NCBI GenBank assembly: GCA_008632985.1
Contig: QPGO01000020.1
Span: 248,001-312,000, forward strand
Source: Psammoneis japonica
Lineage: Eukaryota
Direction of reading: 5' to 3'
DNA length: 64,000 nucleotides
Shown here: positions 1 to 64,000 of the stretch, in pieces
How the letters are laid out: the number at the start of each line of letters is the position of its first letter
Position numbering within the stretch: the first letter of the stretch is position 1
Made by a program: the position numbers and the translations under genes
The notes under the pieces: generated by a model
Databases searched by the model: none
The model's input: only the letters and a program-made list of their open reading frames with translations
Told to the model about the DNA's origin: nothing

Positions 1-759
1 AGAGAGCGACGAGAACACTTCACCTAGATCCGATACTCCGAGTTCTTTCTTCAATATTTCATAGGCTTCTGCCGAGTCAAATGGCGATACTGCGTCTTGG
101 AGCTGCCTCAACTCTAGTGCATATGGAGCAGGGATCAAGTCCGTTCGAATCGACAGAGCTTGACCAAGCTTAATGAACGTCGGTCCCAACTGCTCGCACA
201 AGATCAATGCCTCCTTGCCCGAGCCGGCTCAGCCTTTTTAAGAGCAGTGTACTCTTCATCCTTGAAAAGCTTGCCGAGGACTAACCAATCAAAAAGAATG
301 CCAGTATTGAATGCTCCTGACAACAAGCCGAGCTTCAAAATACGCTTCAGTACCAGCAGAGGGCGCTTGCCATATACTCTTGACTGGCGGCGGGACTGTA
401 TGTGTTGGTGCCCGGCTCAAAAGGGCATCGAGCGATGAAAAGTCAATGGGCGCATCAATCCACGATTTCAACGCTGCGCCAAAGACCAAGGCGCCAATCG
501 CCGCGCCGTGCCACGTCGGGTTGGTGTCAATCAAGTCATTAATTAGGGAAGGAAGATTTTGGTACTGAACAACATTGCTGTCGAATGCCGTGAGTTGAGC
601 AGATGCATCTGTCAAAAACGTTGCCACAGCCTCTTCGGAGGGTAAGAACGAATATTTCAGCAGTGTTAAACTTGGTGGACGAACCGTTGACGATGGGGCA
701 AAGGAGCGTGATGTGCCTGCAAGAAACAGCACGCTGACGGCCGCTGTGAAACCTCTCAT
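1..759 (-). CDS. ABC1/UbiB-family atypical protein kinase, plastid-targeted, 3'-partial (runs off the window); three apparent -1 frameshifts
   Basis: ATG at 759, signal peptide ending TSRS-FAP (ASAFAP-like). Joining frames gives ...YGKRPLLVLKRILKLG...ALILCEQLGPTFIKLGQALSIRTDLIPAPYALELRQLQDAVSPF, the ABC1 signature. Frames join by adding one base to short homopolymers near 424, 380 and 215. Confidence 0.85.
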
Positions 760-1332
760 TTCGTCTCTCTAGGCGTTTGTTATTCGATGGCGAAACGATG
801 TGAGGCTGGGGCGGCTGCGATGTGAAGCTGGGGCCACTGCGCTGTTCCCCTGCCGTCCCCTGCGGTGATGAGAGAGGGTGGATCTGGGGTTGCTGCGTTG
901 TTGTTCCTCCACTGCATTCTGACCTGGTGTATGACAGTGACTGTAGACTAAATAGGCCTACAGTAGGAATGTTATGATGATTGAGTCGTGGTGGCGGAAC
1001 ATGCATCTCGCGCGACTGCGAATCAATCTCTCAAATCAAATCATCACGCAGAAGAATTCGAATCTTGTCAAAATGACTTTCTGGGACTCAATCCACGACC
1101 AAGACCTAGGCTACGGTACGTGTGTTGGAGCCGCGGCCACGTCACCTCGTTCAGACTCCAACTCATCGCGATTTCGTCATCATTTGTTGTCGCCGGGAAC
1201 AGTTTGGAACGATTCGATAAACAAACTGACATCACTTCCGGTGTCGCTACATACGTCGCATTTCTCATTTTGCCTATCGTTTGTTGCCAGAACCCTCGTT
1301 TACTACATTTTGCTGCTCAATCAATTGAAGTC

Positions 1333-4319
1333 ATGACATGCTCCTGCAAGAAGTGCAGTGAAAAGTTTGGCGATGCCGTTGACGATGGCATTGCTGGAGC
1401 GTATGGAAAGCTCGGGTCCTTCGTTGGCCATCGCCCCAGACTTACGATTATCATTTCTTTTATTATTGCTGCCATCTTTGGTGTCGGCTTCATGAACTTC
1501 ACCACGGAGAGCCGACCCGAAAAGCTGTGGGTGCCCCAAGGAACGCAAGCAGAAGTGGAGCAGGAAATCTTCGAGACCTACTGGAGCTCTACCGCTCGTT
1601 TTCAGAACATAATTGTTCAACCAAGCCAAGGGGAGAACGTGTTGACCCAGACTGCCCTGGAAGATGCGATGCGCATGCACACGGAAATCGAAACCAAGGT
1701 TGCAACCGTCGAGAATGAAAAGTATGTTCTTACAGACTTGTGTACCAAGAGTGGAGGTACATGCGTGGACCAGTCCGCAGGACCGGTCTGCCAGTGCCGC
1801 ATTACAAGCATTCTAAAGAGCTGGGACTACTCGCTCGAAAAGCTTCAGAATGACACAGACTTTATGGCTACGCTTCAACAGTACGGCACTCGTGAGGACC
1901 TTGAGGCCGTCTTGGGAAACTCGGTCTGGACGGACGATGACCAGCTGGTGTCCGCCGAGGCGTTCAGTTTGTCGTACTTTCTTGAGGACCGATCCAAGGT
2001 CGAGAACGGAGAAGAAATCGATCCCATCAACGAAGGATGGGAAGATCAAGTGTTTTTGAAGGTTGCTGAAAATGTCAAAAATACCTACGCGAGCCTAAAG
2101 GTGGATTACTTCGCGGCTCGAAGTTTCAGCGACGAGTTTGGTGATGCCATCCAAGGTGACATCCTTCTCGTCATGGTATCCTACGTTATTGTTTTTGTCT
2201 TTGTGGGCGCAACCATGGGCAAGATTAGATGCGGACCGGGCTCTCGCTGGACAATGGCACTTGCGGCACTTGTTGTGGTCGGGATCTCAGTCGTTGCTGG
2301 ATTCGGACTCAGTAGCATGTTTAGCTTGATTTTCTCCCCAGTCCACCAGCTGTTGCCCTTTGTACTTCTCGGACTTGGAGGTGAGTTGTCAACGCGCCCC
2401 ATCATCTCTCATAGCGGCTCTCTGTTTCTCATGCTCACATGTCTGTTGCTGTTTTCCTTCCTCTGTATAGTCGACGATGCATTTGTCATTGTTAACGCAT
2501 TCGATCGTGAGCGGAAGGGACCTCGTTCTCACGAGACCAACAGAGATCTGGCAGAGCGCACTAGCAGGTCGCTGGCTAGGGCTGGTTCGTCCATCCTGGT
2601 CACGTCCTTGACGGACATAGTCGCGTTTGCAATTAGTGCCAACTCCGCGCTTCCCGCCTTGGCCTCCTTTGGTGTAAGCCATGAAAGGTGACCGTTGTGG
2701 TTCCCTGAATTGAAAAATCTAACATTATTCTTTTCATTTGCTCTTGACAGGCTTTTGCTGCCATTTGTATCTTCTTCCTTTGGACTTTTGCAGCTACTTT
2801 CTTCACCGCTTGCCTCAACTTTGATGAACGCCGTCAACGGGATAACCGCAGAGAGATCTTGTGCTGCGTCAGGCGCAAGGGCGAAATTGAAGATGATACG
2901 TACGAAGAAGGAAGGATGGCGTCCTTTTTCCGCAATTACCACGGACCAGCCATCATGTCAAAAATTGGAAAAGCTGTTGTTCTCATTGTATTTGCTGGGC
3001 TTGTTGCGTTTGGAATCTATGGAGCCATTTCACTTCCAGTCGAAGATTCCAGCAGAAGTTTCGTCCCTGCAGGGAGCTACTTGAACAGCTGGCTCGATGC
3101 AACTGACGAGTACTTCCCAGATCAGGGAATTGATCTCTTTATTACTTTCGAGGGTAGTTCCGATATCTATGCCGCCCGCGAATCTCTTTCGGAACTTGAC
3201 TCTCGCGTGGCCGGAAAGTCTACAGCGCCTCCATACATTTCGGAGCCTGTCTCAGATGAAGCATACCGCAACGTCATGGATGACTTTGCCACATACTTGA
3301 ATACTTCGGGCACTTCTGCCATTGGCGGCGCGGAGCTTGGGGACGATGGATGGCCGACGAGCGAAGCCGACTTTGTTTCATCGCTTGCTCAGTACGCTAA
3401 CGTCACTGGTCCGGGTGCAAAGTTCGCTCGTGATGTGTCCTTCTCTCAAGACGGAATGAAACTGAATGCCTATCGCGTTGAGCTTGAATACGTAAAGCTC
3501 GTCAAGATCAACAGTCGGTCTGGTGAGCTTATTCCTGATGCTGATAAGCAAATTGAGGCAATGGACGCCACTCGTGACATGGTGGAAAGCTGGGACGATC
3601 TCCCTACGGCCTCCCCATACTCTGATGAATACCAAAGCATTGAAGGTTACAAGGTTATCAAGAAGGAGCTCTGGCTCAACGTTGGGCTAGCGCTTGCATG
3701 TGTGACTGTGATTGTGTTTTGCACCGTGGCCAACGTTGTCGCCGCACTCTTGATTGCATTCACCGTTGCTTGCTGCGTTATTGAAATCTTGGGCTTCATG
3801 TGGGCTCTTGAAATTGTGATTGACTCTGTCAGTGTCATCAACCTTGTTTTGGCAGTCGGTCTCTCCGTCGATTACAGTGCGCACGTTGGACATTGTTTCA
3901 TGACAAAGGGCGGTGACGACAAGAACAAGCGTGCAATCGAGTCTCTTGCCGACATCGGAGCAGCTGTGCTGCAGGGAGCCACGACCACTTTCTTGGCCGT
4001 CGTGGTGCTGCTTTTCTCTTCTTCCTACGTGTTTGAAGTCTTGTCAAGACAGTTTGCCATGACGGTCGTTCTGGGAGTTTTCCACGGAATTTTTGTTCTG
4101 CCCGTGCTTCTTTCCCTTATCGGGCCCAAACCATACTCCTCCGCCAAGTCGCCTGAAGAAGAAGAGGAAGAAGCTGCCGAAAAATCCGAAAAGATCGATA
4201 CCACCGCTCATCCAGGAGGCTTTGAAAGTAGCAGTGATGATGACTCCAACGAAAAGAAAGGTGACGCCGCTGAGGCCGAACCTTTGGAAGATGTCGAGCT
4301 GACCGAAGATAAGGAATAG
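1333..4319 (+). CDS. Patched/NPC1-like sterol-sensing-domain (RND) membrane protein; join(1333..2380,2471..2673,2751..4319)
   Basis: Motifs LPFVLLGLGVDDAFVI, GSSILVTSLTD and NLVLAVGLSVDYSAHVGH; two TM bundles with lumenal loops. GT-AG introns at 2381-2470 and 2674-2750 restore one frame. Confidence 0.93.
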
Positions 4320-4739
4320 AGGGGAAGGATGTTTTGTTGTATCTTATCATATCATCTATTGTAAATCATATCAATTTTGTTTGCAAGTTCATACCAGTAG
4401 TTGTCGGGTTGCTACTACGACGAAGGCAGTGAACGAGTTTGATAGAAAAACGGTTGCATTTCCAATAATGGTGTCCGACGACCAACCTTGTATCCTTCCA
4501 TCGTTTACAACTTCCTAGACGTGATGAATGGGGGCCTACCCCCTCATCACGCACAGCAGTTTTGTCGTTACAAGCAAGGCTATCTGCCTGACTCAGAACA
4601 GCTTGGAGTAGTGTGTATCTTCCGTCAGCCAACGGTCCGCTAGAATCTTGAATCGGCGAAATGGGGTACGATTACGGTAGGCCTAGCCGCTCTTCTCTCT
4701 TCCCACGTCGTTATGGTCTCCCAGGCGTACTCAACCAGA

Positions 4740-5454
4740 TGATCACAATTTTGATCCGTTTCTCTTTTTTGGATTGGATATTTCCAGGTTCAAGGTACCC
4801 GCTGGATGGCGAGATCTACACGAACTCTTTTACTGAATGGCGTAAGGTAGTCTGTAAGTAGAGCTTTCTCAATTTAGAACTCTCGATTTTTTCATTACTA
4901 GCATCTCCACAGCCCTACCTAGCAAGGGAACGAGCGAGGTGAATAAGAAGGGAATCGAAATGAAAGAGGAAGATGCCACGAACTAAATGTTGCCTATTGT
5001 CCGAAAGAGAGAGGGTTGGAAAAGAAATGCACAGATCATTTTGTATGTCTGCGACTTGTTCCGTGCCGTGGGGCTAAAGGCAAGTGCATAGGTGGTGCAT
5101 TTAGCGGTACTTTAATAATCTAGCTAGTTGGTGCATGAAAGCGAGTTGGGCAGCCATAAGAATAGCAGGGTCCTACTGTACACGTAGCTACGTAAAACCA
5201 AAGTTCTCTTGAATGATTTTGAAGCAGTTTACGATGGACTAAAATGAAGGACAAATGTCAGCTTTCCAAGACGCATCGAGATCCTTTCGATGTTGTCAAT
5301 CAGAGGTGGCGCTAACCTCCTCTGTCACTACTAGTCACTAGAGAGACCCGCTCTACAGTACTGTAGCTACCGTCGGCTAGAGACTAGAGAGGCGACTTAT
5401 GAGGCACGGGGTGATCACAATTTTCATCGGTTTCTTTTTTTTGGATTGGTTTTC
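4740..5454. repeat. Imperfect ~43-bp direct repeat (4740-4784 and 5412-5454)
   Basis: TGATCACAATTTTGATCCGTTTCTCTTTTTTGGATTGGA versus TGATCACAATTTTCATCGGTTTCTTTTTTTTGGATTGGT. Confidence 0.7.
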
Positions 5455-5799
5455 GAATGCTTTATACAGTTTCGGTTAAACAATATATTATTTTTGGCGA
5501 TCGGACATTTTGATAAGAAGATTGTGGTACGACACCCTCGCACGTTTCTACGATAAATCCGCAATCACAAAAATCAAACCTTGCTTGCCACGCCAAAATC
5601 TCAGCACCCTAAAGACCACACACAATTCACGATGCTTTCAAAATCAATCACATCCACGATGTAACAATAAACCATGAGATGCAATCACTCCACCCGCACC
5701 ATTCCAATGGAAGCCATGGGCCGAGCTCGAATGACATAGAAGACTTCCGAGGGGAGGAAAAGAAGCCGGCCGCCAACCGAAGCGGAGCTCGAACGTGAC

Positions 5800-8700
5800 A
5801 CGCAGCTTTCGAGAATCGGAAGCCTTCCGAAACGTCTCCAATGGCAGCCGCTCATTCAGGTGACTGCCACTCCAAATGAACATGAAACCTCCAATGTGCG
5901 TTTGCTTGACGAGTCGACGGAATCGACTGCCTTGGGACCACACACACCATCCGAAGGCATTTTGAGACCGTCACGTTTGCCAGTTTTGCCGGAGCTTTCT
6001 GGATGGTTGCCAATTTGCATGTGTTCAGATGAATCAAGGCTCCTCCAGTGTTGCAGCCAGTGCTCGCAGCGCAATCACTTCGCAAGTGTCATGCAACGGA
6101 TTGCCGGCCAGTCTTCGAATGAATGCCTCTTTGTCGATGAGTGCTCGGGTGACAAGAGAAAATGTCCAAACAACAGGGAGTGCAATTCTCGGAAGCGCTG
6201 TCGCACATCCACTGTCATGTTGTTCCCAGTCTTGAGGAGAGCAATGACCATGGAGAAAATCATCTTTCTTCCATGTCGAGTCGCGTGTGTCAAAACCTCC
6301 ATTTCAAGTCCATTCGTGCTCCAAGGAAAAGTCGAATGAACATTCACTCCAAACCCGATCATTCCTTGTACTTTATGGAATGCTTTGCGGCACAGGAATC
6401 TTCAGATGGACGTTTCATAGACAAGTTTTCTGGCATGACAAGAAAGTCCTCGAACCGAATGCTGCGTCCTCGGAAACGACGCCCAGTCATGCGTGACGAA
6501 ACTGACGTGAGTGATTGCCTTGGACTCAGTTCCAGTCCTGAGAGGGGAAGTCAGAGAGCAAGTGTTTTTTGTCTTTCCCGACATGTTTCATCCAACATCC
6601 ATTTGCGATTGACCAAAACTGTGCTGCTGCTTTTGCTCTGCGATCACAGCATGTGCCTGAGCAGTCCATTCAACACGAGGCATCTGCCATCGCACCTGCC
6701 ACTGCGAGAAAGATTCCTTCTGACGCGCGATGACGTTCATTTCAGATGAGGATCAAGAGGCAACGGCACCCAAAGTGGTCTCTGTGTTGCAAGATGCTCC
6801 TTCCAACTCCAATGCATTTGTTTCAAATCAGCACAATGAGATGTGTGGACAACCACCAGAAGAGGATCATGCAACTGTTTCCGTCCCAGACGATCCCACC
6901 CACGAAATGGCATCAGCCGTGGCACCTTTGGTGCAAGAGGCTCATTCCAATGACAAAACTTCTGTTCCAAATCAATGCATTGGTGTGGTTGAAGGACACG
7001 CACAAGCACGAGAATCCCTCATTGCGGACACCAGTGCCTCTGTCATTCCCATCATTGTTCCAAGGCGGTCCACTCGGATGGGAAGTGGTTCGTTGAACGA
7101 CAATGCCATTCAGGAGAGGGCGTTGGCCGTGGTGCTTTTGGCACAAGAGACTTCTTCCAATGACGATGCTTGCATTTGCGCAGTTGAATCGTTGGTGGAA
7201 GAACGGGCGGGAGAAGAACGCGTGCAAGTGCAAGAATCCCTCATTGCGGACACCAGTGCTGCTGTGGCTCCCATCGTTGTTCCAAAGTGGTCCCCTCTGT
7301 TGGGCAATGGTTCATTCAACAACCATGAGACGGTGTTGGCCGTGGTGCCCTTGGTGCAAGAGGCTCCATCAAACGATGACACTTCTGTTCCAAATCAACG
7401 CAATGGCTTTGCTGAAGCATTGGCAGAGGAACAGGTGGCAGCAGAAGGCATCCAAGTGCATGCATCCCTCATTGCGGATGCTGGTGCTTCTGTCATTCCA
7501 AGGCGGTCTGTTCGGCTTGGGGAAGCTCTTGGCAGTGTGCATCTTCTTGCCGCAGATGGGTGAACTGTTCGAAGGTCGGCCAGAATCTTGAACCGTCGGG
7601 GAAGAGTCGTGCAGCAGTTTGAGTGCTTTTGGGAGTTTAGAAATGCATGGGAAGAGAAAGGAGCGGGAGTCAGAGAGAGAAACATGGAATGGAGAGAGGA
7701 GCGGAGCTCAGAGAGAGAGATGGGGATTGAAGTGTTCAGAAAGGAGAAAGCATCGATTTGCAAGGGTCCCAGAGAGATCAAGAAAGGAAGAAAATGAATT
7801 CAGGGAAATGGCGAGGCAAGGAAAAGATTGAGATTGGCAAGGACTTGGGCAGTGACACTCACACTTGCTTTTGTCTGCTTCAGCGGTTTCAAATGGAAAG
7901 ATTGAGTGTGTCGGAGAGTTGTCTGACCACATTGTGGCTTCGTGAGTGTGAGTGATCAAGGTCCTGTTGCTTTCGTGTGTGACGATCGGCAAGTTGCGGG
8001 TGAGCAGCGTCATTCTGTCGAGCAGAGAATCTTCGTGGTGCCTGCAGTTCGGCACATGCCATGTGCAGCACGTGGCACCTTTACATTCAACATCACGGAT
8101 TCAGCTTTGAGGCATTGAAAACTTGACGACAGACTCAACATTCCATTTTGGACCGGAAAGCACCATCAGCCGTGGACATGTGGCACTTGGAGTGTGATCG
8201 GATCCAGCCTCATTTCTGCAATGAAGCACTTGATGATTTTTAACACCTTTGCCAGTCGGAAAGTTTTCTGTTGGGGTTTTACACAAAACAGCTGGTGTGA
8301 TTGTGTTAGATTCATTTGGCATGCATGCAAACAGTTGTGAAGCCACAAGTTCAGATGCACATTGAAAGCGAGCACGTGCCTTGACGCTCGTTCGCCATCA
8401 TTGTTTTTGACCTTGTCAAATTGAAAACAGTGCTCGACTGTGGCATTCCATCAGTTGATGGTCGATCTTGTTGACCGGTGCCTGTGATCGCATGCGCTGG
8501 AAAAAGTGTCTTCACATCATTCTTCACAGACCCGAAAGCAGGAGCTTCGCATTTTAAAGGTGCAAAAAGAAGCAGCAAAACAAGCGCAACCAGAACCCTG
8601 CTTTTTGGAAGCACCGATTAAGCAAAACGATGCATGATCACTCACAGAAAAATTGAGTTGGAAATGTACATGCGAAAGAGCCATTGGCATTTGACACAGA

Positions 8701-9450
8701 GAGGAGAAATCAAAATCCTTTTTGTCTCGCATTTCAAATGGATCTTTGACAAGAAATGCGAACTTTTCTCCTTGCTGGGTCCCGGTGGCAACACTTGTGC
8801 CGAGAAACGACCAAAAAGAAAGCAGGATTAGAACCCAAGTACAGTGCAAGCTCAGCACCTCTCTAAATGTGCTGAACAACAGCAGAAATGCCTCAACAAG
8901 CGGCTGGGGCCCTGGAAAATGCCAGCGCAAATCGGCGCTGATTTCCTTCGTGCTTGACTGACTCGGCATGGTCTTTGTTAAGAGAGCCGAATGGCAGACA
9001 CAGCTGGGAATGTCATCGTTGATGGCACATGGCTTGACAAACCATGGAACAAATGTTTTGCATGCTTGACTTTTGACAAGACCTTGCTGCGGTGAAGCAA
9101 GTGGCTGACTCTCCACGCGCATCCTGAAGCTGCAAAACAAACCTGTCGTCCTCAACGAGACAGTGCAACTGACTGTGCACATCCCATTAAAAGTCCGCAG
9201 CCGCAATGTTGCCTGTGCACTGTGTGTGAGAACTCTGGATGAAATGCAACAAACTGGAGCACCTCATTCCCCCGCCAACGTTGATGCAAAAAACTGTGCC
9301 GCTGCTCCTTCTCGCTTGTTGTGGAGAGGCAGAAGGCAGAAGGACAGAATGAATGCTTGCACTCTCAACTCACTCCCTGTTTGTCCAGACACTGCACAGG
9401 ATGAGAGATGCTGGATCCAATGCAGCGCCTGCTCTTCAAGTGCTTGTTAG
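5800..9450. other. TpA-depleted block A (CpG largely retained)
   Basis: Hand count for 6721-7320: 0 TA, about 27 CG. ORFs in the block have almost no Tyr. Confidence 0.9.
6730..7600 (+). pseudogene. Mutated member of an acidic Ala/Val/Pro-repeat protein family ending in RRSxRL...GSVxLL...GRxVRRSARI
   Basis: Three internal repeats (VxPLVQEAxSNDxTSVPNQ...ESLIADTSA). C-terminus RRSVRLGEALGSVHLLAADG*TVRRSARILNRR matches the end of the 58896..60110 ORF; the TGA at 7561 sits where Arg (CGA) is expected. Confidence 0.7.
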
Positions 9451-9740
9451 ATAAATGATCGCAGATCGGTTTGTCAGCTTCAATGAGAAATCTCCACGTG
9501 GAGTGCAGTCAGCAAACGCTGTAACCCGGAGACCCACGATTCAGACTCGAATGAATCCAACGGAAGCGTTGATCCGTGACTGGTACGATTTCTCCATCCA
9601 TCCCATCCGCACACGGCATTTTGCGTGTACGGTATGCAACCAAACCGACCGACAACACCGTCACGCCAAAGTCCAATATTCATTGTGTTTCTCCTTCGTT
9701 ATTGACTTGCCACACTGAAGGGATCGGACGTAACCAACAC

Positions 9741-12700
9741 ATGGCATCGTCCACTTCCCAATCGACCGAGGGTCCGTCCTGGTTTGGCCGTTCACGTAGC
9801 GAATCGAATGTGGAGCGGCAAGTCGCCATGGAGGCAGTTCATAAGAAGCGACTAGCCATGATATTGCGGTACATTGCAACGATGCATCATTCGGCCAGTC
9901 AAGACGCCGGGTTTGTAAGGAATGAAGTCCTTGACGGTGATGTCAAACACCTGTGGACATCGGACTTCTTCAGTCAGATCGATGATGCCGACAGCGATGA
10001 AACGAGCCGCGTTCTCTTTTCAACTTCAGATTTTGCGCGTCTCGTGAGCCCGGAACTCAACAGCAGTACCGTATTTTCTTCTGCTCCTTTTTCGTTTTAT
10101 GCGGCAGACTCGTCGTCTCCTCCGCTAAGCGAAAACGTACATTAGCGGGAACAATTAAGGACAGCATCACCATTCTATCCTCCAGCTTGGGCCCGAACGC
10201 TCTGGCAGACGATCGTGCTTGCTGGCTTCGTTTGACCCGAGTTCCAAAGGAATCTCCCCCAGCTGTAAATTCCTCTGCTATTCGAGAGTATCTCACCAAT
10301 TGGAAGGCACGCTCCGCCGCTACCTCCTTCAAGGCTCTACTCACTCTCGACAATTTAAAGCACGCCCCAAAGCTTGCACCCGGCAATAAGTTGGACCATC
10401 AAGATATAAAGTCGTTCCTGCGTCGGTACAAGAAATATTTAATCAGAAAGAAGACGAGAACTTGTTTGGAACCCATGTATAACCAGCTATTCGAATGGCT
10501 TCAGCAACACGGTAGTGGTGGCAGTCACGAAGAACTCGTATGGGGCTTGGGAATGCAAGATTTCTTTACCAGGCAGAAGCTTCCACTGTGGTGGTTAATG
10601 GTCCACTTCTTGAGATTCTGGTCGAGGTTGAACTCGCTCGCGACGGAGCCTTGCTGGTCCGCCCGAGACAACACACGGGTGTGTCGTTGAATCGTCAGGT
10701 TGTCTCAGCAATTGCACAAGACAGAACTTCTTCGCACGAAACGCTTTCAACATTGTACAAGAGTGTTGCGGAAATGGAAACAACGCAAATATCACCGGGA
10801 CAGCCTACGAGCTACACGCCATTTCTAAAGCGAATGGCTGTACAGCTTGCTCCCAATGGCAGTTTTGCATCTTCATCCGAGCTCAACACTAATGACATGG
10901 ATGGTCTGGTAGTGACGGATGCTTGGTGTTTGTTTTGTCGGCCAAAGCCAAGTACGGTATGGGCAAGAGACGCCTCAAATTTGGCGGATCAGCTACTCCA
11001 GGAGAACATGGCATCGGCGAGCCTTTCTCAAAACACTCTTCCTCGAGCATCTTGGGCCCTCACGCATGGAGTAGGCGCACTCGAGGAGTCCTCGTATACC
11101 CAAGACGCTTCTTCAACCGGCCAAAAGAATGTGCTACAGTCCATCAAATCAGCGTTGCTTGGTGACCAAGATTCTGTTCCACCGACTCCTACGAAACCGC
11201 TTTTTGCACTGCCCACGTCGGATTCACAAGATTTGATTGCTGATTTGTTGCTTTCCCGTGGAGTTCCAGCTGTCGTCTGTGAAGGGCCGCCGGGTACCGG
11301 TAAAACTCACACCATTGCCAATATTGTGTGTGCCTATCTCTGTCAAGGGAAACGAGTGTGCGTAACTTCCAAGGGCGCCCCAGCGCTGTCGGTTTTGCGA
11401 CAGCGATTACCACCCTGTGTGCAAGAACTTTGTGTGGATGTATCCATGAGCGAGTCCATGGGAATGAGGCAGCTTCAACAGACGGTCGAGCGCTTGGCGG
11501 ATCGTGTCTCGTGTGTCAACACTGACGTTCAAACAGAAAAGTGCCGGTTGCTGAAGCAAAACATTGATGAACTGGAAGATGAACTGCTAGAAATCGACAA
11601 GAAACTCGAATCTCACAGCGAGGCGAAGCGCCGTCTACTCACAAGCCTTCATGGCCAGGAACTCGCTGAAACCTCCCTCTCGCTTATATCGTCTGCACCG
11701 TGGCTCATGAAGACGGCTGCAAAATGGACCCTTGCAGAGACAAAGGCTTTCTGCAAGCGCGCAGAATCTATTTTAAAGTTACAAGAGAAAGACCCAATTG
11801 ATTTGGTTGACGGCTTTTCCTCTCCCGCCGCTGATGCGCTTGTCTCTAGCGTTGCTGCCAATGCTGGTGTCGCTCTTTCTGCAGTACGCAGTACCGCACG
11901 TAAAACCGTAGCGTCGATTCCTGGCTTGGGGAGCTTATCAGGCCTGAGTCAGAAGCAGGAGCAGGCTGAGGAAATGTTGGGTATGCTGAGAGTTAATGGC
12001 GAACCTCCACAGTCCAAGGCAGATTGGCAACTTGCTCTTGCAGCGTTGAACCACGGCAGGAGTCTCCATTTCTTCCACAATGATGTGATGAATGCATTGA
12101 TTAGCAGAGAAGGGTGGCCTCTGGATGAAGTATACAGTGAACGAAATGGAAGCAGGAGAATTTCACAGAAGTTTATGGAAATGGCCCAAACGACCCTTCG
12201 ATTGAAACAGCTGGCTAGTACGATAAACGCAGAGGACGAACTGAAGGAGTCGATTGAATGTGGGCTGCAGGATTCTCGTCGAACAAAAATTACAGCCAGA
12301 ATTCAGGTATTGGCTGAGAGTATGGTTGAGGCAACTGTCGTGACAGAACTTCGCCGAACTTTTTCTGTAGAGGCTCAAAGCAGTCTCATCAAATTTGCGC
12401 AAGTCGCAGGGAAAACCCGATTCAACAAATCTTCCCTTCCTTCGAAAATGTCGCAGCGCCAGAGACGTCACAGACAAGAGTATCTTGATGCCTTTGAACG
12501 ATGTGTGCGATACACGCCGTGCTGGATATTGACTTCCTCGCAGATTAGTGATTATCTCCCTTCCGAGTCTGGCTTGTTCGATTTAGTCGTCATTGACGAA
12601 GCTTCTCAGAGTGATATAACAGTGCTCCCAGGTATGCTTCGAGGTAAACAGTGGCTTATCGTTGGTGACGGGAAACAAGTCAGTCCTACGGAAAGCTTCA

Positions 12701-14627
12701 TTTCGGAAGCACAGATTGACAGCTTGAAGGCTTCGCTTCCAGAGTCACCCGTAGCGGACTCGCTTTTACCGGGCAGTCATTCTTTGATCTATGTGCACAC
12801 GCTTTTCCTCGAGGAAGGGTTGTTCTCAGTGAGCACTTTCGTTGTGCACCCGAGATTATCTCTTTCAGTAACTCTCAGTTTTATGACGGACGGTTGGTTC
12901 CACTTCGACTGCCCACAACGTCCGAAAGAATGACGCCGTCTATTGTAGACGTGCGCGTCAACGGGAGTAAAGTGGGCAAGATAAACGAGAAGGAGTGCGA
13001 TACGATTGTATCAATGATCCAGGAATTGGTCGATGAGCCGGGGCCTCGGCCAAGGAGTATTGGCGTCATTTCCCTAATTGGCGATGAACAGAGTCGCTTG
13101 ATACGGGGCAGAGTTCTGGACGCGATTGGACCCGCAAAATACAAGGAACACGATATTCTGATTGGTGATCCTCCAACCTTTCAGGGAGCCGAACGGGATG
13201 TAATATTCCTCAGTCTCGTGTGTTCTGTTGGAAGTGTCCCAACGCAAAATCAGCAAATGCATGCGCAGCGAGCAAACGTTGCACTTTCTAGGGCACGCGA
13301 TCGAATGGTGCTAGTAAGGAGTGTTGAATCCAGTCATATTCCCAACGGGGAAGATGTCAAGGGACCCATTATTGATTTCTTTGTGGATTCGCAAGCGAAA
13401 GAGTCCGGAGACGCAGAGGTAGACAAAGATAGTGAATCCACCCAGGGTTCTATGAAAGGCGCCGCCATTTTGTCCTTTCGAGACGAAGCAGAGGGAGTGA
13501 TAGAGAAGCTTCTGACCGACGAAGGATTCTCTATCAGACGGATGGGTGTTGTGTGGAACGACGCCTTGTGCGTTGAAAATGCGGATTCCGGGCGTCGTGC
13601 AGCTGTCTGCGTTGATTGTGCCGGTGAGTCTAGAGAAGAATGGAAACGAGTTGTTGGGCAACAGAAGTCCATCGAGCGTGTGGGGTGGCAATGCCTGCGT
13701 GTGGATGCGTTGTCTGTCTTTGTTGATCTCTATGGCACGATGGATTCTGTAAAGAAATTTCTGGCATACGCAGGCGTCGAGGCGTCACGTCCCATTGAAC
13801 GCATCATTCTGGGAGATGACGAGCAGTCTGAGGCAGTAAAGGAGGATGAAATGAGCAAGGAGGAAATTGAAGAAGACGGCGATGAGATTGCAATTGAGCA
13901 GGATGCTGTCGCTGGAATCGATAGCGACGGAGAAGATAATAATTTACAGAATGCTGACTCAGCAGCTATTGTTGTGATTAGTAGCGATGACGATGAGGGA
14001 GAAACTTCCAGCGTGGCTGAGCGGCGACCGGGTAAGCAGGAAATCAAAGTAAAGGCGGAGGAAGACGATGGCTTTGATCCTGAACAATTCGGTGACGTTG
14101 TTGACTTGGCCTTTCTTAAGAATGGAAGGAATCCTCGGGCTGACTTCTTCACCGAAGAGGAGACCGATGAAGCCGACTTGGAAGAATCCGATGCTAAGGC
14201 TAGAAGAGGGAAACGGAAGAGCCGCTCTTATTATAAGGACGACGCATATCTGGGAGGAAGCGAATCTGACGAGAATGAGAGTTCAGAGTTAAGTGTGAAA
14301 CGTAGTAGTGAAGACTCGGAAGAATCCAATAGAAAGGCTAGAGGAAGGAAACGGAAGAGCTCGAATGACGAGGACGACGAATACCTGGGAGGAAGCGAAT
14401 CAGATGAGAGTGAGGGATCAATTGGAAGGGCAAAAAAACGTAGGAGGCGATACCGTCGCCTTGACAAGTATTCGCGAGATGGCCGTTGGTATCCTGGCAG
14501 AAAAGGGGGCGATGAAGACGAACACATGGGCTCGTGGTACGACACTGACTCGGATCTTGCTCCAGATACGGTAACGTCGAGTCAGAATACTGAGACTGCT
14601 TGTTTGTCAAGAAAAGAAGCGGAATGA
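9741..14627 (+). CDS. Large intronless superfamily-1 (UPF1/DNA2-NAM7-like, AAA_11/AAA_12) helicase with C-terminal Vsr/restriction-endonuclease-like domain and acidic/basic tail; three apparent -1 frameshifts
   Basis: Walker A GPPGTGKTHTIAN; FDLVVIDEASQ; IVGDGKQVSP; LSEHFRCAPEIISFSN (shifted frame); FQGAERDVIFLS; RANVALSRARD; then QQKSIERVGWQCLRV. Frames join at about 10122, 10550 and 12771 by adding one base to C/G runs. Confidence 0.88.
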
Positions 14628-14734
14628 ATAAGGGATTTGAGTCTATCTAAAAAAAGCAGTTTTAATGCAATAAGTACCTCAATCCAATAACTTGCGTGAT
14701 GACATCTACTAGCGCGACTTTACAACGATATCAA

Positions 14735-16636
14735 CTACAACTCGTTTTCATCGTCGTCCCAGCCCATGATTTCTGACAAGGGTGGTTCTTCTTCGATAGG
14801 AGCACCATCCTTTCCATCCCACGGTTCGGCAGTCACAACATCGAATTTTTTTTGTATCTTGACACTGCTTTGACGACCAGACATGATTGAATTCAAAAAC
14901 GCTGTTATGGCTTTTTCGCTAAACGAGCCTCGATGCACAATAAAAGCTTGCTTCTCAAGGGACACGGCAACGATGGCCGGATAACCAAACGTAAGCTCTA
15001 AACTGGCTTCCATGTCCGGTTGAGATCCTCCCTCGAACCACATGAAATCAAAGGCGGATCCCCGAAAGGACTTTGATACCGAGGCTAACAAGTCTCGATA
15101 TTTGTTTCTGCCCTCAGCCCCACTATCAAGAATATGAGGAAGCGCCGCCAAAACACACAGCTTGTTCTTTTCGTCCATGCTGCAGTGCTCCTTCAGCACT
15201 TGGTCTGAGACCATTTCTACAATTTCCTTGGGAACACCCGAACGATCGACTTCTTCCAGAACAAATCTCGCAATGTTTGGTGCAGTACGTTCGCCCATGT
15301 AATCCATGGCATCCGAATGCGACTTGTTTGTTCCACCGGGGAAAATCTTAATGGTAGGAAACCCCTTGACTCCATACATGGCTGCTAGTTGCTCTTCCAC
15401 CGTGGCATCCACCACACCTAAAAATGCACCCTCGCCATCCACCTTTTCGGCAGCAATCTCCCATTCCGGTAGCAGAGCTTTGCAATGGCCGCACCTAAAA
15501 GAAAGAAAATGCAAAGACACGTGCTGAATACGGTTCCAAGGAAAAGCTCCCGAAGCTCTTGCAAAACAAAACTGCTGTCGACACGTACCACGGAGCAACT
15601 GTAGATATGTACAGCGAGAACTGATGTTTGAGAAAAGTCGACGACAATCACTGCAACCGCCACAAGAATAAAGCAATGGAAGACTCACCAAACGCCACCA
15701 TTGACACTAGAGGATTGTCCAACACTTTCTCTTGGAAATTGCTCTGATTGAGTTCCACTACCTTGCTCGGGCCCTTTGTACTGCTCCTAGTACCGCCTGT
15801 GCCACTCGCACCGCTGCCCCCCGCACTACGAGATTGAATCGTTTGTACAACTGCATCCATGAGAGCTTGAATCATGGCGTTGGGATCACGGGCACCCTCA
15901 TACTTTGTAGGCTTCTTCTTGTCGTTTGCAAAAATGTACAAGGTCGGAAACCCCTCGACGCCGTATGCAGAAGCAATCCGTTTTCCAGCTGATGACAAGA
16001 ATAAAAAGCCAGCGTACTTTAAGTAAAATGCCTAGAGTATCAGAGTAGTTGATAAGCCATGAAAAGTATACTTTCATCAGAATCTTACCATCAGAAGTAG
16101 CATCCACAGCCGCGACTGAAGCAAAACATCAAGATTGACACGAATGAGTACGTCTCAAAAAAATTGCCAGTCAGTACTCTAGAGCGAGAGAAGAAACAAA
16201 CCGAAACACATACCATGAATAATCCCCCTTAGCATGTCCGCCATGGCCTTGTATTGTGGAGCCAACTGCTTGCAATGACCACACCTGAAAGGAATAAACG
16301 CAAAGAAAAATGGTACAGTATGTTGGATGTGATTTCGATGACCGAGCAACGCCGCTGTAGACACCTACCATGGAGCAAAGAACTGCACCATCCAGATTCC
16401 ATCGCTTCTTACAATTTGTTTTTCTACCAAATACCAAATCGAGACAGTAATAAGTAGTATTACCGGTGAGTAAAGAAAAAAAGGGCAAGAACGAGACATA
16501 CGAGTTCCACATTCGTACCAAAGTCTGACTTCTTCTCAATCACCTGAACCGATGAACCGCTTTCGCCACTATACAGTCCCAATACAGACACTGGGAGAAA
16601 CAACAAGAATTGCAGCAACAACGGAAACGTCTTCAT
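14735..16636 (-). CDS. Protein disulfide-isomerase (PDIA6/P5-like), multi-exon
   Basis: Signal peptide MKTFPLLLQFLLFLPVSVLG, two APW|CGHC thioredoxin sites each split by an intron, b domain with EPWDGKD, C-terminal DENEL ER-retention-like signal. Confidence 0.93.
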
Positions 16637-19600
16637 CGTGCTTGACCCAAGAGATACTGTAGACAGAACAGGTTAGCATGAGTAATGATATTATGATGAT
16701 GCCTGCTTGCTTGTGACTGAATTTTCATGGCGGTGAAGCACGAGAGGCGAATAACTCGACTGGACTCAACCGGTCCCGATTTTTTTACAACGTTGCGGCG
16801 GTAAGTTCGTTCTATACTTTCTCATTTTATGCGCCTTTTATATGCTCTCTAAAGATGTTGTTTGTGCTTTGGTACAGCTTGAAAGGTGGCTTGATCATCT
16901 TGTAGTCTACAGTCTTCGGTCGATTATCGCTTCTGTGATATTGGCATCGTTTGCACCCCCAAAGCGCTCCCATTAAGGAGCCTTTCACTCGCTCCCACTC
17001 AACGACCTTTGGTCGAAAATTTCATGATACATTACTGATCTCGTGATGCTCTTGATTTGCTTCTCAGGGTCTTGGTCGGCTCGTTATGACGGCGTGTCGT
17101 TTTTCGGCCGTCACAATTTCTCAAAAGTGTATGCCATCCGAATGAAACGATGCGATGGAGCCTCGAGGACACTAATGATGTTGATATTTGTCAGAGAGAC
17201 TTACCATAGGTCAAAGAAGATGCCCCTATGAGCATGTCGTGATTGATTGAGTCTTACAGTCGTTTTGACGAAACTCACCTACCTCACGAGCCTTTTTTTT
17301 GTGTGTGCCGTTCATGCATGCAGGTATCTGGTCTTTATTGACCTTTTCTTCTTACTCTGCATCCGTATTATCTTTGCTATCTAGGACACGATATCGCTCA
17401 TGCTATTTTGGGAGATCTTGGTAGTTACACTACCAGTCTAAGCTTTGCATTGGGCACAATGGAGAGGTGGAGGCTTGTTTTGCCGCGCTCCTCGCCTCCT
17501 CTTGGATGAGCGGATGCCACGAACCGCTCGTGGTGCTTGGGGCCATGAAACTTGGTATGGCAACTCAGAAATACCTCTGGAAGGTGTGAGTATACTGTGA
17601 TTTGTGTCCTCAGTGGCTTTTTAGTGTGTACGTCGTTCCACTCAGATTTGCATTTTGCCTGGTATTTTGCCAGCACGATATCTGTGGCTGCGAGTGCTTA
17701 CAGCGGCCTTTCCGGGCCATTGTTCTACATGACATTAGTCCTTTGATATTCTTTGTTCATTTGGGGAAATCAAATCCTGAAACTTTCAGTATCTAGTCGG
17801 GTCTAGGCTAGAGAGGTAAGAGTAATAATGGATGAAATGTGGACCAGGTCATGGAAGGAGTTTGGGCTAACGTGCTGCTTCTTTTCGACGGTGGAGCGAG
17901 TATGTATAAGTAAGTCGAGCAAATGTGTCAGTGCAAGAGTATGTTCGTGCAGATGGACGACTCTCTCTAGAGAGGGCTACTACTCAAGAGTGCTACTACG
18001 CAAAGTAGAACTTGGCACAGAGGTAAGAGAACCATTTATGGATTTCGACCCCGTTGACGACGAAAAGTTGGATAATCCCTTTTTTAAAACGACTTGTGGC
18101 AATTGATATTCTTTAGAGGTATGGTTGTGTAGCTCTTAGTATTCTAGTTTTCTTTGAGGGTAGGATTGTATCGCGTGTCCTTCCGGAAGAAGTCGCTTGC
18201 GTCGTCATTACGTTGTTGCGCGTTAATGCATCCATCGCGCCCCGCGGCGGCGCCAGTTAGTCTCTAGTTATTCGAGCGAGCGCAAGTTCATTCACACGCC
18301 ACAATCGTTTGACGCTTCACCTTCTCATGCATTTTAAAACAAGAATGGGCTGAATGGGTGGAAATTCCATTCAGAAACATGCAATGCACCCTCACCACAT
18401 ACACACAGCCTCTCTCCCTTTATGTTGCTCTTTCAAAAACTCGGCCGTGCTGCCTTGGTGTGTGCACAAAAAGAACAAAGGGAGAAGACCATGCCAAGCG
18501 AATGACTCTGTGAGAACAACAAGTTGCTGCACATCTGAATTGGCAACTCAGTGTCACTGTGTGCCATGATGCTCCCACAGGCTTGTCAGCAGCTTGTCTC
18601 CTGCTGCTCCACATGTTTTGACCAATTTGTCAAAGAGGGTGTGCAGCCACACACTGCACCCTGTGCATTTTTTGCAGCTTGGGATTGAACCATTTGCACA
18701 TGTCTTTTTTGCTTTAGAAAGACAATCTCCAGATGCTTTGTGTCAAGCTCAGAAATGATCACACCTGCCATCACTGGAGACTTCTTGATTGGAGCAGACA
18801 TCTGCCAAATCCCCCCCCCCCCAAGTCGTGGTGAGAGAGTTCTCTTGCTGTTCCTTCCTTGTGAAAGACAAGAGAGGGCTGCACACAAAAATGAACCACT
18901 GAACACATGTGTCCATGCATCTTTCATGGTCAGACTTGTGGCAACAAAGCTCTAGATTGGCTGTTTGAGCTGTGCATTTTTGTGAATTGCTGCTGGAGTT
19001 GTTGAGCAAAAGAGTTCAAAAAGGACAACATGATGTGGCATGACTTTGGTTTTGACACACATGCTCCTGTGGGGTGGGGTGGGAGGCATGAGGGTGAGGA
19101 TTTGCACATGGCAAGAGTGCAAGACATGTCTGACGCAAGCAAATTGGATCAACAAATGAGACTTTAGTTGATGACAGCTCCACAAAACTCTGTGCTTTCT
19201 GCAATGCTCAGACAAAGGGATGAAAAGGTGGCATGATGGGAGTGTGCACAATTGATGTCATCATGCAAAGAACTTGGTCTGGTGCAAGCACCCAGAAAAC
19301 AGTCCAAGTTCACAACAGGCTCAGAGCCGAGTCCCTTCACTTTGCTGCTCCAGCTCCATCATCTGGTGCAAGAGAGGCAGGGGATGCATGCTGGAAACAT
19401 GGCAGAACTGCGCACTGTGACATCATCAACCTGAGAGAGCTGACTCAGATCATTCATTTGCCTTAATCAACAAAAGACATGTTTCAAAAAAAGCTTGCAA
19501 ATGGAGACAGAACCACTGAGGTTGTGCTGTTGCTGCTCCCAACAGCCCCCAGGTCAATGGAGCACATGGGAGAAGCCAGTCTTTGACTTTGCCCATTTGA

Positions 19601-20089
19601 GGTTTGGCGGGGCTGTGACTTTTCAGCACTTGCTCAGCCCTCCAGAAGCAAGAATTTTCATTTTCTTGTGGAGCAACTCAAGAAGGCTTGTTTCATGTGG
19701 CATGCACAGATGGTTTTTGTTGCAATGAAAGAGACTGGCTTCAACAAGTGTCTCTCTTGCAGAAGACCTGAAGCTCAAGACCACCCACTTCACAATGCTC
19801 TTCCAACCCAAAAAATGAGTTGCACAGGCCAAAACAAGGAGAGAGACCATCCTTCTCAGTCTGGGTCTAAACCATTTGTGGCGTTTGACTCTCTCATTCC
19901 TGCTCACATCATGTTGCTTGAAAACAAAATGATGCATTTCAGAATCAGCTTGACAACTTGCAGTGCATCCAGCGCAAGGTGCAGGCTTGACCCAATTCAC
20001 TCTCTGGACACATTCAGTCATCACTCTGACATGACAAGGAAACCCTGGTGGCATGCACTGAAACCCCAAAGGAGAAAGGGAGCCAGACA

Positions 20090-23000
20090 CAGTGATGGAC
20101 AACCAGTCTTCACAGATGTCATAGAGGATCATCCCCACAAGTCCATCTCTTGCTTCATGCCACCACACATGAAAGCAGTTGCAAGATCCACTGCATTGCA
20201 TTCAAATGAATGTGTCCAGTGAGTGACTCACCCATTGCCACCAGCTCCCTCACAGCATGGCAAAAAACAGAGTTCAACTTCTTCTTCAAAGCAGAGTCTG
20301 GACTTTGTGTGTTGTGGACAACTGACACGTTGTCCCCACAGACACAGGATGGAATGGACAGCAATGCACACCCATCATCCTTAATTTGTGTTGCAAGCCA
20401 TGCAATGACTCCACGCCTTGCTTCATGGCTGTGAACTTGGATCCAAAAACCAAGGTTTCAATTGTGCTTTGTGGCACTTAGACCACACTGCCAATGCCGT
20501 GTTCATGCAGATGAAATGGTTGGCACGTGAGCGCCTCATCAACTTGTCATTGGTTTGATCCAAGTCAATGAACAAGTGCAGATCTGCCTCCAAGCCTGGA
20601 GGTTCTGGCACATTGGGTGGGACCACTTCATGCAAGTCCCCACAAAATGACTTCCAATCACATTCCTTGAAGTCAGACATGTCAATGTCTGGACATGTTG
20701 GGTCAAACACCAACCTGGCATCATGTCTCACCTTGGGGCATCCACAGACATGGAAAGCATCCTCAAAATGACCCTCCCTGGGCATGGCAAGAAATGAGAC
20801 AAGCTCAGAAACCTCCATTGTCAGATCAAGGCATCCAAGTTCCACCATCCATTGCAGGACACCTGCCTGTGTCCTCTGGTGGAACTGGGCATCTTCTGCT
20901 TCAAGCTCAGGTGACACACCTAACTCAGGACAACAATCCCATGGAAACAGAGCTGATCCCAAGTGTGGCAATGTCCATCCAGGGCAGCATTCATCCAGAT
21001 GTGCCTCTGCATTCTTGACAGCCTGCTGGATGCACTTGCTGGAGCTCATGCCCCAAGCACAGATGCCATTTGGCATTTGCACCTCTTGGATTGTGGCACC
21101 CAGATGCATCTCAGGGTTGCCTGTTGAACCAGGCTTCATCTTGAAGCAATGATCCAATTCCTTGAGTGTGCTCTCATGGCATTGTGGTGTGCCATCAGTG
21201 CATCATCCACACGCAGTGGTGCATGTGCACAGCACCACCAAAACCCATCCTCCAGTCAGACCACTTCTTTGAGCCATGCTTGGGAAGAGCCAGGCAAGGC
21301 TTCCACCCAAGATGGTGCACGCAGGAGGCCAAGTGATTCCTGAAGGCTGTGCCTGCGCTCTTCAAGCCACAAAGCATGTGTTTGACTGTTGCACGTCTCC
21401 CTGCACAATGTCTGAACTCTGGGCCTGGAGCCACAGTGATCTTCTCACTGTCAGGTGCAGCAATGCAAGCATTTTCAATGTCAGCTGCCTCAACCTCTGA
21501 GTCATTCAGAGCAGCTAGAGTGAAGGCGCAATCCTCACACTCTCAGGTGACACAATGCTTGCATGCATCAGGGTTGCAGGCACATCAGGCAGTGGTGTGT
21601 CCACCAGCTGCACAGTGTGCCTTGTGCTTGAAGTCTTGCAGCTTTACATCAAGAAAGACCAAGTGACATTTGACATGCTGGCATCCTGCCAGCTTCTTGT
21701 CATTGTCAATGACCTTGAATGCCTTGTCAACAACACCCATCTCCTTGTCTGTGGCATCTTGCCACAGGTGATTGCTGCTCACCTGGTCAATCTTGACTGC
21801 CTCATTGCACGTCTTGGGAGTGCGTGTCCCACACTTGTGCATCCATTTTTGATGCCACTTGTTCACTGCAGCAATGATCTGATGCCATTTCTTAAGGTGT
21901 GAGGAACCCACCATGCAAAGGCTGGTTCACCCTTGATCAACTGGGCTCTGGCACACTCAGCCAACTCAACCAGGTTGGATTCCTTCAAGTCTGCAAGGTG
22001 TTCCCATGTCATGGTTCCACCCTTCCAGCAAATGCAAAGGTGCCATCCTTTGGTTGTCTTGCGCATGGTCTGGCATCCTCCACTGTCCTTTGAAAAAGTG
22101 CCATCCTTCTGGACTGCATGCCAGTCAGTCTTGTGATCAACAACAGCAAGTGCTGGTTGCCTTCATTGTGGCATTGTGTGAACATGTTCTTAGCTGTGAG
22201 CAACACAACTGTGGAGCACAGGGTTCAGTCTGCTTGGCATGGCAGTCAGCCTCCCTGGTCTTCTTGCTGAACTGACCCAGCATCTGCTCCTTTGCCCCAT
22301 CTATGATCATTGTGTGGGGTGCGCCATCTTGTGCAAGAAAGAGCAAGGACAGAGCTTCATGTGCTGATCCTTCAGATCTCAGGGGGACAAGCCCAAGCCC
22401 AACCATTGGACATGACAAAGACTTGCACACAGGTGTCACCCCTTCTCAACTTGGTCAAGGAGATTGAGGTGTTGGAGCACATCTTCTCTGCAATGCACCT
22501 GCATCACAACTGTTGGTCGTTGGTCCCAAACCTCTGAGATGACATCAGATGGAGGACCATTTGTGTGCCACGCTGAGTTGTGACCTTGACAGTGTTCTCA
22601 GTTCTCAGCATCCTTGACACTGACAGACCAGTTCTTGGCCAAACATTCTGCATCAATGTGCAGCTCCTGCTTCATTGTTTTGAGCAAAGAGAGACTGATC
22701 AAGACCAGCAGCATGCAGTTGTTGCATGCATGCAAGATGTCTTGAAGCAGCTGATTCACCAGGCAGTCTGTCTCTTGTGCTGCAGTGCACAAGAGCTTTG
22801 TGCTCATGATGTGGATCTGAGGATGTGCGTCACCCCCGGTCTCAGGCATGTGACCAAGAGAGTCCGTCATGGAATCCTCTCTGGTTTGAAAGTTGGCAGT
22901 TTGTGGGTCCCATTCCAGGGACTTGCAAGTGAGTTCTGCTGCAGTGCCATCTTGTGCAGCTGCTTCACACTCTGCAGCAGTGGGTTTGGAGGTGGGGAAG

Positions 23001-24935
23001 CAACTGGTGAAACCATCCAATTCTAACAGAATCATGAGCTCACCCCCATTGGCATCTGTCAATGTCCGTCGCCACATGTGACTTGCTGTCAGGCTTTGTC
23101 AGCAGGAATTTTGGTTGCAGATTAACTCCCGTGCCATTCAGCCACAACTGCATGGGACACAAAAGGTTGTGTTTGAGGTGCGGGACATGCACTGCCTGGT
23201 GGACTGCCACCAGGATGCATTGGTGGCCCAAGGCAGGGTTCGTGTTTGTGACGGCTCCGCTTGCAGCACACAGACTCTTGCTGGTGCCCTTTTTTGGGTT
23301 GCAACCTGTGACATCTGCTGGACGGTCATGGTCAAGCACAATTAAAGCATGCTCACCCAGTGCGCTCATGTCTGCATGACTGTCTAATTCAGCACAAGCT
23401 TCAGTGCACATGGCTTCCCTCATGGTTGTTTGGGTCATGCACAGGGTCCAAAGTGGACTGACTGAGACACATGGCCAAAGAGGGCAATTCTTCCTTTTCC
23501 TTCCTGCTGGGTTTAAGGTTGCCATTCTTGTCATGCTTCTTGTTGGCCACCGTGTCTTTCAGCAACTGAAAGTTGGAGCAGCTGCACTTCTGCTTGATGG
23601 CAAGCCACTTTGTGGTTTCTTTGGACTCACCAGCAGTGTTGTCCTGGTGGTCCTCAATGTGAGCACTGATGGCTGCAACCACACTGGTGAGGGCCTTGAT
23701 CTGCTTCATGTTTTTGGCCGCAGATGTCGTGTCTTGGCCACTGCGAGCATGTCACATGTAAACTTGAGCTTCTTTCATGCTTTTGGGGACATTTGTTTGC
23801 ACTCCTTGTTGGGGCAGTGCTTGCCCTTGATGATGCCTTTCTCATGAATGACATCATTGCATTGGCACTTGAGTGGCAATGCAAAGCTTCTTGTTTTTGT
23901 TGTCCAGCTTTGACTGCTTGATGAAGTTTTTGTGTGAGACAACACACCCATCAAAGTTGCTGCGCCACAATCTGTGCCTTGATGGAGTCAAGGGACGTGT
24001 CCTTGATGCTCTCCAGAAGGTGGCATTCCTTGGAGCATTGGTCAACTCCAGCACAGACACACTCCTTGAGGCCCTCAATGACAGAGTGCTGTTCAACATG
24101 AACATGCAATGGGCACTCAAAGTTCCAGTTTTGGTGTTTGCCGTGGCAGGAAAGACCTGCTGAGTGCTTTTTTGCCACATCAGCCATGTTGTCTATGTTG
24201 TTTGGACCCAAGAAGTGATTGCACAGGTTCAAGTGGGCTGTCCTGTTATCCTGGTTGCACTGAGCCTTCTTGACACATGCCCAACACAAATGTTCCCATG
24301 TGATTCCAGCAATGATCTCCCAAACCTTGAAGCTGTTGGTGGCAAACATTTCAGTGGGTTGCAGGCTGGCCCCAGCAGCGATGTGGGGGGGGGCACGGGC
24401 AATCATCTCAGCACAAGCATCAGCATGGTTGTTGGTGTCATTGTCTGCCTCCGGCACAACCGCCTGATTTTCTTGGACCACGCAGGCTGGGGGCATGTCA
24501 ATCTCCCCACGACAAGTGCAAAGATGTGCGCGCGCAGCTTCCATCATCTTTGGCCAGTCCTTCTTGATGACAGCAGGCAGGGTGCAAGGGTTCTGTGGAA
24601 GGTTTCTGCTGCACAAAGGTGGTGGCACCCCCTGACATGGTTGTGAGTGACATCGGTGGCATGCAACGTGTGTGAGACACGCTGATGGTGACAAGCCATG
24701 AAAGCTGCAAGCTTGAGATTAATCTCATCCCGCAGTGATGCAACAGTCCCCAGGCTGGGTTGTGGATTTGCTCCACCACCCCATTGTTGCACAAGGTCTT
24801 GATCTTGTGGTCATCAAGATGATGCAGTTCTTTGATGGTGTCAATTCCCTGGTTGGCGGCAAGGGCCACTGACACTTCATTTGTGAAGCGGGGTTTGTGG
24901 TGTGCAGCATGCATGGCTGCAACATGAGCTGCCAT
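20090..24935 (-). mobile_element. Degenerate Ty1/Copia (diatom CoDi-like) LTR retrotransposon: gag - protease - integrase (partly deleted) - RT - RNase H
   Basis: gag-like LCNHFLGPNNIDNMA (~24200); protease ELDSHAD (~23380); integrase IIDGAKEQ/KQTEP (~22270); TWEHLADLKESN..ELAE..AFAWWVPHTL; RT AAGGH, LCGLKSAG, xVDD (~21205); RNase H IETLVFGSKFTAMK. Copia domain order, many stops and frameshifts. LTRs not identified. Confidence 0.93.
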
Positions 24936-25460
24936 GGTTGATGGTGTGGTGGTTCATTGATGACAAAACTCTCTTTCACATGAGGCTGAGTTGTGTGGTT
25001 CTCATTCGAAAAGTCAGCAAGTTGTGTGAAGTTCACATTGCTTTTTCATCATCACAGACTGGGTGATTCTGCAAGTTTGTCTGAACAATGTGTCTGCAAT
25101 GAGACTTGCGTGACCACAAACCAACTTTGTTCCTGCAATCTGCCTGACCGATGCTGATGGTGAGTGCAAATTAGCAACAAATGAATGTTGTGCTGTGTGC
25201 AAATCTACATGCGATGTTGTCACCCAGCAATTTCAAAATTGCTTGTGCATTTGCCTCTGCACCATCTGTGAATTTTAATTGCTTCACATGTTTGCATTTG
25301 CTCAACGGACAAATGACATTGTGTGTGCTTGGATTTCTGAATGTTTTGTTCCCAAACATCAACTCTCTGCTTCTCACCAAAATTGCCAATTAAATCGTGA
25401 AACCTCAATGGAAAAGTGGTTGGTTCCAGAATTTGTTGAGCAAAAGGAAGTCAAAACACA

Positions 25461-25755
25461 AGTTAACAAAAGCCAACACAAGCAAACAAAAATCAACATC
25501 AGTCAACACCAGTTGACAAATGTCACTTTGAGTCAACACGAGTCAATGGCAAAAGCACAGAAATGTCTCTGCAGACAAAGCAACAGTCTTGCACCTCACT
25601 CACCAACAGCCCCCCATGACAAATGTTGCAGATGCAAACAGTTTTGCATGGGCACCATGCACATTTGACTGGGCAGAGTCAACATGAGTCAATGCAAGTC
25701 AAACAAGTCAACAAAAGTCAATGCAAGTCAACACAAGTCATCAAAAGTCAACACA
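25461..25755. repeat. Two short arrays of a 10-bp unit AGTCAANNNN (25461-25546 and 25677-25755)
   Basis: Units such as agtcaacatg, agtcaatgca, agtcaacaca, agtcaacacg and agtcaacaaa in 10-bp register. Confidence 0.8.
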
Positions 25756-26488
25756 ACTCTGTGTGCTTGAGCAAAAGCATTCAAATTTACTCACGACTTA
25801 ATTTGTTCAACACTTCACATCACAAATGAAATTTGTGCAAGATGTTTCTTGGCAAGTGAACAAGGCCAAATTCAATGGTCATCCGTCAAATGAAAATTGC
25901 CAATTCATCCATTGAAATTTGAAATTCACACATGATGCAAGACTGAATCAACGAAATGTGCGGACAGTGCCAAGACAACTTTGGAATGGAAATGGCACCC
26001 CAAGAAATCCACAGATTGTGCTCTGCTGTGTTTGTGCATGTGTCCCTCAAAATGCATCAGAGCAGATGATGCCACAGTCATCAATGAGCATTTAAACTTG
26101 TGCTGATCCTGGGAGCACAAAACTTGTTGAGCACGAATGCTTCTTGCATTTGCAGATGTTTTCCAGTTGTCCCTGACTTTTGTGGAATGTTCTGTGGCAT
26201 CATGAATCATTCACAAGCAGAGGTGACACTCAGACTCATTGTTTTGCATGGCAGTGGCTCCAACAAAGTGAACAAATTACCCTGCAGTCATGCGCACTGG
26301 GGACTGGACTAAAAGAAAGCTTGCAACATCGTGCCTGTTTTCCAGAAGTGAGATCTAAACCTGAGGAACCGCTCTGTGCTCAACCGCCACTGACAAAGCA
26401 CACAAAACTCACACAAAACCAACTCGAGTTTATCACATGGCAAATTCTTCATGCCAAGGGCAAAAATCTTGAAAATCATGATGAAGTG

Positions 26489-26515
26489 ACAACAACAACA
26501 ACAACAACAACAACA
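26489..26515. repeat. (ACA)9 microsatellite
   Basis: Direct reading. Confidence 0.95.
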
Positions 26516-27411
26516 GAAGCACTTCAAAATGGCTGTTGCAGAGTGCTTGCACAGCCAAGAAGCAAGCCAACAACAAGCTCAGCACACTTTGGCTAGATTG
26601 ACTTGCACTTGGACTTGGCAGTGGCAAAGAAATGGCGTTTTGTCTTGGATTGGAGACCCAGTGATGGGGACGACCAAATCAAATGAACAGCAACTTTTGA
26701 AAACCTCTGACGATGACTGGCAAAAGTGCAAAAAGACCTTGGCTGGCTTTGTCAGCTCCTGGAAACCCCAAGAGAGAGAAGGGCCATGAACATTGCAATT
26801 GCAGCCACTTTGAGATCTTGCAGCAAGATGCAACAGCCAACCCAAAGAGTGGAAAAGCACAGTCTCTTGGGTTCTTGCAATGAATCGTGTGTGTGGCCGG
26901 CAGCAGCTGAGTTTTTGTGGTGCTGGCTGAGCATGATGACAACATTCACAAAAAGGACAGAGGACAGCACAATGACAAAATGACAGCAACAACTGTTTGT
27001 GTCACTTTTGCCATCAAAGGAATTGTGAATGCTCAAATGGATGTGCCTCTAAAAGCAGGTTCCCGCTGTCCCCATTGGTGCAAACATGTTGCAGCAGCAG
27101 AGGAGCACTGCACAGAGAGTCACATTTTTGTGACCAAAATCACAAACATCATTTGGGGGCTGCATTTTGCCATGTGATGTTGGGCTGAACAATTGGCGTG
27201 TGTTTCATCGAGATCAACGAGAAATGTCATGGTCGCAGTTGAACAACTTCAGTTGCTTTTTGCCAACAGAAAAGCGGATGCGCTCTCGCGCACAGAGGAC
27301 GCGGACGGACGCGGGTGAGAAGCGCCGATGGATAGATGAGTCCTCACTTTTTTTTCTGACTCATCCCTCATCTCCCTCACTATGGAGTGACGACTAGCAC
27401 AATGTGAACTG

Positions 27412-27732
27412 TAAAAAACGTCCCGAACACCGGTATTGCAATTTTTGTACATGGATATTTAACGATAACGGTTTATGGCAAATAATTAGGGCATCTTTAC
27501 AGATGTAACCCATACAATTTTCTTCTCAAAAATCGATACTTTCAAAAATAATTAAAAGATTTTGACAATGTTTCCTATTCAAATCACTACAAAAATTTTG
27601 ATATTACTTTTTCAACTCCGACTGCTTCATATAAAATATTCAAGTTCAAATGTTTTGTTAAAAGACATGGCCGGCGTTTCGGTCGATTTGGGCGGACCGA
27701 CATTTTATTTTACTTAAAGTCGGACGTTTTTA
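27412..27732. mobile_element. Possible small AT-rich non-autonomous element (MITE-like)
   Basis: Imperfect inverted ends TAAAAAACGTCCCGA ... TCGGACGTTTTTA around ~300 bp of AT-rich non-coding sequence; no TSD confirmed. Confidence 0.3.
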
Positions 27733-27986
27733 TTATACTGCAGTTCGTAGAGCTTTTAAGTACGTAGACTGGTACAAATTCTACACCAGGAGTCATGTGC
27801 AGTCATTTTACATACAGATCATCCAGACATAAAATATATATTCACATACAAAATATATGTTTCTGAATGTTCTATATTGCACATTGTGCTAGTCGTAGCC
27901 TCATACTGTACGTTTCGTCATCGCGTTCATTGGCAAAGCTGACGAAAGCCAAAGCAGCCAAACACTGACCGTGAGTTTGAACCGTG

Positions 27987-29000
27987 ATGCGTTCGCTTCG
28001 GTCATCACTTGGATGCATCATGGCTGTCACCGCTAACTCTTACCTATTGAACAACGGCAACTCAATTCCGTCGCTGGGACTGGGTACTTGGAAGTCTTCT
28101 CCCGGAGATGTTGAAAAGGCCGTGGAGACAGCCATTGGACTCGGCTATCGCCACATTGACTGTGCTCATATTTACGGGAACGAAAAGGAAGTAGGAAACG
28201 CGATCAAGTCTTGTATCGACCAAGGAATCTGTAAGCGAGAAGATCTCTTTGTAACATCAAAACTATGGAATGACATGCATGGCTCCGACGACGTACCTTT
28301 GGCTCTCCAAAACACCTTGGATAACCTCGGGCTTGAATATGTCGACATGTATTTGATTCATTGGCCCGTTGTGATCAAGAAGGGGTCTGACTTTTCGAAT
28401 CTTGAGTTTGTTTCCTTGGAAGATGCTCCCATTTCAGAAACGTGGAAAGGAATGGAACGTTGCGTCAAGGACGGCCTCACCAAGGGCATTGGCGTGTCAA
28501 ATTTCAGTGTGAAAAAACTAAACGACTTAGTACAGTCCGCAAAAATTCCACCAGCCATCAATCAAGTGGAGCGACACTTGTATTTGCAGCAGCCGGCCAT
28601 GATGGAATTTTGCCGCAGCCAAAACATCCACGTGACGTGCTACAGTCCTCTTGGCAGTATGGATCGACCGAATGAATTCAAACCCAAGGGCGAGCCCAAG
28701 TTGTTGGAAGATGAAACCATTCTCAAGATTGCAAAGCAGCATTCCATCACACCTGCTCAAGTCATATTAAAATGGGGACTACAGACTGGATCTAGTACCA
28801 TTCCGAAATCTGTGAGTCCGACTAGGCTTGCGGAGAACTTGGCTGCGGTGAATGAGCCGAAGTTAACAGACGACAACATGGCTGAACTAGAAAGTCTCAA
28901 TCGAGACCGGCGCTATGTAGATGGTAGCTTTTGGGCGTCTGAAGGCTCGCCGTATACACTACAGAACTTGTGGGATGAAGGCTACATTGGTAAAAACTAG
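27987..29000 (+). CDS. Aldo-keto reductase (AKR1-like, NADP-dependent), intronless; alternative start 28020
   Basis: GLGTWKS, GYRHIDCAHIYGNEKEVG, LFVTSKLWN, DMYLIHWP, GIGVSNF and IPKS motifs; open frame. Confidence 0.96.
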   Translation: MRSLRSSLGCIMAVTANSYLLNNGNSIPSLGLGTWKSSPGDVEKAVETAIGLGYRHIDCAHIYGNEKEVGNAIKSCIDQGICKREDLFVTSKLWNDMHGSDDVPLALQNTLDNLGLEYVDMYLIHWPVVIKKGSDFSNLEFVSLEDAPISETWKGMERCVKDGLTKGIGVSNFSVKKLNDLVQSAKIPPAINQVERHLYLQQPAMMEFCRSQNIHVTCYSPLGSMDRPNEFKPKGEPKLLEDETILKIAKQHSITPAQVILKWGLQTGSSTIPKSVSPTRLAENLAAVNEPKLTDDNMAELESLNRDRRYVDGSFWASEGSPYTLQNLWDEGYIGKN

Positions 29001-29106
29001 ATAAATTTGTTAAGCATTGGCGTCACGGTATGGCTTTGCTAACGCGCCGGGAAAAGGATACCGTCTCCTTTCTTTTGCAACGAACTAGGTCTAAGGAAAG
29101 CATTCC

Positions 29107-29560
29107 GTGGCGTCTAGATTAAAATGTGTGCAAGTAGAACTTGTTTGTACAGAGAAGCCTACAAAGGACCCAGGCGGCTGTTGTAGCCATTTGTGTCGAA
29201 AAAACATGGCACCAGATTGCGGCAAAGCACATTGTCTAAACCTTCCTGTTCGCCTGGAGAGGAACCGATCTTCACTCCACCCGGAGAATGCTGTTCTGTC
29301 TGTAACCCTCCAATCAATTGCGACTCGCCGTGTGCGGAGCCTCCGTTCGAAAGTTCTCGTAAAGAGGCCTGACCGGTGGTCTGCCACGTGCTAGAAGAAA
29401 TGCGTAGATGAGAAACCATGTGAAAAGCCAGATTACAGCAGAGCACCTTGTATCAAACCTCACTGTTTGCCTGGAGAGGTGCTCTTCACACTGCCTTGTG
29501 AATGTTGTTCAGTCTGTGTCCCTCCAAGCAATTGTGCCTCTCACTGTGTGCAGGCCTTGG
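29107..29560 (+). pseudogene. Cys-rich repeat (VWC-like PGECCxVC) gene fragment with frameshifts and stops
   Basis: Repeat 1 KPSCSPGEEPIFTPPGECCSVCNPPINC; repeat 2 KPHCLPGEVLFTLPCECCSVCVPPSNC. Confidence 0.6.
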
Positions 29561-32261
29561 TTTGTGGCTGAAGTGGGTGCAGTTGGTTTTAAGAGGCATG
29601 ATTGTGCTGCTGTGCCACATGAGGGAAGGGGTGCCTTGTCAATTCATTTGCAAAGTGACTGCTGCTGTGCCTTGCCACATGCATGTTGTTTCTTTTCCAG
29701 AGGAAGCAAATTTGAGCTGATTTTCTTCCACAAGAAAACACCGAAAGGTCCCAGAGTTGTTGTTGCTTGAGGTGTTGATTCATCCTCAAGAGAAGACATT
29801 TGCAGGCCAAAAGGAGACTCTTTCAAAGATGACAAGCAGAGACACCACCACTTTGTGATCACATTGAAATCATGAGTTTGTCAAAAAGAGGTGTGGTGTT
29901 AACAGCATGCAAATGACCATGTGATCACATGAGATCCAGTCTGTCATGTTGGCATTTGGCAAGGAAGCAAGAAGCAGCATTCCTCACCTGCTCAAGAACA
30001 AGAAAGGAGTTTGGCTCAGCTTGTCACAGCTCAACATGTGAACAAGGTCAGGGCCTGACCATTGCATGCAGAGTTGTCATTGTCTGGTTTGTGAGTTCAA
30101 GCTTGTTCTTGGATTTTGTCAACGAACCAGCAGCAACCAACTTTTACAACAAGTTGCAGGGTGGACTGCTTGTGTGGCAACATTGAAAGCCTTGCCTTTT
30201 AAATGCTCAGCATTGACTCCAGATTCTTGCTCGAGCACCAGTGGCAAGCATCTGTCAGAGAGCAAACTCCTTTTTTGTCATCAAGACACATTTTTGGTGC
30301 ACTTGGCAATGCTGGGAAGCAGCAGCCAACAAGCTCTGGATGTGTTGCGCCTCAGACCTTTTGGCTCTGTGCAGATCCCCAAATGTTTGTCTCAGTGTTG
30401 CATTCCAGGTGGCACAGCTGCAATCATTTTTGACAAGTTGCTGGATTTTCGATTCTGCACCTGCATTGTCTTCATTCTGGGAAAAGCATTTGGTGAAAGT
30501 CAAACACCAAATGACATTTGAGGTGGATCAATGACCAAAGCTTGAGCTGGTGTGCAAGGTTGAGTGGACACAGAACAACAAGCTGGACACCTTTGAACCC
30601 TCAATGGGCTGTGCATGACATCTCTCCTGAGGACAACGTTGCCAAAGATGCTGGTGGCAGCAGAAGTGTGGAGTCAGCAGCACACTCACATGTGTGTGCC
30701 ACACACATTGTTTCACAGCAAACTCTTTGCTCAAGGGTGGGCTTGACCCTTGGAAGATTTTGACACTGGCACAGCTGATCATTTGTGCAAAAATCCTCAC
30801 CCAACTGTGGTGGGCTTGAAGACAGCACCATGCCTTGATCATCATTGCACTGGTGATGCAAACACTCAGATGAAACCATGGGTGCTGCTCTGGTGCATCA
30901 AGAAAGACTTTTTGAAATTTGAAAGTGCCACATCTTCCTCACCTCTTTCAACTCAAAACAGCTCACTTGGTTGGTGGATAAAATCTTGGAAAACCACAAG
31001 GTGCTTTCAGCTTGCAGTGGACTTGTTTCCACCAGGATGATCATCCAAGGAAACTTGACACATGCCACTGCTGCTTCCTTGTTGCAATCACATCATGGCA
31101 AGGTGAAAGTTGTTCTTGTCAAATCCACCAACTGCAACAACACTGGCACAAACACATCCCGTGCCACGGCATCAAAACCAAGATTTGCTCATGCAAGATG
31201 CTTGGTGCCAGTCAAACCCAACATTTGTCATCAAAACAAGGACAGAAACAAGCCATGCAAGTTGATTCACTTCATCTTGACCATGACAACAGCACTGCCC
31301 ACAGCAATGTTTGTTGGCCTCCCTTGGCTGAGAATGCTGCTGGCCACCCCAATGAGTTCTTGCTGTGTGGCCAAAGTCAGCCTTCTTGTTCTCCAAGCAA
31401 TGGCTGCAACTTGAGCTGTTTTCCATGATCTCATCACCAACAAGAACAATCCATGACTGCAACACTTCCAAACAACAAAAGGAATGAGCTGAGTGCTGTG
31501 CTCCACAGAAAACGAGATCTCTCTCTGCTTGAATTGCCTGAGCTGTTGAGCTTGGAGAAGACAACAAATGTGCTGATGATGCAGAAACAAGTGCAATTTG
31601 AAGCAGCAGCTTCACAAGAGGTGTGGTTTCATGCCATCCATCAAAGAATGAGAAATGAGTTCTCTTGGTCATCTGTGCACTGGTCAATGGGCAGGCCAGA
31701 CAGGCTTTTTCTTTTTGCACTCATTTCTTGCTTTGGACAGCATTGAAAGCACAGACTGCAAGAAAAATGCCTGCCTTGAATCTTCCAAAAAAAGAGTCAA
31801 AGACACTTTACTGCAGCACCAGCATTGAGCTTTGTCGTGGTGATCACTCCACAGCAGAGCACAGATTGGAGTTTGTGTGGGCAAGCTGTGCCATGAGCAA
31901 CAATGGCGCAATGACACAACCCTTTTTTCTTGCACACATGTCTTTGGTGAGGTCATGTTTGCTGCTTTGAATGCTGAGCAGCAATGTCCTGTCCACACTG
32001 TCTCATTGTGGCAGCATGGGTGGTTGGACCACTTCTGCAGCCCTCCCAAGTGACCATGGATGACCACATTGATTTTGTGTTTGACACAGGTGTTTTTTGC
32101 ATTTGAATCATGTGGTCATTGTTCAAACATCTTTTTCTCCTCATTTCAGTTTTGCACTGAAATCTGTCCATTTAAATGCAAAATGACAGTGATCAGCCTG
32201 GGGCAGCAGACTTGCCAGATGTTGATGTGGGTGATGCTGCTGGTGCACCAAACAGCTGCAT

Positions 32262-32669
32262 TGAAGCCCAGTTGATCCTGAGAAACAACAGGCCAAGGCT
32301 GTGGAAGACACCTGGCAGAAGTTAAACAAGGGCAAAGTCATTTCCAAAATTGGTCCTCTGTGCAGCTCTGGAACTCTGTGGAGTTTGGTCTGTTGCCAGT
32401 TTGTGTCAACATGATTTGTTGGGATGAACAAGAAGAAGGCCAGTGTCCACATCCTAAATGACACAACTGAAGCCCAGTTGATCCTGAAAAACAACAGGCC
32501 AAGGCTGTGGAAGACACCTGGCAGAAGTTAAACAAGGGCAAAGTCATTTCCAAAATTGGTCCTCTGTGCAGCTCTGGAACTCTGTGGAGTTTGGTCTGTT
32601 GCCAGTTTGTGTCAACATGATTTGTTGGGATGAACAAGAAGGCCAGTGTCCACATCCTAAATGACACAA
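32262..32669. repeat. Near-perfect tandem duplication, 206-bp unit (32262-32467, 32468-32669)
   Basis: Copies differ by about one substitution and one AAG unit. Confidence 0.95.
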
Positions 32670-35569
32670 TCATCTGAGAAAATTCAATGATGTCTGCTCC
32701 ACATGCTGAGCAATGAGAGACAGTGACAAGGCACACAACAACTTGCAGCCACAGCAATCAAAGAGATGGGCCAAATCAACAATGATGGGGTCCTTGCTTG
32801 CACTCAAAAAAATGATTTTCACATGGTTTCACATCATTTGAGCATTTGTTGAATGAGAAAAACAAATGGTCAGCAAGCAAAACTGTGCATTTTTAAGGTT
32901 TGCCACATTCTTCTCATTGTGCTCAACAAGCATTGCCTTGCTTGTGGCACATCTTTGGGTGAGGGTTTCTGCCATGTGCCATGCACCCTGTTCTTCAAGG
33001 GTGGCATTCTCTGTTTGATGAATGCAATCTCTGTCTGATGTTTGACTTCCCAGCCAGCTGTCTAGTTTTCTTTGACTGTGCACCCTGCTTGTCAATGAGC
33101 TTCAAGTTCAAGGACAATCATTGTTCCAGGTTGCTGCTGCTGCTGGAAGATTTGCCACATTGACACTGTCAAACATGGCAAGGGTGTCTTTGTTGGTGCA
33201 TGCTGAGTGTGGTCTGCCAAGCCACCATCATCAAAACCATCTTGTGTCCCTTGGTTTTTCTTCCATGGCTGCACACCAAGGCCAACAAGGGTCACAAATC
33301 TGGCCAGCTTGCAGACACAGCATCAGCCACACAAATGCCGCCAGAACACAAATCAACATTTCTGCATCTCTGGTTTCCTTTCCCAGCCTAGCACAAGCAA
33401 AAAGCCAAGTTCAAGAGCAGACATGCAGTGACAATGAACATGACATGGCATTGGCAACATTGGAGTGCACCACAAAGGCTTTCATGATGATCCCAAAGGA
33501 CATTGTGAAAAACACAGATCTGCCAAAAAATGCCAAATGGAGCAGAGCACATCTTGTCATGACATGAGCCAAATTGGAAAGTCATCTCTTTGTGCACGAC
33601 ACATCTTTTCTTCAAGGCACCATTTGTGGCTTGAGCACCACACTCTTGGCAACCAATGAAGTTTGAGCTCTTGCAAACATTCAATCTGCTGACCTCTCTG
33701 CAATGTTGTGAATGTCACAGTGGGCATGCCCAAGAGAGCAGTCACACTGACAAAGGTCGTCATCAGTGCATCCACACCAAAGTCATCATGTTCAAAATTT
33801 CCAACAAACATTTGACAGATGGGGAGACAGGGAAGCCATGCAGATTGTGCAAAGCATGCCATCACAGAGTGCCACAATGCCAACAAGCACTGTCAAGCAC
33901 CAGAACCAGATTGTCAGCAAGAAAATCCACACCATGAGAAGTTTGGTGCAGAAATGCCTGGCATGCCAGAGAAAGACATCCAAGAATGGCAACCCCCAAG
34001 CTTGCTTCAAACAGGCTGACAGTGTGCACCATGTGTTGCCAACTTTCTGTTTGTGATTTGCAAAAAAATTCCATTGCCCCCCCAGCCTTGCAACAGTTGT
34101 TGCAAGTTCTTGAAAGGCAAAACAAGACAGCTGCAGGTTTGGGTTTGAGCCAAAGCATCAACAAAACCTCTCACAGACTGCATCATGGTTTGGGCATTGG
34201 CTGCAAGCACAGGGCAAAACACAAGCCACCATGGCACAGATTTGTCATCCTCTCAAAGTTTGCCCTGACAACAGCTGGAGAACACAAACAGGACAAAAGC
34301 CACTCTTGAAAGCTTTCTGTGAGGGATGTCAGCTGGATGAGTCATGCCATTTTGCCTGGAGCTGTGTGGTTGTTCATTGTCTCAAAATCAAGCTTGGCTC
34401 AGGTGTGGAGGCAGAAGCCATGCAAGGCTCTCAGGCTCAACAACATGATGCCTCCCCCTCCTGTCACTCACGGATGTTGATCTTGAAGCTCCACCCAAGA
34501 CAGTGGCTCCCAGAAGCATGTGGACCAAGCCACTTCTTCATGTGTTTGGAAAGAACAGAGGGGCTTGGACTGGCTGCACAAATGCTTGTGTCTTGAGACA
34601 GGGGGCCAAATTGAATGACAACAGAGAGCTCTGCTCCATTTTGGCCAATGAAAAGGAGTGCACATCTGTCACACTCTCTAGAATGGAGTGTGCCAGGAAG
34701 GTTCAGCCAACACAGCCAACACACCAGCAACAGGACTTGCAGACTTCAAGCTTCCTCTCTGCATGATGGAGACAACTGGTGCATGATTTGTCCATGCAGG
34801 ATCATTTGCTGCATGAGCAGCAATGCTGTCATCAAGCCATCCTGCATTTGCCAAGTTTCTGCGTGCATCTGCACAGGAGGTGCACTTTTGGAGCTTGCTG
34901 TAAAGCTGCCCTGCTTTTGGAGACAACAAAGCAACCCACACACTGGCATGCTGTGCTTGAAGCCTGTGGATTGTCAACAAAAGGAGACTGGAACAAGAAG
35001 CAGTGCAGGGGACAATGTGCCCCCCAAATGCCTCAAAACACAAAAAAGACACACGCAGGAAGAGCAGGATTGCAAATGAGAGGGTGAAGAGGTGCTGCAT
35101 TTCAATTGTGTCTCTGGCATTTGTTCCTTGCTGTTGCCCTCATTTGAGGCACAAGTGGCTCTTGGAAGATGACACTTGCTGCAGGAACAAAAAAGATGGC
35201 AGCACGGTCAATCGGCAGAGCCCCTTCTCCTGCAAGCATGCAGAGCCATTGACTGCAATGCCAGGAGAACTCGCGGCACCATCCCTGAGTCTCCCAGCCC
35301 CAACTTTGGCAACAGCACAGTGCATGGTTTGCTTGAGCAGTGAAATCTTTGCTCTTGCTCTCAAGCTTCTTGTGGTGCTTGCAGATGAGAACTTTCCATT
35401 GCAGCAGCTTGAAGCTGCTTCTGCAACAGATTGGGCATCATCAGGAGATGCGTCTCTCCTTGTTTGTTCTTGCTGTCGAGCTCTGATTTCTCCAGAAGCG
35501 AGGCAAGAAGCCCCCTCTTGGCTCTTCTCCACACCAAGAGGCTCAGTTCAGCATGCTTTCTCAACCATG

Positions 35570-36150
35570 ATGTCTTCTCATGGATCAGGTCTTGAGAGAA
35601 GACTGAAGCCATCAGATCAGCCAATTCAACCTGGACAGACAGAGCAATGGACAGAGCATCGGGCTGGTGCAGCAGGGGCCAGATTTGGGGTGACTGAGTT
35701 CATTGACTGTCCTTTCCCATGTGAGCTTTTCAGTCCGCTCAGCCCCCCGGGAGCTTGGTGCTTGGACAAATGCAATCAATGGGTTGCGTGCGGCTGATGG
35801 CGGTGATGGACCAGAGTCCCAGTGTGATGGGATCGCAGGACCCGCTCAGGGATTGCAGGCACCACGGACGCTTCATGTGCCATCTCCTGGACGACCCCAA
35901 TGATTTTGAGTCCCCAATCACAGCTTTGAACAACACTGGCAGCATTCGAATCATTGGATTGGATGCAGGTGGTGGCAATGAGCTTGATGATCTAGTTGAT
36001 GCAACAGGAGGAACGATCGCACCCCAGCTCGGACGGGAGTGGAACATTTGCTGTTGCTGTTGGGTGCAGAGACTTGGTTGCATCTGTTGAGCCAAGCTGT
36101 TTGAGTGTGAAGGAAGTCCAGTTTGCCTCAAATGGAGTGGTTGTTGGAGG
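35570..36150 (+). pseudogene. von Willebrand A (integrin-beta-like) domain gene relic
   Basis: ARFGVTEFID..., WTNAINGLRAADGGDGPESQCDGI (family motif GGDxPESQYDA), ALNNTGSIRIIGLDAGGGNELDDLVDATGG, spread over several frames. Confidence 0.7.
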
Positions 36151-36217
36151 TCATGCGGTGATGACATCTGATTTTGTGCACGGAACTGTCATTTGTCCGT
36201 TTGTGGTTGACACCACA

Positions 36218-36521
36218 TGCTCGTGCCAAACACACAGTGTTGTTTCTACAGTGGAGACTCCAAGTCGAGTAAAACGAGCAAAAACGACCAAGTTGTTGGT
36301 GGCACATCGTCTCAAATGCTTGGCATTTTACTCATCTTACTCATCCTCCTTCCAGAAAATAAGTGGCTGTTCTCTAACACTGTGTGCTCATGCCAAACAT
36401 GTGTGTGGCATTTGTTCTACAGTGGAGACTCCAAGTCGAGTAAAACGAGCAAAAACGACCAAGTTGTCGGTGGCGTCTAGCATCAATGCTTGGCATTTTA
36501 CTCATCCTCCTTCCAGAAAAT
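36218..36521. repeat. Diverged direct duplication (~140 bp; 36218-36360 and 36385-36521)
   Basis: Shared core TTCTACAGTGGAGACTCCAAGTCGAGTAAAACGAGCAAAAACGACCAAGTTGT; differences include CG/TG and CG/CA pairs. Confidence 0.9.
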
Positions 36522-38254
36522 GCGAAAGGTGAATCCATCCTTGAAGAAGAAATGTCTTGACGGGGCAAGTCCTCTGAGGTGCCCAATGTTGTTTTTGGGG
36601 GAGGAAATTGACGACAACATTAGAAACATCGATCTTGTGGCGCCAGTCCAAAAAGCATCCATTGACGAAAATGATCAAGCAGTTTTGACGTTCTTTTTGA
36701 TCCACAACCCCAATTCAATTGTCCTGGATTATCACCACGAAATGTTTGGATACAATCGTTTCATTCAAGGCATGCCGGATGGTGTTTGCATGTTTGTTTC
36801 GTGCACTGTGAATGGATCTGGTGAGCGTCCAGTGCACCCCGAGACAAAGACAAGCCCTCTTTTTCTCCACAACCATGGCGACTTTTCGAACACCACGATT
36901 CCATTGCCAAGACACTCGGACTCAAAACAAGGGATTGTTTGTTTGGGGTTGGAACGAAGGATCTCAACACAACACAGTCGAGCTGAACCTCAAAATTCAG
37001 ACATTGTTTGCGTCAATTTCGATCAAGCATGTCAATCTACACCAAAGGGGCTCGCTGGTGTTCCTGGAGGCGGACTGGACAACGCGCATGTGTTCAGTCG
37101 AAAGCTCCAGCATGCTGGATGTTCGAGAGTGGGATCAGACCGGGCCCTTGTGGGGAAAGAGCTCCCTGGGGTTGAACTGGACAAGACGCATGCATTCAGT
37201 CGCAAGTTCCAACAGGGCAAGAGCTCCACCATTCTAGATGTTCGGAAGCGCAGTCGCCGATTACGGACATTGGCGGCCGCAAGCTCAACCCTGTCTTTGA
37301 TGTGACCCAGCCCAAGGCAGGCATTGGAGAGTGCAGCAACCACTGTCTCGACACAGGACAGTTGGGATGGCATGGTCTCGGCCGAATCTTGGCATGCAAT
37401 GGCATTTGCGTGCAAATGTTTCACAGGTTCCACCTCTGCTTTGTGACAATGGTCAATGGTCTGTCGCATCTCTTTGTTGAACCCTTGACAGTGCGATTTC
37501 ATTGACATCCAATTGCTCTGGTGAGAAGTTTTAGTGTGGACAAACGCTCTCTGTGATTGGTGTTGTCTCCCAGGGTTGTTCCACCTTTTTTTGGCTTGTC
37601 GATGGTTGCATCATGGTGGTCGATTGGGACGTTGTTCCGACCGGTGCCCACATTGCACGACTTTGTGTTCGGCCTTTGCTTGATGCTGTTGTCTGCTCCA
37701 ATGCTGGCACGAATGTCCATGGCGTCCTTGGTGGCATGCTGTGCAATTTCTGTTCCCATTGTGCTCTGCATGTTGGATTGCCCGTTGTGGCTAGAGACTG
37801 TCTCAGGCAATGCAAGCTGCCTCTGCTTCCAATGCCTTGCATGCGATGTCTTTGTGGGGATTCCATTCTAAGACGTTTGCTCTTCGAAGATGAAGAGAGA
37901 CAAGTGACAAGGCAGCAGCACCGACCCAACGGCCGGAAAGCAGCTTGAGGCAACACACCACTTGCACAACACTCTCTCTAAAGAGTGGACTCTAGAAAGG
38001 AATTTCTCGTGGCTAGAAAAATTGCCTCAGGCAACGGAAACTGCCTCTGCTTCCACTGCCTTGTACACAACATCTTTGTGTGGAGTCTGTGACATTCTTA
38101 GACCATTGCGCTTCGACTGGCAGCAAAACTGCTGCAATGCTCTAGAGAATGTGCTCTACAACAGAGAGGGGAATTTCCTCTTGTGGCATCTGCCCAAACT
38201 CTCTAGCAGTGGTTGGCAGCATTGTTCACACGCATGCACTTCTAATGTGTGAGA

Positions 38255-39416
38255 TCACTCATGTCTGTTCTTGCACGTTTCCTCGGCAGTGCCAAGCCCA
38301 CACATGTCTGGTTTGTTTGTCAAGAACAAGAGTGACACATCTGGATCATCGCTCGAGTTTGCCAAAACATTGGGCCACAATGCCAACGGCGTGTCGTCCT
38401 TGCGGAGCAGATGGCGTCTGGCCCCATTCCAAGCTGTGCAGCAATTCATTTCAGGCTGCACGGCATTGAATGGAGCAGTGACATCCGTCAGCGAATGTGA
38501 AGCCTCTCCAATTTCCTGCGATGTTGTTGTCAGGCTCCCACAACCCCGCAAAGAAAGCTCTCTCAAGTTTGTCAGTGCCTGCAGCACGGCTGTTGGGATC
38601 TCCGTCAGTTCAGTGCATTCATCAAGAAGCAGACTTTCCAAGCTCGTAAGTGACTCAAGCTCCCTTGGCAGCTCTGCAATGCCAGAGCAGCTGCTTGGAT
38701 CCAACATTTCAAGATTCACCAGATTCCCAATGGCTTCTGGCAATTCTTCAAGTTGCTCGCAGTCAGACACATTCAACCGTGTCAAATTGGTCAACTGAAA
38801 TGTTTTGTTCAGAAGAAAAGTCAATCCGGAACAACCACGCAGATCAAGGGAAAACAACCCGCGGAGATTTCCAATTTCTCTTGGCAGCTGTGCAAGGGAC
38901 TCGCAACCAAACAACATCAAGTGTTCCAGTTCTTGCAATTGTCCAATCTCCGCAGGCAGTTGCTCAAGACTCATGCAAAAAACAAGAACCAGCACACAAA
39001 GTCACTGCAGTTGGCCAATTTCTGGAGGCAAACGGATGAGATTCTCACAGTGAAACACTTCCAAACAAACGAGCCGAGTCAACATGCCCACCTCATGCGG
39101 AAATTCAATCAAACTGTCGCGTCGGTTCAGTCCGATGCTTCTCGCCGCGATGAAACTTTCACGACCTCTTTCAATTTCAGCGTGACATCTCAAATCCTCT
39201 TGCATTTGCCCAGTTGCCTGAGAAAGAGCTTGAAAACTCGATCAGAAGGATCCATCTCGTTGTCATGTGGTCGTTAGAGTTGCTCTTGATTTTGCTTTGG
39301 ATTGAAGGCAAGAAACAAAGTGGGGCGGCGGGCGGCAGGCGGCGGAGGAGTGCCACGGGGATTCCCACGTTGACGAAGGCACCATCATCGATGCCAGAGG
39401 AGAAGCAGTCGGACAT
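38255..39416 (-). pseudogene. Leucine-rich-repeat protein (LxxLPxEIGxLxxLxxLxLxGC) pseudogene
   Basis: About 8 LRRs of 24 aa plus C-terminal NGARRHLL..PLALWPNVLA...DV motif. In-frame TGA at 39002-39004 where Arg (CGA) fits; no Tyr in the translation. Confidence 0.85.
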
Positions 39417-39999
39417 GGTTGGGAGAGGGAGAGGGAGCAAAAAATCGCTTTTCCAGTGCTTTGGAATGATCCAGTCACGTTGATCAGGGTTCCTGTCTCA
39501 ACAAAGATGGAAAAGTGAGAGCAATAAAACGCCGACAGGTTTGACAGGTCTCCGTGACCAGTCATCTTGGGCCAGAAGTACCCGCTTCTGGAAGAGGCAC
39601 AAGTCTTAGGACATTTTCCGATGAGAGGTCTTGCAACGCACGGTTCGTCTCCATCTAAACTTGGGTACGAGGAGTGCTGTGTGCTGTGCTCGCTGCGCGT
39701 GAAGAGACGCTTCCACTGTGCCATGTCATCGCTCGGAGTGCAGACAGCCGAGGCGGAGGCAGGGAATCTGTGGGATTCGGGTATTTGATAATGATCATTC
39801 AACGGAAAGCTTCACTATCAAAATCAGACAGTACCCATGATGTTATAGACATATTATATTGTTGAATAAGTTGATTCATTCGTGAGATGGGCCAAAATTT
39901 CAAAAAATGTATGACGCATCACAAAGCAGAGGGGAGGTTTTCCAACTTCAGCACTCTTGAAAATGCGATGGGTGTGGAACAGGGGATACAACCAACAAA

Positions 40000-42725
40000 A
40001 TGCTTTTTCGTAGCAGGGTTACTTGTGTTGCTCTAATTACGGCATTGCTGCTCTGTGCCATCAATAAGGAACTCCGTAAAGAGCCTTTAGCGAGAGATCA
40101 CAAGAGAAATCACCAGCGGCTTTCAGATTGTCAGCAACACGAGTCATCACGAAGATTGAACAACCTATTTACTCCTACAAATTTGGACGGAGCTCTATAC
40201 TCAATTCCGATCATAAGTGCATTCGCATCCTCACATGTGGACAATTATGCTGCAGAAAATGCAATCGACAGCAATCGAGGTTCGCGGTGGACCAGTAAAA
40301 ACCGAAATTCAGAGTGGCTCGCCGTTGAACTAAATGGAGTCTACCTGGTGGAACAAGTGACGATTGACTGGGGATTTCGTTTCCGTGGAGCATTCAAAAT
40401 TGATACGTCAACGGATGGAAGGAGTTGGTCGACAAGACTTCTAGCTAATGGAAAGGGCAAAAGAAAAAGCAAAATGAGTCTTCCAAGTGATTCAGTCGCG
40501 AGGTATGTACGAATGACTGGTACAAGAAAGGGCCGTCGCCAGATTGGATACTCCGTGTATGGGATAGTAGTTCGAGGGAGAGTGCAAGCTGGCGGCTTAT
40601 CTCCAACACCGCGGCCATGGCTAACGATTAATCCTACACGTGCAACTCCAACACCATCAGAGCAGTTGGGACCCATCCCTATCATGGTTCGAGCATACTC
40701 ATCGTCTCACGAAAAAACGCACGTCGCCGAAAATGCTATCGACAAACGCTCATCGACACGGTGGGCGAGTGACCGAAGTGATAATCAGTGGATCGCTGTG
40801 GAGCTTCTTCAATTATCTACTGTGGGGTGTGTAGTTTTACAATGGGAGGCTGCGTATGGCAGAGAGTACAGGATAGACACATCTGTCGACGGGACGATTT
40901 GGAAAACCCAGTATGTTCAGACATATGGCGGAGGTCGTACTGAAAAGATTCAACTACCAGCTCGTACAGTGGTCAAGTACGTGAGACTCGCCTGCAAAAA
41001 GCGAGGAACAAGATATGGCTACTCCTTGTGGGAACTAGATGTTCGGAGGGGGTGCAACGAGCCACCTTCACCACTTGCTCCTGCGACGGCACGACCAACG
41101 CTTGCAACCCGACTTCCTACAAGTAATTCACCAATGCCTCCACCTTCGATAACCATTGAGGATCAGCCTCTTCTCGCTAAAGTTGGCAACAACGGATCGC
41201 CGTCCAAGGCATTTCCATTGAAACTGTGTCAGTAAGTATTGTTGGCGTTTGTCGTTTCGTTCTTCGCCAGTGCACTGACCGGTCTACTTCCCCTTTTTGT
41301 TCTTACCAAAGCGGAGACGTAAGTCTAGTTTCGGTTCCCAGTTCTTGTTAGCGTCCTTCACTGTTCGAATGATCTAATGTATGGTAGTTCATCTGCACCT
41401 GCACAATTCTCTTTATATAGTGCGATTCTCCCACTGACTGCGAAGGAAGTCTTCAATGCTTTCAGAGGAATGGTTTCACTCAAATTCCAGGATGTCAGGG
41501 GAGGGGTGAGATCGACAGGGATTACTGCTACGAATCGTCGACTCTACCGTCTCCGAGACCACAACAACTTCCACTTCCGCTTCCGCCAGGGTCCAGTATC
41601 ACATATTATCCAGGAAATTTGTCCGTTCGACAACTAGGATGGAAGTTGTCACAAGGTTTGCGTATTCGCGAAATCGCGCACTCGGGGGAGCGCGTACGAT
41701 TTGTGAATGGCGGTCTATCAGGAATGGACTTTCACAGACTTCCCGACGGTGCAGAGTGCTTCGTGCACCCAGATGGAGCTCACCATGGCTTTGCCTATGT
41801 CTCGAATTCTGAGGAAGACGGCGGCAAAGGTGGAGTAGGGGCAATTTATTTCAATACTGCTGGAGATGTTGTGGACTATCGCATGCTTCTCCGTGGAACG
41901 TGGCGTAACTGTGGGGCCGCAAAAACTCCATGGGACTCCTACATGACAATGGAGGAACAGAAACGAGGTCGCGGTATTTGGCAAGTAGATGCTTGGAATC
42001 GACGTGCTCCTCAGTTGACGGTTCTGGGTCTTGGACCGGATTCCTATGAGAGCTTTGCCTATGACTTCCGCGACGAAAACGAGCCCAAGTTCTTCTTTAC
42101 CGTAGACAGGGAAGCTGGGCCTGTTGGTCGCTTCATTCCAAGCAGAAGTTCTATAACGACAGATCCTAGCAAACAGTGGGAAATGCTACACGACAACAAA
42201 GGGGTGCACAAATGGCTGGTCTTAAAAAGTGGCGGCAAGTTCGAGTGGTCGTCAAGCAAATCGAAGGGAGAGGCCTCTTCTAAAGCTAGATTTAGGTACG
42301 GCGAAGGTATCGAGCATCACGATGGAAAGCTATATCTGGTCAGTAAACGCCAACGTGAAATGTTTATCTTAGACCTTGATCATGGCACTTATTCTGTGGA
42401 AAGTACGAGACGCGGCTACTTTCGGGGAACACCGGATCAAACTAGATTTCAACCTAGTTCATCACGAAACCAAGATCCAATGTATCCATTGCTCTATTTC
42501 ACTGAAGAAGGCAGTAGTCCAGGTGTTCACGTAAGGACCATGTTTGATGAATGGTTCACAGTGCTTGAAAGAGATGGTGGCGGAGGCGAAACTTCGGGGT
42601 TGGCCCTCACCCCCGACAGCCAATTCATGTTTGTTGCATTGCAATCTCAAGGTAGGGTTTTCCAACTATGGAGAAGTGATGGCCGCCCTTTCAACGATCC
42701 CGTCGTTAAAATAAAATACATGTAA
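40000..42725 (+). CDS. Secreted/anchored multidomain protein: 2x F5/8 type C (discoidin/CBM32) + frustulin-like Cys domain + PhoX-like (DUF839) domain; join(40000..41231,41312..41318,41421..42725)
   Basis: Hydrophobic N-terminus; AENAID...RWxS...QWIAVEL...WEAAY..Y twice; spliced LKLCHGDCDSPTDCEGSLQCFQRNG..IPGC..DYC; FHRLPDGA, YVSNSE..GGVGAIYF, RNCG..KTPW, GETSGLALTPD. Confidence 0.88.
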
Positions 42726-43214
42726 GAGAGGAGACGGACATTCTACGTCCTAACTAGAGAGAGCTACTCACTCGAGTAGCTACTTTCCTCTCTAGAGTAG
42801 AGAGAGAGAGAGAGTAGTGACCAAACTGAAAACAGTGGCAAATACTCGTACTCTCTAGCTAGCTAGAGAGAGAGTACAGTACAAATAAAATAAAAATTCA
42901 TCACGCCTACTCTAGCTAGTACTGTAGAGAGTAGAGAGTACGGTAGACTGAAATTTGATGATCATACAACATACAGTCATTGCTCATGTCACAGAATCAG
43001 AACCTTTCTGACGCTAGTGACGTCAAAAGTTCAATGAGAACCCGCACCTGAAGAGAGAGCCCGCCTTCACGAAAAATCGAAAAAATACAAGGTCGGTCGT
43101 GTCGTCACTCGTCACACTGTCAAAGAACAAATCGACCAGGGTTCGCATCCACAATCCAACATAAACAACTGATCCACAAGTCCATCTTTCTGTACAACTG
43201 AACCAGCAACAAAC

Positions 43215-43757
43215 ATGATCATCTCTTCATTTATGATCCCGTCTGACAAGGTCGCCGTCTGTCGCCCCAACGATCCTCTCAAGGTTGCACTCGACGCGAT
43301 GGTGGCGAAGAAGATAGGTGCCATCATCGTCGTTTACCCAAACGACCCTCGCAAGGCCGTAGGAATCCTTACCAAGACTGATTTTGTCGAAGCCTACCAG
43401 AAGGGATTGGTGCTTGAAACGCCTGTAAAGGAAATTATGAGTGAGGACCTCAAGACTCTGCGTGACAACCTATCGACCGACCATGCGGTCAAGCTGCTTG
43501 AAGACAACAAGACCCATCATGCTGTTGTCGTCGACGGAGACGACCACTTCGTCGGAATTGTAAGCTCGTGGGACATCTGCGCCGATCGCAATAGCGAGCG
43601 AAAGGCCTGGCCGTGGAATAGGACCGAAGATGGCAAGTTCCATAAACCCACTAACTCTTCTCCCTCTCCACCCTCTCCGACGTCTGTAAAGCGTGAGTCG
43701 CATACCTTCTTAGAATACGTCGACTCGGTACGCGATTTGCCGTTTATGGATGACTGA
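43215..43757 (+). CDS. CBS-domain-pair protein
   Basis: AVGILTKTDF, PVKEIMS, HHAVVVD..FVGIVSSWDI; open frame. Confidence 0.9.
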   Translation: MIISSFMIPSDKVAVCRPNDPLKVALDAMVAKKIGAIIVVYPNDPRKAVGILTKTDFVEAYQKGLVLETPVKEIMSEDLKTLRDNLSTDHAVKLLEDNKTHHAVVVDGDDHFVGIVSSWDICADRNSERKAWPWNRTEDGKFHKPTNSSPSPPSPTSVKRESHTFLEYVDSVRDLPFMDD

Positions 43758-44370
43758 GGCGTATTCTCAAGGTATGTGTGAAGCTTCGAAACGTTCTACA
43801 AGTATGCGGAACCGACGTTAATTTGTTTAGTTAGTAGAGAGCGCTGTCGCGAAGCGCTATTAAATTAAAATAATAACTTCGGTACTGCCATACTTTTTAA
43901 GCCGTCAGTGCGCTTTGAACTCCCCAAACCACCTCTTGGGTGCACGGTGCACTGACAAGATAACTTGGGAGCTTCAGAATCTCAATCTTCTCGCCATCAT
44001 GGCAACATGACATTCAACATTGAACTCGCACTCGGGTCGATTTTCGGTATCCAACCGACTCGTAAACAATGAGTTGAGACTGCCTACTACATACTCCCTT
44101 TTTGTTTGCAGCTAGGCAACAGCTATACAACGATATTGATACTTGGGATGGCAAGATTTGATATTGGTCAAGCATCTACAATTTTATTGGCTACCGACCG
44201 CACCTCCAACCGCATGTCAATGGCAAAGACTACGAAATGTCACCTTTTCTATACAGTATTCTAATACTCTGGCGGAGAAATGTAGATCAAATTACTTTAG
44301 CTGCAATAGCAAGCATCCAGCAACTGCATGTCGACCGGCTTTCGACCGCTCTCTACAAAGAGACCGTCCT

Positions 44371-45041
44371 CTAGTCGGTCGCGGCAGGCATCGAGCTCTT
44401 GTGATGCTCCCTGTGCTTCCTTCCGCCACTGTGAATCACTTTGATAGGATCATCGTGTCCTGCTTTGTGGTGCTTCATATCCGCCTTGTCATTGATAGTC
44501 TCGATTTGATCTCTTAGCTTTTGAGCCTCTCCAGGTTTGTCGTGAGCCTCGGCATATTCAATCTGAGCCTCCAGCTTTTCCACCATGTGGCGATCTTTCC
44601 TTGTTATCAGGGAAAAAGTGACAAAATCCAGAATGAGTTGACCAAATCTCAATCTCCTTACGGACCGAAGCAATCAGTTGTCGATATATCGAGCTTACTT
44701 TGAAAGGTTGTCACTTAGCAGAAGATGAGGCTTGACTTCGCCTGTGCCGATGTAGATGGGGTCATGCTCCTTATTGTGCTGTTTCTCAACCTTTTTATGG
44801 TGGGGTACAACATTATGGCCACCGTGGCTGCCATGGCCTCCATGACCGCCCTTTTTGTGATCGCCCTTGTGATCCTTTCTGCAAAAGCAAGATCATGGAT
44901 GCGAACCTTTGTGAGTGAGAGCGCATAATGAAATTTTCGCGCTAACTCTTCACCATAGTTGCTCACACGCACCACAAAACTGAAGCAGCGACGAACGAAA
45001 CGATTTACGTACTTGTGGTGACCGCTGTCCTTTTTGGTCAT
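44371..45041 (-). CDS. Small His/Lys/Gly-rich hypothetical protein (~145 aa); complement join(45013..45041,44699..44878,44371..44599)
   Basis: Two GT-AG introns (134 and 99 nt) with compatible phases give MTKKDSGHHKKDHKGDHKKGGHGGHGSHGGHNVVPHHKK...HREHHKSSMPAATD. Confidence 0.75.
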
Positions 45042-45366
45042 CGTCAAGTCTTGCTCTCAAAAATACTGTAATTGTTCTCTGCTTTGTGTGATGGACGGAG
45101 TCACGAAATCACAAATCACACGCCCTTCCATTCCAAACTGCGGGGTTCTCATTTTTTGTTGCTCGTGTCAACTCGCGCCGTGCAAACGCGCGTAACATTG
45201 TCGGGTGGATGTCCAGACCATAAATGACGTACGATCAACGGACGGCCACGTCATCAATCTCTCGCTCAAAGATCTTCCGCCGAACTTTGTGTCAGCACTT
45301 TCACTTTTGGGCGACGGCAATGGGCCGGCGTTTATCACAGCGGCTCTCTTATTGTAGCAAACAACA

Positions 45367-45837
45367 ATGACCTCGCAATCCGTACCGAAACTCCTGGTCT
45401 TGGTCCTGATTGCCGTTTTCGTATCAGCGATCTCAGCCTTTACCACTCCGACACCCGCTTTTCATCGCTCCCCCAGTCCGGTGCTTGCTCGAGAATGGCC
45501 TCGCATGGCCTCGTCAGATGCAGGTCCAGCAGTGCTTGAGCCGGAAACGATCGAAAAGGTTCAAGAAGACAAGAAACAGGAATCTGCCGGTACAAAGATG
45601 CCCGCATGGGAAGTGCGTCTATGGAACGACCCCTATAACAAAAGAGAGTTTGTTGCGCGGTGCCTGACGCAAGTTTGTGGACTCAGTGACGGGCAGAGCT
45701 ACCAAGTGATGATGCAAGCTCACCAGAATGGAATGGGTGTGATTGGAAGATATGATTTTGAAATTGCAGAACTTTACAATAAATCACTCAAGGACAATGG
45801 ATTAATGGTTGACATGGTGCCTGTAGACGATGAATAA
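45367..45837 (+). CDS. clpS: ATP-dependent Clp protease adaptor ClpS, plastid-targeted
   Basis: Signal peptide ending AISA-FTTP; WEVRLWNDPYNKREFVARCL...YQVMMQAHQNGMGVIG ClpS core. Confidence 0.9.
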   Translation: MTSQSVPKLLVLVLIAVFVSAISAFTTPTPAFHRSPSPVLAREWPRMASSDAGPAVLEPETIEKVQEDKKQESAGTKMPAWEVRLWNDPYNKREFVARCLTQVCGLSDGQSYQVMMQAHQNGMGVIGRYDFEIAELYNKSLKDNGLMVDMVPVDDE

Positions 45838-46232
45838 GGTCTCGTTGCAATCAAGAGATGCTGTGATGCGTCGCAGAAGAACGAGTTAATCGTTTACGTT
45901 TTTAAGATATACATTCATATTATTTTTACTTTTATGTTTAGTGTCAATCTCATTCACTTCTTATACTGTAGGCGCATTTGAGCAATGTTCAAGCGGTCTG
46001 GAAAGGGACGTGCATGTCAACTATGGCGCTATCGTGTGGGTGCGTACAAGATCCCGATGGAGTGGAAGAAAGGTTGTCCACGGTCAGAAACCTCCTCATA
46101 TTCTACTGAACGTAGGAGTAACGACATATCTGGTGACGCGCAGCCGCTGCTGCAATGGAAGAAGATGTAGAGAATTTCATTTTGACTACTGGTATGAATT
46201 TGTAAGACCCTGCTATATCTAAAATGCCCTGG

Positions 46233-48000
46233 CTACGCTACGTCCTCGGCGTCGTCCAATTCGTGGAATCCTAGCATTTCGAACATTTCCTTGCTCTCCA
46301 TTGTCCTTGGTTCAAGCATAACACTGCCGGATCTTCCTAACTTCTTGGCATGCTGTCGCACGGCGTCGACAAGCTTCCGTCCGACGAGACTCTTTCGGGC
46401 GGACGGTCGTATTACAACGTCAGACATTGCGCCGGTTTGTTCATTGTACGATGCACATCCAACGACCTGCAAGCCTCTCTTTACAACGAACGAGACAGAT
46501 TTACTGGCGTCCGTACCGGACTCTGCATTGTTGTTTTCTTCAACGCACAAACTGTCTGAGCTGCGACTCGACTTCATTGCTATCTCCCGACCAAGATACA
46601 GCGAGTGAAGAGCCTTGGTTTGCTCTCTGACGTGCTCCTCCATTTCATCCGCAAAAGCTACAGAGACTTCATCATCTAGGAGGAACTCATCATCAGGAAC
46701 AATGTAAGACCAACCATCTTTGAGGCTACCGCCGCTACGAAGAGACGAGTGTTCATTTGGATGGAAATGAGGCGTTTGATTAGAGGCCATGATTAGAAAG
46801 CGACCATTTCCAAAGTATTCCAGCTCGGTAATACCGGTGTTGAAGTGAACGAATGCAGAGCCTTTTAACCAAGAGAGTTTGCAAAGTTTAAAGAAAAACG
46901 AGCGAGAAGGAAAAACGGTTATGTGAGTAAGGGCATGCATTATTTGATTCTAATGTCTCCCGGTCAGAACTTACGATGTGGTACTCCCTCATTCTCAACA
47001 AAGTGACCGAAACCAGCAACAATCCGTTTGAGCACTAGACCCATGAAATCAGCGTGTCCTATCAACAGGGCCGTGCGCCTTCTTCGCTGCCTCGGACTAA
47101 TCTTGTCGTGTTCACACTCACTCTCCTCACCCTCGACTGTCACGCCGGCATCAAAAATATCATCATGTTTAGAAAATAGCTGAGAGTCCAAATGTTCGCA
47201 TAACCACAAGTAGAACTTGGCGGCTCGTGTTTCGGCTTCGGCGCGGGTTTCGGGCCCCGTTCCCTCTACATACCATCCCCTGGAGGGATTCGGAAATCCC
47301 TCGAACTCCAAGTCATCTGGCTTCGTGACAGCAGCTTGTAGCAGCGACGTGATTTCTGTCGGATTCATTCCCTCCTCTGCGTGGCATGAAAGAGATTGTG
47401 AGATCACATTGGTACGGCTTCCTTTGAAGGTAGAGAAAGAGAAATTCGCCACGCAACATGTGCCTTACCCGCCTTCTCTCGAATGTGGCAACCTTCAGAC
47501 TCATGATAGAAACCATTGACAATTACATGACACTTCGACTCCTTATGATTTGGAGACGCCGTAATTTTCTCTAGAGTTGGTCGAATGGTTTCCAGAGTTC
47601 GTCTCATTGGACTGACCACAAACTGAATAGGACGCGAAGCTTGATTGAGCAAATGTGGAACCAAAAAGTCAGCCAACCGTTCTGACTGTTTCTTCCCCCT
47701 GTCGCTCAAACCAGGATCCGCCCCTCGATGTTGGTCTACGTAGCTGTTCCAGCCGTCTTGGTCGAAATCAGGTGTTCCGCCACCAAAGAGTCGCCTAGCG
47801 TCCCGGTATACTTGGTTGTTTTGACTCTCTGCATGCCTAATCATTCGAACAGAAATAGATGCGCGTACCGAGCCTTCCAGGAACAAAATTAGAGCAAGAT
47901 GAGCACGAGATAACTGCCAACTCTCTCTACTAGAGAACAGTACTCACGAGATCAACTCACCCTCCTTGTTTTCCACTGGTTCTTTGTCCTTGGATGACAT
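46233..48000 (-). CDS. Histidine phosphatase (phosphoglycerate-mutase-like) with C-terminal GNAT-like domain, 4 exons
   Basis: MIRHAESQNN, DPGLSDRGKKQ, VSPMRRTLET, LIGHADF, FVHFNTGIT; C-terminal DVVIRPSARKSLVGRKLV...MFEMLGF (GNAT motifs A/B). GT-AG introns at about 47874-47960, 47377-47469 and 46862-46974. Confidence 0.85.
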
Positions 48001-48419
48001 TTTGTTTCCTTCTGCCGAAAAGACAAACAGTTTGCAAGGATCAGTGAAGCAGAACGGGGGATGATGATTCATGAGAAACGGGGGTAGAACGTGCGTAAAG
48101 TACCTGAATCTCTTTAGATCTCTAGGGGAACGGTGAATTGCATCACTCTCAGCAACGCAACAACAACGTAAGAAAAGTAACGAGAAGTTGTGAACGAGAT
48201 ACTGCTAGACTTTACGGCACCGTACTCTATCTACCAGTAGTAGGTCGAAGTGACGCCATGGCGCATGCATACACCGCATAGCGGGCCGACTGACGACTGA
48301 CGACGGCGCGCAGACGTGACCTGCACGCGCACGACGCGCGGACGCACAAAAAATCATTTCGGTCACTGTCTGGGGTCAGTCTGGGGGAGAAAACAGCCCC
48401 TTGGGCGCGCCACAAACAT

Positions 48420-51400
48420 CAAGCAGGTTGCTCATCATGTGACACCAAGTTGCTGTGATGCATGCGGCAAGTTCTCATGTCGTGGCAAGTCACATGAGAT
48501 GCCAACATGCTGGTGCTCCTGACCTGTGTGTGCGCCATGATGATGACAAGGAGTTCTTCCTGCTGTTGCGCGGGGAAACGGGGAAACAAAAATCGGTGCA
48601 CTCTGTGGCTGGCCACCTTCAACTTTCTCTTGACAATGTCTTGAGTTGGTCACAAAAGCCTTGGCTGGCCATGCTGTGGCAAATCTTGCTGCTTCAGTTT
48701 TCACAGACCTTCTCTTTTTCTCTCAAGAGTCGTGCACCGCTCCTGGCACTGGCGCTGCAAAATTCATTGGAAAAGAGCGGCTCTCAAAGATGATGCAAAG
48801 ATCACAATGAGGTCCAAGCACATGGTTGTTGCCATCATCGTTGTTTGCACTCTCACTGTTGTTGTTGCTTCTTGACTGGCTTTTTGGCCATTGAGCAGCA
48901 GCGCTGCTTTTCGTTTGGTGCAGAGCACTGTTTTTGCACATTGTGAGTTTTTCCTGACTGTGGGGAGGTCCCACATTTGCCAGCAGAGACAAAACAGAGG
49001 ACAATGGACAAATCACATGAGGCACAAAGACAGACATTCACCACTCACATCAGAACATTGTGCTGTTGTTCAAAAATGAGTGCTTGGCCTGTGGCAGCCC
49101 AACAATTTGATGCCAGTCACGCCTGAGCCACCATGACAATCAAGTGCGCAAAGGTTCTTTGCCAGAGAACCAGATTTCTGAATCCTTTGATCTGGTCAGA
49201 CACCACCCTCAACAATCCTTTTCAATCCATGTCATCAGGTCCCCTGACTCTGGTGGCGATTGAAACAGAGCCTGGCACACCACCACTGGCTGATGCTGGC
49301 GCTCCACACAGTCTTTTTGTTGCAGCTGCATCATGGGGCAGAGTGGTGGGTCAGCTTTGCTTTCTGTTGAAGCAGTGCGCTGCTCCAATGGAAACAGCAT
49401 TGCTGTGCAGCTCTGCCAGTGCAGCCCAATTTTGAGCACTTCACTTCCAAATGACCTGGGCAGCTGCAAGCTGCCAAGAGTTTGGATCATGCAATGCATG
49501 GAGCTGTTTTCAAGGCACAAGTGCAATGAAAAGAACAAGGATGACAGCGCTGGTTCTGCTTGTGGAGACCAGCAGTCTCCTGTGCAAAAAAGAAGGGTGG
49601 AGTCAGTTTGGAGTGCACGGTCAACATGCAGAGAGACTGGTCTTTGTGCAGCAGCACATGTGTTGTGATTCTCTGCTGTGAATGTAAACTGACACCATTG
49701 TTGAGCCAAAAATGAGCATTCAGTGGTCAGAGCAAAGAACAGTTTTGGTTTGGGGCTGCACTTGTTGACAGCACTGCCTTTCTTGCAAGAACCTCTGTTG
49801 TGCTGGCTTGGTTGGGACAAAGGGAGATGCTTGCCAAGAGCTGGGGGGCAGCTTTTCAACACCTTCAGATGAGCACCTGCAGTTCCAAGCAGCACTTGGC
49901 GGTGCTGTGGAGCATCATGTCTGCCAGTGAGTTCTTCCTCCCAAACATCTGCCGCAATGTGCCACGCAACAGGACTTGCAAAAAGGTGGTGAGAGCCAGA
50001 CAGCTGAAGACAAACATTGAAATGGAGAGAGAGAGAGAGAGCTGTGAGATCAATCTTGTTTTGCAGCTGTGCTTGTTTGGCAGTGCTGTCCCTTGCAAGA
50101 ACCTCCACTGTGCTGGCCAACTCAGGCATGGAGGGAAGATGCAAAGAAATTGGGGTGGCTTTTCAGCACCTTCCAGATTGGCAGTTTGGAGTTTTGAGTG
50201 GTGTGGAGGATTCCCAGACTCTTCCCACTCACAGATGTCCCAACCATCTGGCATGCTGGTGCCATGCAATGGAGTGTCACAGTCCATGACTTCCAAATGA
50301 GCCACTGACAAACATGCGATGACAGAACTGGAGCTGCAGAGGCATGATGAACAGCTCTCACACACAATCGCAAAGAGATTCAGTCTCTTAAAGTCTGGCA
50401 CATTTGCAAGAATCCATGCCATGCTGGCTTGGGGGAAGAAGGGAAGATGCTTGCCAAGAAATCATGACTCCAAGCATTGGATCACCTCCAAAGATTCTTG
50501 CTTCCTGCTCACAGTTGTCTCAATGCACTGTCACCATGTGGCGCTGTTCTCCAAATGAACCACTCACAAAAATGTGACAAGAACCAGAGCTCCACAGAAA
50601 ATGACTGTCTTGCACACAATCACTGAAAGAGCAAGTCTTAAATGGCACAGCACATCTGCAGAAAAACAAATGCCAGCAGCCTCATCCAAAGTGGCTTGAA
50701 ACTGCAGCTCTCCATCTCTGGGGTACATCCACAATTGGAAGAAACTCAGGTTTCCAGACAAACCAGATGAGCTTGCCAATTGGCAGACAAGATGACACAA
50801 GCAAGACAATGCTTGTCATCAGAGATTGACTCATTTGTGGCACTTGGAGTCACCTCAGCCTCAACATGTCCATGGCTTGCTGGACTTTGGAGCCACAGCA
50901 CTGGGCAACTTTTCACTTTTCATCCTCACACTCAAGAGCCACAAGGCCAATCTTGTGCTCAACATGCAAGACATGGTTGGCACCATCATCATGGGATTTG
51001 CTCCCAATGCAGTTGGAAAGGCACTCAGTGTGTCAAAGAAACACAAATTGTCCACCTCCCATGTTTCACCATTTTTGTTGAAAAGACAACCTCGTGGCAT
51101 TGTGGCTGTGCACTCTCGCACACAAAAAGTCTGTCACAGAGACGAGAGAGCAAATGTAAAATGTTTGAACACACACACACACACACACACACAAGCATCT
51201 CAAACAATCAAGCACTCATGACAACAAAAGAAAAACTGGCTTGCCCATGTGATGTGCCACAAAGATGGCCATTTCATGGTCATGAAAGCCTTGAAGATGG
51301 CCATTTCATGGTCATGAAAGCCTTGTTGATCAATTTCACGAAAATGCTCCTGCACCTGCTCCTTGTTGGATCGAGACAAGGACTTGTCATTTTTGTTGAA

Positions 51401-51900
51401 AGATTCGGGACAAAGAAAACCTGCATCTTGAGAATGACTTGTCAACAATCCTTGAGCGCCACTGGTCTGGGTTCTGCGAAACTCCATTGTTGCTCTCAGT
51501 GTCTTTGAAGTCACTGCTTCACATCACGGCGCACGTGACAAGTGATGAAGGACAGACATTCCCGCAAAAAATCGTGCCGCACTTCATTTTTTGTCTTCCG
51601 CCCCTCTTTTTTGTTGTTGGCTGATTGTGGTTGGGATTGAGCAGCGATGATGGGCGATGGCTGCATTGAACAGTGGTGCCCATCAATCGCATCGCCGGTT
51701 TGCCCGCCCAAGCTGAAGGACATGGCTGCCTCCCAGTTGCTGTTGGCCATGATTCTTGACCTGCCCTTGCATTTGTCGGGAGCCTTCTTCTGACAAGCTT
51801 GTCCAAGTCTTTGAGAGATGTTTCCGTGGTTCGTCGGGCTTCTCGAGAGCCCCGAACGCGCAACAATGTCGTCAAAAGCGTGCAAAGAACCACAATTCTA
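48420..51900. other. TpA/CpG-depleted block D, content unidentified; includes (CA)n at ~51169-51193 and a 32-bp tandem duplication at 51262-51325
   Basis: Same dinucleotide signature as blocks B and C; repeats read directly. Confidence 0.9.
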
Positions 51901-52109
51901 ACTGCGCCAAAGGAGCTTCTGCAACCAAAGTTGCCAGAGAATGGCAGGCAATCGTAAAAGTTGACTGACGGACGGACGAGTCAGTGGCAAGAGGAAGCTG
52001 TTGTTTTGTTCTTGGAAAAACACATCCCTACAAATTCCTCGCTGAACGTCAGTGACACACGACGCCAGTTTTCGATCGTTCACACCATTGGTGGTAAAGA
52101 TCCAACCTT

Positions 52110-53420
52110 TCTTTGCTGACTTCCGGAGTTTAGCAGGAGGAATGATTCTGCCCATTTTGCTAATGAATTATGAATGTGCCAGCCAGCATCGCGAGTCCTC
52201 TCACCGCTGTCGCTGTTCTTGGAGCAGCTGTGGCCTCAATTCTTTTCGATAGTCGAATGCGGCACCCACTGGCAGATCGACCCATAATTGACGGGGGCAT
52301 TATCATTGTCATGCTACCGCTGATACGGAACACTGTCGGGTACCATGCTTCATCAAATCATGAGCAATAAAGTTCTGCTGGTCTTGCTTGTGGTACTTTT
52401 AGCTTCTGTGTCATATCGAACTCTTTTAAAAAAGGCCGAAAAATTTACAATGCCGAACGCGAGTGCATTGCTCAGCTCAAAGAAAACGACGGGAATATTT
52501 CGGTAGAAGCATCTGGGGATCAATGGACAGACTACAGAGCTATCGCGTTGGCGCCATAATATGGCTCGTCAGGCAATGCAAGCATTTGAAGGTTTCGGAG
52601 CCGAACTTGGAGGACAGAAGAATGGCCAGCAAATGAGTAATAGTCAAGATGCAAGAGAGGCCACACTATTGACCGAAATTGAAAATGACTGAAGAAGAAA
52701 TCTTTGCCCCGAGGTACAAAATTATGGCCGTCTATAGCATTTTTGCTTAGGTTGTCTTTTTCAATGCAATGTTAGGTGGCGGAGCTTTCCCTAGTCCCTG
52801 GGGTATTCGATGTGGTAGTATGCTGTTTTGGATGGTGCGTGTGGTCACGGTTTCAACTTTGCTTGCCTTTGCGTGGGCGGCTCATGTGTAAATCGCCATG
52901 AAATCAAGGAATTGGACAATTACGACTTTGTTGTTGGAGACGTTCGATGGGATACGCACGGGGCGTTCCTCTGCTTTCTCTTTCTTCTCACGGGGTTCAT
53001 GGCAGGAATCCTAGGTATTGAAGGTGGAATGTTGACCGTACCAATAATGTTGGATAATGGTGTACATCCGGAGGTTGCCGCCGCAACTTCTTCGTGCATG
53101 ATACTATTCACTGCAACGGCTTCTACTGCATCGTATGCGGTCTTCGGATTGATTCATTGGGACTATGCCGTGGTTTGTACGGTGATCGGGTTTGGGGTTT
53201 TCGCTCCTTGGGAAGATTTCAATGAAAAGAATGAAAAGGGACAAGATCAATGGGATTAAGCTCAAAAGAGAATCGTTCATTGCGTTTACTGTTGGCGGTT
53301 TCTTGCTTCTGTCGGGGATTCTGTTGTGCATCAATGCATTTTCATGATTGGGGACGTTGTGGAAGATGACGTTGGAGGGCTCTGTTATGAAAGGCGAAGA
53401 TTTACTCCAAGGCTCACTCG
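52110..53420 (+). pseudogene. TauE/SafE (sulfite exporter family) membrane protein pseudogene
   Basis: AGGMILPILL, RHPLADRPIID, GFMAGILGIEGGMLTVPIMLDNGVHPEVAAATSSCMILFT; multiple stops and frameshifts. Confidence 0.8.
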
Positions 53421-54682
53421 GCGTGACTTGAGATACAGGTGGTATCACCGTTACGGAACCAGCGCAAGCTGACACCACGCTTCGGGTAATTCTGGCGATT
53501 CCTTGTCGGCCGCATCGTTCTGTGGATGTACCGCAGAACACACGTTAAAGTCAGAGTTCACGGCCCCCAGGCTTTGAGGCTAGTTTGCCTCTACCGTTGC
53601 TCTCGATACTGCAGACGAATTCGCACAACACTCTAGCGACGCTACTTACTCGTAGCTCATGCGGCAAAGGCAACATTTTGAAAAGGCGACAACAGTCTAG
53701 ACGACTCCTTGCTCGGTCAACGTGACCGGCAGCTATGCACTCGGAAAGTTCGTCATGTGTCTAAAGGCCAACCAATAGAAGAAACGAAAGTTATAACGAG
53801 GATAGCTTGGATGACGACGACGAAGCTGAACGCATCATGGCTGGATATGGTTCTAGCCGGAAGTTGGGAGCAGTGGCCTGGAACCGCCAGAATAATGGGT
53901 CGTCCGTTAACAACCCAAAAGGCGGGAACCGGAGAGAAAATTCGCTCACGGCTCTGTTTGGTCTGATTCATAAAAGGGGGGGAAGAAATGTAACTTGGGG
54001 CACAACAGAAGCGAAGCGCGGCAAAAGAAGGGGAAGAAGAGTCAACGGAAGAATGCCAAGTGGACTTCGTACGTGGGAGTTGGGACATATGTCGTCGAAA
54101 ATCTGCAGACTACAGTACTTTTGACTGGCGACCTTTACAAAGTGCGTTCGAATGTCTTACGCGCAGTACTCCTGTAGCAGACTGTGCTCTGTCGAAGTAA
54201 CACAGGGTGTCATTGTAGATATCAGCTCCAAAGTAGATAATATATTCATTATGGATACGTCCAACATCAGTCTCGGCGTCTGATTGTTTTCACCTCTGCC
54301 ATAGCTAGCTACTACTCTAGAGCCCTGCCGGTAGTCGTACGAGTAACCGGATGCAAACGTGCCCCCTCCCGTGAAATCGAAAATGACTCCGTCGGATTTC
54401 CTACAGGTCTTTGAGGAGCTCACACCAATTTGTCGATACGATATGACGGTTCTCTCTACTAGAGTCGAGTCAGCATTAGTTATGTCCTGTACCAACTTCT
54501 TGTGGAACGATAACAAAGTTTCTTCTGAGACGGTTCGAGTTCATCCCTTGGCGGTGACGGACACGAGTGAATGATCTTGTTAGAACTATCGGTATTCTAC
54601 GTACCATATCATCTCTATCTCATGGTGGATGAGGATCTTAGCGGTACAATAAATATTAAGCATTGGCAAACTAGAGGAGATA

Positions 54683-55840
54683 TTAGGTCTGTTCGATTTC
54701 AATTTCTTTCGTTTCCTCATCCGCCGCATCAGTATCTTCGCCAACGCGTTTCTCAGATTCTTTGACTCCTTTTTGCTCTATCTGTTGGTCATACTCCTCT
54801 TGCGCTGCAAGGGAGGCATTCCTCACCAGTTCGTAACGGTTGACTACACCCAGAGCCGCCGCCGCGGCTTGAGAATCACCAGCCACAACGTTAGTAGTCG
54901 ATGCATGCTCGATTGCAAGAAGAACCCTGGATCCAAACCAGCCGCGGCACAAGCTTGGTGTGCAATCAAACAATCGTTTAAAGATAGTGCTCCATTTTCT
55001 CGCCCATTGAAAGACGCAACTCGACGCGCCGCCGTCACCAGTCGCTGTGCATATGCTTTCGCCAGTGTGGACACAACAACAGTAATCTCTTCAGATTCTC
55101 CAGGCGTAACGACCACCGTTTCGTCGTCCATTCTCACCATTAGACACTGAACTAGTGTCGCTGCTGTTGTGACCATTAGACTACTGCCAGTCCCATCGCG
55201 GATGTACGGACATCGCCGTGGCAGAGCGTTGTTGGAATTCTGGGCTTCACCTCCGATTCCCAGGTAGAGGAGACCAGGAACTCTGTCCAGTCTTTTCTCC
55301 ACTAGCACAAGCTCTTTCATGTGATGCAGCAATGCAGTGCACAACACAAGATGACACAGCATCGCCGCGAAAGGTGTACCGTTTGAAAGCTTCAAAACGA
55401 ACCCGTGCCATGCGATTGAACGTACTCAGCACTTGAGCCATTGCTTGCCCTTCGGTTGTTGCCTAGCTGAATACCGATACCAGGTGTAGAGAGGAGATGC
55501 AGCATCAGTACAACCAAAGTATACAGATTTAGGCAAGGCATGATATTCCCTCTCGATACTAACGATACTCTTGCAGGTGAGGACGTTTTCTCTTCGTTGC
55601 TGTTCTTGTTTGTCTTTGCCGATTTCGACTTCTTCTGCTTCTTTTTTGGTTTTTGTGGGATTGGTAGGCTTAGCTCCCTTTTCCCCCGGTTCTATAGATT
55701 GAAGCGACAGATATTAAGGACGTAAGAGAAAGTGAAGCGACGTGTAATCACATTCAACAACGTTGGGAGTGGGAAAATACTTGCTCACCAGCTGTCGTGG
55801 CCGCCTCTGACCTTGTCCGTTTGATTGAGCGATGGTCCAT
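54683..55840 (-). pseudogene. TAF11 (TAFII28)-like histone-fold gene, frameshifted
   Basis: RVRFEAFKRYTFRGDAVS and EITVVVSTLAKAYAQRLVTAARRV resemble the TAF11 histone fold; split over three frames, with 5' exons and introns. Confidence 0.55.
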
Positions 55841-56539
55841 CTCGAGGATTCAAACAAAATACCCGTCTAATGCATTCCTTTCAACTCACACTCTACAGTT
55901 GTTGTAGAGTACCGTATCTCTAGCCAGAAACAGCACCAACAAGCAACATAGCAAGAGCAGCAACGATACCTCGGCTCTGCTACCGGTACATCAACAGCGA
56001 GCTTGGAGTCGGCGTGAGCTCTCTCTACTCTCTACTCTAGAGAGTAGGCGAGGTCCGGTTCGGTCCTCGAGCTATACTCTCCATCGTTTTGCTTTGAATT
56101 TTTTTGGACACCTGTGGACAAACGGGACACTGTGTAGACCAGGGTGTAATTGAGTACTTAGTCATCCGTGGACAAGTGTAACAAGGTGTAACAAGTGTTT
56201 CCTGAACGATGGGGAGTGATATTCTCGCGCGAAAACGCGCGAGCAGTAGGTTCTGAGCCGCATGCGAACCCAAGCCGCTTTCCGCTTTCGCACCGCGAAC
56301 GCGAGGTGCGAGGCGGATTGTGTTGTTGTTGTTCATGTTGTTGTTGTTGATGTTGTTGGCCCCATCATCAGTTTCTTCGTGTTGCAGTATAGACTAGAGT
56401 ACATATGTGGTCATGATCTGAACCTGGTATAAATCATAGAAGAGCTTCAGCCAATCCTCTTGTCCACAGCGTTGTTTCTAACAACGTCCCTTCGTTTGTT
56501 CTGTTAGAAAGGTTAGGTACCGATCGTGACAAGCACTGA

Positions 56540-57645
56540 ACCAAGTATGCGACGCCGAATTGGAAAAAGAAGCGAGAAACCTTGTCGTCGTTAAAGCGAC
56601 TTAGCAAAGAAAACGTGTCTGCCCTCCGATCCAGGTAAAGTACCCTTCGAAGGTTGTGAGTGTGTCCTGCTCAAATTCAGGTGCGCTTATGATTGTTAAG
56701 GTATGTAGCTATGTCATGAAACCGCAGAGACTTTGTGAGAACTAAAGTGGCTGTTCACTTCTTCGATTCGTCCAGGGTAAAGGCTCCATGCTTGGGGCTG
56801 GTGCTGACTATGCTGAATATTTAAAGAAGGGACACCGGCATTACAGACAGAATTTGTTGAGGGTGGCATGAGTGTCGACGGAGTCATTCTTCCGCCAACA
56901 GGATATCTGCAGGCGAGTGTTGGAGCTGTGTGGGAGGCGGGAGGAGTATATATTGCTGATGAAGTGCAAACAGGGTTTGGGCGTCTAGGTGAATGTTATC
57001 GGGCATTTCAGCATTCCTTTGATGAGAAAATGGAGTCTTCTGCAGTGCCTGACATTGTAGCGGTAGGCAAGCCTTTCGGAAACGGTATGCCACTGGCGGC
57101 GGTTATCACAACACGCGAAATATCCGATGCTTTTGAATCCATGGGTGTGCCGTAGAGTACTTCAATACCTTTGGGTGGAATCTCGTTTGTTCAGCTGCAG
57201 GCCTAGCTATGCTTGATTCCATGGATTCGGAGAATCTCCTGCAGAATGTGGCCAAGGTAGGGAAGTACCTCACGAGACGGTTTCTCATTTTGAGGGCCAC
57301 TACATTGGATATCATTGGCGACGTCAGAGGATCGGGACTGTTCTTTGACATTGAACTCGTTTGGAATAAAACGACGTTTGAGACTTCCTTCCTTCGCACC
57401 GTCCTAAGGAGAAATACACAATTCTAACGATCATCGATGGACCATGCAATAATGTGCTGGTTGTAAAACCGCCATTGGTGTTTAGCATGAGTGACGCTGA
57501 TTTCTTCATCGAAAGCTTCGAGAATGCCGTTCTTAACGACTTGGCACTCTTCGGGGACGTGCCGCGGGAGCAAGCACTAGGAGTAGAATCCAATAAACTG
57601 AGTGTCATTGTAGAAGAGCTCAAAAGCAGATACTATTCATTTTAA
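56540..57645 (+). pseudogene. Class III PLP aminotransferase (ETNPPL/AGXT2-like) pseudogene
   Basis: GVILPPTGYL, VYIADEVQTGFGRLG, VPDIVAVGKPFGNGMPLAAV, YFNTFG, IIGDVRGSGLF, NVLVVKPPLVF; frameshifts and a deleted N-terminal half. Confidence 0.85.
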
Positions 57646-57945
57646 ATGGATAAATCTAACATTATCACAGTCTCGGCCTCTGACTGTTTCACCCTACTAC
57701 TGGCTAGTAGTTGAGAGCCTACGAGGAACCGAATGCAAACGTGCCCAGCCTCCCGTCAAAACTTGAAAAGCGTGACTGACTGTCGGCTTCTCTACAGGCT
57801 TCTCCAGTACAGTTTCTACGCATTCACGAATGGGCCAGACGCAACAACGAGCGACCGTCACGCTCACCGCACAATTTCAAGTTTGCTTGCATTGAAACAA
57901 CACTGTTATTACCAATCTATCTTTATTGATACCACTACCCCCATT

Positions 57946-60110
57946 ATGATTGCATATATTGCACTACTCATTCTCTCTACCAATCTCCTGCTACGTGTAT
58001 TTCTCGGTAAGCAGAACCACGGCCGAATCGTCAGCGGTTTGCTTTGGGAACTTTGGATATTCTCGTGCGTTGCAATGGACGGGATCCGCTGCATGATTGA
58101 AGAACTGGCGTCCTTCATTGTAGGAGTCTGTACAGCTCTCCTCGCTTTATATGCTGTGTTATTCATGTACTCCTCGTTGAAGTCGGTTGTCTATTTTCTG
58201 TACCGCCGAATTATGGAAATTGACGACCTGACGACTCTTTTTTGGAATCGAGCGTGCGATGCTGTTGCGGCTGCTCTCGCGGTTGTTGTGGTTGTATGGA
58301 CCGTGTATTGGTTCTTCTACTTCATCTACATTGCTTTTCAATTTGTGGGCCTTAGGCTGCTCTTCTTGAAACGCAAATGCTTTTGTCGCGGGCGTGTCAG
58401 ATGGAGACCCGCCGGACTGCAGTACCTGTACGGTGTTCACGATCGTCCCGTCCGAACCGGCGTGGCTGCTCCAAAAGTTCTTCGATATCCAAAGTATACA
58501 ACCAAGATTCCAGTGCTATCGGATCAGAGGTTGGACTTTGCATTGAGACGAATCGACAAGGAGCAAGACAAGCTGGCTCGGCAGTATCGTCAGCGGCATT
58601 TAGAGTGGCTGCCGAACGAAGAACTCATCAGGAATATCTTTGTCGGCGACCTTCCTCCAACCCCTACCGGCGTGGTTGCTAAACCTGTTCTTCGACGTCC
58701 ACGTCACACTCGTGTTATTCCCGTCCTGAATGATCAGCAGTTGACTGCGGCACTGCTTGAGTTTGACTCGAAACAAAACCTGTATATTCGTGAATATCAA
58801 ACTCAACCGATATATGATCACTGGCGGGGCTGGGTACGGACTGCAGTAACGATTGAACCGGCTGATGCGATGACAACAATCCTACCGGTATTGCGGTGGC
58901 GGAAGTAGTTCCTGATGCTGATGCTGATTCTGCTGCTGAAGAGCCTTGGGATACCTTGAACGAGCCTGCTGTGGCTGTTGACGAAGCTCCAGTCGATGCG
59001 GAGGTGGGCGTTCTCAGTGCTGACGTTGAGGAACCTGCTGTGGCTATTGACAATGCTCCAGTTGATGCAGAGGTGGGCGGCCCTGTAGCTGACGTTGAGG
59101 AACCTGCTGTGGCTGTTGACGATGCTCCAGTCGATGCGGAGGTGGGCGTTCCCGTTGCTGATGTTGATGAACCTGCTGTGGCTATTGACGATGCTCCACT
59201 CGATGCGGAGGTTGGCGTTTCCGTTGCTGACATTGAGGAACCTGTTGTGGCTGTTGACCATGCTCCAGTCGATGCAGAGGCTCGGCAGTATCGTCAGCGG
59301 CATTTAGAGTGGCTGCCGAACGAAGAACTCATCAGGAATATCTTTGTCGGCGACCTTCCTCCAACCCCTACCGGCGTGGCTGCTACACCTGTTCTTCGAC
59401 GTCCACGTTACACTCGTGTTATTCCCGTCCTGAATGATCAGCAGTTGACTGCGGCACTGCTTGAGTTTGAATCAAAACAAAACCTGTATATTCGTGAATA
59501 TCAAACTCAACCGATATATGATCACTGGCGGGGCTGGGTACGGACTGCAGTAACGATTGAACCGGCTGATGCGATGGACAACAGTCCTATTGCGGTGGCG
59601 GAAGTAGTTCCTGATGCTGATGCTGATTCTGCTGCTTATGAGCCTTGGGATGCCTCGAACGAGCCCGCTGTGGCTGTTGACGATGCTCCAGTCAATGCGG
59701 AGGTGTTCGTTCCCGTTGCTGATATTGAGGAACCTGCTGTGGCTATTGACGATGCTCCAGTCAATGCGGAGGTGGGCGTTCCCAGTGCTGACGTTGACGA
59801 ACCTGCTGCTGCTGACGCCACGGACGATCCTGCGATTGCTACACACGACGACAAGGAAGTCGATCATGGAGTTGCAGCGGAGGAGCCTGACGATACATTC
59901 GACATTCAGGATATGGCTGCTGACGGCAATCCAGTGACAGAGGAGGATGGTGTTCCTGATACTGTACTTTTGGGAAACAAGGAAAAGAAATCCCGCATTG
60001 TCCCATTGAGACGCTCGCCTAGGCTCCGTCAAGCCACTGGCAGTGTCTTTCTTTTGTCGAGTACTGGGCGTGTCGTGCGTAGATCCGCAAGGATCATGAG
60101 TCGCCGCTAG
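57946..60110 (+). CDS. Membrane-anchored repeat protein of unknown function: hydrophobic N-terminus, duplicated ~100-aa module, 23-aa acidic repeats, basic RRSxR C-terminus; one -1 frameshift near 58871
   Basis: ORFs 57733..58908 and 58896..60110 join if ATGAC at ~58869 is ATGGAC, as in the second copy of the module. Confidence 0.6.
58575..59810 (+). repeat. Nested repeats: tandem duplication with 704-bp offset (starts 58575 and 59279) containing 69-bp units (EPAVAVDDAPVDAEVGVPVADVE)
   Basis: Direct alignment by eye; 4+ units in the first copy, 2+ in the second. Confidence 0.95.
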
Positions 60111-60863
60111 ATTCATTAACTGCTTCTTCTGTACCCTTGGAAATCGAGCATGCACGGGGGCATCCCTTGATTCCATTTTACGGTACAATGCAGCTTCTAT
60201 GCGCATCAAAGACTCGCCAACATTGCACGACTTTGTCGTGCAATTCATAATACCATGGGGTGCACTCGTTGTGTCACGTTACATTCGATTGCACCCCCAA
60301 TGTAAGTCGATTTCGTGCCTCCCTTTCCTTTTCATGCAAGACTTGTTTACTGACCTCGTTTTTCGTTTTCATTTCACAACATGGAAATATGCTCTTTACC
60401 CGGTTCGACCACCCGACTTGAAACGATACGACAGACCGTCTTTGTTGAAATACTAAGGTTCAAGTAACCGTGGGTCCCGCCCCGCAACTTACGTTTTTTC
60501 AAACAAAATGTGTACCAGGCATGATTGGTCTTTCAACATCAAGAATACTCTGTTCGTATCTGCTCGAGACCCGTGGAGGTCAATGGACCAACCCCTATAA
60601 CTTTGAATGTCGGATGCGGAGAAATATGAATTAAGATACGGTAGTAGTGACAAAACGGAATCGGACGTCAAAGAATAGCGGCTCCATTGTTGTTACGTAT
60701 TCCGTGGCGTCTAGTTATAATTAGTAGGGCCGGGGTTTAACTGTGTAGTGGTACTTTAATTTTGTGTTCCCGTCCTGTGTCGTCAGATATTGTGTACTGT
60801 ATAACAAAAGCTTGCGTACGAAGTATTTCCATGTTGCCATGAAAAATTACTACACGAAGGAAA

Positions 60864-62865
60864 TCAGACGTTGTTCGTGTTCTCATAGGTCCAACCTTTT
60901 CGAATCACGGCCAGAGCCACGTCTTCTTGCACCTTGATGTCAATGGTGCCACGAGTATCCTGGTCATCGCTATTTGATGATGATGACGACGAATCGCTCT
61001 CTGCTGCTGCTGCTGCTACTACTAGAAGACACCTCGTCGTCACTATGTCCACCAAGAGTCAGTCACCATCATGCCAGTATCCTGCTGCTGCTCATCCAAA
61101 GCACCCTTTGCTTTGATTTGTTTCTGTTTGTGCATTTCCCATACTCGCTCCTTTTCCTGATGACGATCCTGCTTCATATTATCCTCCAACCGCTGACGCA
61201 CCTTGTCGACATAGGCATCCACCAACGAGTCCCGTTCCTCATGCATAGTGTCCGTACTGGTATTTTTCAAAGAAAGCATGGTAGGATCCTGTTCCTGCCC
61301 ATCGTCATCAAAGACGAATCATGTATTCTTGATATCTGAGCCTCAATCCACCTTGATTCGCCAACTTTGCCGCCTTGATTTGCTCCTTGAGCTTTTGAAG
61401 CTTGTGAATGACGTTTTTGGATTTGCGCCCCTGCGTTCGATCCTTGAGTTTTTGTAGAAACCGAAGGTTGGGAGTACCGGTAAAGGGCAGTCCCAGAGAA
61501 GGGGCAAACTCGTCCACAGCCAAGTCATCCACCTTGAAGATGTCCTTCTTTGGCATTTTAAATGAATCGATCGTGGATGGGACTGAAATGCATTTTTGGC
61601 GAGCGATTGCAGCTCAGGATTCGACGCGACGAGTGAGGCTGCACGTTGGGTAAAAAGAACCGTCTTGGTTGGGTTCATGGCCAGCTTTTTCAACGGCACG
61701 CGAGACTTGCTCAGCAATTCCAAGATGCCGGCTTATTCCTGTGGGGTGACACGCAATAAAGACTTTCCACCACAATTCTACCGTGTTGTTCGTCCGACAC
61801 GTTGAATATACATGTCTTGGAGTTCGGGCGCATCCACTTGAACCACCCAATCGACGCTTACAAAGTTTAGCCCGCGCGTCAAGACGTCTGTGGCAAACAA
61901 AACGGCGTTTGGTCGATGTACAAAGTCAAAATAAATATAGGTTCGTTTGGTTTGCACCAGCTTGCCATGCAACGCCATGACGGGAATACCGGGTTGAAGC
62001 ACACAAAAGAGCTGTCACGCAAAGCGTAATTGGGATCATGACGCCAAGAATATAATCGATTTTGACTTGAGATGTGACTTGATAAAGGTATTCACCATGT
62101 TGAACTTGTGCTCGAGGAGAACCACAACGACAGACTGAATCAGATTGGTATTCAGGCGTTTTCAACGACGAGGCAGCCAAATCAGAAACTCGTTTCGTCT
62201 GCGTTGCAGAAAACAACAAAGTTTGTCGTTCGCTCGGCAGATGTTCAAGTATTTGATCTGCTTCGTCCAGTACCAGTATTAGCATGTGGGAAACGTCAAA
62301 GTTTGGTTTCTGTTCCAAGTGCTGCTACACACGTCCCGGTGTAGCCACGAGGATATTTGTCCAGCCAAAATGCTGTTGTTCGACATGATACTCCTTTGCC
62401 ACCCACTACTAGTCCAGCAGACATGCATGATGTTGTCCAACCTTTTCAATACCGGTACTTGAAAGATCTGTAAAGCTCACGATTCCGACTTTGAACAAGA
62501 GCACCGGGCCCGTCGGATGGAGTGTATCACGCGCTAAAAACAGTTTTTCAATAAGCGGCACCAGAAATGCCAGAGTTTCTTCAGAGCCCGTTCGTGCCGC
62601 GCCCATATTGTCTCTCCCACACAGAGCATGAGGAATAAAAGCGTTTTGTATTTCAGCCCTGGTGACAAAGTTTGCACCATCCAATCCACACAACGTTGCT
62701 TCCGACAAGGGCAGCGCTCGAAACGAAACCTGCTGACCAAGCGTAGGAGTATCAGGATCAGGAGCTTCTGCAGCAATCCGCTGTTCCAGACTCTCAATCT
62801 CTTGCGCTCATTTTACATCATGTTTCTCATCGCCCCGCTTCTTTTGGGGATGGCGGTGCTTATCA
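60864..62865 (-). pseudogene. DBP4: DEAD-box RNA helicase DBP4/DDX10 pseudogene
   Basis: Degenerate Q motif/Walker A (GRDNMGAARTGSEETLAFL), [64 protein letters not shown]; many indels and internal deletions. Confidence 0.85.
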
Positions 62866-63575
62866 ACAAACAATGTGACTGGAGAAGAATAACTTGGTCG
62901 ACCTGGGGGTAATTCTCTTTTCGGCCCACCTCAGCCCTCAGCCTTAGCAAACAACATTGAACCTTTGGAGAATTGATAGGTCTTCACTTTGTGTGCGATG
63001 AAGCATTTGGTAACTAATTCAATCGTTATTTCTGTTGGCGTACAAACTGAAAATGAGTGAGGTGTAGTTGTCATCCCGAAAGAAACAGAATAAGTTCCGG
63101 ACCGCTGTCGTCTGTTGGAAACACACCAACCAACCACGAGCCGCGACGTCCAGAGCTAGTCTCAAACACTCCAAATATAAGGTGCCCCACACATCAGCGC
63201 CTTTTATCTATATTTATTATGAAACGAATGAGGCATAGGTAAAGGGATGAGAGGAGGGAAATAATAACAAACTCGACGAAACATACCGGAACGACGACAA
63301 CAGCAGCAGACTCACAGACTCACACACCACACCGAAGGAGTCGAAACCGATTTTCTTGCGTGGAGTGGCACTTGTCAAAATCGATCCAACACGTAATGGT
63401 GCTAAAGATAAATGACGACAACATCACGAGTGACTCACCTTGTGAAAAACGGTGGCAACGACGGTGGACGCGACGCAAATTCGCCATGGTGGCTACGCAA
63501 ATTCTGCGTGGAATTTTTCGTTTTTGTACCAGGAACCAGGAACCTAAAAAATCGCACGGTACAGTATCTTAGGCA

Positions 63576-63659
63576 CGTTCCCACCCTGATAATTTCGGCC
63601 GTAAAATAAATATAATTTGGCCAAATTTACGTATTTTACGGGCGTCAGGGCTGGGAACG
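63576..63659. repeat. ~84-bp imperfect palindrome (foldback)
   Basis: CGTTCCCA-CCCTGA ... CCGTAAAATA ... AATTTGG|CCAAATT ... TATTTTACGG ... TCAGGGCTGGGAACG. Confidence 0.85.
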
Positions 63660-64000
63660 AATTCGATCGGTAAAAAAGATCAAAATCTCATGTCGAGCTC
63701 GGTGAGGACGCTACACGCCACAGCACTGTTTACACTGCTACTACAGCACTGGCTAGAGCTGCTAGCTAGAGAGACACCACAACATTGTCAGCGACAATCG
63801 TTGTCCATTTTGCGATTGCTCTACGGTAACCCAAGACTCAGGATAACACCAGTGAAGGTCAGAAGAAATACATCCAACATTCAATCCACTAGCAAGAGTT
63901 GCAGAGAGATCAGAAAGACGCACGAAACAATGGCATGCAGTGAGACTACAGCATGTAAAACTACTAAATGTAATTTCTACAGAATGTGAGGTACTAAAAG

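Follow-up and report, generated by a model that had tools for sequence, protein, structure and literature searches.

TpA-poor islands in the window

This locus raises the question of whether TpA can be lost from DNA separately from CpG and, if so, by what process. The whole stretch of DNA analysed (hereafter the window) is 64 kb long, and the 34,504 bp outside the affected blocks, with 42.4 TA and 56.5 CG per kb, served as the background. Four TpA-erased islands of 3.6-10 kb each, together about 26 of the 64 kb, were found. The observed/expected ratio (o/e) of TpA in them is 0.03-0.14, and those of TG and CA are 1.45-1.9. The GC content, taken per kb, is 0.41-0.52 inside the blocks and about 0.48 in the whole window. 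The blocks are as follows (no strand assigned).

5738..9447: block A; TpA erased, most CpG kept; multi-copy in the genome
6418..7638 (1,220 bp): longest TA-free run of block A; includes 6721-7320
18300..27300: block B; TpA and CpG erased, both edges sharp
29455..35700: block C core; TpA and CpG erased
35701..39650: C2, adjoining C; TpA erased, CpG mostly kept; relics of host-type genes
48282..51900: block D; TpA erased throughout, CpG erased in the core only (about 48600-51300)

The o/e values of these segments are the following.

Block A: TA 0.08, CG 0.66
35.7-39.7 kb (C2): TA 0.14, CG 0.63
Block B: TA 0.06, CG 0.17
C core: TA 0.04, CG 0.08
D core: TA 0.03, CG 0.11
Background: TA 0.57-0.66, CG 0.96-1.0

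The sequence-only reading of this DNA had reported that 6721-7320 in block A holds no TA and about 27 CG, that 35.7-39.7 kb resembles it, and that the cores of blocks B and C are poor in both dinucleotides. All three descriptions are borne out by the values above and by an exact recount of the 600 bp, which gave 0 TA and 27 CG together with 58 TG and 62 CA. At the background rate about 25 TA would be expected there (P(0) ~9e-12), where the expected counts, here and below, were taken from the window's own background and the original composition of the blocks may have differed. Positions 5800-9450 contain 17 TA and 152 CG, and positions 35700-39700 contain 36 TA and 158 CG. Block D includes a TA-free run at 48279-49685, and its flanks (48300-48600 and 51300-51900) have 0 TA with 22, 11 and 16 CG per 300 bp, at or near background. 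As a rough composition control, we used 804 kb of mostly bacterial-like metagenomic loci from a scan with a helicase alignment; among 1,491 1-kb windows of this unmatched set, which includes no diatom relatives, none combined a TA o/e below 0.15 with TG and CA o/e above 1.4.

Contigs of a public sequencing run (X1) match the block sequences with 0-5 differences per 0.8-6 kb; this run may come from the window's own source sample, so the agreement is not independent support. The summed contig depth at 80% likeness or more is 279-550 across 5668-9002 in block A, as against about 51-56 in the single-copy neighbours. In block B it is about 510-630 across 19675-23676 and falls to 326 and then 242 farther on, up to 25000. 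The flank of block B at 18341-19674, however, has a depth of 56, i.e. it is single-copy at this likeness, yet it is as heavily mutated. The process thus does not seem to be limited to detectably repeated DNA.

The contents of the blocks were searched for known domains. Pfam searches of 148 open reading frames of at least 80 amino acids, plus a few frames of block A, gave PIG-U and LRR only, apart from a few weak matches below the family cut-offs. Six-frame read-through of A, B and D gave no Pfam domain, and no match was found on any of the C core frames of at least 80 amino acids; no viral or transposon domain appeared in these searches in any block. A protein atlas gave no usable match for one block A frame and the longest block D frame (recognition of about 990, in the shuffled range). 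A word search in the purine/pyrimidine alphabet found no similarity between blocks, and a blastn self-comparison of the window found local tandem pairs only. As to the host, the best named relatives of a helicase were diatoms, at 45-50% identity, and a search with an aldo-keto reductase found no close relative.

Conversion of TpA and CpG to TpG and CpA

The summed frequency of TA, CG, TG and CA is 236.7-248.9 per kb in every block, as against 240.3 per kb in the background. Since this sum is constant at about 240 per kb, TA and CG became TG or CA and were not natively absent. The loss of TA and CG is matched by the gain of TG and CA in block A (52.6 vs 49.0 per kb) and in C (92.2 vs 93.1 per kb), and AA, GA, AG and GG are unchanged, as are the other dinucleotides containing A or T. 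In B, C and D, TG (108.5-115.4 per kb) and CA (119.5-122.5 per kb) are roughly equal, and the mass balance holds. Some trinucleotide balances are off: TAT, of which 10.7 per kb is lost in block A, is only about half regained as TGT and CAT. Among paralogous contigs of run X1 matched at 80% likeness or more, transitions were found at 1,540 places and transversions at 499.

Direct evidence for the conversion of TA comes from a relic gene in C2, beside which lies a second host-type frame.

37410..37904, plus strand: relic of PIG-U (a GPI transamidase subunit), C-terminal third; Pfam PF06728, E 3.2e-07
38258..39001, minus strand: open LRR frame of 248 amino acids without Tyr; Pfam LRR_14, E 1.8e-17

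A full HMMER scan with the relic found 60 homologues at E of 1e-3 or below, and tblastn with 23 full-length PIG-U homologues matched a single spot in the window, the relic itself; a word-indexed search gave no match, and the PDB gave a chance match only. In the frame read, the relic has 0 Tyr and three in-frame stops, one of which is a TGA at an Arg column. We defined Tyr columns as those with Tyr in at least 30% of 21 PIG-U homologues (n=9). In the relic all nine are now Cys or His codons (six TGC, two CAT and one CAC), which proves the conversion of TA directly. The LRR frame lies partly inside a 628-bp TA-free stretch (38647-39275).

Block A contains internal copies that can be compared with one another.

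6889..7545, plus strand: three units in tandem, each about 210-230 bp (U1 6889-7098, U2 7099-7311, U3 7312-7545)

Between these units, 21 of 30 adjacent double transitions exchange CA and TG. Of 26 three-way sites of the TA/CG/TG/CA family, 8 mix CA and TG and have no CG, and in 7 one or more of the units retain CG. At the CG-bearing three-way sites CG is retained in 12 of 21 cells, so that, by our estimate, CG could be the origin of no more than about one of the 8 mixtures. The differences between CA and TG indicate that mutation came after duplication, independently in each unit. The sequences ancestral to block A and C2 thus had TA, as the internal units and the PIG-U relic show. A search for an unmutated homologue of block A found none.

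A second tandem pair is cut by a block boundary.

29212..29553, plus strand: tandem pair of Cys-rich coding-like units straddling the left edge of C

Its left unit (29212-29339) is unmutated and its right unit (29428-29553) is mutated; the two are 75% identical. At the 14 CG of the left unit, the right unit carries TG in 8 cases and CA in 2; in the remaining 4 its letters are different ones or are shifted. A strand rule for CpG drawn from this pair was dropped, the 14 sites being too few and contradictory. A further tandem repeat at 58575-59814, 92-98% identical, is unaffected.

Sequence context of the changes

Surviving TA sites are strongly biased in context: 69 of 112 in the blocks are YTAR, as against 267 of 1,458 in the background. 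The altered base pair is the A of 5'-TAY-3' or, equivalently, the T of 5'-RTA-3' on the other strand. The preference for the 3' neighbour of the changed A is C first, then T and G, with A by far the worst. TTAA is mostly spared from TpA loss in B, C and D (22 observed, 27 expected; survival 0.81), although its survival runs the wrong way, from 0.38 in the lightly hit segments defined below (5 sites) to 0.81 in the heavily hit ones (22 sites). CpG loss has an exception as well, since GCGC is retained at 23 of 37 expected sites, as against 118 of 976 for all other CG.

Composition alone does not separate the products of TA from those of CG, and the rule for which strand is hit is based on the contrast between TGC and TGA together with the nine Tyr codons. 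In the segments that lost TpA only, TGC rises by 11.2 per kb while CGC falls by only 1.4 per kb, the conversion of TAC to TGC being the largest gain; TGA rises by 1.9 per kb despite losses of 6.2 per kb for TAA and 4.6 per kb for CGA. In the relic, the Tyr codons that follow a pyrimidine all became TGC (5/5), and those that follow a purine became His in three cases and Cys in one (n=4). The gains of YTGY and YCAY (558 vs 272, and 125 vs 40) were not made a basis of the rule, because their TA and CG origins are indivisible without an assumption.

TG and CA are equally enriched, i.e. both strands were affected. A runs test detected no strand runs: its z lies between -0.25 and -1.76 for the blocks, and between -1.68 and -2.46 for the background.

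Relationship between TpA loss and CpG loss

We divided the window into 160 windows of 400 bp. Normal values are found in 84 of these, low values of both TA and CG in 42, and borderline values in 11; the other 23 are low in TA with CG kept (14 with intermediate and 9 with normal CG). None is low in CG without being low in TA, and the highest TA o/e among the 42 is 0.14. CpG loss is thus nested inside TpA loss. The boundaries of the two coincide at three of eight edges, namely the two of B and the left one of C.

In order to compare the two losses, we expressed each as a dose (-ln survival) in a lightly hit set (A, C2 and the D flanks) and a heavily hit set (B, C and D). CpG survival is 0.75 in the former and 0.14 in the cores of the latter, and the dose rises 6.95-fold (95% 4.96-11.5). 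Survival of TAY-type sites is 0.085 and 0.031, respectively. The dose at YTAR, a TA site that is not saturated, rises only 1.35-fold (0.82-2.38), its survival being 0.43 and 0.32. The two losses are therefore not proportional. The somewhat higher survival of slow contexts in A and C2 fits a lower dose there, as would be expected if block A were a younger target, which the sequence-only reading had suggested; missing methylation over block A would yield the same picture.

These results bear on what had been proposed from the letters alone. The inference that CpG decay does not bring about TpA loss as a by-product is upheld, since TpA loss occurs without CpG loss in block A, at 35.7-39.7 kb and in the D flanks, and the reverse never occurs. 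The proposal that TpA erasure saturates earlier or spreads further than CpG decay also stands: it is saturated everywhere, and it covers the CpG-poor domain or more. The suggestion that A>G at CpA regenerates CpG finds no support and is rejected. The enrichment of CpA is the amount given by the mass balance, AA, GA, AG and GG do not change, and in B, C and D CpA stays at an o/e of 1.84-1.88 while CpG stays at 0.08-0.17.

Possible origin of the two losses

We consider it rather probable that two separate processes acted on the same set of silenced islands, probably in the genome of a diatom, one a hypermutation of TpA and the other a decay of CpG. The first would be a TpA-directed A:T>G:C hypermutation of DNA in place, turning TA into TG or CA, with the strands attacked site by site and a sharp-edged domain filled to saturation. 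We infer that this is enzymatic adenine deamination by a candidate deaminase, TadA/ADAT2-like or other. The second would be a slower decay of CpG to TpG or CpA, restricted to cores within the domains of the first and sparing GCGC. It may most simply be deamination of 5-methylcytosine where an island is methylated, and it probably depends on methylation. In block A and at 35.7-39.7 kb, the first process would have taken place and the second would have been slight. Both together may represent genome defence.

CpG loss is seen nowhere without TpA loss and shares three of eight edges with it, so a single agent would fit these facts too. In this alternative, one dual-specificity deaminase of the ADAT2 type, recruited to the islands, would be efficient on the A of TAY and poor on the C of CpG; CpG loss would be a late stage, and block A an earlier one. 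The absence of any window with low CG and a TA o/e above 0.14 (0/42) agrees with it, as do the slow TA contexts, which survive less where CpG is also depleted (CTAG 0.35 vs 0.13; CTAA/TTAG 0.52 vs 0.25). In the accessible text of one report, an amphioxus ADAT2 deaminates both C (in TCG) and A (in GAA) of DNA (PMC10354150). One dose variable cannot, however, yield a 6.95-fold rise at CG beside a 1.35-fold rise at YTAR, nor the D flanks, where TA is absent over 300-600 bp and CG is at or near background. In addition, the live mutations in the two hypermutable regions of Bigelowiella natans, as given in the accessible part of the preprint discussed below, include essentially no C>T. We therefore regard a single agent as unlikely.

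Another possibility concerns the base attacked. TA is self-complementary and TAY on one strand is RTA on the other, so the sequence cannot tell which base was altered; the T of RTA could be modified, for example by a TET/JBP-type enzyme to 5-hydroxymethyluracil, and be mispaired or misrepaired to C. Hydroxymethyluracil in dinoflagellates and base J in kinetoplastids do occur on T before A. We know, however, of no modification of T with near-complete conversion to C, and the 5' T and 3' C around the changed A resemble the U-A-C target of TadA-type adenine deaminases. An attack on thymine thus seems quite improbable.

Editing at the RNA level would require the blocks to be retroelements whose transcripts were hyper-edited from A to I by an ADAR-like enzyme and then reverse transcribed. 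Block A occurs in several copies, as does part of B, and A>G with a 5' U or T is given as the preference of ADAR in the accessible part of the B. natans preprint. In the window, however, the strands are equally affected without runs, a host gene relic and a single-copy flank are also changed, and the internal tandem units were mutated independently in place. No frame scanned contains a reverse transcriptase or integrase, and the 3' preference described above is unlike the 3' G of ADAR. RNA editing is accordingly a most improbable source of the blocks.

It is just as improbable that no mutation took place, i.e. that the blocks are foreign DNA natively free of TA and CG or an artefact that base calling or assembly produced on modified DNA. 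In favour of this are block edges as sharp as those of insertions, and the sole confirming run, which may be the source sample. The mass balance, the change of Tyr to Cys or His at 9/9 columns of a conserved eukaryotic gene, and the left edge of C, which splits a tandem pair with CG and TA kept in its outer unit, all speak against it, as do clean TG or CA calls, where an artefact should give mixed ones including TA and CG, and the agreement with the window of contigs from a run at about 51-56-fold word depth.

Returning to the two separate processes, we suggest, as a tentative possibility for the first, a diatom enzyme, guided by chromatin or homology, that would deaminate adenine at 5'-TAY-3' in duplex chromosomal DNA to saturation within sharp domains, independently of cytosine methylation.

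Comparison with known systems

The closest counterpart is the TpA-specific hypermutation of integrated viral DNA in the chlorarachniophyte B. natans (Mettrop et al., bioRxiv 10.64898/2026.01.13.699255). According to the accessible part of that preprint, 231 of 302 new mutations fell in two integrated viral regions, 230 of the 231 being A>G or T>C on TpA; 124 clusters are TpA-poor and rich in CpA and TpG; and the rate in hypermutable regions, in some lines only, is about 1000-fold above that of the rest of the genome. The islands described here share the almost exclusive A>G and T>C change at TpA, giving TpG and CpA, the discrete TpA-poor, CpA- and TpG-rich regions, many of the affected sequences lacking annotation, and the alteration of DNA in place, a single-copy region included.

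There are also differences. The host here is probably a diatom (stramenopile) and not a chlorarachniophyte. The erasure is saturated here, whereas the B. natans viral region has a Rho of 0.45 in the text accessible to us. Viral inserts are the targets in B. natans; here no viral or transposon domain was found, and the PIG-U relic and multi-copy DNA are affected. The TAY rule (C best, A worst) and the escape of TTAA are described here, and the words 'trinucleotide' and 'downstream' do not occur in the accessible preprint text; nor does that text mention CpG, the loss of which is nested in the islands here. The B. natans type of hypermutation is without an accompanying excess of G:C>A:T; the cores of B, C and D differ from it in this respect, and A, C2 and the D flanks largely agree. 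We read the CpG loss in B, C and D as a second process, set apart from a TpA process of the B. natans type. Finally, the rate in B. natans was measured in live lines, whereas the process here is known from sequence alone.

Repeat-induced point mutation (RIP), known from Neurospora and other fungi, likewise produces dense transitions on both strands in confined segments and ruins coding sequence, and block A is multi-copy, as is part of B. RIP, however, is C>T mainly at CpA (the C>T agrees with published abstracts), creates TpA and lowers GC. In the window TpA is destroyed, CpA is enriched, A:T becomes G:C, GC is kept, and a single-copy stretch is equally mutated. Deamination of 5-methylcytosine would account for the half of the pattern in the B, C and D cores that consists of CpG>TpG/CpA with roughly equal TG and CA. 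Unlike the genome-wide decay of CpG in vertebrates, CpG o/e of 0.08-0.17 here stands beside 1.0 within a few hundred bases, and the sparing of GCGC is also unlike CpG decay by this route. In diatoms, 5-methylcytosine marks repeats and silent genes (PMC12344493), and transposons of basidiomycetes undergo hypermutation targeted to TCG (PMC3318451), both according to the accessible portions of these reports.

Among adenine deaminases, a partial parallel to the proposed reaction would be the tRNA adenosine deaminases TadA and ADAT2-ADAT3, in that A>I is read as G, with T or U before and C after the target A. The natural target of TadA is the U-A-C-G anticodon loop, and laboratory adenine base editors are DNA-acting forms. 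To our knowledge, no natural enzyme erases TpA across kilobases of duplex DNA in a chromosome. Hyper-editing of double-stranded RNA from repeats by ADAR also changes A to G and prefers U before the edited A; its substrate is RNA, where the changes are clustered and lie on a single transcript strand, whereas DNA is changed here, symmetrically between strands, without runs and with a 3' pyrimidine preferred. The amphioxus enzyme BjADAT2 indicates that some ADAT2 proteins act on DNA, on both A and C, as far as the accessible text goes (PMC10354150), and its motifs, GAA and TCG, differ from the TAY found here.

Implications

Our literature search found targeted A:T>G:C hypermutation of chromosomal DNA described once, in the 2026 chlorarachniophyte preprint, and nothing else. 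The TpA signature of B. natans is seen again here, so the window adds, from a different lineage, another case to a very young kind. That this signature has gone to completion over kilobases of destroyed sequence, probably in a diatom, suggests that the process is widespread in marine algae. If the tentative diatom enzyme proposed above is real, TpA editing would, together with Bigelowiella, be an old genome-defence system in at least two branches of the SAR supergroup, and it would be a natural counterpart of the laboratory adenine base editors. An enzyme of natural origin able to edit adenine in duplex DNA would have practical use, and the 3'-neighbour rule, the escape of TTAA, the sharp domain edges and the strand symmetry are handles toward it. 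The natural separation of TpA from CpG loss makes a coupling of the TpA process to methylation directly testable with one methylation map.

The islands also matter for annotation. They conceal genes and transposons from homology searches, and they give rise to false open reading frames that are free of Tyr and rich in Cys and His. Run X2, from the same sample, skips introns of the GT..AG type in neighbouring genes; its cover is little or none over the greater part of blocks A and B, to which no weight is given.

TpA-erased blocks in the window

The erasure of TpA in the window is real and striking. The GC content is about 0.48 over the whole 64 kb, and outside four blocks (A to D) the observed/expected ratio (o/e) is 0.57-0.66 for TpA and 0.96-1.0 for CpG.

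Composition of the TpA-erased blocks (core: the part in which CpG is also lost)
Block A, about 5738-9447: TA o/e 0.08, CG o/e 0.66
Block B, about 18300-27300: TA o/e 0.06, CG o/e 0.17
Block C core, about 29455-35700: TA o/e 0.04, CG o/e 0.08
C2, the right extension of C, 35701-39650: TA o/e 0.14, CG o/e 0.63
Block D, 48282-51900: core TA o/e 0.03, core CG o/e 0.11

The core of block D is depleted in both dinucleotides, and its two flanks have no TA yet normal CG. The o/e of TG and CA is raised to 1.45-1.9 in all blocks, the remaining dinucleotides being little changed. The TpA edges are sharp, including those near 5738, 18300, 27300, 29455 and 48282: at 48.3 kb TA per 300 bp drops from 17 to 0, and at 27.3 kb it climbs from 1 to 20. 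The counts of the sequence-only reading for 6721-7320 (0 TA, 27 CG) were exact. A recount gave 17 TA and 152 CG for its 5800-9450 stretch, and 36 TA and 158 CG at 35700-39700, where it had noted a similar pattern. At the background of 42.4 TA per kb, a TA-free 600 bp has a P of ~9e-12; the TA-free run around 6721-7320 is 1,220 bp.

TpA loss and CpG loss

Among 160 windows of 400 bp, 42 were low in both dinucleotides, 23 were TpA-poor with intermediate or normal CpG, and none was CpG-poor without being TpA-poor. TpA and CpG loss share their boundary at both ends of B and on the left side of C. Elsewhere, at five edges, TpA loss extends 0.3-4 kb beyond CpG loss, and block A is without any CpG-poor core. 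Survival was compared between a lightly hit set (A, C2 and the D flanks) and a heavily hit set (B and the C and D cores), with dose taken as -ln survival and YTAR as the slow TA context. Expected counts were derived from 34.5 kb of local background in this one window.

Survival and dose ratio in the lightly and heavily hit sets
CpG: survival 0.75 (lightly hit) and 0.14 (heavily hit); dose ratio 6.95 (95% interval 4.96-11.5)
YTAR (unsaturated TA sites): survival 0.43 (lightly hit) and 0.32 (heavily hit); dose ratio 1.35 (95% interval 0.82-2.38)

Since the two intervals do not overlap, a single dose variable cannot fit both losses. The view that TpA loss is not a mere by-product of CpG decay was therefore right, as the TpA-only windows, the nesting and the unequal dose ratios indicate. 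That one dual-specificity deaminase produced both losses would suit the three coincident boundaries; set beside the separate dose ratios, it seems unlikely. The alternative offered in the same reading, regeneration of CpG by A>G at CpA, found no support: CpA is enriched to the extent expected from the balance, and its o/e in B, C and D is 1.84-1.88 while that of CpG is only 0.08-0.17.

GCGC was spared from CpG loss in the B, C and D cores (23 observed, 37 expected); all other CG in the same cores numbered 118 against 976 expected, a survival of ~0.12. This sparing could reflect a flank preference of a methyltransferase or of the deaminating step.

Sequence context and mechanism

Both strands are affected, as TG and CA rise equally. 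A runs test of YTGY against RCAR gave z values of -0.25 to -1.76 in the blocks and -1.68 to -2.46 in the background, with no extra clustering in the blocks. YTAR accounts for 69 of the 112 surviving TA, as compared with 267 of 1,458 in the background. Sites with TAY on at least one strand survive at 0.085 in the lightly hit set and 0.031 in the heavily hit set, and TTAA survives at 0.81 in B, C and D (22 observed, 27 expected). Taken alone, the pattern of survivors allows two readings, in which the changed A has either a 3' pyrimidine or a purine two bases upstream.

C2 contains what is left of a PIG-U gene, a relic of its C-terminal third that matches Pfam PF06728 and has 60 homologues by full HMMER scan. 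When 23 full-length PIG-U homologues were compared with the window by tblastn, the sole match was at 37323/37410-37904. The relic has no Tyr: all nine columns with at least 30% Tyr in 21 homologues are now Cys (TGC, 6) or His (CAT 2, CAC 1). Pyrimidine-preceded Tyr codons became TGC in 5 of 5 cases, and the four purine-preceded ones, which carry TAY on both strands, became three His and one Cys. In the TpA-only set (TpA lost, CpG largely kept), TGC gained 11.2 per kb with a CGC loss of only 1.4 per kb, whereas TGA gained 1.9 per kb despite losses of 6.2 TAA and 4.6 CGA per kb. This contrast and the outcomes of the Tyr codons settle the matter for the 3'-pyrimidine reading. The target thus read from the sequence is the A of 5'-TAY-3'; the best 3' neighbour is C and the worst is A. 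Since TA is its own complement, this base pair is equally the T of 5'-RTA-3', and the sequence cannot tell which base was chemically altered. An attack on thymine instead of adenine, with which this symmetry is compatible, is considered quite improbable.

In C2, 11 TA of the TAY type, normally sensitive, persist in 0.5 kb at 36247-36751, some of them in both members of a 90% identical tandem pair of 98 bp (36244-36341 and 36415-36511). This segment resembles an insertion or duplication of later date, or an escaped patch.

With moderate confidence, we favour two processes as the explanation of the observed conversions, their context and strand symmetry, their timing after duplication, the nesting and the lack of proportionality. 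The first would be an editing of chromosomal DNA, A:T>G:C at TAY, that is island-wide and saturating. The second would be a slower CpG decay confined to the cores, most simply caused by 5-methylcytosine deamination. The agent of the first process is presumably an adenine deaminase; TadA-type enzymes have a U-A-C-G target, to which the T-A-C context here is similar. ADAT2 enzymes acting on DNA have been reported (PMC10354150), and a deaminase-SAM-tudor family restricted to stramenopiles is predicted (PMC3239186). The CpG decay would depend on methylation, and the system may serve in defence. Diatom 5mC has been described as a mark of repeats and silent genes (PMC12344493).

Conversion of TA and CG

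Taken together, TA, CG, TG and CA number 240.3 per kb in the background; every block lies within 236.7-248.9 per kb, and per block the gain of TG and CA approximates the loss of TA and CG. TA and CG are converted, not natively missing. One of the in-frame stops of the PIG-U relic is TGA at an Arg column (CGA>TGA). Comparison of the window with contigs of the public run X1 (at least 80% likeness) gave transitions at 1,540 places and transversions at 499, X1 being the sole confirming run and possibly the source sample. Native composition or artefact, against which the dinucleotide sums stand, is very improbable, and so is editing at the RNA level.

Block A has three tandem units of ~210-230 bp each, between which CA<->TG makes up 21 of 30 adjacent double transitions, every other type occurring at most 3 times. 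Eight of the 26 three-way sites of the TA/CG/TG/CA family are CA/TG mixtures without CG. At 7 sites CG is kept in at least one unit, and 12 of the 21 cells are still CG; at that retention, we estimate that CG gave rise to about one of the 8 mixtures at most. Most of them were therefore formerly TA, and the units mutated independently after duplication.

The left edge of C falls between two units of a tandem pair:
29187-29553 (+): Cys-rich units encoding the motif …PGECCSVC…NC…C, with no Pfam match
The outer unit retains CG and TA; of its 14 CG, 8 are TG and 2 are CA in the inner unit, and 4 have other or shifted letters there.

Inside the fully mutated C core, 32262-32669 is a ~205-bp tandem duplication (98% identical). 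Since both copies have the same TG/CA states, it is later than most of the mutation.

Contents of the blocks

A, B and D gave no Pfam family in any frame, nor did the open reading frames of at least 80 aa in C. Two long block frames were scored as non-protein-like by a protein atlas. Copy number was measured as summed contig depth over 5-25 kb. Block A is multi-copy (279-550 over 5668-9002, against 51-56 in its neighbours), and the stretch of raised depth has about the same extent as the TpA-poor domain. Block B is multi-copy from 19675, at ~510-630 to 23676 and lower up to 25000, the end of the stretch measured. Its first 1.4 kb is single-copy at likeness of at least 80% and equally heavily mutated. 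Host-type gene remains lie in C2, namely the PIG-U relic and the first frame below.

38258-39001 (-): open 248-aa LRR frame with a good Pfam score and no Tyr, partly in a 628-bp TA-free stretch
58575-59814: ordinary-looking gene with 69-bp and ~700-bp internal repeats (86-98% identity) and normal TA and CG

Either the LRR family tolerates the changes or the hit was recent. The 58.6-59.8 kb tandem repeat (92-98% identical) is untouched, so short tandem repeats are not targets. Together with the mutated single-copy start of B and the host-type remains in C2, this means that the targets are not simply anything repeated, nor are they necessarily foreign DNA.

Comparison with known systems

The window is a further case of a type of system first described months ago in Bigelowiella natans (Mettrop et al., bioRxiv 10.64898/2026.01.13.699255). 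Mutation-accumulation lines of that species yielded 302 new nuclear point mutations, of which 231 lay in two integrated viral regions; 230 of these 231 are reported to be A>G or T>C located on TpA. Its genome has 124 TpA-poor clusters rich in CpA and TpG, and the authors propose an ADAT2-like DNA deaminase. The TpA signature described there is the same as that of the window. New in the window are a second, distant host lineage, the completeness of the erasure, and effects on multi-copy and host-derived sequence. Further additions are the 3'-neighbour rule with the TTAA escape and the nested but uncoupled CpG loss; the main text of the preprint never mentions CpG, trinucleotide, downstream, diatom or stramenopile. 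Full-text searches turned up no other report of the combined pattern. Fungal RIP was ruled out, its defining C>T, which creates TpA, being the opposite of the change in the window, and ADAR-type editing was ruled out as the identity of the process.

Genes around the blocks

The genes around the blocks are ordinary eukaryotic ones, including a plastid-type ClpS. The best named relatives of a neighbouring helicase are diatoms (45-50% identity), and the host is probably a diatom.

10516-14627 (+): Upf1-like helicase (AAA_11/AAA_12) adjoining block A; its C terminus weakly matches the REase_MTES_1575 endonuclease domain

Among the bacterial homologues of this family, some carry the source label 'very short patch repair endonuclease'. 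A T:G-mismatch-type nuclease next to a deamination island may be there by chance. The public run X2, labelled 'DNA?', is transcriptome-like, and its contigs cover the genes between A and B (9777-18085). These contigs (15988-16519 and 9777-18085) skip four stretches of 84-100 bp with CT..AC ends, that is, GT..AG on the minus strand.

Follow-up and report, generated by a model that had tools for sequence, protein, structure and literature searches.

Decayed islands nearly free of TpA in DNA of diatom affinity suggest a TpA-to-TpG/CpA process of the kind described in Bigelowiella natans

Until a preprint of 2026, hypermutation targeted to regions of resident DNA, mobile or foreign, and specific to one dinucleotide was, to our knowledge, established in fungi only. 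The fungal process, RIP of ascomycetes, requires duplication and a premeiotic stage. It introduces transitions at a dinucleotide on both strands, within sharp bounds, and causes an irreversible loss of the coding capacity of mobile DNA. In animals, ADAR and APOBEC provide a deaminase-type editing against selfish nucleic acids, acting on RNA or single-stranded cDNA and leaving a one-strand signature. The closest described system is that of the rhizarian Bigelowiella natans, for which the main text of the preprint by Mettrop et al. (bioRxiv 10.64898/2026.01.13.699255) describes integrated DNA of NCLDVs and virophages as being hypermutated specifically at TpA. In two hypermutable regions, 230 of 231 mutations were A>G/T>C, and these all fell on TpA, at a rate of about 6e-7 per site per generation (10.64898/2026.01.13.699255). 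The same source reports 124 TpA-poor/CpA+TpG-rich clusters in the genome, finds TpA-depleted coding sequences to be enriched in RT and DDE domains, and proposes an ADAT2-like candidate, citing claims of DNA editing by ADAT2 (10.64898/2026.01.13.699255).

Here, we have analysed a stretch of 64,000 nt (hereafter the window) whose host is a stramenopile of diatom affinity, as supported by the finding that two diatoms are the only eukaryote-named relatives of one of its host genes. It holds four TpA-free blocks (Table 1, where block 3, 29590-39525, is listed in two parts), which total 26,182 nt or 41% of the window. The blocks contain 110 TpA, for about 1,095 expected at background density, i.e., about 90% are gone, and the observed/expected ratio (o/e) of TpA is 0.03-0.07 within them and 0.62 in the rest of the window (1,582 TpA in 37,818 nt, with a CpG o/e of 0.98). 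Gaps without any TpA reach 1,406 nt. Chance cannot be the cause of this deficit. The borders of the blocks are sharp, from tens of nucleotides to about 200, and all four islands are flanked by host-type ORFs with TA o/e of 0.45-0.85. An earlier note on this DNA had singled out 18330-27200; the region is real (40 TpA, o/e 0.07; 84 CpG, o/e 0.16) but too small, given the four blocks across the window. Its count of two TpA in 20401-21000 was recovered exactly, and so were the scarcity of CpG and the excess of TG (1.89) and CA (1.87) in that region, where AA (1.17) and TT (1.12) are the same as in the background.

Table 1. Features of the window, with strand where assigned
Feature	Coordinates	Strand	Description
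TpA-free block 1	5737..9448		TA o/e 0.07, CpG mildly low (0.69); no recognisable protein domain
TpA-poor, CpG-normal margin	5750..6499		TpA o/e 0.09-0.27, CpG 0.91-1.12
Decayed internal repeat in block 1, ~222 nt	6991-7493		About 222 nt
TpA-free block 2	18421..27333		TA o/e 0.06, CpG 0.19, TG and CA 1.87
Decayed Copia-type polyprotein remnant	20146..23444	-	tblastn with 19 intact polyproteins: 100 HSPs, all within the span
RT-region ORFs P0001 and P0002	20426..21542	-	0 Tyr; mutated motifs RVDD (for YVDD), LCGLK, DPTCP, FCGD
Block 3, left part	29590..35999		Strongest decay: TA o/e 0-0.08, CpG 0-0.34 per 500 nt; no recognisable domain
Block 3, right part	36000..39525		TpA o/e 0.03-0.26, CpG moderately low (0.47-0.87) per 500 nt; host-like gene remnants
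Fragment of 104 aa resembling PIG-U, a GPI transamidase subunit	37557..37868	+	Pfam PF06728, E 3.2e-7; 0 Tyr, 9 Cys
Leucine-rich-repeat ORF, 248 aa	38258..39001	-	Pfam LRR_14, E 1.8e-17; 0 Tyr, 12 Cys; within TpA-free DNA
TpA-free block 4	48279..51899		TA o/e 0.03, CpG 0.34; no recognisable domain

What has been lost seems to have been converted rather than removed. The o/e of TG and CA is 1.5-1.9 in the blocks and 1.1-1.2 in the background, and the mononucleotide composition is equal inside and outside, with A and T content unchanged. GpC is raised (1.14-1.26 vs 1.01), ApT is lowered, and the biggest trinucleotide gains are those of GCA/TGC (1.86-fold), CAC/GTG (1.63-fold), and ACA/TGT (1.59-fold). 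These by-products are predicted only by a change of TA to TG/CA, and they fit this direction of change. The four blocks contain only 169 TAA/TAG, against 1,296 TGA, and this near-absence of two stop codons results in long spurious ORFs in all six frames. Could error-prone synthesis leave such a trace? Patch repair of the Pol eta type (A>G at WA), one of the agents suggested in the earlier note, and GC-biased gene conversion both raise A:T>G:C changes, and Pol eta prefers WA. However, mutagenesis at WA would affect AA as well as TA, and the o/e of AA is 1.17-1.23 in the blocks and 1.13 outside; AA and TT together span 1.12-1.28 and 1.12-1.13, respectively, in line with the earlier remark that AA runs look untouched. 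The loss is limited to TpA and follows a rule on the 3' neighbour (see below), and A and T content has stayed constant. We thus disfavour the Pol eta candidate and regard both explanations as extremely unlikely.

The island that is best understood is block 2, which includes a frameshifted remnant of a Copia-type polyprotein. The HSPs with intact polyproteins are co-linear and span gag/protease, part of RT, and RNase H; a middle part of P0004, the full-length relative with the best score, is unmatched in the remnant (residues 208-456, approximately). The element is dead, its frame being broken into many pieces, and neither an LTR pair nor flanking direct repeats were detected by self-comparison. 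Searches of the decayed Copia ORFs against Pfam gave no match at 1e-3, and phmmer gave 2,974 matches at E <= 1e-3 (best E 8.5e-57). The two RT-region ORFs, 20426-21202 (259 aa) and 21198-21542 (115 aa), are devoid of Tyr, for a median of 4.2% in the 150 best database relatives. All the peptides quoted previously were found on the minus strand: CAHAPLRVDDALMA at 21231-21190, TLKELDHCFKMKPGSTGNPEMHLGA, SSKCIQQAV, FDPTCPDID, and WKSFCGD in the first ORF, and LCGLKSAG in the second. To place the lost Tyr, we aligned the remnant with 19 intact polyproteins (at least 900 aa, more than 2% Tyr) chosen from the 150 best relatives, yielding 243 conserved columns. None of the 11 columns of conserved Tyr has retained it, and in its place we found 7 Cys (TGY), 3 His (CAY), and 1 Ile, as expected from the earlier proposal that conserved Copia Tyr had turned into Cys or His. 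With a looser threshold of 50%, the 16 Tyr columns have 10 Cys, 4 His, 1 Phe, 1 Ile, and again no Tyr. The other conserved residues are mostly kept (Trp 9/9, Gly 19/22, Glu 15/17, Pro 12/14), apart from Arg (7/19), for which 8 of the 12 changes are of the CGN-to-CAN/TGN kind. The presence of both Cys and His in place of Tyr, the near-equal numbers of TG (1,033) and CA (1,048) in block 2, and the fit of TpA survival to a two-strand multiplicative model (see below) indicate that both strands were affected. The direction of change can be read directly in the Copia remnant, as judged from the alignment; in blocks 1, 3, and 4, it is suggested by the di- and trinucleotide by-products and by internal repeats. 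Individual TG/CA derived from CpG and from TpA are indistinguishable site by site.

Since the best-characterised target is a retrotransposon, the changes could have been made in RNA, by A-to-I hyperediting of its transcripts (ADAR-like or fungal TAD2/3-like), and then fixed by reverse transcription and reinsertion. The discussion of the B. natans preprint adds that ADAR usually favours U upstream of the edited A (10.64898/2026.01.13.699255). Yet, editing of the sense RNA turns Tyr into Cys only, and His occupies 3 of the 11 Tyr columns, or 4 of the 16 obtained with the looser threshold. It also accounts for 22 of the 41 residues at 8 conserved-Tyr columns of seven Tyr-poor proteins present among the 150 best relatives, 37 of the 41 being His or Cys. 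The ADAR-type signature, with A>G on the transcribed strand only and limited to the element, is not what we observe: the loss of TpA covers non-retroelement DNA, including the leucine-rich-repeat and PIG-U remnants and the CpG-normal margins. In addition, a G on the 3' side is favoured by ADARs and in fungal editing but disfavoured here, where TAG outlives TAY. Finally, the integrated DNA in which the B. natans mutations appeared was single-copy, and the cells were growing clonally (10.64898/2026.01.13.699255). An origin in RNA thus seems very unlikely, and we favour mutation of the DNA itself.

The blocks might also be foreign or selected DNA that was always poor in TpA, e.g., to avoid a TA-cutting nuclease or insertion of transposons targeting TA, with no hypermutation at all. 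TpA is under-represented in most genomes, as it is in the background of this window. However, the intact relative L001/L002 has a TpA o/e of about 0.9, with 0.78-1.07 in all 500-nt segments but one, showing that intact relatives are not TpA-poor and that the deficit is not intrinsic to the element family. Selection would not swap catalytic or structural Tyr for Cys or His, nor break the frame, and the gain of GpC and loss of ApT are mutational by-products. Over 266 aligned nt of one intra-block repeat, CA in one copy faces TG in the other, as two adjacent differences, 7 times, and in another pair TA in one copy faces CA in the other. Contigs from a public DNA run (X1) that are paralogous to the window differ from it at 1,092 transition places and 394 transversion places. 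The double differences between repeats and the abundance of transitions among paralogous contigs indicate that mutation took place after duplication. We consider it highly unlikely that these blocks never had a normal TpA content.

Modified DNA can mislead some base-callers, and the blocks are probably methylated, given their CpG decay. Hence, an artefact of sequencing, base-calling, or polishing had to be considered. Contigs of X1 at single-copy depth (k-mer depth 56-74) reproduce the TpA-free sequence, with 0 differences over 2,165 and 4,431 nt and 3 over 3,152 nt, and one of 5,988 nt joins the 16-kb host gene to block 2, crossing its border and reaching 20237. As X1 is possibly a source of the assembly or of its polishing, and so possibly not independent of it, this match rules out an error particular to this assembly but not all upstream artefacts. 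We see clean transitions, which do away with codons for conserved Tyr as well, and paralogous contigs carry independent transition differences. Furthermore, the same Tyr-to-Cys/His scar is found in the seven Tyr-poor relatives, which come from three other data sources (ENA, JGI/IMG, and Logan). An artefact is, in our opinion, highly unlikely.

How does the loss of TpA relate to that of CpG? Transposable elements of diatoms are methylated. By analogy with this methylation, a subject treated in PMC9998398, the CpG-to-TpG/CpA decay in the island cores is most likely due to 5mC deamination. Such decay of methylated transposons would explain the loss of CpG and part of the excess of TG/CA in the cores, but it is unable to remove TpA, a distinction already drawn in the earlier note. 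The TpA-free domains are wider than the CpG-poor cores and extend into CpG-normal DNA; margins like the one in Table 1 are also present at 39000-39499 and 51500-51899. CpG decay and the TpA process act in opposite directions, which explains why base composition is unchanged. Copy number by itself does not account for the targeting, because a multi-copy AT-rich repeat adjoining block 2 (27339-28005) was spared, its TpA not being low. The DNA at 29.3-36 kb is near single-copy in summed depth and yet fully decayed: taking summed contig depth as a rough guide to copy number, X1 contigs reach 64-143 per bin in the left part of block 3, whereas values of 300-860 are typical of most bins in the Copia core, which draws many paralogous contigs. 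Domain searches, including Pfam, gave no recognisable TE protein in blocks 1, 3-left, and 4; TE nature is proven for block 2 only, and we infer that the former are mobile DNA. The PIG-U-like fragment of block 3, for which no homologues were retrieved, probably derives from a gene of host type that was copied and has decayed.

The few TpA that remain depend on their neighbours. Their survival relative to background is 0.33 for YTAR, 0.078 for YTAY, 0.043 for RTAR, and 0.017 for RTAY (Fisher odds ratio 7.3, p = 3e-21), and survival in the mixed classes would be 0.075 under a model in which the two strands act multiplicatively. On each strand, the loss depends on the 3' neighbour of the adenine in the order TAT > TAC > TAG > TAA, which is also the order given by trinucleotide ratios. 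YTAR makes up 62.5% of the surviving TpA in the blocks and 22-25% of the TpA in the intact Copia relative. This rule could in part be due to TpA being formed anew more often in some contexts, and not to its resisting loss there. Regarding the agent, there is roughly an even chance that it would be a TA-specific DNA adenine deaminase, turning A into inosine that is read as G. The TadA/ADAT2 tRNA adenosine deaminases, from which DNA adenine base editors were derived, have a U 5' of the target A in their natural substrate, and bacterial TadA reads UAC, similar to the preference for TAY in these blocks. However, their best context, TAT, is not known as a natural anticodon-loop context of ADAT2/3. 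The same targeted process on both strands could instead attack thymine, by oxidation of the TET/JBP type at TpA to 5hmU/5fU that mispair with G. TpA is self-complementary, and all our sequence results can equally be written as T>C with a preference for a 5' purine. Dinoflagellate DNA has its 5-hydroxymethyluracil concentrated at TpA and TpC; mispairing with G is a property of 5-formyluracil. On the other hand, we know of no thymine hydroxylase reported in diatoms, and the candidate named for B. natans is ADAT2-like (10.64898/2026.01.13.699255). We see chemistry on thymine as a less likely alternative.

We consider it likely that the islands are decayed mobile or duplicated DNA, rewritten by a TpA-to-TpG/CpA process of the same kind as that of B. 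natans. In this process, the islands, which are free of genes and of which one is demonstrably a Copia retrotransposon, would mutate at the DNA level after insertion, the T:A pairs of 5'-TA-3' becoming C:G on either strand to give TpG or CpA. Mutation is limited to sharp-bordered domains and has run almost to saturation, most efficiently where a pyrimidine follows the adenine, as read on each strand independently. Ordinary CpG-to-TpG/CpA decay has taken place in a narrower core of each island. Targeting may follow silent chromatin, and the outcome could be defence, by a permanent loss of foreign coding capacity; conversion of TpA hits every Tyr codon and many codons of Ile, Val, and Leu. The claim of the earlier note that a second, near-saturating process acts in delimited regions, apart from CpG decay, is thus supported by direction, specificity, effects on both strands, the intact relative, and the public run. 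The literature that we searched includes no report of a TpA-erasing process in diatoms, of which that note knew none either, but the process itself was already preprinted for B. natans.

Three features of the latter, namely A>G/T>C changes at TpA, effects on both strands, and confinement to delimited regions, are found here. In both cases A:T>G:C changes at TpA only give TpG or CpA depending on the strand, delimited regions of foreign DNA are concerned, and TpA is depleted in the long term with a gain of CpA+TpG; low-TpA sequences of B. natans are likewise described as rich in reverse transcriptase, DDE domains, and ORFs that cannot be annotated (10.64898/2026.01.13.699255). The systems differ in degree, since the B. 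natans NCLDV region has a Rho of 0.45 and the cut-off for clusters was <=0.43, and in target, a giant virus there and a Copia LTR retrotransposon with host-like gene remnants here. The rate was measured in real time in B. natans, whereas here we have the accumulated scar alone. The main text of the preprint does not mention CpG, nor trinucleotide, context, or neighbour, such that the coupling to CpG decay sets our case apart and the 3'-neighbour rule is new relative to it. Other novelties are the stramenopile host, a process close to saturation both in a Copia retrotransposon and in the islands near it, and TpA-free domains wider than the CpG-poor cores. Relative to RIP, the direction is opposite, as noted earlier: RIP turns CpA/TpG into TpA, which becomes enriched, and the low TpA (0.03-0.07) and high CA/TG (1.5-1.9) of the blocks are not its signature. 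As to duplication, which RIP needs, a multi-copy neighbour escaped here and a block at near single-copy depth was hit. The B. natans target is also single-copy, in clonal lines (10.64898/2026.01.13.699255). ADAR and APOBEC differ from what we describe by their one-strand action, as opposed to changes on both chromosomal strands with 3' G disfavoured.

More tentatively, and with somewhat less than even confidence, we suggest that a chromatin-directed DNA base-editing defence acting on 5'-TAY-3' may be common to Rhizaria and diatoms, and thus to two or more SAR lineages that are distant from each other. Among the latter, it would have been completed in essentially every silent island, erasing TpA, all Tyr codons, and TAA/TAG stops, over domains wider than those of 5mC and independently of copy number; the Tyr-free "hypothetical proteins" of Copia type found across catalogues of marine metagenomes would be its footprint in natural populations. 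If such a shared defence is true, comparing the sets of deaminase or thymine-modifying genes of Rhizaria and diatoms would point to the enzyme, which must match the trinucleotide preference reported above. Epigenome maps would offer a test of how TpA loss relates spatially to 5mC. A natural enzyme editing adenine in DNA, if it is the true agent, would be of interest for base-editor engineering. There are also consequences for annotation, since TpA-free DNA explains Tyr-free "hypothetical proteins" in public catalogues and the loss of TpA hides transposons from domain searches. Finally, the erasure of TpA in a second lineage of eukaryotes would mean that Bigelowiella is no odd case, and would place the process in diatoms, which are ecologically dominant and several of which can be genetically manipulated.

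Sliding windows reveal that TpA has nearly gone from four blocks of the window, and not only from the one flagged in the earlier note. At 26,182 nt in all, they take up 41% of the window (see table) and contain 110 TpA, against about 1,095 predicted from the background density. The observed/expected (o/e) ratio of TpA is 0.03-0.07 in the blocks and 0.62 in the rest of the window; that of TG and CA is 1.5-1.9 vs. 1.1-1.2, and that of CpG 0.19-0.69 vs. 0.98. The frequencies of A, C, G, and T each stay within 0.02 of the background, where they are 0.24-0.26. The near loss of TAA and TAG (169 together, vs. 1,296 TGA) leaves the blocks open in all six frames, so that ORF length is meaningless there. 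In block 2, the flagged one, we recovered the two TpA previously counted in 20401-21000 and, on the minus strand, all the reverse transcriptase (RT) peptides quoted with them; neither ORF of the RT region encodes a single Tyr. TpA is normal in the DNA flanking the blocks and in the host-type ORFs between which all four lie (among them NPC1-like, helicase, thioredoxin/PDI-like, aldo/keto reductase, F5/8-type C domain, and PhoX).

Coordinates of the TpA-free blocks and of other features of the window
Feature	Position	Strand	Basis
TpA-free block 1	5737-9448		Sliding-window TpA
UPF1-like/AAA_11+AAA_12 helicase	10516-14624	plus	Two overlapping ORFs, 805 + 635 aa
Helicase ORF compared with relatives	10516-12930		Protein relatives
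Spliced region of gene left of block 2	16115-17404	minus	Skips in X2 contigs
TpA-free block 2 (flagged)	18421-27333		Sliding-window TpA
Copia-type remnant	20146-23444	minus	Alignment to intact polyproteins
AT-rich repeat adjoining block 2	27339-28005		Composition, X1 contigs
TpA-free block 3	29590-39525		Sliding-window TpA
Tandem duplication	32262-32669		Internal alignment
Skipped segment	33302-33487		X1 and X2 contigs
PIG-U-like fragment	37557-37868	plus	Pfam
LRR ORF	38258-39001	minus	Pfam
LRR ORFs	38258-39241	minus
TpA-free block 4	48279-51899		Sliding-window TpA
Long ORFs with tandem repeats	57715-60107		No Pfam match
Coding tandem repeats	58575-59814		Units 86-93% identical

Block 2 holds a dead Copia-type retrotransposon. 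A 259-aa RT fragment has 2,974 relatives at E<=1e-3 (best 8.5e-57, 47% identity), the closest being metagenome proteins, and 19 intact full-length polyproteins, picked from the 150 best hits as having at least 900 aa and more than 2% Tyr, align co-linearly with the block across several frameshifts. Part of the middle of P0004, the full-length relative that scores best, is unmatched. A search for LTRs and inter-block repeats found no LTR left around the remnant and no repeat shared between blocks, which are not copies of one another.

The intact polyproteins reveal the direction of change. Among the 243 columns in which at least six of them are aligned and at least 70% of those agree, none of the 11 Tyr is kept: seven are Cys (TGT/TGC), three His (CAC/CAT), and one Ile. 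Other residues are largely kept (Trp 9/9, Gly 19/22, Ala 21/26, Glu 15/17, and Pro 12/14). Arg remains in 7 of 19 columns; of the other 12, 8 (3 His, 2 Gln, 1 Trp, 1 Cys, and 1 stop) fit CGN->CAN/TGN, as would be expected from CpG decay. The Val->Ala (3), Ile->Thr (1), and Leu->Pro (1) replacements that the earlier note had predicted are also present. Lowering the threshold to 50% gives 16 Tyr columns (two overlap, in different frames), again without any Tyr left: 10 are Cys, 4 His, 1 Phe, and 1 Ile. Composition, a protein-independent view of the blocks, agrees: GpC rises to 1.14-1.26 and ApT drops to 0.81-0.89, shifts that GTA->GCA, TAC->TGC, ATA->ACA, and TAT->TGT produce and that CpG decay cannot. 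The largest trinucleotide gains are those of GCA/TGC (1.86-fold), CAC/GTG (1.63-fold), and ACA/TGT (1.59-fold). In a decayed internal repeat of block 1, with 63 mismatches in 266 nt, there are seven adjacent CA<->TG doubles, which mark single ancestral dinucleotides converted on a different strand in each copy; in another repeat pair, a TA in one copy aligns with CA in its partner. It follows that A:T>G:C transitions, hitting both strands once the DNA had inserted or duplicated, removed the TpA. Editing at the RNA level is a disfavored explanation of the loss, since the His replacements of Tyr count against it, as does the spread of TpA loss over DNA that is not retroelement.

The reading of TpA->TpG/CpA hypermutation made in the earlier note is correct, and the signature is genuine and striking. 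It is specific to its context, with AA and TT undepleted and the same A+T content as in the background. Since neither AA nor base composition departs from the background, we rejected both Pol eta and GC-biased gene conversion; selection against TpA was also rejected. The intact Copia control is one relative seen twice (L001 and L002, 98.7% identical), found via the RT relative P0019 in a search whose returns did not include the 20.8-kb contig of P0019 itself. Apart from one 500-nt window, its TpA o/e is 0.78-1.07, and its CpG o/e is about 0.9. The possibility of an artefact, also raised previously, was addressed with contigs of a public DNA-like run (X1). These have no difference from the window over 778, 2,165, and 4,431 nt, one over 440 nt, and three over 3,152 nt. 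Their depth of 56-74 equals that over the flanking host genes, and one 5,988-nt contig passes from the host gene into block 2. This excludes an error specific to the assembly and leaves room for other upstream artefacts, as X1 may be the assembly's own data; base calling as the cause of the blocks was rejected. Many further X1 contigs match 20-24.6 kb at 80-95% likeness. Between these paralogues and the window there are 1,092 transition places (A>G 304, C>T 273, G>A 253, and T>C 262) vs. 394 transversion places, an excess to be expected from independent conversion of each copy. Contigs of a second public run (X2) give no cover over 18.7-27.3 kb, which carries no weight as evidence of silence.

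Methylation of transposable elements at CpG is established in diatoms (PMC9998398), and the blocks also lose CpG. The CpG-poor cores are nested within broader TpA-free domains, which indicates that the two losses are separable processes. At the margins (5750-6499, 39000-39499, and 51500-51899) the CpG o/e is 0.83-1.12 and that of TpA 0.03-0.27, and in block 1 and at 36-39 kb the values are 0.47-0.74 and 0-0.26. The loss of TpA is both fuller and further-reaching than that of CpG.

The 104 TpA that survive in block cores are not random with regard to context. Survival relative to background density is 0.61 for TTAA, 0.32 for CTAA, 0.28 for TTAG, 0.20 for CTAG, and 0.05 for GTAC, with 0/121 for ATAT and 0/123 for GTAT. 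By class (Y, pyrimidine; R, purine), it is 0.33 for YTAR, 0.078 for YTAY, 0.043 for RTAR, and 0.017 for RTAY (Fisher odds ratio 7.3, p = 3e-21). In a model where adenine is lost independently on each strand, with a chance set by its 3' neighbor, the pure classes imply that the adenine of one strand survives at a rate of 0.57 before a purine and 0.13 before a pyrimidine. The value to be expected in the mixed classes is then 0.075, near the observed values. Susceptibility follows the order TAT > TAC > TAG > TAA, and the trinucleotide ratios agree (0.02, 0.05, 0.13, and 0.23). Of the TpA left, 62.5% are YTAR, whereas the intact Copia relative has 22-25%; three blocks show the pattern individually, with 9/16 in block 1, 27/37 in block 2, and 27/46 in block 3; block 4 has just five TpA. 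Context-biased re-creation of TpA could contribute to this pattern.

The changes occurred in DNA, on both strands, after insertion, and are TpA-specific, context-dependent, and bounded by region. There is perhaps an even chance that the agent would be a TA-specific DNA adenine deaminase, turning A into inosine, which is read as G. The 3'-neighbor rule reads equally well as a preference for a 5' purine with thymine being attacked, and an activity that oxidizes thymine to a base pairing with G could be the agent instead, although we consider this unlikely. Targeting would depend on chromatin state rather than copy number: using summed contig depth as a rough guide to copy number, 29.3-36 kb is fully decayed at an X1 depth near single-copy, and the high-depth repeat adjoining block 2 keeps a TpA o/e of 0.78. 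That repeat is AT-rich (GC about 36%), with a CpG o/e of 1.39, and draws X1 contigs at a depth of 500-700 and less than 90% likeness, which identifies it as a short multi-copy repeat.

What else the blocks contain is harder to recognize. Blocks 1 and 4 and the left part of block 3 are presumably mobile DNA. In Pfam at E 1e-3, the LRR ORF was the sole find among 50 block ORFs; a relaxed pass at E 0.05, over 139 of the 172 ORFs in the blocks with at least 75 aa, added the PIG-U fragment and sub-threshold noise only (most of the other 33 were in the first pass or are antisense over Copia, and a few are neither). Both finds look like decayed host-type sequences because they are Tyr-free and Cys-rich, and may be host genes, duplicated or captured, that the same process ruined. 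The DNA surrounding them is TpA-free and only mildly CpG-poor. The PIG-U fragment had no match among longer proteins, the longest ORFs of blocks 3 and 4 had no usable match in the protein atlas, Rfam found no RNA family in the window, and megablast of the element against a phage collection, a poor target for it, returned nothing. Block 3, the most decayed, contains a tandem duplication of about 205 nt whose copies differ at 1 of 202 aligned bases. The same two YTAR TpA survive in each copy, so the duplication postdates most of the hypermutation. The same block includes a 184-nt segment with non-canonical ends that is skipped in X1 and X2 contigs, probably a DNA-level deletion variant or a second haplotype and not an intron.

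The surroundings place the window in a diatom or close relative, as the earlier note assumed, and not in Bigelowiella. The helicase ORF has 135 relatives at E<=1e-10. Among the best 120, just two bear the name of a eukaryote, in both cases a diatom: Mayamaea pseudoterrestris (50% identity, E 9e-209) and, at 45%, an Attheya sp. entry. The other organism-named relatives among these 120 are bacteria, at 39% identity or less. Homologues of the aldo/keto reductase were uninformative as to taxonomy. The division of this helicase between two overlapping ORFs points to an intron or a frameshift. Left of block 2, segments of 66-201 nt are skipped by X2 contigs; their CT..AC ends are those of GT..AG introns in a gene on the minus strand. 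These spliced joints indicate that X2 is RNA-like and that the gene is expressed and spliced. Towards the right end of the window, coding tandem repeats lie in long ORFs.

The scar is not unique to this locus. Among the 150 relatives that score best with the RT fragment, seven have 0-1 Tyr in 110-374 aa: P0019, P0093, and P0129 from JGI/IMG, P0008, P0016, and P0098 from ENA, and P0040 from Logan. At eight columns with conserved Tyr in intact relatives, 37 of their 41 residues are His (22) or Cys (15), and Trp is kept in 17 of 18 cases. These Copia RT fragments, three of them annotated "hypothetical protein," read as if translated from TpA-erased DNA in other samples, some of which could be of the same species as the window.

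The earlier note knew of no such system in diatoms. The process was first described in a preprint of 2026 on Bigelowiella natans (Mettrop et al., bioRxiv 10.64898/2026.01.13.699255). According to its main text, 231 of 302 nuclear mutations in mutation-accumulation lines fell in integrated NCLDV (186 kb) and virophage (25 kb) regions. With a single exception these were A>G or T>C, and each of the 230 was on TpA, at a rate of about 6e-7 per site per generation in some lines only. The genome has 124 clusters of TpA-poor, CpA- and TpG-rich windows, reverse transcriptase and DDE domains are enriched in low-TpA coding sequences, and an ADAT2-like deaminase was proposed, as a hypothesis. None of the terms CpG, diatom, Copia, retrotransposon, trinucleotide, context, and neighbour occurs in that main text; its supplements may hold context data. 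This preprint was the sole directly relevant work found by a full-text literature search, which, partly among top-ranked matches only, returned no diatom report of TpA/CpA/TpG hypermutation, RIP, or the like. The portion of the Phaeodactylum mutation-accumulation paper covered (PMC6604790) mentions no hypermutated region. The finding opens no new category, being a further, saturated instance, in a stramenopile, of the process in B. natans. The erasure of TpA may act as a defense. What the finding adds are the trinucleotide rule and the spatial relation to CpG decay, which provide testable handles on the enzyme.
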